Source: Pecten maximus
Taxonomy: Eukaryota
Length of the DNA stretch: 64,000 nt
Direction of reading: 5' to 3'
Assembly: GCF_902652985.1 (NCBI RefSeq)
Contig: NC_047022.1
Span: 42,408,001-42,472,000 of the forward strand
The notes under the pieces were generated by a model, which saw only the letters and a program-made list of their open reading frames with translations, did not search any database and had not been told where the DNA came from. The position numbers were made by a program, and so were the translations under genes. This document shows positions 1 through 64,000 of the stretch, one piece after another (positions within the stretch are counted from its first letter, which is position 1; each line of letters opens with the position of its first letter).

Positions 1-3000
1 GTATACAGTTACAGCTTAGATACATATACAGTCTCTTGTTGACAACCCTGGGTATAATATGAGTATACAGTTACAGCTTAGATACATATACAATGTCTTG
101 TTGACAACCCTGGGTATAATATGAGTATACAGTTACAGCTTAGATACATATACAATGTCTTGTTGACAACCCTGGGTATAATATGAGTGTACAGTTACAG
201 CTTAGATACATATACAGTCTCTTGTTGACAACCCTGGGTATAATATGAGTATACAGTTACAGCTTAGATACATATACAATGTCTTGTTGACAACCCTGGG
301 TATAATATGAGTGTACAGTTACAGCTTAGATACATATACAGTCTGTTGTTGACAACCCTGGGTATAACATGAGTATACAGTTACAGCTTAGATACATATA
401 CAGTCTCTTGTTGACAACCCTGGGTATAATATGAGTGTACAGTTACAGCTTAGATACATATACAGTCTGTTGTTGACAACCCTGGGTATAATATGAGTAT
501 ACAGTTACAGCTTAGATACATATACAGTCTGTTGTTGACAACCCTGGGTATAATATGAGTGTACAGTTACAGCTTAGATACATATACAGTCTGTTGTTGA
601 CAACCCTGGGTATAATATGAGTATACAGTTACAGCTTAGATACATATACAATGTCTTGTTGACAACCCTGGGTATAATATGAGTATACAGTTACAGCTTA
701 GATACATATACAGTCTCTTGTTGACAACCCTGGGTATAATATGAGTGTACAGTTACAGCTTAGATACATATACAGTCTCTTGTTGACAACCCTGGGTATA
801 ATATGAGTATACAGTTACAGCTTAGATACATATACAGTCTGTTGTTGACAACCCTGGGTATAATATGAGTATACAGTTACAGCTTAGATACATATACAGT
901 CTGTTGTTGACAACCCTGGGTATAATATGAGTATACAGTTACAGCTTAGATACATATACAGTGTTTTGTTGACAACCCTGGGTATAATATGAGTATACAG
1001 TTACAGCTTAGATACATATACAGTCTCTTGTTGACAACCCTGGGTATAATATGAGTATACAGTTACAGCTTAGATACATATACAGTCTGTTGTTGACAAC
1101 CCTGGGTATAATATGAGTGTACAGTTACAGCTTAGATACATATACAGTCTGTTGTTGACAACCCTGGGTATAATATGAGTGTACAGTTACAGCTTAGATA
1201 CATATACAGTCTGTTGTTGACAACCCCGAGTATAATATGAGTATACAGTTACAGCTTAGATACATATACAATGTCTTGTTGACAACCCTGGGTATAATAT
1301 GAGTATACAGTTACAGCTTAGATACATATACAGTCTCTTGTTGACAACCCTGGGTATAATATGAGTGTACAGTTACAGCTTAGATACATATACAGTGTCT
1401 TGTTGACAACCCTGGGTATAATATGAGTATACAGTTACAGCTTAGATACATATACAGTCTGTTGTTGACAACCCTGGGTATAATATGAGTATACAGTTAC
1501 AGCTTAGATACATATACAGTCTCTTGTTGACAACCCTGGGTATAATATGAGTGTACAGTTACAGCTTAGATACATATACAATGTCTTGTTGACAACCCTG
1601 GGTATAATATGAGTGTACAGTTACAGCTTAGATACATATACAACGTCTTGTTGACAACCCTGGGTATAATATGAGTATACAGTTACAGCTTAGATACATA
1701 TACAGTCTCTTGTTGACAACCCTGGGTATAATATGAGTATACAGTTACAGCTTAGATACATATACAGTCTCTTGTTGACAACCCTGGGTATAATATGAGT
1801 ATACAGTTACAGCTTAGATACATATACAGTCTCTTGTTGACAACCCTGGGTATAATATGAGTATACAGTTACAGCTTAGATACATATACAGTCTGTTGTT
1901 GACAACCCTGGGTATAATATGAGTATACAGTTACAGCTTAGATACATATACAATGTCTTGTTGACAACCCTGGGTATAATATGAGTATACAGTTACAGCT
2001 TAGATACATATACAGTCTCTTGTTGACAACCCTGGGTATAATATGAGTATACAGTTACAGCTTAGATACATATACAATGTCTTGTTGACAACCCTGGGTA
2101 TAATATGAGTATACAGTTACAGCTTAGATACATATACAGTCTGTTGTTGACAACCCTGGGTATAATATGAGTATACAGTTACAGCTTAGATACATATACA
2201 GTCTGTTGTTGACAACCCTGGGTATAATATGAGTGTACAGTTACAGCTTAGATACATATACAGTCTGTTGTTGACAACCCCGAGTATAATATGAGTATAC
2301 AGTTACAGCTTAGATACATATACAGTCTCTTGTTGACAACCCTGGGTATAATATGAGTATACAGTTACAGCTTAGATACATATACAATGTCTTGTTGACA
2401 ACCCTGGGTATAATATGAGTGTACAGTCACAGCTTAGATACATATACAATGTCTTGTTGACAACCCTGGGTATAATATGAGTATACAGTTACAGCTTAGA
2501 TACATATACAGTCTCTTGTTGACAACCCTGAGTATAATATGAGTATACAGTTACAGCTTAGATACATACACAATGTCTTGTTGACAACCCTGGGTATAAT
2601 ATGAGTGTACAGTCACAGCTTAGATACATATACAATGTCTTGTTGACAACCCTGGGTATAATATGAGTGTACAGTTACAGCTTAGATACATATACAGTCT
2701 CTTGTTGACAACCCTGGGTATAATATGAGTATACAGTTACAGCTTAGATACATATACAGTCTGTTGTTGACAACCCTAGGTATAATATGAGTATACAGTT
2801 ACAGCTTAGATACATATACAGTCTGTTGTTGACAACCCTGGGTATAATATGAGTGTACAGTTACAGCTTAGATACATATACAGTGTCTTGTTGACAATCC
2901 TGGGTATAATATGAGTATACAGTTACAGCTTAGATACATATACAGTCTGTTGTTGACAACCCTGGGTATAATATGAGTATACAGTTACAGCTTAGATACA

Positions 3001-4703
3001 TATACAGCCTCTTGTTGACAACCCTGGGTATAATATGAGTATACAGGTACAGCTTAGATACATATACAGTCTCTTGTTGACAACCCTGGGTATAATATGA
3101 GTATACAGGTACAGCTTAGATACATATACAATGTCTTGTTGACAACCCTGGGTATAATATGAGTATACAGTTACAGCTTAGATACATATACAGTCTCTTG
3201 TTGACAACCCTGGGTATAATATGAGTGTACAGTTACAGCTTAGATACATATACAGTCTCTTGTTGACAACCCTGGGTATAATATGAGTATACAGGTACAG
3301 CTTAGATACATATACAGTGTCTTGTTGACAACCCTGGGTATAATATGAGTGTACAGTTACAGCTTAGATACATATACAGTCTGTTGTTGACAACCCTGGG
3401 TATAATATGAGTATACAGTTACAGCTTAGATACATATACAATGTCTTGTTGACAACCCTGGGTATAATATGAGTATACAGTTACAGCTTAGATACATATA
3501 CAATGTCTTGTTGACAACCCTGGGTATAATATGAGTGTACAGTTACAGCTTAGATACATATACAATGTCTTGTTGACAACCCTGGGTATAATATGAGTAT
3601 ACAGTTACAGCTTAGATACATATACAGTCTCTTGTTGACAACCCTGGGTATAATATGAGTATACAGTTACATCTTAGATACATATACAATGTCTTGTTGA
3701 CAACCCTGGGTATAATATGAGTATACAGGTACAGCTTAGATACATATACAGTGTCTTGTTGACAACCCTGGTTATAATATGAGTATACAGTTACAGCTTA
3801 GATACATATACAATGTCTTGTTGACAACCCTGGTTATAATATGAGTATACAGTTACAGCTTAGATACATATACAATGTCTTGTTGACAACCCTGGGTATA
3901 ATATGAGTATACAGTTACAGCTTAGATACTTATACAATGTCTTGTTGACAACCCTGGGTATAATATGAGTGTACAGTTACAGCTTAGATACATATACAAT
4001 GTCTTGTTGACAACCCTGGGTATAATATGAGTATACAGTTACAGCTTAGATACATATACAATGTCTTGTTGACAACCCTGGGTATAATATGAGTGTACAG
4101 TTACAGCTTAGATACATATACAATGTCTTGTTGACAACCCTGGGTATAATATGAGTATACAGTTACAGCTTAGATACATATACAATGTCTTGTTGACAAC
4201 CCTGGGTATAATATGAGTGTACAGTTACAGCTTAGATACATATACAGTCTCTTGTTGACAACCCTGGGTATAATATGAGTGTACAGTTACAGCTTAGATA
4301 CATATACAGTCTCTTGTTGACAACCCTGGGTATAATATGAGTATACAGGTACAGCTTAGATACATATACAGTCTCTTGTTGACAACCCTGAGTATAATAT
4401 GAGTATACAGGTACAGCTTAGATACATAAACAATGTCTTGTTGACAACCCTGAGTATAATATGAGTATACAGGTACAGCTTAGATACATATACAGTCTGT
4501 TGTTGACAACCCTGGGTATAATATGAGTATACAGGTACAGCTTAGATACATAAACAATGTCTTGTTGACAACCCTGGGTATAATATGAGTATACAGGTAC
4601 AGCTTAGATACATATACAATGTCTTGTTGACAACCCTGGGTATAATATGAGTATACAGTTACAGCTTAGATACATATACAATGTCTTGTTGACAACCCTG
4701 GGT
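1..4703. repeat. 62-bp minisatellite, ~76 copies, in a paxillin intron; continues beyond the left window edge
   Basis: Unit GTATACAGTTACAGCTTAGATACATATACA(GTCTC/ATGTC/GTCTG)TTGTTGACAACCCTGGGTATAATATGA recurs with period 62 and ends ~40 bp before the acceptor at 4744. Confidence 0.98.
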
Positions 4704-4744
4704 TTAGTTGATATTAATACTAAATAAAAATTTGATATTTACAG

Positions 4745-7700
4745 AAATGTGTGACGGCCATTGGTAAGACCTGGCACCCTGAACACTTTTTCTGTGCCCA
4801 GTGTGGACGACCGTTTGGAGAAGAAGGTTTCCATGAAAAGGACAACAATGCTTATTGCAGGTTTGTGTTATTAAATTTTGTAATATCTGAACAGTTGCCT
4901 CCATCTTTGTATTTAAGTATTACCAAGGTGTTTAAAATGTAAATTATATTTTGTTTATAGTTAAACCTTGTTATAGATCAAGGTACGAGGATATAGAATG
5001 TATGTCATTGTATAAAATATAGTATGTTATGTTACAGACAAGATTACCTGGAGATATATAAATACACTATTCTATGTTACATAGAAGATTACCTAGAGAT
5101 ATATAAATACACTATTCTATGTTACATACGCATGTGGGTTAATGTTGCGTCCCGTTTTGTTGCTCATTAGTGTATTCATGTAAAATATACATTGTTGTAC
5201 ATTGTTGCAACTTGTACATTCCAATGACGTCACATTGTTTACAGATCCCGCGTTGTGTCTGCACTGCCTGACACGAAGGCTTCATTCTGTGTTTTTTAAT
5301 GTTTTTGTTAGTTTTCTGATAATTCAATTGATCAGGTATGATTAAACAACCCCAATCAATATGAGGTGTGATTGTAATTTTAAGTTTAAACCGCATGTTG
5401 CGAAAAATACTTCAACTTTCACTTTGTCAGTGCATTCGTGATCGCAGCTTCGATCGGCTGTCATGGCAACGACGAGGACGGTGGTTTCATCACAGTGACG
5501 AATTTACAAACTTGCATGTGTACAGCCGAAAACTTCTAACTATACCTTATGTCTTTGGAAATCATCTGTAAATAATTAATTGAATTAATTACGATCCATT
5601 GCATTCGTTTATTAACGTTTGTTCGTTTCTATATGCCGATTTCGATACTTAAAACACTGAAGAGTTCCAATATTGGAGAATGAACATTAACACTTGCTCT
5701 ATGAATCGTCCTAGAGCACCCGACTATCCTAAATCAATACTTATGAAACAGGTACGAGCGTGAAGGTAATTGTATGAGAGCAACGAAAAGTGCTGTACAT
5801 TCTTACGAAAATGACAAACATCGTCAAAATTACGTAAAAAGTAGTCAATTAATCGGCATTTCTTCAATTAACACCAGTTTATAACGCCGTTATGTAACCA
5901 TACTTGAATAAATAGAAGAATGTACAGCACTTTTTCTCGGTTTCTTAGCACGATGAATAAGTGTATCATATTTGTTTGTACAACAAAATACGTTGGTCGG
6001 GTGCTCTGGCCATATTTACCGACCAAGTGTTAATGTAGTCCTTCGTGCCGGTCACGTGACCATGCGAGAACACGAGGAACGACGAAAACATCCCGATAAA
6101 GACGTTGGACACCTAACATTAAAATCCGATCAAAAAAACAAACAGAACTAACCGGGAAATCATTAAATATTGAATTTATATTAAAACATGATGTTTTTTG
6201 TTCTTTTTAATTATAAATGCAACATTAACCCACATGCGTACAAGATTACCTAGAGATATATAAATACACTATTCTATGTTACATACAAGATTACATAGAG
6301 ATATATAAATACACTATTCTATGTTACATACAAGATTACCTAGAGATATATTAATACACTATTCTATGTTACATACAAGATTACCTAGAGATATATAAAT
6401 ACACTATTCTATGTTACATACAAGATTACCTAGAGATATATAAATACACTATTCTATGTTACATACAAGATTACCTAGAGATATATAAATACACTATTCT
6501 ATGTTACATACAAGATTACCTAGAGATATTTAAATACACTATTCTATGTTACATACAAGATTACCTAGATATATATAAATACACTATTCTATGTTACAGG
6601 GAAGATTACCTAGATATATATAAATACACTATTCTATGTTACATACAAGATTACCTAGAGATATATAAATACACTATTCTATGTTACATACAAGATTACC
6701 TAGAGATATATAAATACACTATTCTATGTTACATACAAGATTACCTAGAGATATATAAATACACTTTTCTATGTTACAGACAAGATTACCTAGAGATATA
6801 TAAATACACTATTCTATGTTACAGACAAGATTACCTAGAGATATATAAATACACTATTCTATGTTACAGACAAGATTACCTAGAGATATATAAATACACT
6901 ATTCTATGTTACAGACAAGATTACCTAGAGATATATAAATACACTATTCTATGTTACAGACAAGATTACCTAGAGATATATAAATACACTATTCTATGTT
7001 ACAGACAAGATTACCTAGAGATATATGAATACACTATTCTATGTTACAGACAAGATTACCTGGAAATGTTTGCTCCGCGGTGTGGAGGGTGTGGAAACCC
7101 AATCCTTGATAACTACATCTCTGCCCTCAGTCGACACTGGCACCCAGAGTGCTTTGTATGCAGGGTAAGTGATCCTGTTTATAAGGCTGCTGTATTTATA
7201 GTCATGTTGGTACCTGGTTGGGTTTTATTCAAGCATAAAATTTTAGATTATTTTTAAGACATTATTTACTTTCATCAATGTTAATTAAAGGTATAATTAT
7301 AAGATAAAGAGCACTCCGAGACTCCAAAAACTTAAAAGGCAGTCTTTATTATAACATCACTCTGCATAACAGTTTGAAATATATGACTTTTCATAAATTT
7401 TCATGGCAAACAAACCGAGTTGGAATTGTAAAGGGAAGTAACTCTTACCAAAATAAAAGATAATCTTGTATTTTGTAGGAATGTCACATGTCATTTGGAG
7501 GGCGGAGCTTCTTTGACCACGAGGGTCAGCCCTACTGCGAGACCCACTACCACTTAAAGCGTGGCTCGTTGTGTGCCAGCTGTCAGAAGCCCATCACTGG
7601 ACGCTGTATTACGGCCATGTTCAAGAAATTTCACCCAGAGCATTTCGTGTGTGCATTTTGTTTAAAACAGCTCAATAAGGGAACATTCAAGGAGCAGAAC

Positions 7701-7745
7701 GACAAGCCATACTGTCATCCATGTTTTGTTAAACTGTTTGGCTGA
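4745..7745 (+). CDS. PXN: Paxillin, 3' part (LIM2-LIM4); exons 4745-4860, 7050-7164, 7479-7745 (stop)
   Basis: GT-AG exons with matching phases give [21 protein letters not shown]...[17 protein letters not shown]...[13 protein letters not shown]...[61 protein letters not shown], the paxillin-family C-terminus. 5' exons lie outside the window. Confidence 0.93.
5038..7062 (+). repeat. 45-bp tandem array (~20 copies, split by a MITE) built from the paxillin 3' splice site and the first codons of the exon
   Basis: Unit ACAAGATTACCTAGAGATATATAAATACACTATTCTATGTTACA(G/T). The last copy runs into exon 7050 (ttacag|ACAAGATTACCTGGAA). Confidence 0.95.
5129..6238. mobile_element. Non-autonomous DNA transposon (1.1 kb) with TA target duplication, Tc1/mariner-type signature
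   Basis: Perfect 20-bp TIRs CGCATGTGGGTTAATGTTGC...GCAACATTAACCCACATGCG; TA at 5127-5128 and 6239-6240; inserted into ttacaTAcaag of a 45-bp unit; no transposase ORF. Confidence 0.9.
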
Positions 7746-7937
7746 TTTTTTTAATTGAAAGGTGTTAATGATTAATAGAATGTATTTAAAAATTAAATAT
7801 TTAGAATTTCACTTTGAATTCAAACAGAGTAATAGATTGTTTACTCTTTGGTGATTTGAGAATTATAGTGATATTTAACAGTCTTCCAGCAGCTACTGTT
7901 GTTCTTCTGCCCAGAATTATTTCTTCTGCTGGACCCA

Positions 7938-8975
7938 AGTTAAGTCCACCCCTGACCCTTCACTCCCAGTCAAGTCCACCCCTAGACCCTTCACTCCCAG
8001 TCAAGTCCACCCCTGGACCCTTCACTCCCAGTCAAGTCCACCCCTAGACCCTTCACTCCGAGTCAAGTCCACCCCTTACACCCTTCACTCCCAGTCAAGT
8101 CTACCCCTTGACCCTTCACTCCCAGTCAAGTCCAACCCTGGACCCTTCAATCCCAGTCAAGTCCACCCCTGGACCCTTCACTCCCAGTCAAGTCCAACCC
8201 TGGACCCTTCACTCCCAGTCAAGTCCAACCCTGGACCCTTCACTCCCAGTCAAGTCCAACCCTGGACCCTTCACTCCCAGTCAAGTCCAACCCTGGACCC
8301 TTCACTCCCGATCAAGTCCAACCCTGGACCCTTCACTCCCAGTCAAGTCCACCCCTGGACCCTTCACTCCCAGTCAAGTCCACCCCTGGACCCTTCACTC
8401 CCAGTCAAGTCCAACCCTGGACCCTTCACTCCCAGTCAAGTCCAACCCTGGACCCTTCACTCCCAGTCAAGTCCACCCCTGGACCCTTCACTCCCAGTCA
8501 AGTCCAACCCTGGACCCTTCACTCCCAGTCAAGTCCACCCCTGGACCCTTCACTCCCAGTCAAGTCCAACCCTGGACCCTTCACTCCCAGTCAAGTCCAA
8601 CCCTGGACCCTTCACTCCCAGTCAAGTCTACCCCTGGACCCTTCACTCCCAGTCAAGTCCAACCCTGGACCCTTCACTCCCGATCATGTCCACCCCTGGA
8701 CCCTTCACTCCCAGTCAAGTCTACCCCTGGACCCTTCACTCCCAGTCAAGTCCAACCCTGGACCCTTCACTCCCGATCATGTCCACCCCTGGACCCTTCA
8801 CTCCCAGTCAAGTCTACCCCTGGACCCTTCACTCCCAGTCAAGTCCAACCCTGGACCCTTCACTCCCGATCATGTCCACCCCTGGACCCTTCACTCCCGA
8901 TAAAGTCCAACCCTGGACCCTTCACTCTAAGTCATGTCCACCTCAGGACCGTTTACTCCCAGTCAAGTCCACCTC
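7938..8975. repeat. 31-bp C-rich minisatellite (~33 copies) just downstream of the paxillin stop (probable 3' UTR)
   Basis: Unit CCTGGACCCTTCACTCCCAGTCAAGTCCA(A/C)C. Stop-poor on the + strand, which explains the 321-aa and 222-aa ORFs. Confidence 0.96.
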
Positions 8976-10939
8976 GGAAGCCTTTGCTTCGAGTCATATC
9001 CAGTCCAGAGCATCTGCTCCAAGTCCTGTTATCGGTAGTGCCTCTGTTCCATGTCAAGTCCTTAGCAGTGTAGGAACAGGAACATCTGAAGTGATGGAAA
9101 TACTTTCACCGAATGTCTGGACAAGTGGAGAAAGCATGAGTTTTTACAATACTCTCAGTCTTGTGACCATTAACCTCTGTCACAGCTATTTTCTGGAATA
9201 TTATTATGAAACTTGTGAAATTTCCATTCATATCTTCTATAGGCACTTGTTTATTATTGTGTTATTAATAAATGGAATTGGTAGAGGAGCATCAGTAATG
9301 ATTTGTTTAACAAAAACTGATGTAGGTACCCAAGTTTGTAACAACATATTGTAGCATACAGGGGTAAATGGGTGTAAGGTGAACAGATTTCAGAACTTGG
9401 ATTTAATTGAAGAATATTTCACCTGGTTTCGTATTTTCTAGTAAACCATTTCCGGTTTAATTATTTAAATTATTATTTAATACTGTAACATTTAAAGCAT
9501 TACATTTTTTTTCTTTTCTATACTATAGTTTTGCATGTGGGGGATCAACCTTGTCTCCCCTACCAGTCTACATAGACTGTCCCTATCACTGATTTAGACA
9601 GCCTATGTTGATAATGCAGGGGAAACAAGGTTTATCTGATTATTATGTATTTTAATGTGATAATTTATTTCTGTATGTGGAATTGATTACTTTTTGTAAC
9701 TGTTATGATTTCGTGATAATGCTGATTATCTCACTCATTGTCCCTTTGTGGAGTCAACTTTACATCCTGTAATATCCCGATAAAAGAAATGAATTTGGCA
9801 ACTTCTTCAGGATCAACAGATATAGTGTCACATTTGAAACTAGTGAGCTGTTTTCCTGAAGTAAAAACTTTCAAATCTATAGCAGTATACACCAGTACTC
9901 GATGTCTATTGACTGTTGTATCGTAGACTTTTCATTATGATGGAGAAGAGATCATGTTTGTATGGTGTACTTGATTTGTTGGTTTCTTATTACAATTGAA
10001 CACAAAGTCTGTTATATTTTGTTTATACACAAACCACAATGTTTATATTTGACATTGTGTTATTCTCGTCTTGTTTGATTTGTGCCTTGTTTGTGACAGT
10101 GACAAAGGATTCCATGTCAACATGTAAAGTCTGTTTACTGCTGACACCAAAACAAGAGGAGTCAAATGATTGTACTCTCATAAAAACAAAATATATACTG
10201 ATGAACTTTTTATCAGAAATTGAAAATTCCTTTCAAAATCAATGTCCATATTCAATGTCCATATCAATGTTTTATATGATATCACTGATGGACTTTCTAC
10301 AGTTGAATTAAACTATCTTATCCTGGTGTAAAACTTTTAATGTTTCCTTTTGTGTTGCCATGGTAACCTTTGTCCCATGTGTCACCTGATAACATTTGTT
10401 TTCTTATTTTCGTTCTTGACGAATATAAAGATGCAAATGAAGAGTTATATAAATCATGTTCTTCAATATTTACTGGATGGTCTTTCTTGTGCAGAAATTT
10501 TATTTTCATAAAAAAAATGTTTATAGATTTGATTTACAAGGGAAAATGTTGATGGTATGGGGTGGGAAACAGAATGTCCATAAGCCTATTATAAGCAGGA
10601 AAGATGGCACCATTTAAAGATGGGGGGAAATGATACACCCCAGGAAGATTGAAAAATAAATGGGATATGCTTTTGTTGTGGGACTGGTGCCCCATATCAC
10701 AGAATTTCTACTACAAATATACACAATGCTTACTGTATATGCCTGGATTTATATGGTATCATGATATTTAAACTTCTATGTGAAATGTATTTTTGTTACA
10801 ATGTATTTAATAATACAATAAGAAAAATATTGTAAAAAAACTTTCCAAAGACTAAAGTATATATCCTGGATGGAATTGTACTGTATGTACTGCTGTTGTA
10901 TATATATATTGTATATCACTAGACACATGTAAACCTTCG

Positions 10940-11172
10940 CTCTTTCTGTATACTCATCATGTGAGCCTTTCAGCAGAGCTCTTTCTGTACTCATCATGTG
11001 AGCCTTTCAGCAGAGCTCTTTCTGTATACTCATCATGTGAGCCTTTCAGCAGAGCTCTTTCTGTATACTCATCATGTGAGCCTTTCAGCAGAGCTCTTTC
11101 TGTATACTCATCATGTGAGCCTTTCAGCAGAGCTCTTTCTGTATACTCATCATGTGAGCCTTTCGGCAGAGC
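10940..11172. repeat. 39-bp tandem repeat, ~6 copies
   Basis: Unit CTCTTTCTGTATACTCATCATGTGAGCCTTTCAGCAGAG. Confidence 0.95.
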
Positions 11173-11680
11173 TGTTGCAATATGCTTGAAATATATCACA
11201 AAATTTTATAATACAGAGTTTGTTGTTTGTCAGGTTCCTCACACGGGCTTATTTGCTCAGCTGCTTCACACTCTAAACGAAAAATACTGGATACACAACG
11301 TAAACTACCATCAGTATGTGGAGATTAGATGGATGGAATTCAGATGTTCACCAATATGATTTATATAATACAATAGTAGCTGAATCTTAAAGAAAATATT
11401 TTTGATTCATGGAAATATCAAGCCTAATTGATTGGTGAATTATACAGTAGACACAATATTGGCTGATCAAAGTAGAACTTTCATATCATCAAAGTATTGA
11501 ACGTACTGAAGGAATTGGATGAGAAGAAGTAATATGAGGTCAAAGGTCATATGTCAAACTTTTATCAAAATGTTATTTGCTCATCTAACAATATATAGAG
11601 GATATCGAATGGTTTCCCATTTGATATAACATATATTTCATGAGTATGACATTAATATCGATATTTTCACGAGTACAAGT

Positions 11681-13257
11681 GTAAACCTGTAGCTAAGTAA
11701 CACATCTTACAGGAGTCGTGTAGGTAGTAAACCTGTTACTAAGTAACGCATCTTACAGGAGTCGTATTGGCGGTAAACCTGTAACTAAGTAACACATTTT
11801 ACAGGAGTCGTGAAGGTAGTAAACCTGTAGCTAGGTAACACATCTTACAGGAGTCGTGTAGGTAGTAAACCTGAAGCTAAGTAACACATCTTACAGGAGT
11901 CGTGTAGGTAGTAAACCTGTTACTAAGTAACACATCTTACAGGAGTCGTGTAGGTAGTAAACCTGTAGCTAGGTAACACATCTTACAGGGGTGGTGTAGG
12001 TAGTAAACCTGTAACTAAGTAACACATCTTACAGGAGTCGTGTAGGTAGTAAACCTGTAACTAAGTAACATATCTTACAGGAGTCGTGTAGGTAGTAAAC
12101 CTGTAACTAAGTAACATATCTTACAGGAGTCGTGTCCGTAGTAAACCTGTTACTAAGTAACACATCTTACAGGAGTCGTGTAGGTAGTAAACCTGTAACT
12201 AAGTAACATATCTTACAGGAGTCGTGTCCGTAGTAAACCTGTTACTAAGTAACACATCTTACAGGAGTCGTGTAGGTAGTAAACCTGTAACTAAGTAACA
12301 CATCTTACAGGAGTCGTGTAGGTAGTAAACCTGTAACTAAGTAACACATCTTACAGGAGTCGTGTAGGTAGTAAACCTGTTACTAAGTAACACATCTTAC
12401 AGGGGTCGTGTAGGTAGTAAATCTGTAACTAAGTAACACATCTTACAGGAGACGTGTAGGTAGTAAACCTGTAACTAAGTAACACATCTTACAGGAGTCG
12501 TGTAGGTAGTAAACCTGTTACTAAGTAACACATCTTACAGGAGTCGTGTAGGCGGTAACCCTGTAGCTAAGTAACACATCTTACAGGAGTCGTGTAGGCG
12601 ATAAACCTGTTACTAAGTAACACATCTTACAGGAGTCGTGTAGGTAGTAAACCTGTAGCTAAGTAACACATCTTACAGGAGTCGTGTAGGTAGTAAACCT
12701 GTAGCTAGGTAACAGCTTACAGTAGTCGTGTAGGCTGTAAACCTGTAGCTAAGTAACGCATCTTACAGGAGTCGTGTAGGTAGTAAACCTGTAGCTAAGT
12801 AACGCATCTTACAGGAGTCGTTTAGGCGGTAAACCTGTAACTAAGTAACACATCTTACAGGAGTCGTGTAGGCAGTAAACCTGTAACTAAGTAACACATC
12901 TTACAGGAGTCGTGTAGGTAGTAAACCTGTAACTAAGTAACACATCTTACAGGAGTCGTGTAGGTAGTAAACCTGTAACTAAGTAACACATCTTACAGGA
13001 GTCGTGTAGGTAGTAAACCTGTAACTAAGTAACACATCTTACAGGAGTCGTGTAGGTAGTAAACCTGTAACTAAGTAACACATCTTACAGGAGTCGTGTA
13101 GGTAGTAAACCTGTAACTAAGTAACACATCTTACAGGAGTCGTGTAGGTAGTAAATTGCTAACTAACTCGCACGTCTTACAGGAGGCAGAGTTATATAGG
13201 CGGTAAACCATTAACTAACTCGCACATCCTACAGGAGGCAGAGTCGTGTAGGTGGTT
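11681..13257. repeat. 46-bp minisatellite, ~32 copies plus degenerate tail
   Basis: Unit GTAAACCTGTAACTAAGTAACACATCTTACAGGAGTCGTGTAGGTA with internal inverted repeat CCTGTAA/TTACAGG. Confidence 0.97.
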
Positions 13258-14968
13258 ACCAGCTACATCGGGAAGAGTCATTGATGTCAATAACAGACAG
13301 GTTGTTTATGCTTTGTTGATAAATACAGGTGGCTACATACGGACAATAATCTGGCATGACGAACATCTAAATGGTTGATACAGAACGATGTTCTTATACT
13401 TTCCATTACATGGTCACCTGGAAACTTGTAAATGTTGGTATGAAGAAGTACACGTAGGACTATATCAATGCTTTCAGTCAATCTAATTGAACTACAAAAC
13501 ACGATTGAACAAAATGGACCAATCCCCTCTGCCTAGAATTTGGAGAACCTGCTTTGAGATCCTGGTCACGGCACCATAGTAATTTGAGAGGGAAATTGTA
13601 ATAGAGCATGTCAGGGATTCGAAAACAGAACCTGCAAACTGTCGAAACGAACGTTGTAGATAACTTCAAGTACCCTATCAACCGATCCAGTCACGTCATG
13701 AAATGTTGCATTAAAAGTTGTTAATGAATTCCATATGCAATATTGCTAATGCCAGCAACTGCAAAAGTATAGAGAGTCGAGACAGATCTAGAAAGCTCCA
13801 TTTCTATGATGTATAGTGTTCATCAGCCGTACTTTTGGTCATCTTTCAATAGTCCACGACAAGAAAACTTCGATGTTTATGTTCATGTTTTAATAAGGAC
13901 AGTTACCCAGTCGATCACGCTACACTTATAAGATAAGAAAAGTCAACCGTGTAGCTGATGATGACCATGATTGTGGTATTTTTGCTACAATGTGTAGGAT
14001 GAAATATCTGACCAATCAGGACCTGATCTTCTTACCAAATCACCTTAGGGGGTATGTTTGCTAGTTAGTTAGAATAATATTCTATTCACATTAAATTCCT
14101 TAACGAACCCGGATTTGTAGGGACATTTGGCTGTCCCGATAAACACTGATGAAATAGAATCTTGAATAAAGCCAGTATTAAAGAAGTCTTGTTTTGATGA
14201 TTAATGCAAACCACTTTAAAATGTAAATGTGTCTATTGGTATTGTAACCTGCCTCTGGACAACTTTGGTATCCAGCGGTGTTCAATATACTTCCGTTTCC
14301 TCGACCCTTTAAAGAGCTAGGCCTGTCCGTGAATGAATTGTAACGTATTGCATAAATGCAAAAAATACATAAGCAAAAATCATCAAAACTACTACGTCAG
14401 CAAATTGCGGCGCCCGGGTGTAAAACCTCCAGAGCGTCTTCGTTGCCCCAGGTGTAAAATACGGAAATGTTTAATTTTCCTATTTAACCGTTACCAATCA
14501 ATCCAATAAGACTTGATAATATTAAAATATATAATTCCGATAAACTGTGAGATTTACAATCATTTCGATCGCAGATTTTGTGGTATATGTTGCATAATTC
14601 CTGGGTTGGGGCATAATTTGGTCATACCCGCCTACACTGTGGGCGAATGAGCAAAAAATGAGAAGTGTTTTTCCTGTCCGTTATCCTTGCAAGTTATAGC
14701 CAATTTATCATAATGTTCCGTGGTCGGGTTATTTTCCTTGAAGGACAGCATTATCACATCAAACACCGGCGCCCGGTCAGTACGATTGAACCCGGTGGAT
14801 GTGGTATTGACTAGATAAACAAGTTTGTATTTCATGTGTCGTCAATGAAGACGCATTTCCTTCTGGAACGCATGGTCTTATTGTACTTTCTGTCTGTGTT
14901 TTGCTTATATTTTACCTCCGTTTTATCGATATTGGGTCAGATTAAAGTTTCAATTAAGCATCAATATT

Positions 14969-15277
14969 CATTGTTATTGAACGTATTAAAAAGTTGGCAT
15001 TGTTATTGAACGTATTGAAAAGTTGGCATTGTTATTGAACGTATGAAAACCAACTGATCACATCTATAGTTTCTGAAACTCAATCCACGAAGACTACTGA
15101 TAAGCGATGGCAAGTTTTAACTGCCATGCCATGTCACAGTGAAACTCAATCCACGAAGATTACTGATATAGCGATGGCAAGTTTTAACTGCCATGCCATG
15201 TCACAGTGAAACTCAATCCACGAAGATTACTGATATAGCGATGGCAAGTTTTAACTGCCATGCCATGTCACAGTGAA
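14969..15277. repeat. Two short tandem repeats (29 bp x ~3; 67 bp x 3)
   Basis: CATTGTTATTGAACGTATT(A/G)AAAAGTTGG, then GAAACTCAATCCACGAAGATTACTGATATAGCGATGGCAAGTTTTAACTGCCATGCCATGTCACAGT. Confidence 0.9.
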
Positions 15278-15664
15278 TTGAGTGAAAATTTGGTGTTCAG
15301 TAGACCAATTTTACCAAGCATAGAAAATGTACATTGTATAACACTTGGGATTCTAAAACTTGAATTAAGTAGACCATTATACCATAATGGATGGCATTGT
15401 GATACTCGTTGTGCAAATGAGTGATACAAATCTTATTATATTCTCATTAAAAAAAAATAAAAAAATAATTGTTAATTAGAAAATCTTAATTGATACGGAT
15501 ATTTATTTTTCACAAATAAATAAATAAATACAAGTTATTTTTACATGATTTATTAATATATTGATATTGAGGAAGAAATCTCATATTTATGACAGTAGAA
15601 TCTATTAATTACAGTAAATGTTTGGTTTATTTTTTTCTGAAGAAGAAAATTGGCGGATCGACAT

Positions 15665-15770
15665 ATTTTTTCCGGAACACCGAAAAAAAATCCGGAAAGT
15701 CGGATGTAAATTCAACCAATCAACGCTTCCCTACTAAAAGCTTATGGCCTGTCAGTAAAGATGGCGGAAG
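15665..15770 (+). promoter_or_regulatory. Probable GTF2H3 promoter / transcription start region
   Basis: ETS-like CCGGAA motifs (~15672, ~15692), CCAAT at 15716 and YY1-type AAGATGGCGG at 15758-15767, ~80 bp before the inferred start codon. Confidence 0.5.
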
Positions 15771-15841
15771 TCAACAAACGGGCATGGTCCTTGGTATTCT
15801 TTTAACGAATATATTGATGATTGTTGCTGGCATATGGGAAA

Positions 15842-18800
15842 ATGACGGGTAAGAATTGGTCAGATACACAACAGCTATGTATTTGATCTATTACACAGGT
15901 TGATAATTACTTAAAAGGTCTTAGCGTTATCATGATGGTATATTTTCTCAATCTCTGTTGTCTTCTTCCAGCTGTACACAGTACTAGTACTGTACTGGGT
16001 TCAGTCATATGTACTTATAGTCATAGGTACTTAGCACGTTTTTCCCACCGCGAATATACATATACAGGCCTGATAAACCCAGCCCTTCCCAATCTCGAGT
16101 CCTTTACACCTGTACCACAGGGGCATGTCTAGTCTTATATCAAAAATATGTTTTTGGGGTTAATTGTTCTGCCATCTCGATACATAGATTTTATTCTGAC
16201 AAAAGTAGGAAATTATATTCAATTGACAGTCAACTCTGTAATAACTAATATGTTAGAACTGAAGCATTCGCATTTCGATTTTTCTTTAAAACGATATTTC
16301 TGTGGTTGATTTTTCCAATGTCGTCTAACTTAACTTATATATGTAAGATGTATTTTGTGAGGTGTATTACAATATGTATATATGTGCGGGTATTATGTAA
16401 TGTGTAATATGTGAAGTGTATATATGTGAGAGTATGGAATATGACAACTGTGGTTATAGATTGCAGAGACGTAACAGTGTAATGTTGAAGTGAAATAATG
16501 TAATTCTTTCATTTATATTTCATTATGTTGCTAGTACCAGAGAGTAATGTGAGCAGTCAGTTGATTATCATCCTAGATACTAATCCAGTATGGTGGGGAC
16601 AGGCAGACAAAAGGCAATCTGGCCAAAACCAGGTATAAACACTTCAAATCTACCTCACAGACAACAGGTAATCTGGCCAAAACAAGGTATAAACATGTCA
16701 AATCTACCTCACAGACAACAGGCAATCTGACCAAAACCAGGTATAAACACTTCAAATCTACCTCACAGACAGCAGGTAATCTGGCCAAAACCAGGTAACT
16801 TCCTCACAGACAACAGGCAATCTGACCAAAACCAGGTTTAAACAATTCAAAATTACCTCACAGACAACAGGCAATATGGCCAAAACCAGGTAACTACCTC
16901 ACAGACAACAGGCAATCTGACTGAAACCAGGTGTAAACAATTCAAATCTACCTCACAGACAAGAGGAAATCTGGCCAAAACCAGGTTTAAACACTTCAAA
17001 ATTATATTTACCTCACAGACAACAGGCAATATGGCCAAAACCAGGTATAAACCCTTCAAATCTACCTCACAGACAACAGGCAATCTGGCCAAAACCAGGT
17101 TTAAACACTTCAAATCTACCTCCCAGTCTCTTTCTACATTTTAGCATAAAAGTTGAATTTATTGTTTACTTTGAAAATTATTGCATTATCTATGATCATC
17201 TTCAGCTAGTTGTATAAAGATGAATGTGGTTAGTTTTATGTAGATATAATAGTAAAAAAAAAACAAAAAAACTCAGTGTCCAAATTCCTTGACTTCTTCA
17301 CATTACTGTGATATCAGTTCTATAATCAGTAGAATCAAATAAGGTACTGGCATAGAGTGTTTGACAGCCTTGAGAAGGGACACACAGATTTAAGTTTTAA
17401 GTTACCTTGTACCCAAATAGAAATGTTAGGTATTAGTCCTTCCTTACTAGCTTTATATATATATATATATAGTATGGTCAGTGATTTTTTTTGGCTAGAT
17501 CTACAGCCCACTTTGGGCTGTTTCCCCTTGCCAAAAAAAGGTGTATTTTCCCAATTTTGAAACATCATTTTTCCCAATTTAAAAAAAAAAATAAAAAAAA
17601 TTTGTGTTGAATTTCTATCTGGTTATCTGTATTGTATTTCATTCCTAGAATATCATTTCATGTGAATATTATGGTACGATAGTTGATCATCATACACGTG
17701 AACAGTTGACTGACAAATTTACTTCCGCGATAGGCAAGTTGGCCTTAATTAGTCGTATTAACGGTATAAGGGAGGTAACTCGAATCCTGATCACTGTTGT
17801 GCTTTCCACAAATGACATGCAGGCAATTAAAAAAAAAAATTGCAAGCGTTTCAGAGAGTCCGTAGACAAAACAAGAAGACTTCCTTTGTTTTGTAGTCTA
17901 AGTAATAACCCAGGATGCTTGCTACTGACTCTTCATATCATGAGGCAGACCAGAAAATCCAATAAATGAAGTGTTTTGACTTATTTAAGTATTTTGTCAT
18001 TATGTGCTATTTTCCCAAATTCACCAAACACCGCAATTATTTTCCCAATTGAAAAGGCATAGGCTGTTGAAAAAATTACCTGAAAAAAACACTGATGGTA
18101 CAAATTTCAATACATTTTACAGGTGACTCTGGCACAATGCCTGGAGTGTTTGATGGTATTTGCCAACTCCCACCTGATGATGAGTCACAGGAATAAACTG
18201 GCTGTTATAGCAGCTCACACAGACAGAAGGTTAGTCAACAGTTCCTCAACAGAAATCAACATAAAATACATTCAATCAGAATTCTCACAATGAAAAATAG
18301 AAACGGTCAATCAGAATTCTCACAATGAGAAATAAAGCTTTCAATTATAATTCTCACCATGAGAAATAAAAAAAAGGATTTTGTATTATTTTCAAAAGGA
18401 AAAAAAAATCAATCAAGTGAAGTAAGCCCATTAAAGATGACATATTGTTCTTGATGATGTCAAATCTATAGTACAATAACTATTCTGTTATACAGTAACA
18501 TCTGTATACCCTCACAATCACATTATCATTGTAATAGGATTTGATTTTTTTTCAGTTTATTTCTTTATCCAAAGAAAGATCAAGGTGAAATGGCCAACAC
18601 AAATATTGGTGACGAATCTGCACAGGGTGATGGCAAATATGAGCTGTTTGGATTGGTCAACAACCAGATCAAAGACCAAGCCCGGGAGCTAGTCATCAAT
18701 GGTAAAGTGTCACAACCTGTTTGTTATAAATGGTATAGTGTCACAACCTATTGTTTATAAATGGTATAGTGTCACAACCTGTTGGTTATAAATGGTATAG

Positions 18801-21800
18801 TGTCACAACCTGTTGGTTATAAATGGTACAGTGTCACAACCTGTTGTTTATAAATGGTACAGTGTCACAACCTGTTGTTTATAAATAGTGTAGTGTCACA
18901 ATCTGTTGGTTATAAATGGTATAGTGTCATAACCTGTTGTTTATAAATGGTATAGTGTCATAACCTGTTGTTTATAAATGGTAAAGTGTCACAACCTGTT
19001 GTTTATAAATAGTGTAGTGTCACAATCTGTTGGTTATAAATGGTATCAGTTGATGAAATAGTTTTTAATATAAAGAAAGTAGAATCTACCACTTGCTTAT
19101 GATTTTGTAAAATAATTAGAAAATATCCAGATTTATGGCAGCAATTTTCCTACCTCGAGCTTGTAAAGTTAATTTGAGCTATAACAATGTATACCATTCA
19201 CGATGTTTATTTCCAGGGGGGTCGAGCCTGCTGTACCCAGACACGGTGTTAGCTGGAGCTCTAGCCATGGCATTGTGCTGTATCCTTGTATCAAGTTTTC
19301 AATTACTAATTAAATTCTTATTTTTACTTTGATCTGATATAATTTCATTAATATAGATAAAAATTTAAATGATAACAAATCTGAATAATGATGATTATGG
19401 AATCCTAATAATATCAGCCTTCCTCATATGTTTTTGGAGTAAATATCCGCAGAAAGCTTTACCATAGAAAATATTCTTGTTTTTGGGATGGTCATTATTA
19501 TCCCCTCACGATGAAGTCAGGGAGGGAATATAGTGTCCTGTTTCTATACATGTGTACCTGTGTATGTACATACGTACATTCGATAAATGTCTACCATTGT
19601 CGGCACTGTGATGACTGATGAGCATCTCCCGGCAAAACAAAAAAATTGTACAGTTAGTCAAAAAGTTTTGCTTGATATAAGATTTATTTACATGACAAAA
19701 AAGTTAATCTTTCCAAAAATAGATTGGTTATGGTTTCTACTTGATGATGAATTTATAAGACCAGATGTTGGTAAGTTATGACCTTTCCTGTGGTATTTGT
19801 GACCTTGACAATATCCAGACATACACAGATCTGAGAAGGAGGTTAATCCAGGAGAACAACTTTCCTCGAGAGTTCTGGTAAGTTTTAGACCTTAACACAG
19901 ACTCAGTATAATGGAAGTGAACTAATGTGAAGTTGTTTATATTACACTGGCACGATTGTACAATTTATTATCCTGTTTTTGTGCAGATTATCAAAGGATC
20001 AGAAGACAACCCAGAACAGTATATGAATCTGATGAATGCTGTATTTACAGCTCAGAAACAGGTAACTTATTATTGGTACAGGATACTGTATACAATGTAC
20101 TCCTGTTACCTAGTGGAATGAGAAATCTGATGAATGCTGTATTTACAGCTCAGAAACAGGTAACTTTACCATTGGTACAGGATACTGTATACTCCTGTAA
20201 CCTAGTGTAATAAGAGATCTGATTTTAATAAAATTATATTTACTACTCTCACGGTCTTAATACAAAATACAAGCTTATTTAATTAGAGTTGATAAAGAAT
20301 AAGAAACTTAATTTTTATAAGTTTTATTAGGCATTGTACATGTACTTTGAAAGAAAACATTTTCAAATCCACTCAAGACATTAATATTTTCTCGATTATA
20401 ACTGACATGTTCATATGCTGTAAAGATGTTTTTTTATATTCCAAGAACATTGTGGTCGATGCGTGTGTACTGGATAATGACTCTGGACTTCTACAGCAGG
20501 TTAGTTGTTGTTTAATCACTAAAGGAGGTTGTCATGTCTCACACCCCACAGATCTATTGTAATACGATACAGTATTGATAATTGTTATAGTGTTATATTA
20601 GACATGTTTCTCAATATCTATGTTTTCACTGCAGCAATGAGCATGAGATATATTTTTCACTTTTATAACAGAATATTTTGATATTTTTCACTCGTGTTTC
20701 GCACTCGTGAACTTATCAATATTCTGCCATACTTGTGAAAAATATGTTATATATTCAATGAAAAACCATTCAATATCCTATTGAAATATATATTTCACAG
20801 GCATGTGATATTACTGGAGGCATATATCTCAAGATCCCACAGGTAGCTGGCCTACTTCAATATCTACTGGTAAGTATGATATATCTCAAGATTCCACAGG
20901 TAGCTGGCCTACTTCAATATCTACTGGTAAGTATAATATATTTCAAGATTCCACAGGTAGCTGGCCTACTTCAATATCTACTGGTAAGTATCGTATATCT
21001 CCAGATTCCACAGGTAGCTGGCCTACTTCAATATCTACTGGTAAGTATAATATATCTCAAGATTTCACAGGTAGCTGGCCTACTTCAATATCTACTGGTA
21101 AGTATGATATATCTCTAGATCCCACAGGTAGCTGGCCTACTTCAATATCTACTGGTAAGTATCGTATATCTCCAGATTCCACAGGTAGCTGGCCTACTTC
21201 AATATCTACTGGTAAGTATAATATATCTCAAGATTTCACAGGTAGCTGGCCTACTTCAATATCTACTGGTAAGTATGATATATCTCAAGATTCCACAGGT
21301 AGCTGGCCTACTTCAATATCTACTGGTAAGTATCATATATATCAAGATCCCACAGGTAGCTGGTCTACTTCAATATCTATTGGTAAGTATTATATATCTC
21401 AAGATTCACCAGGTAGCCGGCCTACTTCAATATCTACTGGTAAGTATCATATACTGTAAAAGTGGAAATATTCGCGGTGTGGAAATTTTCGCTTATTTCG
21501 CTATCAGTAAATCTCCGCGAAAATTTTCACACGCGAATATGTTAACACATAAAAATACTAAATATAAAAGATACAAGTGAGTGCAAAAATATCTTGACGG
21601 CGCGAAAATATCCACACTGCGAACACTTTGGAAGCTGGCTAAGCTAAAATTTCCACATGCGAAAATATCCACTTTTACAGTAGCTCAAGATTTCACAGGT
21701 AGCTGGTCTACTTCAATATTACTGGCATGGTTAGCATCAATATCCAGGGTTTACCAACTTATGGTCAAAGATGGAGCAGTCAGTTTGACTGAAATCTGAA

Positions 21801-23858
21801 ATGTCCTGGCTCAGTGACAATGGTACCAGTATTGGATTAATATCTATTGATCTTAAAAACAAACATTTCAATTGTGTTTCATACAAAGGCTATATATTGG
21901 CATGTTACGGTGTACCTCAGATATTTTTGTCTAGATGAATTGGTGTTGTATATAATGAGTTTGAGGCCTGGTCAGTACAGGAGTTACGTAAATGTCTCCC
22001 GTCATCATTTGTGTTTGTATGTTATAAATCTAATTGTAACATACATGTCATGATACAATGTATCTTATATATGTTGTTGTTGAGCCAAAGGTTAAAAGTG
22101 TGATTTCCCTGTCATTATTTTACCTTGTCGGATACATCGATCCTGTACATATTATTGATTGTGTAATGATTACTTACCAGTGGGTGTTCCTGCCGGACCC
22201 AACAGAGCGGCACAAACTCAACCTCCCACCGAAGGCACAAGTTGACTACCGGGCGGCCTGCTTCTGTCATCGTAACCTCATCGATATTGGATATGTTTGT
22301 TCTGTTTGTCTCTCAAGTAAGTATTGATCAGGAATTTGCTCAGTAAGCTTCTTTCTTGTTAACTATTTATTTGTGCCAGTCGTAATGTGTTTCTGATTAT
22401 CACCTTGTAAAGTAAAATGTTTTGAACTTGTAAGATGAAATATTCTTTTAAGTAAAACATTTGTTATATTAAAATGGCTTTAATTCGTTTGATGAACCAG
22501 AATATTGTTTAAATCTCCTAACAGTATGTTTGTGTCTCCTGATAATATTGTACAGTCCATATGAGATCATTAGATTGAAGCTATCAGCAGTAGGATAATT
22601 ATAAAATGAATATAGCATTTTGATTAGGATAAGATAATACATGATTTTATTAATCTGGAGAAAAGATTGACAAGGATGAAGTCAACTAATTCATGTATTG
22701 ACCAAACTCAAGGGCTATACTAGTTTTATGATAAATGAGTGTTTTGATGTTAAATAGTCACTGAATGAATGCAAGAAACAATTGTGCATAAAATGATAAA
22801 AACTGACTTGTGAAGCATTTGTAAATATTTCATCGTATATTTTAAACACTACAATCAAAAGTAAACATATACATTAAAATGCACCATCAAATACACTGGT
22901 TCTCACGATAATTTAATATTCTTTTTAATTCTGACAATTGTATATTGCTTGCCATGTTTCAAAAGCGGGCAAGATATTTCACACTGTTGGACAATATCAA
23001 GGGGATGTAATTCATAATTAATCTATTCCTAGAAGCACCAAGTAAACCATAATTTGTTACCAGCATTTTTTGCACGACCAGTCAATAAGACTTTATTGGG
23101 AATCAAGTGACACTATCTTTGCCCATCAGAGAGTGTGAAATGCATGATTTTGTAATAACTATCAATATTTTATTTTTTACCAATTTGTTTTTGCAGTTCA
23201 TTGTTCATTCAGTCCGATATGTTCCACTTGCCAGTAAGTATATAGCATAATTGTATACAACTGAAAACCAATGAATTATTTAATAAGGAATATATTACAA
23301 TGACCAAATTTATGAAGATATTAAACCCAAAATATTTCTTTTAAAAGTTGTAGTTGCTGCCTATTCTATAGACTTTGATGTCCTTTTACCTTTACTCCAT
23401 TTGACGTTATATATCACAAAGTTCATATCATCTATTCCTTATATTTTTGTATCATTTTAATTCACATTTGATTTTAATGATCTAAAATCATACAATATGA
23501 ATGCTTTTAAAAATGAACATTTTTATCTGATTTTGTTGATGCCACCCACGTTTGAAATACCATGGCCCTAAATGACAACAGCCATCAATAGGCTGTTAAA
23601 CCCAAATCAAACAAACAAGAGTTTTGAATATAATAGCAAATTTATAGGACTATAATGATTTTAAAACATTCTAAACCTAGAACAGTCGAAGGAATTTGTG
23701 CATTATGAAGAAAAACTATGGGGAAGTATTCTTTGAAGAAAGAAAAAATAATGTAGTCTTTTAATTAATTAATTTCATCTTGATTCCACAGCACTACGTT
23801 CAAAATGTTTGGTCCGACAAAAGGACTGAAGAGAAAAAGTAAGAAACAAGCCTCCTGA
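15842..23858 (+). CDS. GTF2H3: General transcription factor IIH subunit 3 (p34/Tfb4); exons 15842-15848, 16535-16632, 18123-18229, 18556-18701, 19217-19279, 19819-19877, 19987-20061, 20446-20499, 20801-20869, 22181-22316, 23197-23233, 23792-23858
   Basis: Spliced product: [13 protein letters not shown]...[19 protein letters not shown]...GDGKYELF...[14 protein letters not shown]...[61 protein letters not shown]...[37 protein letters not shown]. All phases fit. The 7-nt first coding exon (ATGACGG|GTAAGA) is less certain. Confidence 0.96.
16605..17122 (+). repeat. ~54-bp tandem array copying the GTF2H3 exon 2 end and donor
   Basis: Unit CAGACAACAGGCAATCTGGCCAAAACCAG|GTATAAACACTTCAAATCTACCTCA, ~10 copies, some shortened. 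Confidence 0.9.
18698..19046 (+). repeat. 31-bp tandem array (~11 copies) starting at the GTF2H3 exon 4 donor
   Basis: Unit AATG|GTA(A/T)AGTGTCACAACCTGTTG(T/G)TTATA; the first copy overlaps the exon end ATCAATG|GTAAAG. Confidence 0.92.
19280..19818 (+). other. U12-type (minor spliceosome) GT-AG intron in GTF2H3
   Basis: 5' site GTATCCTT; branch motif CCTTGAC at 19803-19809, 9 nt before the exon; no polypyrimidine tract; splits the Tyr codon of ALC-Y-IHR. Confidence 0.88.
20822..21726 (+). repeat. 57-bp tandem array (12 copies) of the GTF2H3 exon 9 3' portion plus donor
   Basis: Unit ATATATCTCAAGATTCCACAGGTAGCTGGCCTACTTCAATATCTACTG|GTAAGTATN; GTAAGT recurs every 57 bp from 20870 to 21440. 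Confidence 0.96.
21454..21680. mobile_element. MITE (227 bp) with TA target duplication
   Basis: TIRs CTGTAAAAGTGGAAATATTCGC / GCGAAAATATCCACTTTTACAG (22 bp, 2 mismatches); TA at 21452-21453 and 21681-21682; interrupts the last 57-bp unit. Confidence 0.9.
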
Positions 23859-23870
23859 AGGCTGGTGAGC

Positions 23871-24016
23871 TATGTACCCGAGGGATGTACCCGAGGGATG
23901 TACCCCAGGGAGAGCCATACCATTGTGATTTACCCCAGGGAGAGCCATACCATTGTGATTTACCCCAGGGAGAGCCATACCATTGTGATTTACCCCAGGG
24001 AGAGCCATACCATTGT
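23871..24016. repeat. Short tandem repeats in the GTF2H3 3' UTR (13 bp x 2.5; 30 bp x 4)
   Basis: ATGTACCCGAGGG, then CCCCAGGGAGAGCCATACCATTGTGATTTA. Confidence 0.9.
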
Positions 24017-25467
24017 CCACAGGAGTCAGGATAGTTGCTGATGTTAACTCTTACCATCTGTTGGAATCAATCAAAACTAAACATCGAGGTTGGCAGTCCA
24101 TGAAGAATTTAGAGGTTGAAATCCTGGTTTGAGTTGATGTCATACGAGAACTTATTAGCATGGTATATCTCTAGGGAGTGCTTGGAGATATTTTCTAAGA
24201 TGGTACATTGTGTTCCTTACTTTTTATGTTTAATGTTAAACACTTTTAGTACTGAATTGTTTCCGATATGATAACGGATATGACAACTTATGATGTACTT
24301 TGACAACAGCAATGCAGACTGTCCTAGTATAGATTTTATTGCCATCTTCGACGAGACACTATCGCACATCATCTCCACAGACAACCCAGGACATACATAC
24401 CCAGCTCCGTTACATATAATAGACAAATGCGTTGTAAGCTTATTTTCCTATTTATGGTAAAATATTGTCTGATTTGTTTTCACCTGATCATGTGCATCCT
24501 GCCCTGTCATGCAGGATTATTTAGATGGATTCAAGTTGTTCATCCACATTTGATATCAAAATAATTCAAAATATTTGATTCCAATGACTCCGAAAAATAC
24601 ATTTTTAAAACAAAGTAAAATGTATTTTTTAATTCTAGTTTGTTTGTTTTTTTATTTTTGGTTATTTCTGAACATACAATAACATTGACAAGATAGCAAA
24701 AAAAGAAAAAATAGCATTTTATTGTGATATTTTTTCTTCAACATTGACATTAATTTGCATAGTTGATTTTTGCTCTGGATTTATCTCCCTTTGGATCTCT
24801 TATTTTGGTACTGTCAGTTCTGGCATTATAAATACAATATAATGACATATTTACTGAACATTCCAATTACATAATTAATAAACCTGATTGTATCTAGTAC
24901 ATATATACTGGCACAAAGTTCATCTGGCTAAAATCGCTATTGCATTGGTGATTACGGTTATTATTTCCGGATAAATTATCACTGATTGCTCAAGAAATGG
25001 TAACGAATGATAATACGTTTTGATGTGCCTTATATCTTGTGTATGTAGAGTGTCACTGATTATTGCATGGTAATGAGTTCAATTGAATCTGCATATCTCT
25101 TGAGTCTGGATGTAATCAACATTCATGTTTTCATCAATAGTTTAAAATATCTTTAGAAAAAGTTTCCCAGGTGATAATCATCGTGTATTGCATGCTGAAA
25201 TACAATATGATATATATCCAAGTAAACTCAAAACATTTTCCTGATTAAAACATCATTTTGCTTCAAACTTTTCACAAGACCATTTAAATTTGTAAATAAC
25301 AACCATTACAGAATCCATACTGTAATCCAATGAAAAACAAGTTTTCACAAGTTTTCACAAGTTTTCATTCTTCGCTATCATTCGATTTGGCACACAATGT
25401 CACTTTCGATCTTTTTATCATTATTAACATCTGGTTATAATGGTGACAAAGTAGGAGCAGTACAAAG

Positions 25468-28249
25468 CTACAGTTTGGGTTGTGCTGGTGCTGTTTTCAT
25501 AAAATGTTCTCGCACTTTATACACCACAACATTGGATTCTTCAAAATATGGAGCCAGTTTTGGTTTGACCCGTTCAGCCCAAGCATTCACATTGGGATTG
25601 GATTCAATAAACCTCTCTTCACCACAGGCATAAAGCTGCATTATCTCACATATCCCCAGGAGGTCTGCTATGGAAATGTCATCACCAGCTAGAAATGGTC
25701 GATTGTCCTTCAGGAAATACTGGTCTATTTGGCTGACGGTAATTCCAACACCTTTTCGGAAACCTTCCACCTTTTTCCAGTCAATTGGTTTATTCCTCAA
25801 CCTTGGTAGAATTGCCTGTGATGTAATGAGTAATCACATAAAAAGTCCTGTAATTATGAGTGAACCAGATAACATTAGCCTCGGCTATCAGCTAGATTAG
25901 AGTTACACTGCTTAAGTAATTACATATCATTTGTTTGGCAATAAGCTGATACCTGATAATAAGCCAACATACATATTATGTTCCATGCTATTGCATTGTC
26001 CTGAAATAAGCCCACCAAGTGTCTGACTTTGAATCAAAGTATCAGATATACATACCATTGCCCTACAAGAAGTGTTCGACTTGTAATTTTAGTACGAGAT
26101 ATATACAAGATTGTCCTACACTAGGTGTCTGACTTTTAATCAAAGTACAAGAAATACACACCATTGTCCTACAAGTATCTGACTGATATACACACCATTG
26201 TCCTACAATAAGTGTGACTTTTAATTTTAGTACGATATATACACAAGATTGTCCTACACTAGGTGTCTGACTTTTAATCAAAGTACAAGAAATACACACC
26301 ATTGTCCTACAACAAGTGTCTGACTTTTAATCTATGTTCGAGATATACCATTGTCCTACAATAAGTATCCAACTTTTAATCTTAAGTATGAGATTTACAC
26401 ACCATAGTCCTAAAATAAGTGTCTGACTTTTAATCAAAGTACAAGGTATACACACCATTGTCCTAGAATTAGTGTCTATACACACCATTGTCCTTCAATA
26501 AGCCCCCGAATTTTAATCTATTACTCCAAATTTTCAAACATAACTAAATGATGCACAACTACAGACCAACCTGAACCTACACATGAGATTGGAGCAAGAT
26601 CTGTAGTGATGACAGACCAGGTACAAAGAGTGATTTGAACAGCCCACCATCATCAGAAGGTCGGCTAATAAGATGATGGACCACACACCAAGAAAAAACA
26701 ATTCTGGTACCAATACTCACTAAATTTTGAAACAGCATAGCCATGTTGATTCTGGTGTTTAAATGTTGGTAGTTAATGAACTCGTCCACCCTTGCCTGAG
26801 CCTTGAAGTCAGTCTGCGGATACCAGTGGTCAGGAACATTGTATTTAGCAGCTAAATACTTCAGAATGGCCACACTACCAAGTACATTATATACACAGGA
26901 TTGATGTCCATTTTAACACGTACAATAGCCATAGCTATCATTCTTCAGTTTTAGTATATGTATGATATAGAAGATTTTTATATTTACCTTCCTACTTAAA
27001 CCTTTGTATTTACATCTGTGTAATTCAATGCCAGGGTACCTAACAACAACTACAATAAGGAGATCTCTTAAAAGTTTTGGGCAAGAGTTTCAGAATTGAT
27101 TCAGAAGATATTTAAAGAAAAACTAAATCATAATGAATCAACTTCATATCACTCCCAATCTGAAATCATATGCATTAAAGCTTTAACACTTCAATTATAA
27201 TCGTGTTTCTTTATACTTAGAGGTGACTTTCAAAGGATATGCTGTCAGAATACCTAAATATGTGTATAAAAATGATTTACTTATATTTAATGTCAAATTT
27301 TAGAGTTATAAGTTAGTCTCTCTCCCAATCAAGGGATGTTGACAAGTATAAGTCACATTATACTTGTCTTCTTTTATAATTAAGATACATTTAGAGAATA
27401 TGGATAAGCTAAATTATCTATATTCTATGACTGGTACAAGATCAATACAACTTCAAGAATTACACAACAACAAACATTAATGTGCTGCTGTACATACCTT
27501 TCTGTGAGGACGAAGCCATCATCATCTATGACTGGGACACGGCTGATGGGGTTGATCTTCTTAAATTCCTCACCCATATGTTCTCCTGTTCAATTCAAGG
27601 TTGAAGACGGATCATAACTTTGTAGTTAACACTAATTTTAGTAAAATGTCTTGGTCATGGTCGCCAATCAGAATAAAGGTACAAATTTAAGTATTAGGTA
27701 TGTTCTGTATTATACAGCTATTCATAATTACACAGATGTGTTTTTTTCCAGAAGATGCCGAAAATGTGTGTGAATTTGGATAAAACGACGGGGTCAAATT
27801 AGCAATTCATTGTTCTCTAAGGGAACATCCAACAACCACTGACTTGATATAAATCAATACAAAACCAAAGACTTGTTAGCTTGATTACTTACGAAGTAAT
27901 GATTGCGATGTCTAGTTTAATAACATGGTAGGAGGACGCTCGCAGTGTAATTATTTGAATAAATCACATGTTAGGCGTAATTTCAACAGCAAATAATGAA
28001 ATGAAGATGTCATGACATTTTGGTTGGCCCATACTTCAGAATAGGAGGCGGGGGTCATTATATAGGTCACCATGATAGGTTTGTTTCTTTGCTTTAAAAC
28101 ACAATGACACACAATAATATAGTATTGTTATACCAACCTTTTCTTAGTGCGACCGGTCTGTGTTCAAAAGGGATTTTGTTCAACTTCAGGAAGATGTAGA
28201 CAGCCCTGCAAGGCTGTGACATCAAATCATAGTAGTGTTTCAGCGCCAT
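25468..28249 (-). CDS. GSTT1: Glutathione S-transferase, theta class; exons 28138-28249, 27498-27585, 26721-26874, 25468-25815
   Basis: MALKHYYDLMSQPCRAVYIFLKLNKIPFEHRPVALRKGEHMGEEFKKINPISRVPVIDDDGFVLTESVAILKYLAAKYNVPDHWYP...AQARVDEFINYQH...FLAGDDISIADL. Theta motif SQPCRAV with catalytic Ser; GT-AG phases consistent. The symbol is family-level (GSTT1-like). Confidence 0.93.
26010..26505. repeat. Degenerate ~55-bp tandem repeat in GST intron 3
   Basis: Recurrent AAGTGTCTGACTTTTAATCAAAGTACAAGAAATACACACCATTGTCCTACAA. Confidence 0.8.
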
Positions 28250-29174
28250 ATTTGTTTAGAGGTAGGGAATAATATTGAAATGAAAGACGGATAATAAAAT
28301 ATCCGGATGATCGATGAAATATTCCATCAGATATTTTAACTATATTTTATCATTTGATATTATGGAACAAAAGATTTGATAAAAGTTAATATATGTTTAT
28401 ATATATATTAATAAGAAAAATAAATAAAAAAACAACAACACGTAAATTATGTAAGTAATTAACGAAACCATGAATTTAAACTCAAACTGATAAATAACGA
28501 AGGCAAAATATCAACACAAATAACGTAAAAAAGTAAAATAAGACCAGGTGGTCCGGAAGAGCAAGCGTTTATGACATCATGATGTCGACCATAAAACGTA
28601 TCGATTATAGATCAGTTGAGACGTGTAAACATTTAGCTTAGTTATAAAAAGTCTGTTACGGTTACGTTGTAGGTAAAGATCAAGGTAAGCGGCAGATGTT
28701 GAAAGTAGTATACCTATAGGTGAAATAGAAGGACTTGACAAGGCTCTATTACCTGCTCTGACAAAAGTAGCGCAGCTGTAGACATGCATGGAGTAGGGAT
28801 TACCACACCTCGATCAGACGTCTGCATCTGGTTATTATTTATAGAAACAACTCGTATCTCTTTCCACTAAAAAATAATTAACAGATGTAGACGAGTTTAT
28901 TCACGGAAGCGTACGATCTATTTCGACATAATGGGCTTGAGCGGTCAGTTCAAACACAATACCTTTGTCATCGAGCAGTTCCAAGATCAGACAGCTGACC
29001 ATCAACAGGTACAGTTTGGGCTTTGCAGATGACCGATTCCGGACAAATATAAACAGAATTGTTGTTGAAATCTTATCATCGAGAAACTGTTATGGGGAAA
29101 CGGTGAAAAAGGCCTATTGTGATACGGAATAAACACATGAGATAAAGATGTGGTAATTTCTACACGTGACATTT

Positions 29175-30110
29175 TGGCGTCCTCGGCAGGATCACATTAA
29201 CAAGAGACATGAGAGGGGATATGACGGATTCCGGTATGACGTACCTGGTGGACACTGGATACTGGTGATTGATTGGACAGTTCCAATGGCGAAAAGATCA
29301 TTTTAAACTTGTACGTTTAAAATTAGTGTTATATATTATCATATATTAGCAGATAACCAATTATTCAATTGTAATTACCTGTATGTTATTGTTGTTATTG
29401 TGTGTAGTTTTCATCGGGGAGTTTTTGACCAGGCCTGTCAATAAACCTGATTCGGACCGGATACATCAGAGTGTGGCCATAGATTTGAGTGACAGCAAGA
29501 CGTCCTACAACAATGATGATTTAGAGGACCATAACATTAACATGTTGTGGATGTACAAAGGTGGAGCCAAGACGTCAAGTCAATTTTAATTTTTCAAGCT
29601 GTTACTATCTGTTCTGAACAAGTACAATACTGTTTCTACGTTTGGTTGTCAACATGTGGCCATAGCAGGAAGAAACCACAACACATCAGAGGATGCGTTG
29701 AGCGACATTCGAGCTAATTACAAGTATTAAAAACGTTTTGACAGAAGGGGAAAAGGCAAGATTTTTGATTGACACCGGCTCGCAAATTTCGACCATTACC
29801 GAAAATTTCTTTAGGAAATTGGTTGGGAAGAAATCTGAGTTGATAGAGTTACCAAATGGATGATATTTGCTGGTGCAAACGAATTGGAAGTTCCATTTAT
29901 TTGATATGTGGAGGTCGACATTGACATCGTCGATCGGAAAGTACCCGGCAATGGCATGTTGTTTGTGTAGGATCCGATGGACTTGTACATAATCAATCGC
30001 AAGGAAATTAAAGGTTCCAGGTTGATAAGAGAGCAACTTCTTTGAATTGATAAAGAAGTAACTGATACTGACAAGGACAAGACGACAAGAGAAAATGTTA
30101 CCAGCGAGAA
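29175..30110 (+). mobile_element. Decayed Gypsy-like LTR retrotransposon: primer-binding site and gag/aspartic protease relic
   Basis: TGGCGTCCTCGGCAGGAT (PBS-like) follows an LTR-like end ...GTGACA. From ~29750 it reads KARFLIDTGSQISTITENFF, then after a frameshift AGANELEVPFI*YVEVDIDI...GMLFV*DP (retropepsin DTG motif with stops). Confidence 0.8.
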
Positions 30111-30551
30111 ATCGTGGATGGAGATCTCACATATGTACACGAGACGCTACCACAGCACGTGGTCTGTTTGTCTCCGTGTAAATACACGAGATGCTACCAC
30201 AACACGTGGTCTGTTGTCTCCATGTAAATACCGTGTACAAACAATTCAAACATCAGATATAAATTGTACATGAATAAAACATTCACAAGAAGATTCCCAG
30301 ATTAAGGTTGAACGTCTTCAATATTGACTCTAAATGATTAATTGTGTATACGTATGGGTGATATTTTTCATGCACCATACACATCTTTAAGCAATGTCTG
30401 AGTTATTCCCATCGTAAGATTGTAGCTTAGAAGGCAGGACAGATGAATTTGTACTGGAATTCGGAAGTTTGTTGACCAAACCTCTTCGTGTGACGTCTAC
30501 AGATATGAGTTATCTTACCGACATCACAATATAACTAACAAGACTGTCAAC

Positions 30552-30609
30552 ATGGCGGTCACAGTCCTGTTGCTGTGTTTTGGTCTTCTGGTGTCGGACA
30601 GTTACGGAG
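30552..30609 (+). other. Orphan copy of the protease signal-peptide exon 1, inside a duplicated block (30349-31936 vs 35344-36181)
   Basis: ATGGCGGTC...TACGGAG|GTAACA = [19 protein letters not shown]; near-identical to 35556-35613 and 53908-53965; no downstream exons of its own. Confidence 0.85.
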
Positions 30610-30834
30610 GTAACATCTCTTCTCTCGTTAAATAATCGACGTTTCCCGTCTACATTTTTATATCATATATATAGAAACTCGTGTGTAGAGGCCGGGATAA
30701 CCAATGTACTTTAACACTAAGTATGTATGTATTATAGGATCCGAAATGAGAGTGGAAAATAATTTCTCGGTTGACAAATTATATTTTCCGGTTTTAAAAG
30801 GCGAACGCCTGTGGATATTTAACATTTTCGCCGG

Positions 30835-31382
30835 CCCTCACTTCAAGTTCTTTTTGTTTTTCACTATATGTAAATATATATGAAAACGAACCATAATCAC
30901 ATTAAAAATTAATCATTACAAAAAGTAATTTACCTGTTATAGAATTTCCTCAAATTGATTCTGTAGAAATCATATATGGAACGTTTTTACAGAAGTATAA
31001 GATATAGACTGTGATTACAACTATACTAATTAAAGTTGAAAATGTTGGATACATTTAACTTTTTTTTTTTTTTTTTAAATATTGCACGTTTTTCTAATTT
31101 GATGTATCACAGCGCTTATCACATGCCTGTCAATAGGACATATTTGGCATCAAATTAACAGTAAATTTATACACTGTAAACTGTTATAATTGATTTTCAA
31201 ATTTACATTTTCTGAAAATCATTTACTATTTTGTTAGGGTACCTTCTTCACTCAACCTGGTGTTATCCAAGGAGGTCCACTATACGGCTCTCAGTATCAA
31301 TAATGGCTTGTTATTTGTGTGGTTATGGTTCATTTTCATGTATCTAAAATGATGAACAAATAGAAGAAATTGAAGTGGGGTC
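30835..31382. mobile_element. Old MITE-like insertion with long imperfect inverted repeats
   Basis: CCTCACTTCAAGTTCT...ATGAAAACGAACCATAATCACA mirrors TGTGGTTATGGTTCATTTTCAT...AGAAATTGAAGTGGGG; absent from the paralogous intron at ~54.1 kb. Confidence 0.6.
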
Positions 31383-31932
31383 TAAATGTTGACACCACTT
31401 TTCATGTCATTTCTTATAGAGAATACATTTGATTTAAGATGGCATTCGGCATATTTGGTGTTTAAAAATGAAAATGCTTTTCTTGCTATTTCCTCCTTGG
31501 CGATGTTTTCACATCCACATACCAAAGTAATCAAAATGTCATTATTTGATGCGAGTCAGATGTGACCCATGGAACATAGCCATGTTTACCCAGTTCTGTA
31601 CACTGAGATCTACTGCAGATTGTATTACACTTTGATTTATAAAGTGACATATTTATCATACATACACATAAAATAGGAAGCATCAGCATATTTAACAAAA
31701 ATAAAACACAAGTGAGCTGTATATAACATTTGAAACTGAGGGGCACCAAAACAACATGTAAACCATTGTTTACAAGGTGTTTCGAATTCTTATTTTTCCT
31801 GTTACATGTCGACTCCACGAAGGTATGAAGTTGATAGACAGTGTTTGCTGTGTTCGTGCTATTGGTAATTTATTGGTTTATAACAAGGGTGAGAAAGCAC
31901 TTAACTCATCCTCACAACAACACAATCATCCG

Positions 31933-32113
31933 TTATTTTTTATTAGAATGTCCTATATATAATATAAGGAACGATATGTTAATAAAGTTGAATCATTATC
32001 AACCAATACAACTGGATACTCTCCTGTATGGGCATTTCTATCTGAAACCGGAACATAACAAAATTATTTTTGAGAGTGTCCAAGAATTCATTCATGCTAG
32101 TAACAGATTTTAA
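31933..32113 (+). mobile_element. 3' fragment of a CR1-like LINE ORF2
   Basis: YFLLECPIYNIRNDML...LLYGHFYLKPEHNKIIFESVQEFIHASNRF*, a typical C-terminus of invertebrate CR1-group ORF2. Confidence 0.7.
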
Positions 32114-32304
32114 ATATATCCCTGCAGAATAGGTGAGACTATAAGACTATTTTAAACACATTATATCATACAAATGCTCTTAGTATTCCATCTCCTATAT
32201 TCCTGTCTTTCTATTAATTCCCTACACAATTCTATCACCGTCCTTTCTTGAACGTTACGAATTGATATTTTTGTATAAACTGTCCACCATTTTTTTGATT
32301 TGTA

Positions 32305-35300
32305 AAATCCCGCTGTAGTGGTGGATCTCATGGCTCGGCAGGAACTGAATTGGTATTTGGTAACAGACTATTAGAGACCCTGCCGCTTTGGCGTTTCACT
32401 GGGGAGAGTACTTTGCTGGTATCTACTCTCATTCAACAGATCCCTGCTTTGACAATGACTTTAAGTTACCGTCGACTGCCCTGCAGGTAGGGCGTATGAA
32501 TTGTACCTGCTGCCCCCATTGCATGATCGTAAGAGGCGACTAAATTTGGGATCTTATCTTTTCTCTTCTTTCTGAACAACTTTCTTCTTCCTAATGTCTC
32601 CCTTGACAATGCCTCACTTTTGGCCTTTAGTTGAGCGTTCGCCCCTGGGAGGAAGGCTTTGGGCAGTGTCCCCTAGCCGAGACATACCAGAGTCTTTGAA
32701 AAATGGTAGTTGCTGCTCCTTGCTTAGCGCTCAGCATATTAGGAGTGGGACGACTGCATGGTTCGCCCGTTGTCAGTATAATGTGACCGGGTGGGGTGTG
32801 CTGCTGGGTGTCTTCGGCAGTATGCTTCAGTGAGGTAGCACTATAAATCGGCAAAAGTTCCGGCCTATCACAAGGAGACTTAACACGAACATACCGCAGC
32901 CTCCCAAACACACATACGCACTCATCACACGCATGCACGTCGCACGCAAGGGAGGCCGTCCTTAAATGACCTCAGCTGTTAATAGGACGTTAAACAAAAT
33001 AAACCAAACCAAACCAAACCAAATTATCCGTCGAGTCCCAGTTAGATGTATTCTCAAGTGTTGATGCTAAGTCTCGCGAGTGTAGCGAAATAAATTTTAC
33101 GGTAGAGGAAGTCAGACAAGTTTGTAAAACTCTTCCCCGTGGAAAGGCTCCTGGCATAGACTCGTTAGTGTATGAAAATCTTATATATATATATGTGACT
33201 CTTTGTATGTCTGTCTTTGTAACTTATTTAATGCATTTGCAAAATTTGAATATGTTCCCGTTTCTCTCAAGCATGGTTTGATTTGCACGTTATATAAGGG
33301 GCATAATAAACCAAAACGAGATCCTAATAGTTATAGAGCAATCTCACTTTTACCGGTTATATTAAAGGTTTACGAGAAGCTACTTTTAGCAAGATTAGAG
33401 TCTTCCAATCTGTTTCATGTTAATCCTTTACAACATGGATTTCAAAAACAAGTTAGTAGTACAATGACCTCATACATCATGCAAGAAAGTATTGCGTACG
33501 CAGCTGAACATAATAGTAAGTTGTTCACTTGCTTTTTGGATGCGTCAAAAGCCTTTGATTGTGTTTGGCTCGACGGTCTGTTTTTTTAAACTTTACGTTT
33601 AGGTTTCAGTAGAACGTTTGTAAGCGTAATTATGTCTTTATACAAAGATATGTCTAGTGTTGTTATACATCAAAGTTTCATGTCAAATACGTTTAAGATA
33701 TGCCAGGGAACCCGTCAGGGCAGTATTATCTCCCCTTGGCTGTATTCAGTTTATATCAACGATCTGTTGAACGATATTTGTAACTCGCAGTATGCACTAA
33801 CTATTTCTGATGTGAACGTTTCATGTCCTACACAAGCGGATGATATATGTCTTTTATCTCTTTCTAAACGCAACCTAGATATGCTTATAGAGCTTTGTCA
33901 CTTATACAGTTGTAAGTGGAGGTTCAAATATAACGCCTCCAAATCTGTAATTGTTATTTTTAACGAAAAACTTGATACTCGGGCACATTCTTGCCGCAGA
34001 TGGTACTTGGGTATCAATGATATTTTGGAGTCGACAAATGCTAAGCATGTTGGTATTTACTTGAATAAGTTAAAGCCAGGTCGACCTGATGTTGATGAAG
34101 TTATCAACAAATTGCGTGGTCAGTGTTTTGCCCTGTTAAACTGTAATTTATTTGGTCCTAGTATAAATCCTCTTACAGTGGTTCACCTATCTCTCTGGCA
34201 ATTCCTAGAAGCTGTTTTGCGTGTGAGCTGTGGTGCTCGTTGTCCAATTCTGATTGGCGACGCTTGGAAGCAGTTCATCACCTTTGTGCTAAACTCATAC
34301 AGAATTTTCCCCTGAGGACCAGATCAGATATGGCTCTAGGTATGCTAGGCTTGACGTCTCTCCGTTTGTATGAAGATCAAAGTAAGCTTCGGTTTTTGGG
34401 GGCATTGTGTAGAACCAAGGGAAACTTTGCTTCTAAGCAACTGTTTTTGTTGCGACTACATCAAAAACGCCTCGGTGTTTACAAAGCCGATTATGGTTTT
34501 ATTAATGATGCTTGGGATATTCTACAAAAGTATGACATTCAAGAGTTTTTATTTGATTTCCTGTATTCTGGTAAATTTCCTTCTAAGTTCCGGTGGAAAT
34601 ACATTGTTAAATATACTCTGCTGTGTCAGGAATTGCATGCTTGGCAATCTCGGCTTGTTGGTTCCTCGGAGTTTGATAGATTTAGGAAACTTCATCATGA
34701 CTTAGTGCCATCTGTCATCTGGTCATTTCCAAAACATCACCAAAAATTCAATAGCATTTGCAAAACCGTGGGTAAAATGTGGATACTCCCCCCTTTATGT
34801 GAGCTATTGTGTGCTCGGTGCAATGGCACGTAAAAAAAAAAAAAAGATGCAGTCGCCCATTGCCTACTAGACTGTAGGGAGTCTGTCTTATCAAACTTAC
34901 GAGAAAATCTTATGATGGATATGGTTAATAAATATCCTGTTCATGTATAGGTGTCTTTCGATCAGGCTGACAGAGATGTCCAGATATGCACTTTATTGGG
35001 TGCTCCGAGCAAATCAATTTGTGACTTATTTGAAAATGACCCTTCATTATTTGAATTTTTTTTATTAAAGACTGCCTTATTTTTGCAGCAAATGCTTACA
35101 AAATGACATTTCAATAATGTAATATTCAGGGAACAGTTTTGTTGTTTTTACATACTGTAATGTTTAATCCATGACGTAAATGTCATTATCACCTTATATT
35201 GATTCCTTGCACCTATTTGTGGCCATGTTTTTGGCTTTTTCTTCTTTTTTGATTACACTTTATTGTCACTTATTCTTATATTTGTACTCTTCATATTTTG

Positions 35301-35344
35301 GAGGAAATAAAGAAATGAATGAATGAATGAATGAATGAATGAAT
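32305..35344 (+). mobile_element. 5'-truncated, frameshifted LINE (RTE-X/L2-like reverse transcriptase) with (TGAA)n tail; hosts a SINE
   Basis: WGEYFAGIY...FDNDFK, KAPGIDSLVYE, YRAISLLPVILKVYEK, QHGFQK, FLDASKAFDCVW, QGTRQGSIISP, QADDI; C-terminal Cys/His motif; AATAAA then (TGAA)n to 35344; several frameshifts. Confidence 0.92.
32476..33022 (+). mobile_element. SINE (V-domain-like central region, (AACCA)n tail) nested in the LINE
   Basis: GC-richer 547-bp block with AAATGGTAGTTGCTGCTCCTTGCTTAGCGCTCAGCAT core and 3' AATAGGACGTTAAAC...(AAACC)n; flanked by imperfect target duplication TTA(T)CCGTCGA; the LINE frame resumes across it. A related tail fragment lies at ~23560-23618. Confidence 0.8.
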
Positions 35345-38300
35345 ACGTATGGATGATATTTTCCATGCACCATACACATCTTTAAGCAATGTCTGAGTTA
35401 TTCCCATCGTAAGATTGTAGCTTAGAAGGCAGGACAGATGAATTTGTACTGGAATTCGGAAGTTTGTTGACCAAACCTCTTCGTGTGACGTCTACAGATA
35501 TGAGTTATCTTACCGACATCACAATATAACTTGGATTTCTAACAAGACTGTCAACATGGCGGTGACAGTCCTGTTGCTGTGTTTTGGTCTTATGGTTTCG
35601 GACAGTTACGGAGGTAACATATCTTCTCTCGTTAGATAATCGACGCTTCAAGTCTATATTTTTATATCATATATATAGAAACTCGTGTGTAGAGGCCGGG
35701 ATAACCAATGTACTTTAACACTAAGTATGTATGTATTATAGGATCCGAAATGAGGGTGGAAAATAATTTCTCGGTTGACAAATTATATTTTCCGGTTTTA
35801 TTTGATGCGAGTCAGATGTGACCCATGGAACATAGCCATGTTTACCCAATTCTGTACACTGAGATCTACTGTAGATTAAAGTACACGTTGATTCATAAAA
35901 CAACATGTTTATCATACAAATAAAATTTAAAACATTACCATATTTTAACAAAAATAAAACACAAGTAAGATGTAAATAACATCAGTAACTGAGGGACACG
36001 AAAACAACATGTAAATCATTGTTTCCAAGGTGTTCCTAAATCTTTTTTTTATGTCGCCTCCACGAAGGTATGAAGTTGATAGACATTGTTTGCTGTGTTC
36101 GTGCTATTGGTAATTTATTGGTTTATAACAAGGGTGAGAAAGCACTTCACTCATCATCACAACAACACAATCATCCGTTATGCTTTCAACAAGCATGTTC
36201 TAAATGTCAATAATACATTATGAAAATTTACATAAATTATACCAGTAAATGTACAGGTTTTACGTAACTCTTATTAGCCTCAAATATATATCGGATAAGT
36301 TTGCGAAGATCACTGATATCATCAACACTTAGTAAGCTAAAAAGTTTATACATTGAAAATTTCGCAAGTTATATGGTTTTATGTATTTGAATATGATATG
36401 ATAATTCCTGTCATCTAAACGTAAAATGATATGCGTCTTCTTCATTCATTTGCATGTTTGATCGCTATCTAAGTGTGTCAGGGTTAGACCAATGACACGG
36501 TGAGGAATTACAGGACCGTCTGTTCGGTTACACGACACAAATATATGACCTTCACAGGCATTCTTAGCTGCTTCAGTCACGCTAATAAATATTAAATTAG
36601 ATAAATATACACACGTTTTTACATACCCTATATAATTTTAGCCAACCAATTATGACTCTAATCACCTGTCTTAAAATTTACATGTTTAAGAGTTGCTATT
36701 GACGATTTATAGAAGATTATTTGTGAAGTTTACAATGGCACATTTTAAGACTCACCGTTTGATCACCAAATATTCCCCACCCATCATCATTGAATCCCTC
36801 AAGAATGTATACTTTCCATTGAATTTATATCCCTTAAGAATGTTACTTCCATTAAATTCGTATCCCTTAAGAATGTATGGTTCCATCATATATCCCTTAT
36901 AGTCCCAGATGTTTTATGAAATGGAAAAAAAAGCAATAATAGTTATGAAGTTGGGACGCCATGATCATTTAATAAATTGTTGTTGAATTTCCTTTTGTGT
37001 ATGTTTTAGATTCTGGCCATTCTGGTTGTGGCGGACCTGCCCAACTAACACATAACCACGGACATTTCTCGTCGACCAGAAACGCGTCAGTGACATTGTA
37101 CGAAAATGATATCCAGTGTCATTGGAGGATCCACTCTACATCCGGAAAAATTATCCGGCTCCGGGCTCTGTCTTTTGATTTAGAAGATGATAACGAGTAC
37201 GTTGTTTCTCTTCTGTCCATTCATTAAGGGAATGCGACTTTTAATCTGTAAACGAAACAGACCATTTTGATTATAAATATCTCTGACAACAGTTTCTATT
37301 CTTTTACATTTCATTAGAATAACACCATTGAATTTGACTTTGTTCATTATTCATTAAACACAATGCTATTGCTTAGTGATATGTAGAACATGTTGTAATT
37401 GCCTACATTGGACTGTGTTTTTAAATTTGCATTCACTACGATTGTATTTACATAAATGTTATTTCAGCATTCCCTTTATATATGTACGAGTGATTGTCTT
37501 GGAAAGTTTACCAGGGATGTAATCAAAAGCTAAGGTTATATTGATCAACATATTTTGACTGTGTTAACCGTAATTCACTGTATAATAATATATTGGTAGA
37601 TATCATAATTTTGTTAATTAGAGCACTCGACGTTTATAGATAGCTAAAACAGATGATACCTTTCTCCTCGGACTGATACATGTATCTCGTGGATGTTTTT
37701 AAATGATTTCGTCGTCTCTTCCTTTGGTGCATATCTTCATATAATTCTATAAAACAGATAGAACAATATAATTGTTGTCTCCCCCAGGTGCGACAATGAT
37801 TACTTAGCCGTATACGACGGGAAGAACACACGATCCAATCTCATTGGGAAGTTCTGTGGTAACGCCAGCGTGGAGCTCATATCATCCCACCGATACCTGT
37901 CCCTGTTTTTTGTAACCAACAGTCACAGACAATCTACAGGATTCAAATTCACCTACGACTTCGTACAAGCGTCAAGTAAGATTTAACTAAGAAAGCCAAT
38001 CCTGATGACATACATATTATTCAATTAATTCATAAAAAATCAGACTATTTCTGAATGATTTTCTCATCTACAATGTACTTTAAAATATAGTTTATTTAAA
38101 AAACAGGACATAATTATTGACACGTAAGGAGAATTGTGATTCTAACTCAAAGTCAATCACAAGGATAAACAAACCAATTGTTTTATAGATAACACCTTAT
38201 ATATATATCTAATTCAATGAAGCTAGCTGTAATACAGCCTGAATATTGTCTGAACCCTACAAATTAATAATAATGGTTTGATGTGTTCATCTTCACGTAG

Positions 38301-38559
38301 CTGGATGTGGAGGGAACTTTTACAGATGTGCTAACAACCGGTGTGTCCCCAAACTTGGAATCTGTGACGGACACAACCAGTGTGGCGATGCCAGCGACGA
38401 AGAAAACTGTGCTGCATCCGGTACGTAACTTGAACGCTCTACCGCAGCATTCCCCCACCATGTTCTTATAAATGTACCAGATAGAAATAATATTGAACTA
38501 GACATGTATCTATTGTAAACGGAAACGACTAACGGACTCTCTTGGTAAATGCTTATACA

Positions 38560-39000
38560 ACGATCCTACAACAAGTTTTGACATTATTAGATCTGTTGTA
38601 AATCAGGGTGTGTTATATGGGAGCGAACTGTGGAACAGGTATACAAATAAATATGTTGAAGATTTAGGACTCGTGTATATATATGCGTATTGGATAATCG
38701 AAAAGGTCTTTAACTTCATTAACCACTAAATGTTTAGGAGCTTTCAATATCTGGAGCGAGGTAAACATTTAAAAAAGTTATTTTGGAACAAGTTCTCTCT
38801 AGGAAGGACTCAGTTTGTGTGGAGGTAATTGTTTATTATAAGATTTTATCAGTTCATGTTCGGAGAACTATTTGATGGACAAATAGGATTTATTCCAGAT
38901 TTATTTATCATTATGAAGAAGTTAAACACAGAATCTTTCATAATTGAATTTTTAGCAAATATATTTGTACCGCAAAATCATGCTGGAAGCGCTTTTTAAC
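38560..39000 (+). mobile_element. Degraded LINE fragment in copy A intron 4
   Basis: SVVNQGVLYGSELWN motif at ~38593 amid stops; absent from the copy B intron. Confidence 0.55.
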
Positions 39001-40747
39001 GTTTCGGCCATTTTGGTATGACATTGCAATGACATCATTACGTCAAGATTTATGACGTAATGTTACAGGTGCCTGTAGCGGTACAGAGTACGAGTGCCCA
39101 GACAACACGTGTATCCCAAAAGAATGGGTGTGTGACGGCAGTAACGACTGTGGCGATTTGGCGGACGAGGACAACTGTGGAAAACAAACAGGTACTGAAC
39201 AAATATCTCGAAAAAATATCTGGAATTGTGTAAATGAATGCAATCCTGCATGTACTTAGTAATTTGAAGTTTCCAATTGAAACTGGGCGGTGGCAATATA
39301 CATATGTATTTCAAAATCATATAGAAAATATGTATCTGATGATAAGATAAAGTTGAAAATGTGTATGCTTTTCTGTTTTCTTGTAAAAAATGATGACAAG
39401 AAATTCGCGGAAAAAGTATGTTTATTTTTTTTCTATTTAGGATTGTCTGGCTGTAGGAGTAGCGCATGGCAAAATGGTACTTCCGGTTCCTTCAGCAGTA
39501 TGGACTACACTGGACCAATCTCGGAGTATGAAAATGATACCGAATGTCATTGGGATATCAATGTTCCTGATGGCAAGGTAAGTAGCAAGATGCTGGGAAC
39601 GTGTAATCACTGCTGAATATTGTGTGACATACTCCATCCTAGTTCAGCTCTAAATGTTGGTTAGGTTGCACCATAGAGTGTCTAGACAAGGTATTAGAAG
39701 TATTTCCAAAGGTAAGTTATCCTTTTCAAACTACAGTGTACATGTATAATGTCCGCAAAAGAATTTCTAATGAGGCCACGTGTTAAAAAATATATGCGAT
39801 TTGTCAATGAGTGACCTTAAAGTAAGTTGATGAAAAATAATATTAAAAATAATCAAGCATATTAAATACTTATAGTATAGCTGATACCCAGAAACTGACG
39901 GACAATCCATTGAGAGCGCTCGTCACACACTGGTGAGGCCATGCTTTGTGATTTAGAAGCTTGTTTTTATATAGGGTCCACGATCAAACAGAATAAGATA
40001 CCGGCAAAGTAATTGCTTTCTTGAAAGAGAAAAAAATCTTACACAAAATTATAGTTAAAATAATATAATAAAATTATATATCTGGTAGTTTATCAGGTTG
40101 ACATTTGACCCCGACTTTGAGATCGAGGAGGGCCATGCTGTTTGCGACACCGACCGACTTACTATATTTAATGGCAAAGACCATTCCCTTATAGGTAAGT
40201 CCTAACAGCTGTCGTGGCACACATAAATATAGACAAACATATATCAGATTTAGTCACGGATACTGACTCGACCGAGGTCAAGGTCGCTGTTTTTTGTTTG
40301 TTATTCAAGTATACCGACTGAGATCGAAGTCGGGGTTTGTAATTTATAAAAGTATATTGACCGATATTCATTGCTCTTTGTCCTTCTTTATATAATTATT
40401 TGAAAAATAAGACGAATTCTATTCACGGTTTGTTCTATTTTAATGTGACCTTGACCTTAAGCACTTGATGAATATCCGTTGTTAACCTTTCATAAATACT
40501 GGAATTAAAGATTTTGAAATTGTCTGGGAAAACTAACGTGTCGACATTTATTCAGAAACAATAAATAAATAAATTCCGGTGACTTTAAGTCAAATTCCCG
40601 TGACATTTAAGTCATGTTCCAATGAACTTTAAGTCAAATTCAAGTGACCATTAAGTAAACGTATTTCATATTAAACTGGATGAAATATATTGTTTTAAAT
40701 AGTTGACATGCGACACGATCCAGAATATAATCCGTGTGTTTTACCAA

Positions 40748-40880
40748 GGCGTCTGCTTCTGGTTGATATTTATAGAAACAATAGTATCCCCCACTCTTAC
40801 TTTATCAATAGTTGATATTAATCGGAGTAGAGGCTAATATTGTTTCTATTACTAAGCAATACTAACCAGAAGTAGACGCC
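40748..40880. mobile_element. Small MITE; a related shorter copy lies at ~28819-28893
   Basis: TIRs GGCGTCTGCTTCTGGTT / AACCAGAAGTAGACGCC plus inner ATAGAAACAATA / TATTGTTTCTAT; absent from copy B. Confidence 0.75.
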
Positions 40881-43721
40881 TGTGGTTAACTATAATGATG
40901 TTTATCTTGTTTTTATGTGTTCATGATATTGTTCTTGGAATAAATATATTTTTCTAGATAAGATTGAAATTAAATGGTTTATAGATAATAGAATAGATAA
41001 CTTTGGTCACTGAACACCGATTAATACATATTTTGGTCTGGTGACCCCGTTATCATAAATAGTTATTTCCTAGATATTTTCCGTTTTTTTTAATAGTTTT
41101 ATATTGTTGTTGTCTACTTAAGTTGAAATATTACAAAACCCATGATGGTCCTTTACTTCAAATGACAGATGAATACTGTGGAATGACCGCTCCTGATCCA
41201 ATCATCATCCCGAATGACCACGCACTAGTCAAGTTCTTCTCAGACGAAGAGTCGAGTTACAAGGGATTTATGATACATTGGGAAGCGGTAGACGGTATGT
41301 ACAATAGAATACATTTATTTTATAATTTATTGACAGTTGTTGTTGTTCATCATGATTATTCGAAAATCTAACTACGAGTCGATGGCGGAGGGGAACAATA
41401 AAATCTATAGATTTTACAGATGACGCAGATGTAAATCAGGCGAATGAGTCAATTATCTTGTTTCACGTGTATTTTAATTAATTCAATATTGCACAGATAC
41501 ATGTGAGAATGTTTTTATCATACATGAATTCATCACCGAGATATTAATCGCACGTGCAATTTCACATGTGCCATAAGATAGTTGATTGATATCGAGTTAT
41601 GTGATATTTGTTTTTTTACTCGTTATGTTGATTGATATCGAGTTATGTGATATTTGTTTTTTTACTCGTTATGTGATATTTGTTTTTTTACTCGTTAGGT
41701 GTGGCTAGCGATAAAACTAGGTTGATGTTATCGTATCAATAATTTCAAAATATATTTTCTGCATACCGTCAAGCGTATTTCTCTTTCATTCTGCTTTCAT
41801 CGTTAATTTTAGATTTAACTTACTGTAAATAGACATGTTCTAGCGGTTGGACGTTTTGCGGTAATCAAGGAATAATGGTCACAAATGTATCATAGTGCCT
41901 ATCTTGAATTTTGAATTTAAAAAAAAAAAAAAAATTACCTTGGTCAAAATATCTTGAATTTTGAGTCGCCAGCATAAACATTCCCATTGGCTATTTTCGG
42001 GTTCGCTGTTTGCTATAAAAAGGAACTACAAGAAAGAGATTAATAAGTAATTGATTTATAAAACGATAAACAGTTTTGTTGGTCTTTTTGGTAGCCGCTG
42101 GCCTGCCTACTGAAGTGAAACACGATACTGGTCCCCATGGGTGTGACCAGTGGATTAACTACACGGGCCCGGGGATAATACAAACTCCCAACTTTGGACC
42201 CGGGAACAACTACCCGGACAATACCACTTGTATTTGGAGAATATTTGGTCCTGAAGGTTACGTTATCAAGGTACATTTTGACGACTTTGGGGTGGAAAGC
42301 TCTTTTCTGTGTAAATTCGATAGTGTCCGAATTTACGATGGTCCTAGTACTGAGGACGATCTTCTGGCTACCATCTGTGGACGAAGACTGCCCAGAGATG
42401 AGTGGTCGAAATCAAATAACATGATGATTGCCTTCTACGCCGACAGGGTCTACAATGCGCAAGGAGTCAATGCGACATATGAGGCCGTCAAAGTGGTGTG
42501 TAAGTATTCCATCGTCTCTGGTACAGGTTGATAACATCAAAAGAAAGTGGTGTGTAAGTATGCTATCGTCTCGAGTACAGGTTGATAACATCAAATCAAA
42601 GTGTCGTACTACACGGCTGACATTGTGTCGCCAGAGACATAATAAGTATATTGTTATTCATTTTAGTGTTCGGTTATCAACGAACTCGAGCGCCATTGTA
42701 ACATCGCCTGTTCATTTTCATTTCAACATATTTTATTGACAAACAATTGGGCTGAACATCGGACTTAATCCTATATCAAAGTTCTCTCCATAGCATAGTA
42801 CATTTATTACAAATAATACGTATCCGATTATTAGTTAAGAATGGAAGTATAGGGTATATATATATATAGAGAGAGAGTGAGTATTTTCAAATAATATATA
42901 ATGATAATCTTATGTGGGAGTACTCGGTTACTACGTAGGACAAGTGTTAAATAAGAGAGCTTCCGAGTATAATGTCCATTTGGTTACTACCAGTACTTTT
43001 CTACTCATGTGTCGATCAACCATGTATCTTCCTACTGCATATAAAGTAGTACCATATAAGAATTTAAAATAAAAGTTACAGTCATCTAATGCTTGTTACG
43101 CCCAGATTAGATTATCAATTGAGATTGTTATTAGCAAGGAGATGAATAAATTCTTATACATAACTAGCTAGTCACCATATCTCGCTCAATTTAATACCGT
43201 GTAAGGCACGTAAGAAATATAATGGTACTAATTTATGACAAAAATAATAATCGCATAATGAATGTTCACATATTGAGGAATAGAATCAGTTTTTCTCTCT
43301 CTAAAAGTGGTTATATATATTCATCATTATAAATGGTAGAATGATAAAAGGAAATACATATTACTCAGGAAAGGTACATACAGGGTTGCTTTGTATATAA
43401 TATATATACATGTATATTGATAATATTATTAAATAGATGTGTCCATAAATTGAATATATGTATATATATATATTACAAAGTATGAGATAGTTTGCACTAA
43501 TACATAGTGACATGTATATATGTATTACCTGATACTTTGTATTAATATTATTCAAATAGTGAATATTGATTATAGACATATAGTGACAGTATACATGTAT
43601 TTTATTATTGATATTTCTATTGTAGGCAATCAAAAATATTTGACACTGAACATAGCCTGTTTAGTATTAGAAAAAGATGTTTATTTCTACCAGTGATTAT
43701 TAACTATCTTTGCGACTGAAT

Positions 43722-43840
43722 TTTCGAACTTTCGAAAACGTCTTTATCCTTTGTTTAGCAAAGAGTGCAAAAATTCATCAAGGCTGGGGTATTTGACTCT
43801 TTGTTTGACAAAGGAAACATACGTTTTCGAAAGCTCGAAA
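43722..43840. repeat. Foldback (inverted-repeat) element
   Basis: TTTCGAACTTTCGAAAACGT...ACGTTTTCGAAAGCTCGAAA with inner arms CCTTTGT/ACAAAGG and CAAAGAGT/ACTCTTTG; only the left arm remains in copy B (~61603). Confidence 0.75.
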
Positions 43841-46800
43841 GCAATATGTGTATTTCAAAATTGAGATATTGGATTTCCAAGATTACACAGCACTAATACT
43901 GCCTTAGTTTACTAACATTCAGACATAAATATTACACAGTACTAAAAATATGTTTTTACACTAGTTAACACTCCCACACGATAATTACCCACTTCTGACA
44001 ACGTCTTTGTATACTAGCTAACCCTCAGTCACACGAGTCGGCCTGTACCAAGAAAGTTACACTGAGAGGTGACCACGGCACTCTGACCTCTACGACGGGG
44101 TTACTGAATACCCTAACGACTTATTGTGCCGCTGGACGATTGTTGCTCCCGCTGGCAAAGTCATCACACTAACCTTTAATGTGAGTACCCGGAATCACCT
44201 TATGACGGAAGTGCAATCGTATTGGAAAATGAGAGAGTAGATAATGCGACTGTAAGGAGAACAAAGAGGATATTCATATCATATTGCGATTCTTTAATTG
44301 AGTGTGTTAGAATCTTTTCTTGGCATTTTCTACACATATATCCTGAATACCGGGTCGTTTGTATATATATATTAGGTAGATACTTTGATTAGTGATATCA
44401 CGATGCCGACAATTAAAGCCCCTCTATTTTTTTGCTTATAAATATAGAACTTAATCAAGCTAAACTTCATATTTCCTAATGGATTTTTCTTCATTTAATT
44501 ATCGGCGAATGATTCAAATTTGTAATCAACCTCTAAAAATAGAATGTGAACCAACTCATGCGCGCCGAGTTACGCACCCAGTTTGTCAAACAGAAAAGCA
44601 TGGGTTTGTTTATCAATTGCCGAAAAGTTTCATTGCCTGTTCATGTTGGCTTTTCACGTTTAACCTTTTTTTTGTCTAACAGACTCACATCTACTCTGTA
44701 AGTTGTAGATGATGCTTGCCATTTGTCCGCTCATTTTCTTTGCCTTCGCGGCAGCAACAAGTACATCTGATCGATTTTAGGCTCCTGATGCGTCAATTGC
44801 TTTGATCGCCAGTCCACCATTGGTTTAGGACATTTTCCACAGCTCATTTACATATAGGGAGCGGAGCACAGCATTACAGATTCCCCGTTATCTGTGGGTA
44901 GTTTCCCGGTTTTAATTACAATGATGAAAAACTACGGTATTGATTCTCACATTATTTCATCAGACTTGAAACTTTCAATGTCCTCTCATTACGGGATGTT
45001 ATACAGGATTTTCTGTAGCTTTATTGGGTAAGTAGCCGTGTGATAATGCCTCGTTCTGAGTAGCCATGTGATAATGCCACGTTGACTATGACGCTGCACT
45101 GAAGAACAACAACGTGACGTCATGGTCTCAACAAAATGGCCGTCTGCACATCACAGCTTTAAAGTAATTTTCTGAAAATCAGGTGGCTTTTATTTAGTTG
45201 CGATATTTTTGCAAAACCTTAGGTTGCAATTTAAGGGTATGGGGAATTCGTTTCAATTCACGTTTTTTCCCCCAAAATTACGGAATGTCATGATGCTGGA
45301 TAGGAGACAATTGCGATAGTAAAGTATCGGATAACCTTCATCTCTCTAAGCCCGATGGCCTTCATGAATGTTCATCTTCCTTGACCCTATGCTTATCATC
45401 AACTCCATATTCATATTTTTCAGTCATTTGAGACGGAGGACGACGAAGATTGCCAGTATGATTTCCTTCGCATTACGGCGATACAAATAGACGTTTGTGT
45501 GGATTTGTTTACCCAGAATACATCACGAGCCACGGACGTAATATGGACATCCGGTTTGTGACGGATGAAATCATCGGTGGATTCGGGTTCAATATAACTT
45601 ATGACATCCACGATCCAATACGTAAGTGCCATTTCTTTATTTCAATAGCACAATTTAAGATGGCCACGGAACGAAAAGGTATCTGCCTCTTCTTTTGAAA
45701 CACCGAGTTACAATTACAACTGTGTGCATACGTCTACTTATTAATGGATAAATGAGCCGACTGCTGCATCAAACAGGGACGGTGACGTTTATAATAAACC
45801 ACTCCTCCTACAACCATAATATGACATCGACAAATATAATATAAAATGTTCAACGAATCATTGGTTACGAAAGTCCAAAATTAGCATAATTATGTCCTCT
45901 TTGAGGGGTTTCAGTGGAGATAAATTTGTGTTTCATTTCCCAGCCGATTGTCCCCATGCCGACGACTTCCGGTGTAATGACAACTCGTGTATACGTGCCA
46001 ATCAAGTATGTAACGGTCAAAATGACTGTCCAGGAGGGACAGAGGAAATTGTATGCGGTGAGTGGGTTTTGGTGCGCGCGCGTGATTTTTTAAGAAAAAT
46101 ATAATAGTTTACTGTTTGTTGCAATAGGAACGAATCTCCAATTTTGTCAGAGCCAAGGTCTTGTATAAGATTGTACAGCATAACTTTGCTATCTTAGAAG
46201 CAAAATTATGTTGTCTGAAGATGTCGTCTCAGTACTCGCAAATATCAAAACTGATTATGTATTGATGACTTTCTGTAAGATCCTATATAATATTCAATTT
46301 CATAAGTTAGTGATCAATTATTGGCGACTCATCATTGGTGATCCATCATTTGCGCCTCTCGTACTTAAGTCTGATAATTTGAAATCAACATAATGGCATG
46401 TCACTAATGTTTTTATCGGAAATGTCACATATTATCGCAGGCTTTGGTTCACACATTTCCAAATGTTGAATTGGTGGTTTCCATTACACAGTATGAGTTT
46501 CGATATTAAGAATGTTTCTATCATATAAGACATCTTTATTTATTATTCGCTTCTATTACAGGGATATGTCCCCACGTGCGGAATCCCTGTCATTACGCCA
46601 TCTACTGGCAACACGAAAGTTGTCGGCGGGAAGGTGGCTATCCCAAGCAGTTTACCTTGGCAGGTGTCTCTCAGGTTTTTAAGTTCTCACATGTGTGGAG
46701 GGACACTGATTGCCCCACAGTGGATAGCTACAGCGTCTCATTGCTTTAAGGAGTACGTCACTTCTTTGCTGTATTTGTAGTGTGGTGTCCTTAACGGGAG

Positions 46801-46861
46801 TATTAACAAAGATCACCTGTATGTCATTATAAATAGTATTAAGGTTCGAATGATCAGTTCT

Positions 46862-47535
46862 ATATTCTGTCGGCGTGCAAATGATAGTGTCTTTGTATGT
46901 TACGTCAGAGATTATAGCAGGTTTGTCGATACCCTGTCGACGTAAAAATGATAGTGTCTTTGTATGTTACGTCGGAGAGTATAGCAGGTTTTGCAATACT
47001 CTGTCGGCGTAAAAATGATAGTGTCTTTGTATGTTACGTCGGAGAGTATAGCCGGTTTGTCGATACTCTGTCGGCGTAAAAATGATAGTGTCTTTGTATG
47101 TTACGTCGGAGAGTATAGCCGGTTTGTCGATACTCTGTCGGCGTAAAAATGATTGTGTCTTTGTATGTTACGTCAGAGAGTATAGCAGGTTTGTCGATAC
47201 CCTGTCGACGTAAAAATGATAGTGTCTTTGTATGTTACGTCGGAGAGTATAGCAGGTTTTGCAATACTCTGTCGGCGTAAAAATGATAGTGTCTTTGTAT
47301 GTTACGTCGGAGAGTATAGCCCGTTTGTCGATACTCTGTCGGCGTAAAAATGATAGTGTCTTTGTATGTTACGTCAGAGAGTATAGCCGGTTTGTCGATA
47401 CCCTGTCGACGTACAAATGATAGTGTCTTTGTATGTTACGTCGGAGAGTATAGCAGGTTTGACGATACTCTGTCGACGTACAAATGATTGTGTCTGTGTA
47501 TGTTACGTCGGGGAGTATAACATGTTCGTCGATAG
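46862..47535. repeat. 67-bp minisatellite, ~10 copies, with higher-order variant pattern
   Basis: Unit ATGATAGTGTCTTTGTATGTTACGTCGGAGAGTATAGC(A/C)GGTTTGTCGATACTCTGTCGGCGTAAAA. Confidence 0.95.
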
Positions 47536-48369
47536 ATAGATGAGTGTATACTAGGTCTTTAAAGCGTCTGTGTTTTTGTTTAAACATTTCACGATGTTTC
47601 AATGAAAAACGTTTTTGTTTATGGAAAAAAAATCGATGTTGTTTACTCTTATTGCAGAAAATCTTAAGTTACCTAAGTTACATAATCTTAAGTTACCTTA
47701 ACGACAAAAATAGATAACAAGGATTTATGTAACACGACCAATGAATGGAAATTCATTGGCTTTGACACGAAAATCCTTACATAAACCATAATTTTCAACC
47801 TGAAGAAAATGTTAAGAAATTAGTAAGGTTAGTAAACAATGGTAACCATAGTAAAATAGTAACACTGATAACAACGAGACAATACTAAACTTTGAGACAA
47901 AACGGTAGTTAACTTCGAGACAATGGTACATGTAGCCTTTCAAACAATGATTACCTTAACGACAATGATAACCTTCGAGAGACAATAGTAACCTTCGAGA
48001 CAATGGTGATTTTTTAAGCAATATTAACGACAATGGTAACCTTCGAGACAAGAGTTACATTAGTGACAATAGTAGACTTTGAGCCTTAACCTTAATGAAA
48101 ATATTCAATGATTTGTCGTGTTTTGCTCTAGAATGTTGAGTACTCCAAATAGACCAAGAGAGAGACTATTCGAGGACATGCAAATAACTCATTTTCAGAA
48201 AAGAATATTTTCCTTAATGAGTGTAAAGTATTCTGGATATTCACTAAGTTACTAAACTTTACTGCACCTGTACCCATACTTCAGAGTGATAAATCTGACC
48301 GAATGTAGCGGTTAACCCTTTACAGACAGCAATGGTTCATTAAGGCCAGCGATGTAATATACAGATAAC

Positions 48370-48645
48370 ATGAAAACAACTGATATTGTGGTGAAGTTGT
48401 CTGATATGAAAGGGATTGATATTGTGGTGAAGTTGTCTGATGAAGATTGGTATTGTGAAGTCACATGAAAGCAACTGTGGTATTGTGAAGATGTCTTACT
48501 TGAGAGTTAATGTGATATTGTGGTAAAGTTGTCTTACTTGAAATTAACTTTGATATCGTGGTGAAGTTGTCTAATTTGAACGCGACTGATATTGTCGAGA
48601 AGTTGTTTCACACGAAATCTAACGATATTGTGATGAAGTTGTCTT
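48370..48645. repeat. Degenerate ~39-bp tandem repeat abutting the exon 14 acceptor
   Basis: Recurrent TGATATTGTGGTGAAGTTGTCT. Confidence 0.7.
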
Positions 48646-49344
48646 TATTTATTTGCAGCAATAGAAATCCCAAGAACTGGAAAATTTACGCGGGCAAACA
48701 GCGCGAGAAGAAGAATGATCCACACCAACAGCTGAGAGACGTAGTCAAAATACTCATGAACGACCAGTTTAACCCCACAACTATGGACAACGACATTACA
48801 CTGCTGAAGGTGGACCCGCCATTTACGATCAATGATTTTGTCAGTGTTGCCTGCTTACCGACAGAAGAAGCTCCGGACGGAAAGGAATGCATGTCGTCTG
48901 GATGGGGAGATACCAAGGGTAAGGTCACGTCACTGTCCGGGTCTATTCTTTTACCAACACGTAGCGAATTATTTGAGTTGTTCGATTCTAATTTTAATTA
49001 AATGTTAGTACCTTACTGATTTAAGACATTGTCTGCAAAGTTTTGAAACAGCATAATTGCATCTTTTCGCTGTTTATTATTTTTGTTGAAAATATTTCCC
49101 CAGACATGTAAACATTGGCAGGCAGCCGAGGTTGGGGCCTTGGGATCAGCCTTCCCCACGCCACACAAACACCATATATCCCAACTCAAAAACATTCTGT
49201 TGTCAAATGCAAATTTATCAAATATAACGTTAACAAATCAAATAGTGAATACGATCGTTGATTTGTTTTCGATGATAACAAATAATTTTCAAGTGTTATC
49301 ATTTTCATGCATGCATACATACAAGACAAACGAGAAAACATGCA

Positions 49345-49650
49345 CCGAGACATACACATACTCACACCTTTACACATATACTCATCAAACCTTTACACAC
49401 ATACTCACCTTTACACACATACCCACACCTTAACACACATACTAACACCTTTACATACTCACACCTTTACACACATACCCACACCTTTACACACATACTC
49501 ACACCTTTACACACATATCCACACCTTTACACACATACCCACACCTTTACACACATACCCACACTTTACACACATACCCACACCTTTACACACATACTCA
49601 CACCTTTACACACATACTCAAACCTTTACACACATACTCAAACATACATG
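49345..49650. repeat. ~20-bp CA-rich minisatellite
   Basis: Unit ACACACATAC(T/C)CACACCTTT. Confidence 0.9.
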
Positions 49651-50949
49651 TATACATATGATCGTTACATATGTCCATTGTTAGGCACTGGCGGAGAAGG
49701 TTTTCTAAAACAAGTGACAGTCCCGGTGGTGAATTTACAAAAATGTAACGGATCTGACCTGCTGGATGGAGAGGTCACAGCCAACATGATCTGTGCAGGC
49801 TTCGACTCCGGTGGTCACGATACATGTCAGGTAATATTTCCTGGATGGTTTATAAAAACACTCCGACGATCTTGATACAGAAAATAAAATAATGTATAAT
49901 GATATATCTAGTACGATACTAAATGGATTTCTATGCTATCAACTACAATGAGAATCGTTAATGAATAGTAGACGCCTACCCTCCCGGAGCACCTGGTCTT
50001 ATTATCACTTTCTACATTTAAATCTAAATTCGTCTACATGTCGGGTTATGCTTTTCTTGACTGGCTAAATGTCTGAATCAGGGTGACAGTGGAGGACCAT
50101 TCATCTGTAAACTAAGCGGGAAATGGCAGCTGGAAGGAATTGTATCATGGGGATATGGGTGTGCAGGTAAGAAATATTGACCATAATATATATTCCTAGA
50201 TTTTTACTTTGTTTTTTGTTTTAAGATATTTCATTGGTCTGCTCTGATTCACAAACACAATTAGAACAGCTAGAAACTGTCATTTATAGTTGATCAACAA
50301 TATCAAACTTTCTATACTTTCATACTACTGATATGTTGAGATCTTCTGTAATGAAGTATGGTCAATTGCATTTAAAATGTTAACTATTTCTGTCCTTAAC
50401 TTCTAATAATATAGTGGGGTTTTCTGCTTTTGTTTTTTTTCAATTGTGTAATATTTTTCAGAACCTAACTCACCAGGAGTATACGTACGTGTAAATAACT
50501 ATATACCTTGGCTTCTACAAAACGTTGGATCACATTCTCCATAAATGTATTTTGTGTATTTCATAATTAATGTATGTATATCCAAATCAACCCACATTAA
50601 ATACGCATTTTTCATCAAATGCTTTTGTGTTATTATTACATCAAATACAAGAAGACATAAGTACCGACAAAGAAAATAGGAAAAGCAATTCATTTACTTC
50701 ATCAATTTGTCCAAAGTATCTGGAAGTATCTGAGGTTGGTCTTAGATTGGTATGTGAAGTATGTGATCTGTTAATCCCCCACCGAAAACTGTGTCCGAGC
50801 TCTATCTGACATATTGACACTTCATACCGGAAGTAGGTCACTTTGATTTACCTTGTGACCTTTGACATACACCATGGAAAAATGTCTGTGACTCTATCTC
50901 CCACCTGCAGAAAAACAACCTTCGAAGCCAAACAACAATTCACAAAATG

Positions 50950-53215
50950 ATGCCCTCTTTTGAAATTTTACATTTATGGAGGGAAAGAAATCCTGATGTT
51001 AAAAGATATACGTTCAAAGGTCCCGGTAAAAAACAGGCTAGACTAGATTACATTTTGGTATCTCCTGATTTAAGTCCACTTATACTTATAATATATAAAT
51101 TAAGCTATAGGTCTGATCATTCTCCATTATCTATTTCTCTAAGATTCATTGATCCAAAACAAGGTCATGGGACATGGAAAGATAATTCGTTATCAAACGG
51201 CAACATGGCCATAACGAAAATTAAAGAGTACATCTCTGACACGCTCAATCAGTTCAGAAATAATGATAGTGATATACCAGGTGAGTATTAATGGATAATC
51301 AGTTGGTTTCGGAAACAATCAAACTGATGATAAAGGGGCCTAACCACAAAGAATTGTTCCATTAAGAACAAAAAAGCGGGAAAACAAAGTGTTGGAATTA
51401 AAAGGTTTCAATTTATGTGCAAATGAAAATACAAATGAAGGGGAGATAACTAGAGTAGAAGGAGAATATTTGAAAAGAGAAAATTAAGGATAAGATGACT
51501 AGAGCTAAAACGAGATGGAAAGTAGGAGAAAAAACTACTAGATATTCTTGTAACTTAGAAAATAAACATTTCACAAAGAAGATTATTTCACAATTAATAG
51601 TTGAAGAAAATAAGGAAAGGAGGTGGTGCATAGGAGGGCTAAATCGGCCCACGGCGATTCTTTTCCCGGAAACATATTTTTGTCAAAAGCATAATATCCC
51701 CGATTATGTGGGAGGAATTAATTTCCATTCCTCAATGTATATATTCTTTTTTTGGTGATTTCATTATTTCCCCATCTAACTGCATAAGAAGCTAATGTTT
51801 TGACCACTAATTATTATAGAACACATTTTTATTTCCTACTTGTGAAACAAATTCACCCCATTTGTTTAAGGTTTAATTTTGTATATGAATCATCACGCTC
51901 CATGACACTAAAATTAAATTTCAGCCTAATTTGATGTCTTCTTTGTGAAAATCATTGTTTTTAACTTTTCATTTAAAGTCTAATACCACAAAGTTATTAA
52001 TGGAGTACTATCAAAATTTCCGGTTAGAAATAATCTATGGATATTCATAAACATTTAATGAAACAAATTTATTTGGTGAATTACTGGATATGCCAAGATT
52101 TTATTATGTTAAATGCATACACCCCCAATTTTGGACAACATATCAAAGTACCGAAAGTACTGAAAAATAGAGGCAAATGCTAAAAATCCAACAAAAATAA
52201 CAATGCAACCAGACTTTACTGCTTATGTCAGACAGGGTGCTCCTTTTAACCCTTGGGTTTTTAATACAATTTACTTCATGACCTTTCTTTGTAAGCAAAA
52301 ATCTGTTGTTATCCAGTAATTTTTGATGATTTTTTTTGGTTGTGTATCAAGATTAATATGCAAACATGTTTTTTAAAAGCAAAATTTGATAGTACTCCAA
52401 CGATTATTACATTTTATCTACTTAACAAATAAAAGAAAATTTCAAGAAGGTAATTTTTTTACTGATAATTTTGTTAAAAAGCTGTAATTACACTTTCTAT
52501 TATACAAATTCATACTAAACACACATGTTTTTATAAAATATAACATCACATGAGACTATCAATGCAATATGAAATTTATCAAGTACTTTTGTACGAGAAA
52601 TATACTGAATTTAAAAGGGAGGGTACACATTTTTTACAGAAATCATGTTAGGTGGCGCTGCGTATACAGCATTTGACAATTTTCGTTTTAGTGTCTAAAA
52701 TGACATGTATTTTGTAAAAGTCTATCATAATATCATGCATAAAATAATATTCGGCCGTGGGCCGCCATGCACCACCTCCTTTATAAATAGATGAAAGTAT
52801 GAAAGAATAAGAAAGCTATTGTACAGATATATACAAAAGTAGGGATACTGATTTAAAGGATCCTCATATGCAGAGCTTTTTTGATGGAGGATATCCATAT
52901 GATTATAAATTAACTACGGGAAAGTTTGACAAAATGGAAGGTACATTATCTAGATAAGAATGCTTAAATGCTTTTTAAAACATAAAAAACTGTATATCTC
53001 ATGGTCTAGATGGATATAAAGTTGAATTTTACATTTAAACAAAAAATTATCTTCATCAACCCCAAATTGTTTCTTAGATGAATCATTTAGAAAGGGTCAG
53101 TTATCTATTTCCAATGTATAGGGATCATTAATTGAATTCCAAAGGAAAGTAAATTTAATTTTTTTAATGACACACTATCTCTCTTTTAAATATAGACTAT
53201 AAAATCGCTCCAGAC
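50950..53215 (+). mobile_element. Decayed L1/Tx1-like LINE (APE endonuclease to start of RT), split by a DNA transposon
   Basis: WRERNPDVKRYTF...QARLDYILVS...YRSDHSPL; RAKTRW..GEKTTRY..NLE; after the insertion GLDGYKVEFY (~53003) and SLLNIDYKIA (~53180). Confidence 0.85.
51616..52782. mobile_element. Non-autonomous DNA transposon (~1.17 kb)
   Basis: TIRs AAAGGAGGTGGTGCAT / ATGCACCACCTCCTTT and subterminal GGCCCACGGC / GCCGTGGGCC; LINE coding relic on both sides; target duplication not clear. Confidence 0.8.
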
Positions 53216-53599
53216 GATATTCTGCCTACAAACTTTGGGAAAGGGGCATATATAACTGGCATAAAAAATTCGGCAGATCCAAAAAATATTCTGAATACAG
53301 AGCACACCTAATTATAGGAATAAAGACCAGTGATGATACGGGCGTCTTCACGTTGATTTCATTGATGATACATCCATCCCATTCACAAAAGTATATTTTA
53401 TATATTTTAACAAGTTTTTCTTTTAAGCACAAACTTGAGGCTCTTTCGAACATGAGCATTTATTTTCTTCATAACGGATATACATATAGCTTATATATTG
53501 TCCTTTATTTATCTTCAGAATTACAAACTACGCCTAAATGTCTGTTTGTCGAAGAAATATGGTAATTTGTCATTGAATCGTAATTGAAAATTTCAATTT

Positions 53600-53700
53600 A
53601 GTTCCGTTAAAGATGTGTCGTCTGCCAAAAGTCTAGAGGTAGAATGCAATACGTCAGATAGGTAATTAATATCAATCAAAAATAATAAAGGGCTTTTATG
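53600..53700 (-). mobile_element. Short CR1-like RT fragment
   Basis: SPLLFLIDINYLSDVLHSTSRLLADDTSL matches the PLLFLIYINDL...FADDT motif. Confidence 0.7.
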
Positions 53701-53907
53701 ATACCACTTCGAGAGTGGGAGAGAATCTAATCGCCAAAGAAAGTGTACAGCTTGATACACGTGTTGGCAACTGTGCACACTGAACTGACTTTGCACACGG
53801 AATGTAAGACCAAACCTTCCATGTGACGTCTACAGATATATACTCTTATATATGAGTTATCTGACCGTCATCACAATATAACTTGGATTTCTAACAAGAC
53901 TGTCAAC

Positions 53908-56900
53908 ATGGCGGTCACAGTCCTGTTGCTGTGTTTTGGTCTTCTGGTGTCGAGCAGTTACGGAGGTAACATCTCTTCTCTCGTTATATAATCGACGCTT
54001 CAAGTCTATATTTTTCATGTCCTTTATGTAGAAAATCGTGTAGAGAAGCCGAAATGACCAATGTACTTTAACACTGAGCATGTATGCATGATAGTATTAT
54101 TTTATTCAAGGATTCACATTGAGAGTGGACAAATCTTTTTCCGATTTTGCAAATTTCACGATATGTTTCGAACTGAATACATTTGATATAGAAAGCAAAT
54201 CCTTCTGCGTATTTCATGATTAAAATGAAAATGCCTGTCTTGACATTTTCCTCCTAGGCGATGTTTTGATATCCAGAGACCAAAGTTACTAAAGTCATTT
54301 GAGGTGTGACCCATAGAAAAGAGCCACTCTCCCCCAATTCTGTACACTGAGATCTACTGCAGACGAAATAATACTGTAATGCATGAAATGACATGTTTAT
54401 CATACAAATAAGATTGAAAGCATTTCTAACAAAAACATCAGGAACAACAACAGCAACCTGTTGGTTAAATCATCCGCTATGATTTTAACAAACTTGTCCT
54501 AAATGCCAGCTATTCATTTTCATAAACGATATCGATATGCAAATGCGAATGTAATATAACTGATATTATCAACACGTAGTAAAATCATAGGTTTATACAT
54601 GGAAGGATTTCGCCAGTAATATGGCTTGATGCATTTTTCTTTCTGAAAATGATAATTCCTGACATCTCAAAATAAAATGACTTTCGTCTTTTATATCTAA
54701 ATTGCATCTCATACAGAGTCTTTGTTATCCCTTATTATCATATCTACCAGTCTCAATAGTTAAATGGTGAGCCGAAAGGCGAAGCTTCAATAAAGATTCG
54801 GTATTTCACAGGAATATACTAGTGAATATTAGTTGGTTTGCTTAGTGCTTATATAAAGTACATTAAGGTGAGGCCTCTAATAGCTCATTTACACATATCC
54901 AATTCAAATGAATATCTAATGACATTATGTAAACGCAGGTTTATATTAAAGAGCTTACTTAACATTGACTTGAATTACGTGTTTTACTTATTTGATTAAT
55001 TAATTTATTTATTAGATCAATTATTTAGTAGCAGATATAAATTGATCGATACAGTATACCATTTTATGTTGACACCATTAGATGTTTGATCGCTATCTCA
55101 GTATGTCAGGGTTAGACCAGTGACACGGTGAGGGAATAAAGAACCGTCTGTTCGGTTACACGATACAAATATATGACCTTCACAGGCATTCTTACCTGCT
55201 TCAGTCACGCTCATCACAGGTTATATCATATTAGATATACACACCTTTTTACATGCCCTATACAATTTTAGTCTATACAATCTTACTCTAATAACCTGCT
55301 TTCAGATTTCCAGATTTTTCATGTTTAAGTTTTGTTTTTGACGATTTATAGAAGTAAAGTTTGTAATGGTCCGACATTCACGAGTTTTTAGTTGCATTGT
55401 CATTTACCTATTGCACAAGACACACAGGTAAATCACCAAATTCTCCAGTACCTAGCTATCCCTTTTAATCCGAATACTGCATACAAGTAAATGATGTTTA
55501 ACAAGAAACGTATAACGTGTTTTGTAACAGGAGCTTGGTTGTCCCAGTTTGCGTGTCAAACTGCACCCCACTCGCCCTGTAAACCAACCAAGATTCGATA
55601 GAGGGAGAACAATAGCTTTGAATTACAATTAACAATTTATTATTGATGACATATATTTACAACATAAAACTACATAAAAAGCAGACAACAGCATAGGCCT
55701 AGCTATAGAACAAACGCATTAACCTTAAAGCCAACCCATATACATACGACCTAACTATACGAACACAACATCCCTGCTAATAATACCCGCCATAACCCCA
55801 AATAACCTAACCCTTCATCAAAACCTGAGACGAAGACGTGACAGCACACAGGAAATAAATCAATCAGACTGCCCAGTATATACCACGGTGAATTTATCCC
55901 GCCAACGACAATACAGAACTATAGGACCTATCACAATAGAGGATTCACAGGACCATACAGGCACGTCAGACACTGACGAAAAAGCAAGCGACTGCGGAAA
56001 ATGCACGACAAAAACATTGACCAGAGACAGAACACGTGAACAGAGAACGACAAAGGTCAGGGTGACACAAGTAAACAAATAGTACAGACATAACATATAA
56101 ACATGTGGTCAGGGTGACACAGGTACACAAATAGTACAGACATAACATATATACTCATGTCATATAGTTAGCGTTAGCTACATTTATAAGATAATCAATA
56201 TTTTGAAAAAAAATGGCCTAAGTTATATGTTCTGGTGTTTGTCTAATGTTGACTGAACGTACGGGCAGGACAGATTTGGATTTGACATTCTAATAACTAT
56301 TTTCCCCAGAATGTATACTTTCATCAAATTTATATGCAATATTATTTATTATTATATATAAGTGTTGATCGTTTATGATACGGAAAAATACGCACTATAC
56401 TTACGACGATCCTTCGAGTTATCTTGTTGAATTTCCTTTTGTGTATTGTTTAGATTCTGGTCATTCTGGCTGTGGCGGACCTGCCCAACTAACACATAAC
56501 CACGGACATTTCTCGTCGACCAGAAACGCGTCAGTGACACTGTATGAAAATGATATCCAGTGTCATTGGAGGATCCACTCTACATCCGGAAAAATTATCC
56601 GACTCCGGGCTCTGTCTTTTGATTTAGAAGATGATAACGAGTACGCTGTTTCTCTTCTGTCCCCTTTGTTTGTAACAACTATTTCTCATTACAATTTTCT
56701 AGATATTTTATTGTTTATGCTCGAATTATATAAATAGCTAAAATAGATGATACTGTTCTCCGCGTGCTGACATCTCATAAATTATGTTGATCCATTAGGA
56801 TGTCGTCTCTTTCTTTGGTGCATATCTTCATATACTAGATAAGAGATAGAACAATACAATTGTTGTCTCCCCCAGGTGCGACAATGACTACTTAGCCGTA

Positions 56901-59900
56901 TACGACGGGAAGAACACACGATCCAATCTCATTGGGAAGTTCTGTGGTAACGCCAGCGTGGAGCTCATATCATCCCACCGATACCTGTCCCTGTTTTTTG
57001 TAACCAACAGTCACAGACAAGCTACAGGATTCAACTTCACCTACGACTTCGTACAAGCGTCAAGTAAGATTTAACTAAGAAAGGCAGCTATTCTTCAATT
57101 AATTTAACAAGGATAAACAAAGCAGTTGTTTTACTTTTGTTTTATAGATAGCATCTCTAATATTATCTTTTCAGAATTAAAACCGGGATACTAAATTTCT
57201 TAATTTCATGTTCTTTATGGTATATCCACATATTGACAATAAAAGTCTTGTTATAAATCTGAAATCGAAGAATTGGTATATCGTCTTTGTGGCACGTTCT
57301 GAATGGCAAGCCAAGAAATCATTCATTCACGGAGCAATGTTGCTTGGCTTGCCATAGTTCTGGTATGCTCTCTGATAAAATCAGCCTCACGCAGAGAGCG
57401 GCACAATTCAGCCCCATGGGTATGCCAGTAGTCTGTTGATACAACTTGTCACCAGAAATGTTTCAGCGAAACTAGTTGTGATACAGCCAGAACATTTTTG
57501 CGCCATTTTCTACACATTTAAAGATAATAATAATGGTTGTATGTGTTTATTTTCACACAGGTGGATGTGGAGGCAACTTCTACAGATGTGCAAACAACCG
57601 GTGTGTCCCCAAACTTGGAATCTGTGACGGACACAACCAGTGTGGCGATGCCAGCGACGAAGAAAACTGTGCTGCATCCGGTACGTAACGTTCTATCACT
57701 AAATTAAACTCCACAAACAACCCCTCCCTCCACACACACACACACATACAACATAGCCTTTCCCCCACACCATGTTCTTTTAAATGTACCAGACAGAAAT
57801 AAGTCTGAACCAGATGTGTAGCTCAATTTTATTGTAGACGGGAACAACTAACGGACTCTCCTTGTAAATACTTCATGCACTGAGATAGTTTGTTATTGAT
57901 AGAATAACCTAGTTATAGATAGATTGACCTTGTTATCGGTAGAGGGTAAAATGATCTATTTTGTTTTTGAGTTTCAATATCGATAGCGCTTCGGCCATTT
58001 TTGGTATGACATTGCAATGACATCATTACGTCAAGATCTATGACGTCATGTTACAGGTGCCTGTAGCGGTACAGAGTACGAGTGCCCAGACAACACGTGT
58101 ATCCCAAAGAATGGGTGTGTGACGGCAGTAACGACTGTGGCGATTTGGCGGACGAGGACAACTGTGGAAAACAAACAGGTACTGAACAAATATCTCGAAA
58201 AATATCTAGTATTTTGTAAATGAATGCTGCTGCAATCCTGCATGTGATTTGCAATTTCCAATTGAAACTGGGAAGTGACAAAACATATGTATTCCAAAAT
58301 CAGAAAATATGTATCCTGTGAATATAAATAGTGGAAAGGAGTTTTCTTATCTGTTTTCTAATAAAAATGTAATGGTGAGAAATTATTTTTAATTAGGGCT
58401 ATCTGGCTGTAGGAGTAGCGCATGGCAAAATGGTACTTCCGGTTCCTTTAGCAGTATGGACTACACTGGACCAATCTCGGAGTATGAAAATGATACTGAA
58501 TGTCATTGGGATATCAATGTTCCGAATGGCAAGGTAAGTAGCAAGATGCTGGTAGTTAATGATTACTAATTTACGAGGGCTGATAGATAAGTTGTGAGCA
58601 TCGTATTGAAGGATTTGAATTTTGTCGGACATATTGTATTATTTTCAACATAATCCCCCTTAGTATCTATACACCTTTGCAAACAGTGTTTAAGGGCCCC
58701 AATGCCACTTTTATAGAACTCCTTTGCCTGGCTGTTCAGAAAGTCATTCATTGCATGTTAGGATTAGGGTGCTTGAAATAGCTGTGTTCAGTTTTTGAAA
58801 TAGATGAAAGCATGATGGAGCGAGATCAGGTGAATAAGGCGGATGCTCAATCAATTTAAAGCCACAATTGTGAATTGCAGCCATGCCAATGATAGACTCT
58901 TTCACCCTAACCCTAACACTGACCGATTTTGTCCATTTTGCAAAAGCCGCTTGTCTTGGGTACTTTAGAGTGCTACCTCGTCGATATAAACTAACCAAAT
59001 GAGACCAGTCCTTGGGTACGCGGCCCTTTAGTGAGAGAATAGTAGGAATTTAAAAGAACAACCTTGAGTACCTCCTTCAATACTAGGCTCACGACTTCTC
59101 AATTAACACTCGTAGCTCTAGATGTTGGCTATATTGCATCATAGAGTGTCTAGACAAGGTATTAGCAATATTTCCATGGGTAAGTGTTCACTCATTGAAA
59201 CCATGATGCCCGCAAAATAATTTGTAACGAGGTCACGTGGTAAAAATATATGCAATTTGTCATTGAGTGAATCAAAAGTAACAAGTTGAGGAAAAACGTT
59301 AAAACAATATCAAACATTTCAAATACTTACAGTATAGCTGATGCAAGATTTTTTGTTGAACGGAATATACATTGTAAAAGGAACAGACGGCAACCCTTTG
59401 GGAGCGCTCGTTGCAAACTCGTTAGACCATGCTTTGCGATTCAGAAGCTAATTTTATATAGGGTCCACGATCATGCTGAATAAAATACAAGAAATTATTA
59501 TCTTGAAAGCGAAAAACAATTACACAAATTTATAATTATAATCATTTCTCTGGTAGTTTATCAGGTTGACATTTGACCCCGACTTTGAGATAGAGGATGG
59601 CCATGCCGTTTGCGACACCGACCGACTTACTATATTTAATGGTAAAGACCATTCCCTTATAGGTAAGTCCTAACAGCTGTCGTGGCACACATAAATATAG
59701 ACAAAAATATATCAGATTTAGTCACGGATAATGACTCGATCGAGGTCAAGGTCGCTGTTTTTCGTTTATTATTCAAGTATACCGACTGAGGTCAATGTCG
59801 GGGTTTGTAATTTATAAAAAAAGTATATTGACCGAGATCATTGCTCTTTCTACTTCTCTATAAAATTATTTGAAAAATAAAACAAATTTTAGCCAAGGTT

Positions 59901-62900
59901 CTATTTCAATGTGGCCTTGAGCTAAAGCACTCAATGAATATCCATGGTCTACTTTTCAGAAATGTGACAGACATTCAGAAGCAATATTTAGTCAAATTCC
60001 GGTGACCTTTAAGTCAAATTCCGGTGACCATTAAGCCTAATTCCGGTGACCATTAAGTTAACTCATTTCATATTCAACTGGATGAGATAGATTGTTTCAA
60101 TACAATTGTAGTCGACATTTGGCACGATCCGGAAAATCAATCAAACTAAAATGACGTTAATTTTGTTTTTATTGTGTTCACAATAATTTTCTTTGACTAA
60201 ATGTATTTTATTTTCTAGATAGCATTAAAAGCTTTGGTATTGTTCTCTAAACACCGATTAATATATAGTATATTCTGGTCTGGTGACCCCGTTGTCATAA
60301 ATAGTTATTTCTTAGATAGTTTCCGTTTTTTAATAGTTTTATATTGTTGTTGTCTACTTAAGTTGAAATATTACAAAACCCATGATGGTCCTTTACTTCA
60401 AATGATAGATGAATACTGTGGAATGACCGCTCCTGATCCAATCATCATCCCGAATGACCACGCACTGGTCAAGTTCTTCTCAGACGAAGAGTCGAGTTAC
60501 AAGGGATTTATGATACATTGGGAGGCAGTAGACGGTATGTACAATATAATACATTTATTGTATAATTTATAGACAGTTGTTGTTCATCATGATTTGTTAC
60601 AGTGAGTGTTAACGATAAAGCTAGGTTGGTGTTATATATTTCCTAGTGGCCAAAATAAACATTCCGATTGGTTAAATACGGATTGAACAATCACTATTTT
60701 CAGGCTCATTGTTGTTGCTATAAATAAGAACTATAAGGAAGAGATTAATGAGTAATTGATTTATAAAACAATATATCTAAAACAGCTTTGTTTACATGTT
60801 TTTTTTTTTTTATCTTTTTGTTAGCCGCTGGCCTGCCTACTGAAGTGAAACACGATGCTGGTCCCCATGGGTGTGACCAGTGGATTAACTACACGGGCCC
60901 GGGGATAATACAAACTCCCAACTTTGGTCCCGGGAACAACTACCCGGACAATACTACTTGTGTTTGGAGAATATCTGCCCCTGAAGGTTACGTTATCAAG
61001 GTACATTTTAACGACTTTGGGGTGGAAGGCTCTTTTCTGTGTAAGTTCGATAGTGTCCGGATTTACGATGGCCCTAGTACTGAAGACGATCTCCTGGCTA
61101 CCATCTGTGGACGAAGACTGCCCAGAGACGAGTGGTCGAAATCAAATAACATGATGATTGCCTTCTACGCCGACAGGAGCTACAATGCGGAAGGACTCAA
61201 CGCGACATTTGAGGCCGTCAAAGTGGTGTGTAAGTATTCCATCGTCTCTGGTACAGGTTGATAATATAAAAGCAAAGTGTTCGGGGACTACACGGCTGAC
61301 ATTATGTTAAGTAAGTACAATGTATATTGATATTCATTTTAGAGTAATATACGCTGTCTGTATGTGTCCTTGCCATTCCCACCTCTGGACACTAGATCAT
61401 GAGTAACTCATACATAACGTGTCATCATACTGGCTAATGCTACAGTACATGTATATGAAGTAAGATTAAATCCCTTGAGCCACTTTTGGAACAATTTTGG
61501 ACAAAACATGCTCGGGATATGGTTCACCAGATTGATACTACTTAGTATTAGGAGATGTTTATTTTTAACAGTGGTTATTAACTGTCTTTGCGACTGAATC
61601 TGCGAACTTTCGAAAACGTCTGTATCCCTAACCTCAGACACGAAGATTACACACTTCTAACAATATCTTTGTATACTAGCTAACCCTCAGTCACACGAGT
61701 CGGCCTGTACCAAGAAAGTTACACTAAGAGATGACCACGGCATGCTGACCTCTGACCTCTACGACGGGGCTACTGAATATCCTAACGACTTATTGTGCCG
61801 CTGGACGATTGTTGCTCCCGCTGGTAAAGTCATCACACTAACCTTTAATGTAAGTACCTTATGACGGAAGTACAATCGTATTGGAAAATGAGATTAGATA
61901 ATGAGACTGGAAGGAGAACGAAAGGGATTACTTCCTATTGAGGTCACATATATTCCAGTCAGCATTTATAGACATTCCTTTATGGGAATCAATATCATAT
62001 TGCGATTCTTTAATTGAGTGTGTTAGAGTAATTTGGTATTTTCTACACGTAAATCGTAAATATCGTATCCTTTACACAATATTTATATCGGGCATATCCC
62101 CTGATCAGTAACATCACGATGTCGACCATTAAAACCTTTCTGTGTATTTGTTATAGTAAAGTCTCCGCCAGCCTTCATCTCTATAACCCGATGACCTTCA
62201 TCAACCTTCATCTTTCTGGCCCTATGCATATCATTTACTCCATATGTATATTTTTCAGACTTTTGAGACGGAGGAAGACGAAGATTGCCAATATGATTTC
62301 CTTCGCATTACAGAAGGCCATAAAAATAGGCGTTTATGTGGGTTCGTGTACCCAGAATACATCACGAGCCACGGACGTAATATGGACATCCGGTTTGTGA
62401 CGGATGAAAGCATCGGTGGATTCGGGTTCAATATAACTTACGACATCCACGATCCAATACGTAAGTGCCATTTCTTCATTAACTAGCACAACTTCATAGA
62501 GCAATGACCATGGAACGAAAAAGTACCTCCCTGAATCTCGAGCAGGTCTGGTGTGTGCTTGTTTTATGGAATATATCAGTGAATAGCACATCTAATTACA
62601 TTATGCGTATATGGCTAATGTATAAATTTGAGCCGAGAGTTGCACCAAAGAGGGACGTTTACATGTGTAATTATCCACTACTCCTACAACAATAACATGA
62701 TATCCACAAATATAATATCAAATGTTCAATGCAATCATTGGTTACGCAAGTTCAAAACTAGCATAAATATGTTGTCGTTGAGGAGTTTCAATGGCGAAAT
62801 AAATGCAAATAAAAGTTGGTAGATCGAATTGAAAATATTAACATGTAAACTGGTTCAATATGTCTAGAGGAAATTTACATCCTCGCAAGAAATGGAGTGA

Positions 62901-63539
62901 AGCTTGTGTTTCATTTTCCAGCCGATTGTCCAAATGCCGACGATTTCCGGTGTAATGACAACTCGTGTATACGTGCCAATCAAGTATGTAACGGCCAAAA
63001 TGACTGTCCAGGAGGGACAGAGGAAATTGTATGCGGTGAGTGGGCTTTGGTGAAAAATGCGTCTGCGTAAGATTGAAGAATTTCTTTCAGATTCTATATC
63101 ATACGAATACTATGTAATTACATGAATTGGTGATTCATTAATTGTGCCTCTTGTACTTAAGTCTGTGAGGTGTTAATCAACATAATGTCATGCCACTAAT
63201 GATGTAATCGAAAATGTCACTAGACATATCGCAGTCTTTAGTTCATACCTTTCCAAATGGTTGAGTTAGTTGTTTACTTTTTACGGTAAATGTTTGACAT
63301 TTAGGAATTTAGATCAGACATCTTCACTTGTTCTTTATTTACATTACAGGGAATGTCCCCACGTGCGGAATTCCTGCCATAACACCATCTACTGGCAACA
63401 CGAAAATTGTCGGCGGGAAGGTGGCTATCCCAAACAGTTTACCTTGGCAGGTGTCTCTCAGGTTTTTAGGTTCTCACATGTGTGGAGGGACACTGATTGC
63501 CCCACAGTGGATAGCTACAGCGTCTCATTGTTTCGAAGA
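53908..63539 (+). CDS. Modular trypsin-like serine protease copy B (cut by the window end); exons 53908-53965, 56454-56640, 56876-57063, 57561-57680, 58057-58178, 58397-58533, 59557-59662, 60409-60534, 60825-61229, 61680-61849, 62259-62460, 62922-63035, 63350-63539
   Basis: Exon-for-exon paralog of copy A, with intact CUB4 and K|IVGG...ATASHCF. One 1-bp deletion in exon 5 (CCCAAAGAA vs CCCAAAAGAA), real or an assembly error. Confidence 0.85.
55523..56182 (-). mobile_element. Solo-LTR-like insertion in copy B intron 1
   Basis: TGTAAC...GCTACA ends, minus-strand AATAAA at ~55636, absent from the copy A intron; no clean target duplication. Confidence 0.5.
58571..58900 (-). mobile_element. Mariner transposon 3' remnant in copy B intron 6
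   Basis: [16 protein letters not shown] and FYKSGIGAL...[11 protein letters not shown] motifs; terminal TACGAGGG mariner-type end at 58571; absent from copy A. Confidence 0.88.
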
Positions 63540-64000
63540 GTACGTCAATTTTCTTGAAGCTAAATCGCTACATGTAATGTGTTTGTAGTGTGGTGTCTTT
63601 AACGGGAGTATTCACAAAGATCCCCTTTAAGTCATTATGATATATATTAGAGGAAGTTTATTGTTGATAGTTATTATTTTACATGATTTTATGATGATAT
63701 GTTCATGGTGTGGGTTTCTATATTACGTCATCATCACTAAATACATTTTGATGATTTTTGATGTCCTATCGCAGACGGTATTTGCGAAAATACCGTTAAA
63801 ACAAGGATACCCTTCGCCGTTTCCTGATACAAACCAGGAGCGTGTGTGCCAACCCCCGACAGCAGTTGGTGTTCTTACTCTCTTACAAACCCTAGCAACA
63901 TAGTCTTTGTTGTCCTCCTCCAACGTAAGGTTACCTTGATGGATAGAAGAAAGAACGAGTTGTCTCAAAACCTGATTCCGATATCTTACTGTGGTAAGAT

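Follow-up and report, generated by a model that had tools for sequence, protein, structure and literature searches.

The end of exon 9 of GTF2H3 (TFIIH p34) in the scallop Pecten maximus and the beginning of intron 9 together form the first unit of a 57-bp minisatellite, and the RNA contigs leave the exon at the first of the repeated donors. This array is a real, clean and ordinary example of an already known kind of repeat, and its later donors and 27-nt exon-derived pieces are most likely silent passengers. Coordinates refer throughout to the window, which is the whole stretch of 64,000 nucleotides analysed (contig NC_047022.1, positions 42,408,001 to 42,472,000), and the features discussed are listed in Table 1.

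Table 1. Features of GTF2H3 and of the junction-spanning repeats in the window
Feature	Position	Strand	Description
GTF2H3 exon 9	20801..20869	+	69 nt, phase 0 at both ends; contigs enter from exon 8 and exit at 20869
57-bp array	20821..21447	+	11 head-to-tail units, each of 49 exon-derived and 8 intron-derived nt
Exon-internal CAG/GTAGCT proto-splice site	20840..20848	+	repeated in every copy as a possible acceptor; weak predicted donor
27-nt phase-0 segment VAGLLQYLL	20843..20869	+	same in copies 1-9; copies 10 and 11 differ synonymously only
Genuine 5' splice site (donor 1)	20870..20875	+	ten further donors at +57n to 21440
In-frame TAG, copy 6	21116..21118	+	included if donors 6-11 are used
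MITE-like element	21452..21682	.	231 bp, terminal inverted repeats of ~44 nt, each end with TA; interrupts copy 12 close to its start
Remainder of degenerate copy 12	21683..21725	+	1-nt deletion in the cassette, donor GT lost
GTF2H3 exon 10	22181..22316	+	every contig exiting exon 9 has the first letters of this exon as its loose end
Exon 2 donor array	16604..17126	+	54-bp base unit, 29 exon nt
Exon 4 donor array	18698..19046	+	31 bp x 11, 4 exon nt; contigs use the first donor and have their loose end at 19219
Exon 7 end and donor duplication	20026..20215	+	two copies, 98 bp; donors 20062 and 20160; contigs use the first
Paxillin-like LIM gene, acceptor-side array	6239-7061		45 bp x 18, ending 12 nt inside the exon
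CUB-protease gene, two-copy donor	42489-42603		

The GTF2H3 gene

The gene model comprises 12 exons on the forward strand (15842-23858), and the first-pass annotation was right in assigning the array to exon 9. Over the final 301 residues, the product of this model does not differ from the named P. maximus GTF2H3 isoform X1. Isoform X1 matched human GTF2H3 in PDB with an E value of 1.3e-108 (residues 8-300), and this full-length match to p34, with its vWA-like domain and C-terminal cysteine-rich domain, places the protein in the GTF2H3/Tfb4/TFIIH p34 family. The translation of exon 9 alone matched Pfam Tfb4 with an E value of 9.2e-6 and 25.9 bits, below the cut-off of 27 bits that is set for the whole protein. 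The shortest intron of the gene measures 109 nt.

Two AGs, 6 nt apart, are present at the exon 2 acceptor (16533-16540); the isoform X1 record takes the second (303 aa) and the window model the first (305 aa). Intron 5 (19280-19818), which starts with GTATCCTT and carries CCTTGAC at 7-13 nt ahead of its AG, resembles a minor-spliceosome (U12-type) intron. Its donor scored -3.7 on the major-donor matrix, and the intron is spliced exactly by the RNA contigs. Intron 8 contains, at 20640-20760, a short dispersed repeat attracting many contigs of other loci, with a summed depth of up to 414.

Anatomy of the array

The array was assigned a period of 57, 11.1 copies, 93% matches and a score of 1098 by TRF, which is far above chance. 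As had been read from the sequence, it holds 11 GTAAGT donors at 20870+57n (20870-21440), every spacing being of 57 nt. Copy 1 is the genuine exon end, its unit (20821-20877) consisting of the last 49 nt of exon 9 and the first 8 nt of the intron. The other copies differ from it by 2-5 letters, and the pairs 4 and 7, 5 and 8, and 2 and 9 are identical. The exonic CAG/GT (20840-20844) was duplicated with the rest of the unit and is present in all 12 copies; the CAG/GTAG sites accordingly number 12, at 20843+57n plus 21699. The 27-nt phase-0 segment encoding VAGLLQYLL was found in the units as the first-pass annotation described it, identical in copies 1-9. The acceptor-like YYCACAG said to precede it is present in 9 of the 11 copies, but copy 11 has TCACCAG; in copy 10, the donor is preceded by TTG. 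Reading through the array keeps the frame and adds units of 19 aa, as claimed, and the TAG at 21116 is the only in-frame stop in 230 codons.

The repeat region as first annotated, to 21726, contains a 231-bp MITE lying inside a degenerate 12th copy. This MITE-like element matches its own inverse at 89%, and at least 39 other full-length matches, at 96-97%, were found among the 40 candidates scored of 562. The 57-bp unit is confined to this single locus in the genome assembly (9 of 9 matches), which represents one haplotype.

Predicted strength of the repeated splice sites

Scoring matrices were trained on the 28 donors and 29 acceptors of the window. Donor 1 scored 11.0, donors 2-9 and 11 are identical to it and the copy 10 donor scored 8.2; the splice signal is therefore reiterated in the intron by 10 further GTAAGT, 9 of them with the matrix score of donor 1. 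The internal CAG/GTAGCT scored 5.4 as a donor, that is, 5.6 bits under the genuine donor 27 nt away. As acceptors, the internal AGs scored 3.9-8.0 (3.9 in copy 1 and 4.5-8.0 in the later copies), as compared with -0.3 to 12.2 (median 7.4) for true sites scored by leave-one-out; among 110 AGs taken from introns, the 90th percentile was 4.0. By these scores, the repeated sites look usable in this AT-rich genome. The distance from donor 1 is 30 nt to the AG of copy 2 and 87 nt to that of copy 3, and from the internal GT it is 57 and 114 nt, respectively. An intron of 30 nt, from donor 1 to the AG of copy 2, is too short for splicing. The succession of AG, 27 nt and GTAAGT, described in the first-pass annotation, is real and plausible by matrix score, but the RNA contigs give only the junction from 20869 to exon 10.

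RNA and protein evidence

The RNA evidence consists of contigs assembled over 19100-20900 from four runs of four studies (X3, X4, X5 and X9) among the 22 listed; X9 is recorded as RNA, whereas X3, X4 and X5 were taken as RNA by guess. Assembled contigs drop rare forms and thus show presence, not absence. Exons 5-9 were spliced as modelled and 20869 was joined to exon 10 in all four runs, so the first donor gives the main mRNA. In none of the four did a contig cover the intronic positions 20870-20900, the depth in 20869-20900 being the share of 20869 alone. The first-pass annotation had proposed isoforms longer by 27 nt or by multiples of 57 nt. Neither was recovered: the go-back joint from 20869 to 20843 expected of the former was found in no contig of the four runs, and, within the region ending at 20900, no contig ran past 20869 into the intron.

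Among the 129 homologues compared, which include 10 members of the scallop cluster, none has an insertion across the exon 9 stretch, 128 being of the same length and one shorter by one residue. The peptide VAGLLQYLL is repeated in none of the 129, an absence of cassette inclusion that weighs little for rare forms, and both named P. maximus GTF2H3 isoforms carry the peptide once. The stretch aligns gap-free to human p34 and is nearly invariant (Y21 in 129 of 129), and the Q-V pair permitting CAG/GT is common to other scallop proteins.

Splicing from CAG/GT in copy 1 to CAG/ in any of copies 2-9 would leave the protein unchanged, as the first-pass annotation stated for a later copy: the 27-nt piece is identical in copies 1-9 and the mRNA would be letter-for-letter the same. 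Splicing into copies 2-9 would therefore be invisible in the mRNA, the RNA contigs say nothing on it, and the finding of copy-1 alleles in all reads would carry no weight against it. Of the single-letter differences suggested for telling the copies apart, ATCCCA/ATTCCA is situated before the AG and would be lost with the intron on the intron-gain route. Copies 10-12 are the only ones marked, and no contig in the four runs matched their variants.

A one-letter variant in exon 9

In each of runs X3 and X4, two 60-nt contigs bridge exons 9 and 10; one matches the window exactly and the other departs from it at one letter. The depth of the variant contig was 13.3 in X3, against 48.1 for the exact one (21.7%), and 23.6 in X4, against 80 (22.8%). 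The variant letter is probably at 20851, given that the upstream contig stops at 20850, if the graph used 31-letter words. Position 20851 is the third letter of a glycine codon, fourfold-degenerate, and copies 10 and 12 differ from copy 1 there. With its one change and no gap, the variant contig fits no reference copy: for copy 10 two changes would be needed, the difference of copy 11 is at 20848, and copy 12 carries a deletion. A synonymous allele in pooled animals is therefore the simplest and most likely reading; a downstream copy of another haplotype could conceivably be the source. A paralogue or processed copy was also sought as the origin of the variant, and none is present in the genome assembly.

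Uneven variation among the copies

Variation is unevenly distributed along the unit. The first 22 positions include 8 polymorphic ones, mostly amino-acid-changing, and the 35 positions of the cassette and donor include 3, all synonymous and only in copies 10 and 11. The one-sided Fisher probability of this skew is 0.013, or 0.048 without two seam positions, for a test that is post hoc and rests on 11 positions, with positions 1-22 forming an AT-rich, slippage-prone tract that has several letters per position. Within copies 2-9, the corresponding counts are 0 of 35 and 6 of 22 (p 0.002). That all three cassette changes are synonymous has a probability of 0.03-0.09, or 0.08 against the background of the other junction arrays, in which 13 of the 30 exon-derived changes are synonymous (a count that excludes 2 changes of the paxillin array). 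A skew of this size is reached in the best window of 3 of the 22 control arrays and in 1.9% of random windows. We regard the skew as no more than a hint.

Origin and behaviour of the array

The evidence is best explained by a minisatellite whose first unit lies over the exon 9/intron 9 boundary, with the first donor used and the later donors and 27-nt pieces very probably carried along without effect. A local tandem duplication would have captured the exon end together with its donor, and the array may then have grown by unequal exchange or slippage; this model is suggested because the identical pairs 4 and 7, and 5 and 8, are three units apart, the far-end copies are the most diverged, and the last contains the MITE. 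The most upstream donor presumably wins by 5'-to-3' selection, as in human F7, the RNA contigs being what suggests the extension to the scallop, and the strong first donor is likely to outcompete the internal CAG/GT. The gene would tolerate the array through this choice of the most upstream donor. The duplications at exons 4 and 7 likewise use the first donor in the contigs. Leakage to donors 6-11 would bring in the TAG, and such transcripts would presumably be degraded by nonsense-mediated decay. An array of this type offers a natural experiment on which of several identical donors the spliceosome picks, and it can mislead gene annotation.

Alternative readings of the array

It may instead be that some transcripts are spliced silently, from the GT at 20843 into one of the later copies at its AG, taking that copy's 27-nt piece and donor and giving the same protein, which we consider unlikely. 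The geometry would be an intron of 57 nt to copy 2 and of 114 nt or more from copy 3 onward, with the cassette and donor kept under selection. In its full form, which seems to us equally improbable, the array is a live silent intron gain in which about one-fifth of the GTF2H3 transcripts split exon 9 at CAG/GT and finish with a downstream 27-nt piece. Several observations are consistent with silent splicing: the sites score in the usable range, the later AGs above that of copy 1; the substitutions are skewed and those in the cassette only synonymous, with few control arrays or random windows showing as much; the one-letter variant occurs at equal share in two studies, probably at a position where copies 10 and 12 differ; and the model is in print for mirages (PMC3087553) and for AGGT duplications (PMC3443670). 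However, the variant contig fits no reference copy, and an ordinary allele is expected at a fourfold-degenerate site; the internal donor is much weaker than the genuine one; selection would be weak if shared among ten redundant copies; the skew is post hoc and from few positions, the variable part is a slippage-prone tract, and synonymous changes are frequent in other junction arrays; and exon 9 would have to be split into exons of 42 and 27 nt. Silent splicing, if it did occur, would show an intron being born in an essential gene, which reviews count among the rarely observed steps. A live gain would explain why the cassette and donor resist change and why the acceptor side drifts toward better 3' splice sites, and many such intermediates would then exist in this scallop genome, where a few percent of junctions carry arrays, allowing a population-level test of intron birth.

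The later donors may also be used directly, donors 2-5 adding 19 to 76 residues in frame and donors 6-11 giving poison ends, at a level of several percent or with a function. Donors 2-9 and 11 equal donor 1, the frame is open to 21115, and precedents are described for human CBS and 6-16 (PMC1557585); the contigs of all four runs nevertheless stop at 20869, and no such protein was found among the 129 homologues, in which the stretch is nearly invariant and gap-free against human p34. We thus doubt leakage on this scale, whereas low-level noise is compatible with the minisatellite explanation. Still less probable is the use of the downstream pieces as cassette micro-exons, with donor 1 spliced across at least 87 nt to the AG of copy 3 or of one further on, which would add one or more extra VAGLLQYLL. 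The necessary AG, 27 nt and GTAAGT, in phase 0, are present in 10 downstream copies, but the expected joint back from 20869 to 20843 is absent from the contigs of the four runs and the peptide is repeated in none of the 129 homologues. An assembly artefact, inflating or inventing the array, can be practically dismissed: structured variants shared between copies and a MITE insertion are not made by collapse or stutter errors, and similar arrays recur genome-wide.

Relation to known systems

Boundary-spanning repeats of this kind have been described before. In Borensztajn et al. 2006 (PMC1557585), mutagenesis of the 37-bp VNTR of human F7 IVS7 showed that only the most upstream of identical donors is used, and CBS IVS13, 6-16, LAMIN B2 and PDGF are named beside F7; in human CBS and 6-16, according to the same paper, the next two donors are used too, so a low leak at GTF2H3 would be no surprise. 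The GTF2H3 array resembles F7 IVS7 in having its first monomer across the exon-intron boundary and an identical repeated donor of which the most upstream is used. However, the F7 units hold 4 exon nt, whereas the GTF2H3 unit is exonic in 49 of 57 positions, is a multiple of three and has an internal AG/GT.

The amphioxus repeats known as mirages, reported in the globin genes BflGb6 and BflGb9 and in Adh3, TnC and PGBD5, leave splicing undisturbed (PMC3087553, PMC3902484). Like them, the scallop array is a minisatellite-like duplication of a boundary in a marine invertebrate, with diverged end copies and regular splicing kept; amphioxus mirages lie on the donor or the acceptor side, as do the scallop arrays, the host here being a scallop. 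GTF2H3 belongs with the mirages and F7, as its array is head-to-tail, the end unit spans a real exon-intron boundary and the junction at 20869/20870 is confirmed by RNA contigs. A literature search retrieved no report of mirages in molluscs, judged from listings and with most subscription journals outside the search.

Intron gain from a mirage is not a new idea but an already published model, drawn with a central unit becoming an exon and the units between becoming a new intron (PMC3087553, section 16, Fig. 7 legend). Duplication of AGGT is likewise an accepted route to intron gain (PMC3443670, PMC4974935). The first-pass annotation cited tandem duplication of AG/GT as such a route; at GTF2H3, no new intron was seen. 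As in AGGT-duplication intron gain, the first copy could supply the donor and the next copy the acceptor with the coding sequence unchanged. In the AGGT cases, the duplication lies inside an exon or a new intron has been shown, with splicing forced or proven, whereas in GTF2H3 the original donor was copied too and gives the correct mRNA. With the old donor copied and working, nothing forces a new intron at GTF2H3. The array is nevertheless a better than usual substrate for the mirage intron-gain model, with a unit that is a multiple of three, an in-frame AG/GT and a skew of variation that makes the prediction concrete.

Junction-spanning arrays elsewhere

A duplicated exon end opens 4 of the 11 introns of GTF2H3. 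The exon 7 duplication, with its two copies, was missed by the array-counting script. With a score of 5.7, the donor of exon 2 is weak, and variant copies in the array there have CAG/GTAAC or CAG/GTAAT, seemingly stronger sites; the named short GTF2H3 isoform begins at a methionine in exon 3. Across the window, junction arrays were counted at 4 of 29 donors and 1 of 30 acceptors, numbers that provide no enrichment test, as the window was chosen for one of the arrays.

Among exons chosen blind through Pfam hits, those of kinases had arrays at 8 of 144 junctions (1.8% in the control, p 0.005) and those of myosins and kinesins at 2 of 95 (2.1% in the control, p 0.61). The pooled rate was 10 of 239, or 4.2% (95% CI 2.0-7.6), against 1.9% (p 0.017), with a first-copy control that was chosen after the result of a looser control was known. 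The looser control, which counts segments inside arrays, gave 9.3%, above the observed rate. A genome-wide enrichment of arrays at junctions was rejected, the kinase signal having failed to replicate in the myosin and kinesin set. These counts leave out 56 of 136 matches to kinases, which were long domains encoded by one exon, unplaced duplicates and, in some cases, neighbours within the same gene. Of the myosin and kinesin matches, 52 of 82 and 104 of 134, respectively, are not included, nor are 7 of the 60 loci retrieved, 3 being duplicates located on unplaced contigs and 4 multi-exon matches. Boundaries were set by matrix, not by RNA, and junctions without a good splice site (16 of 160 and 11 of 106) were dropped. 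Minisatellites cover 15% of the non-exon control positions in the kinase set. Junction-spanning arrays are thus common in this genome, largely because minisatellites are dense, and at most mildly enriched.

Of 97 exon ends, 11 contain an AGGT within their last 49 nt, and in 4 of the 97 it lies at a multiple of three from the donor. Some arrays should therefore get the cassette layout by chance, as an expected by-product.

Outside the window, ten junction-spanning arrays were seen in kinase and kinesin genes, five donor-side and five acceptor-side, with 1.6 to 30 copies. A piece of the 45-bp unit of the paxillin-like array is present at 5028-5129, 1.1 kb upstream across an insertion. The 62-bp array at 1-4703 begins 500 nt before the window and has about 84 copies. 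Minisatellites are extremely dense in the 40 kb upstream of the window, and a 96-bp x 8 unit there apparently holds a paxillin exon end and donor.

Tandem CUB-LDLa-trypsin genes occupy 30553-64000 of the window, at 35558-50525 and from 53909. The two-copy donor of the first (42489-42603) is absent from the matching exon (61210-61270) of its tandem paralogue; this donor was therefore duplicated after the genes were, or one of the two genes has since lost the duplication. A third CUB-LDLa-trypsin start, at 30553, is apparently truncated and is followed, by eye, by a LINE-like reverse-transcriptase remnant at about 33000-35300. A glutathione S-transferase theta-like gene, also recognised by eye, lies on the reverse strand at 25400-28200, tail to tail with GTF2H3.
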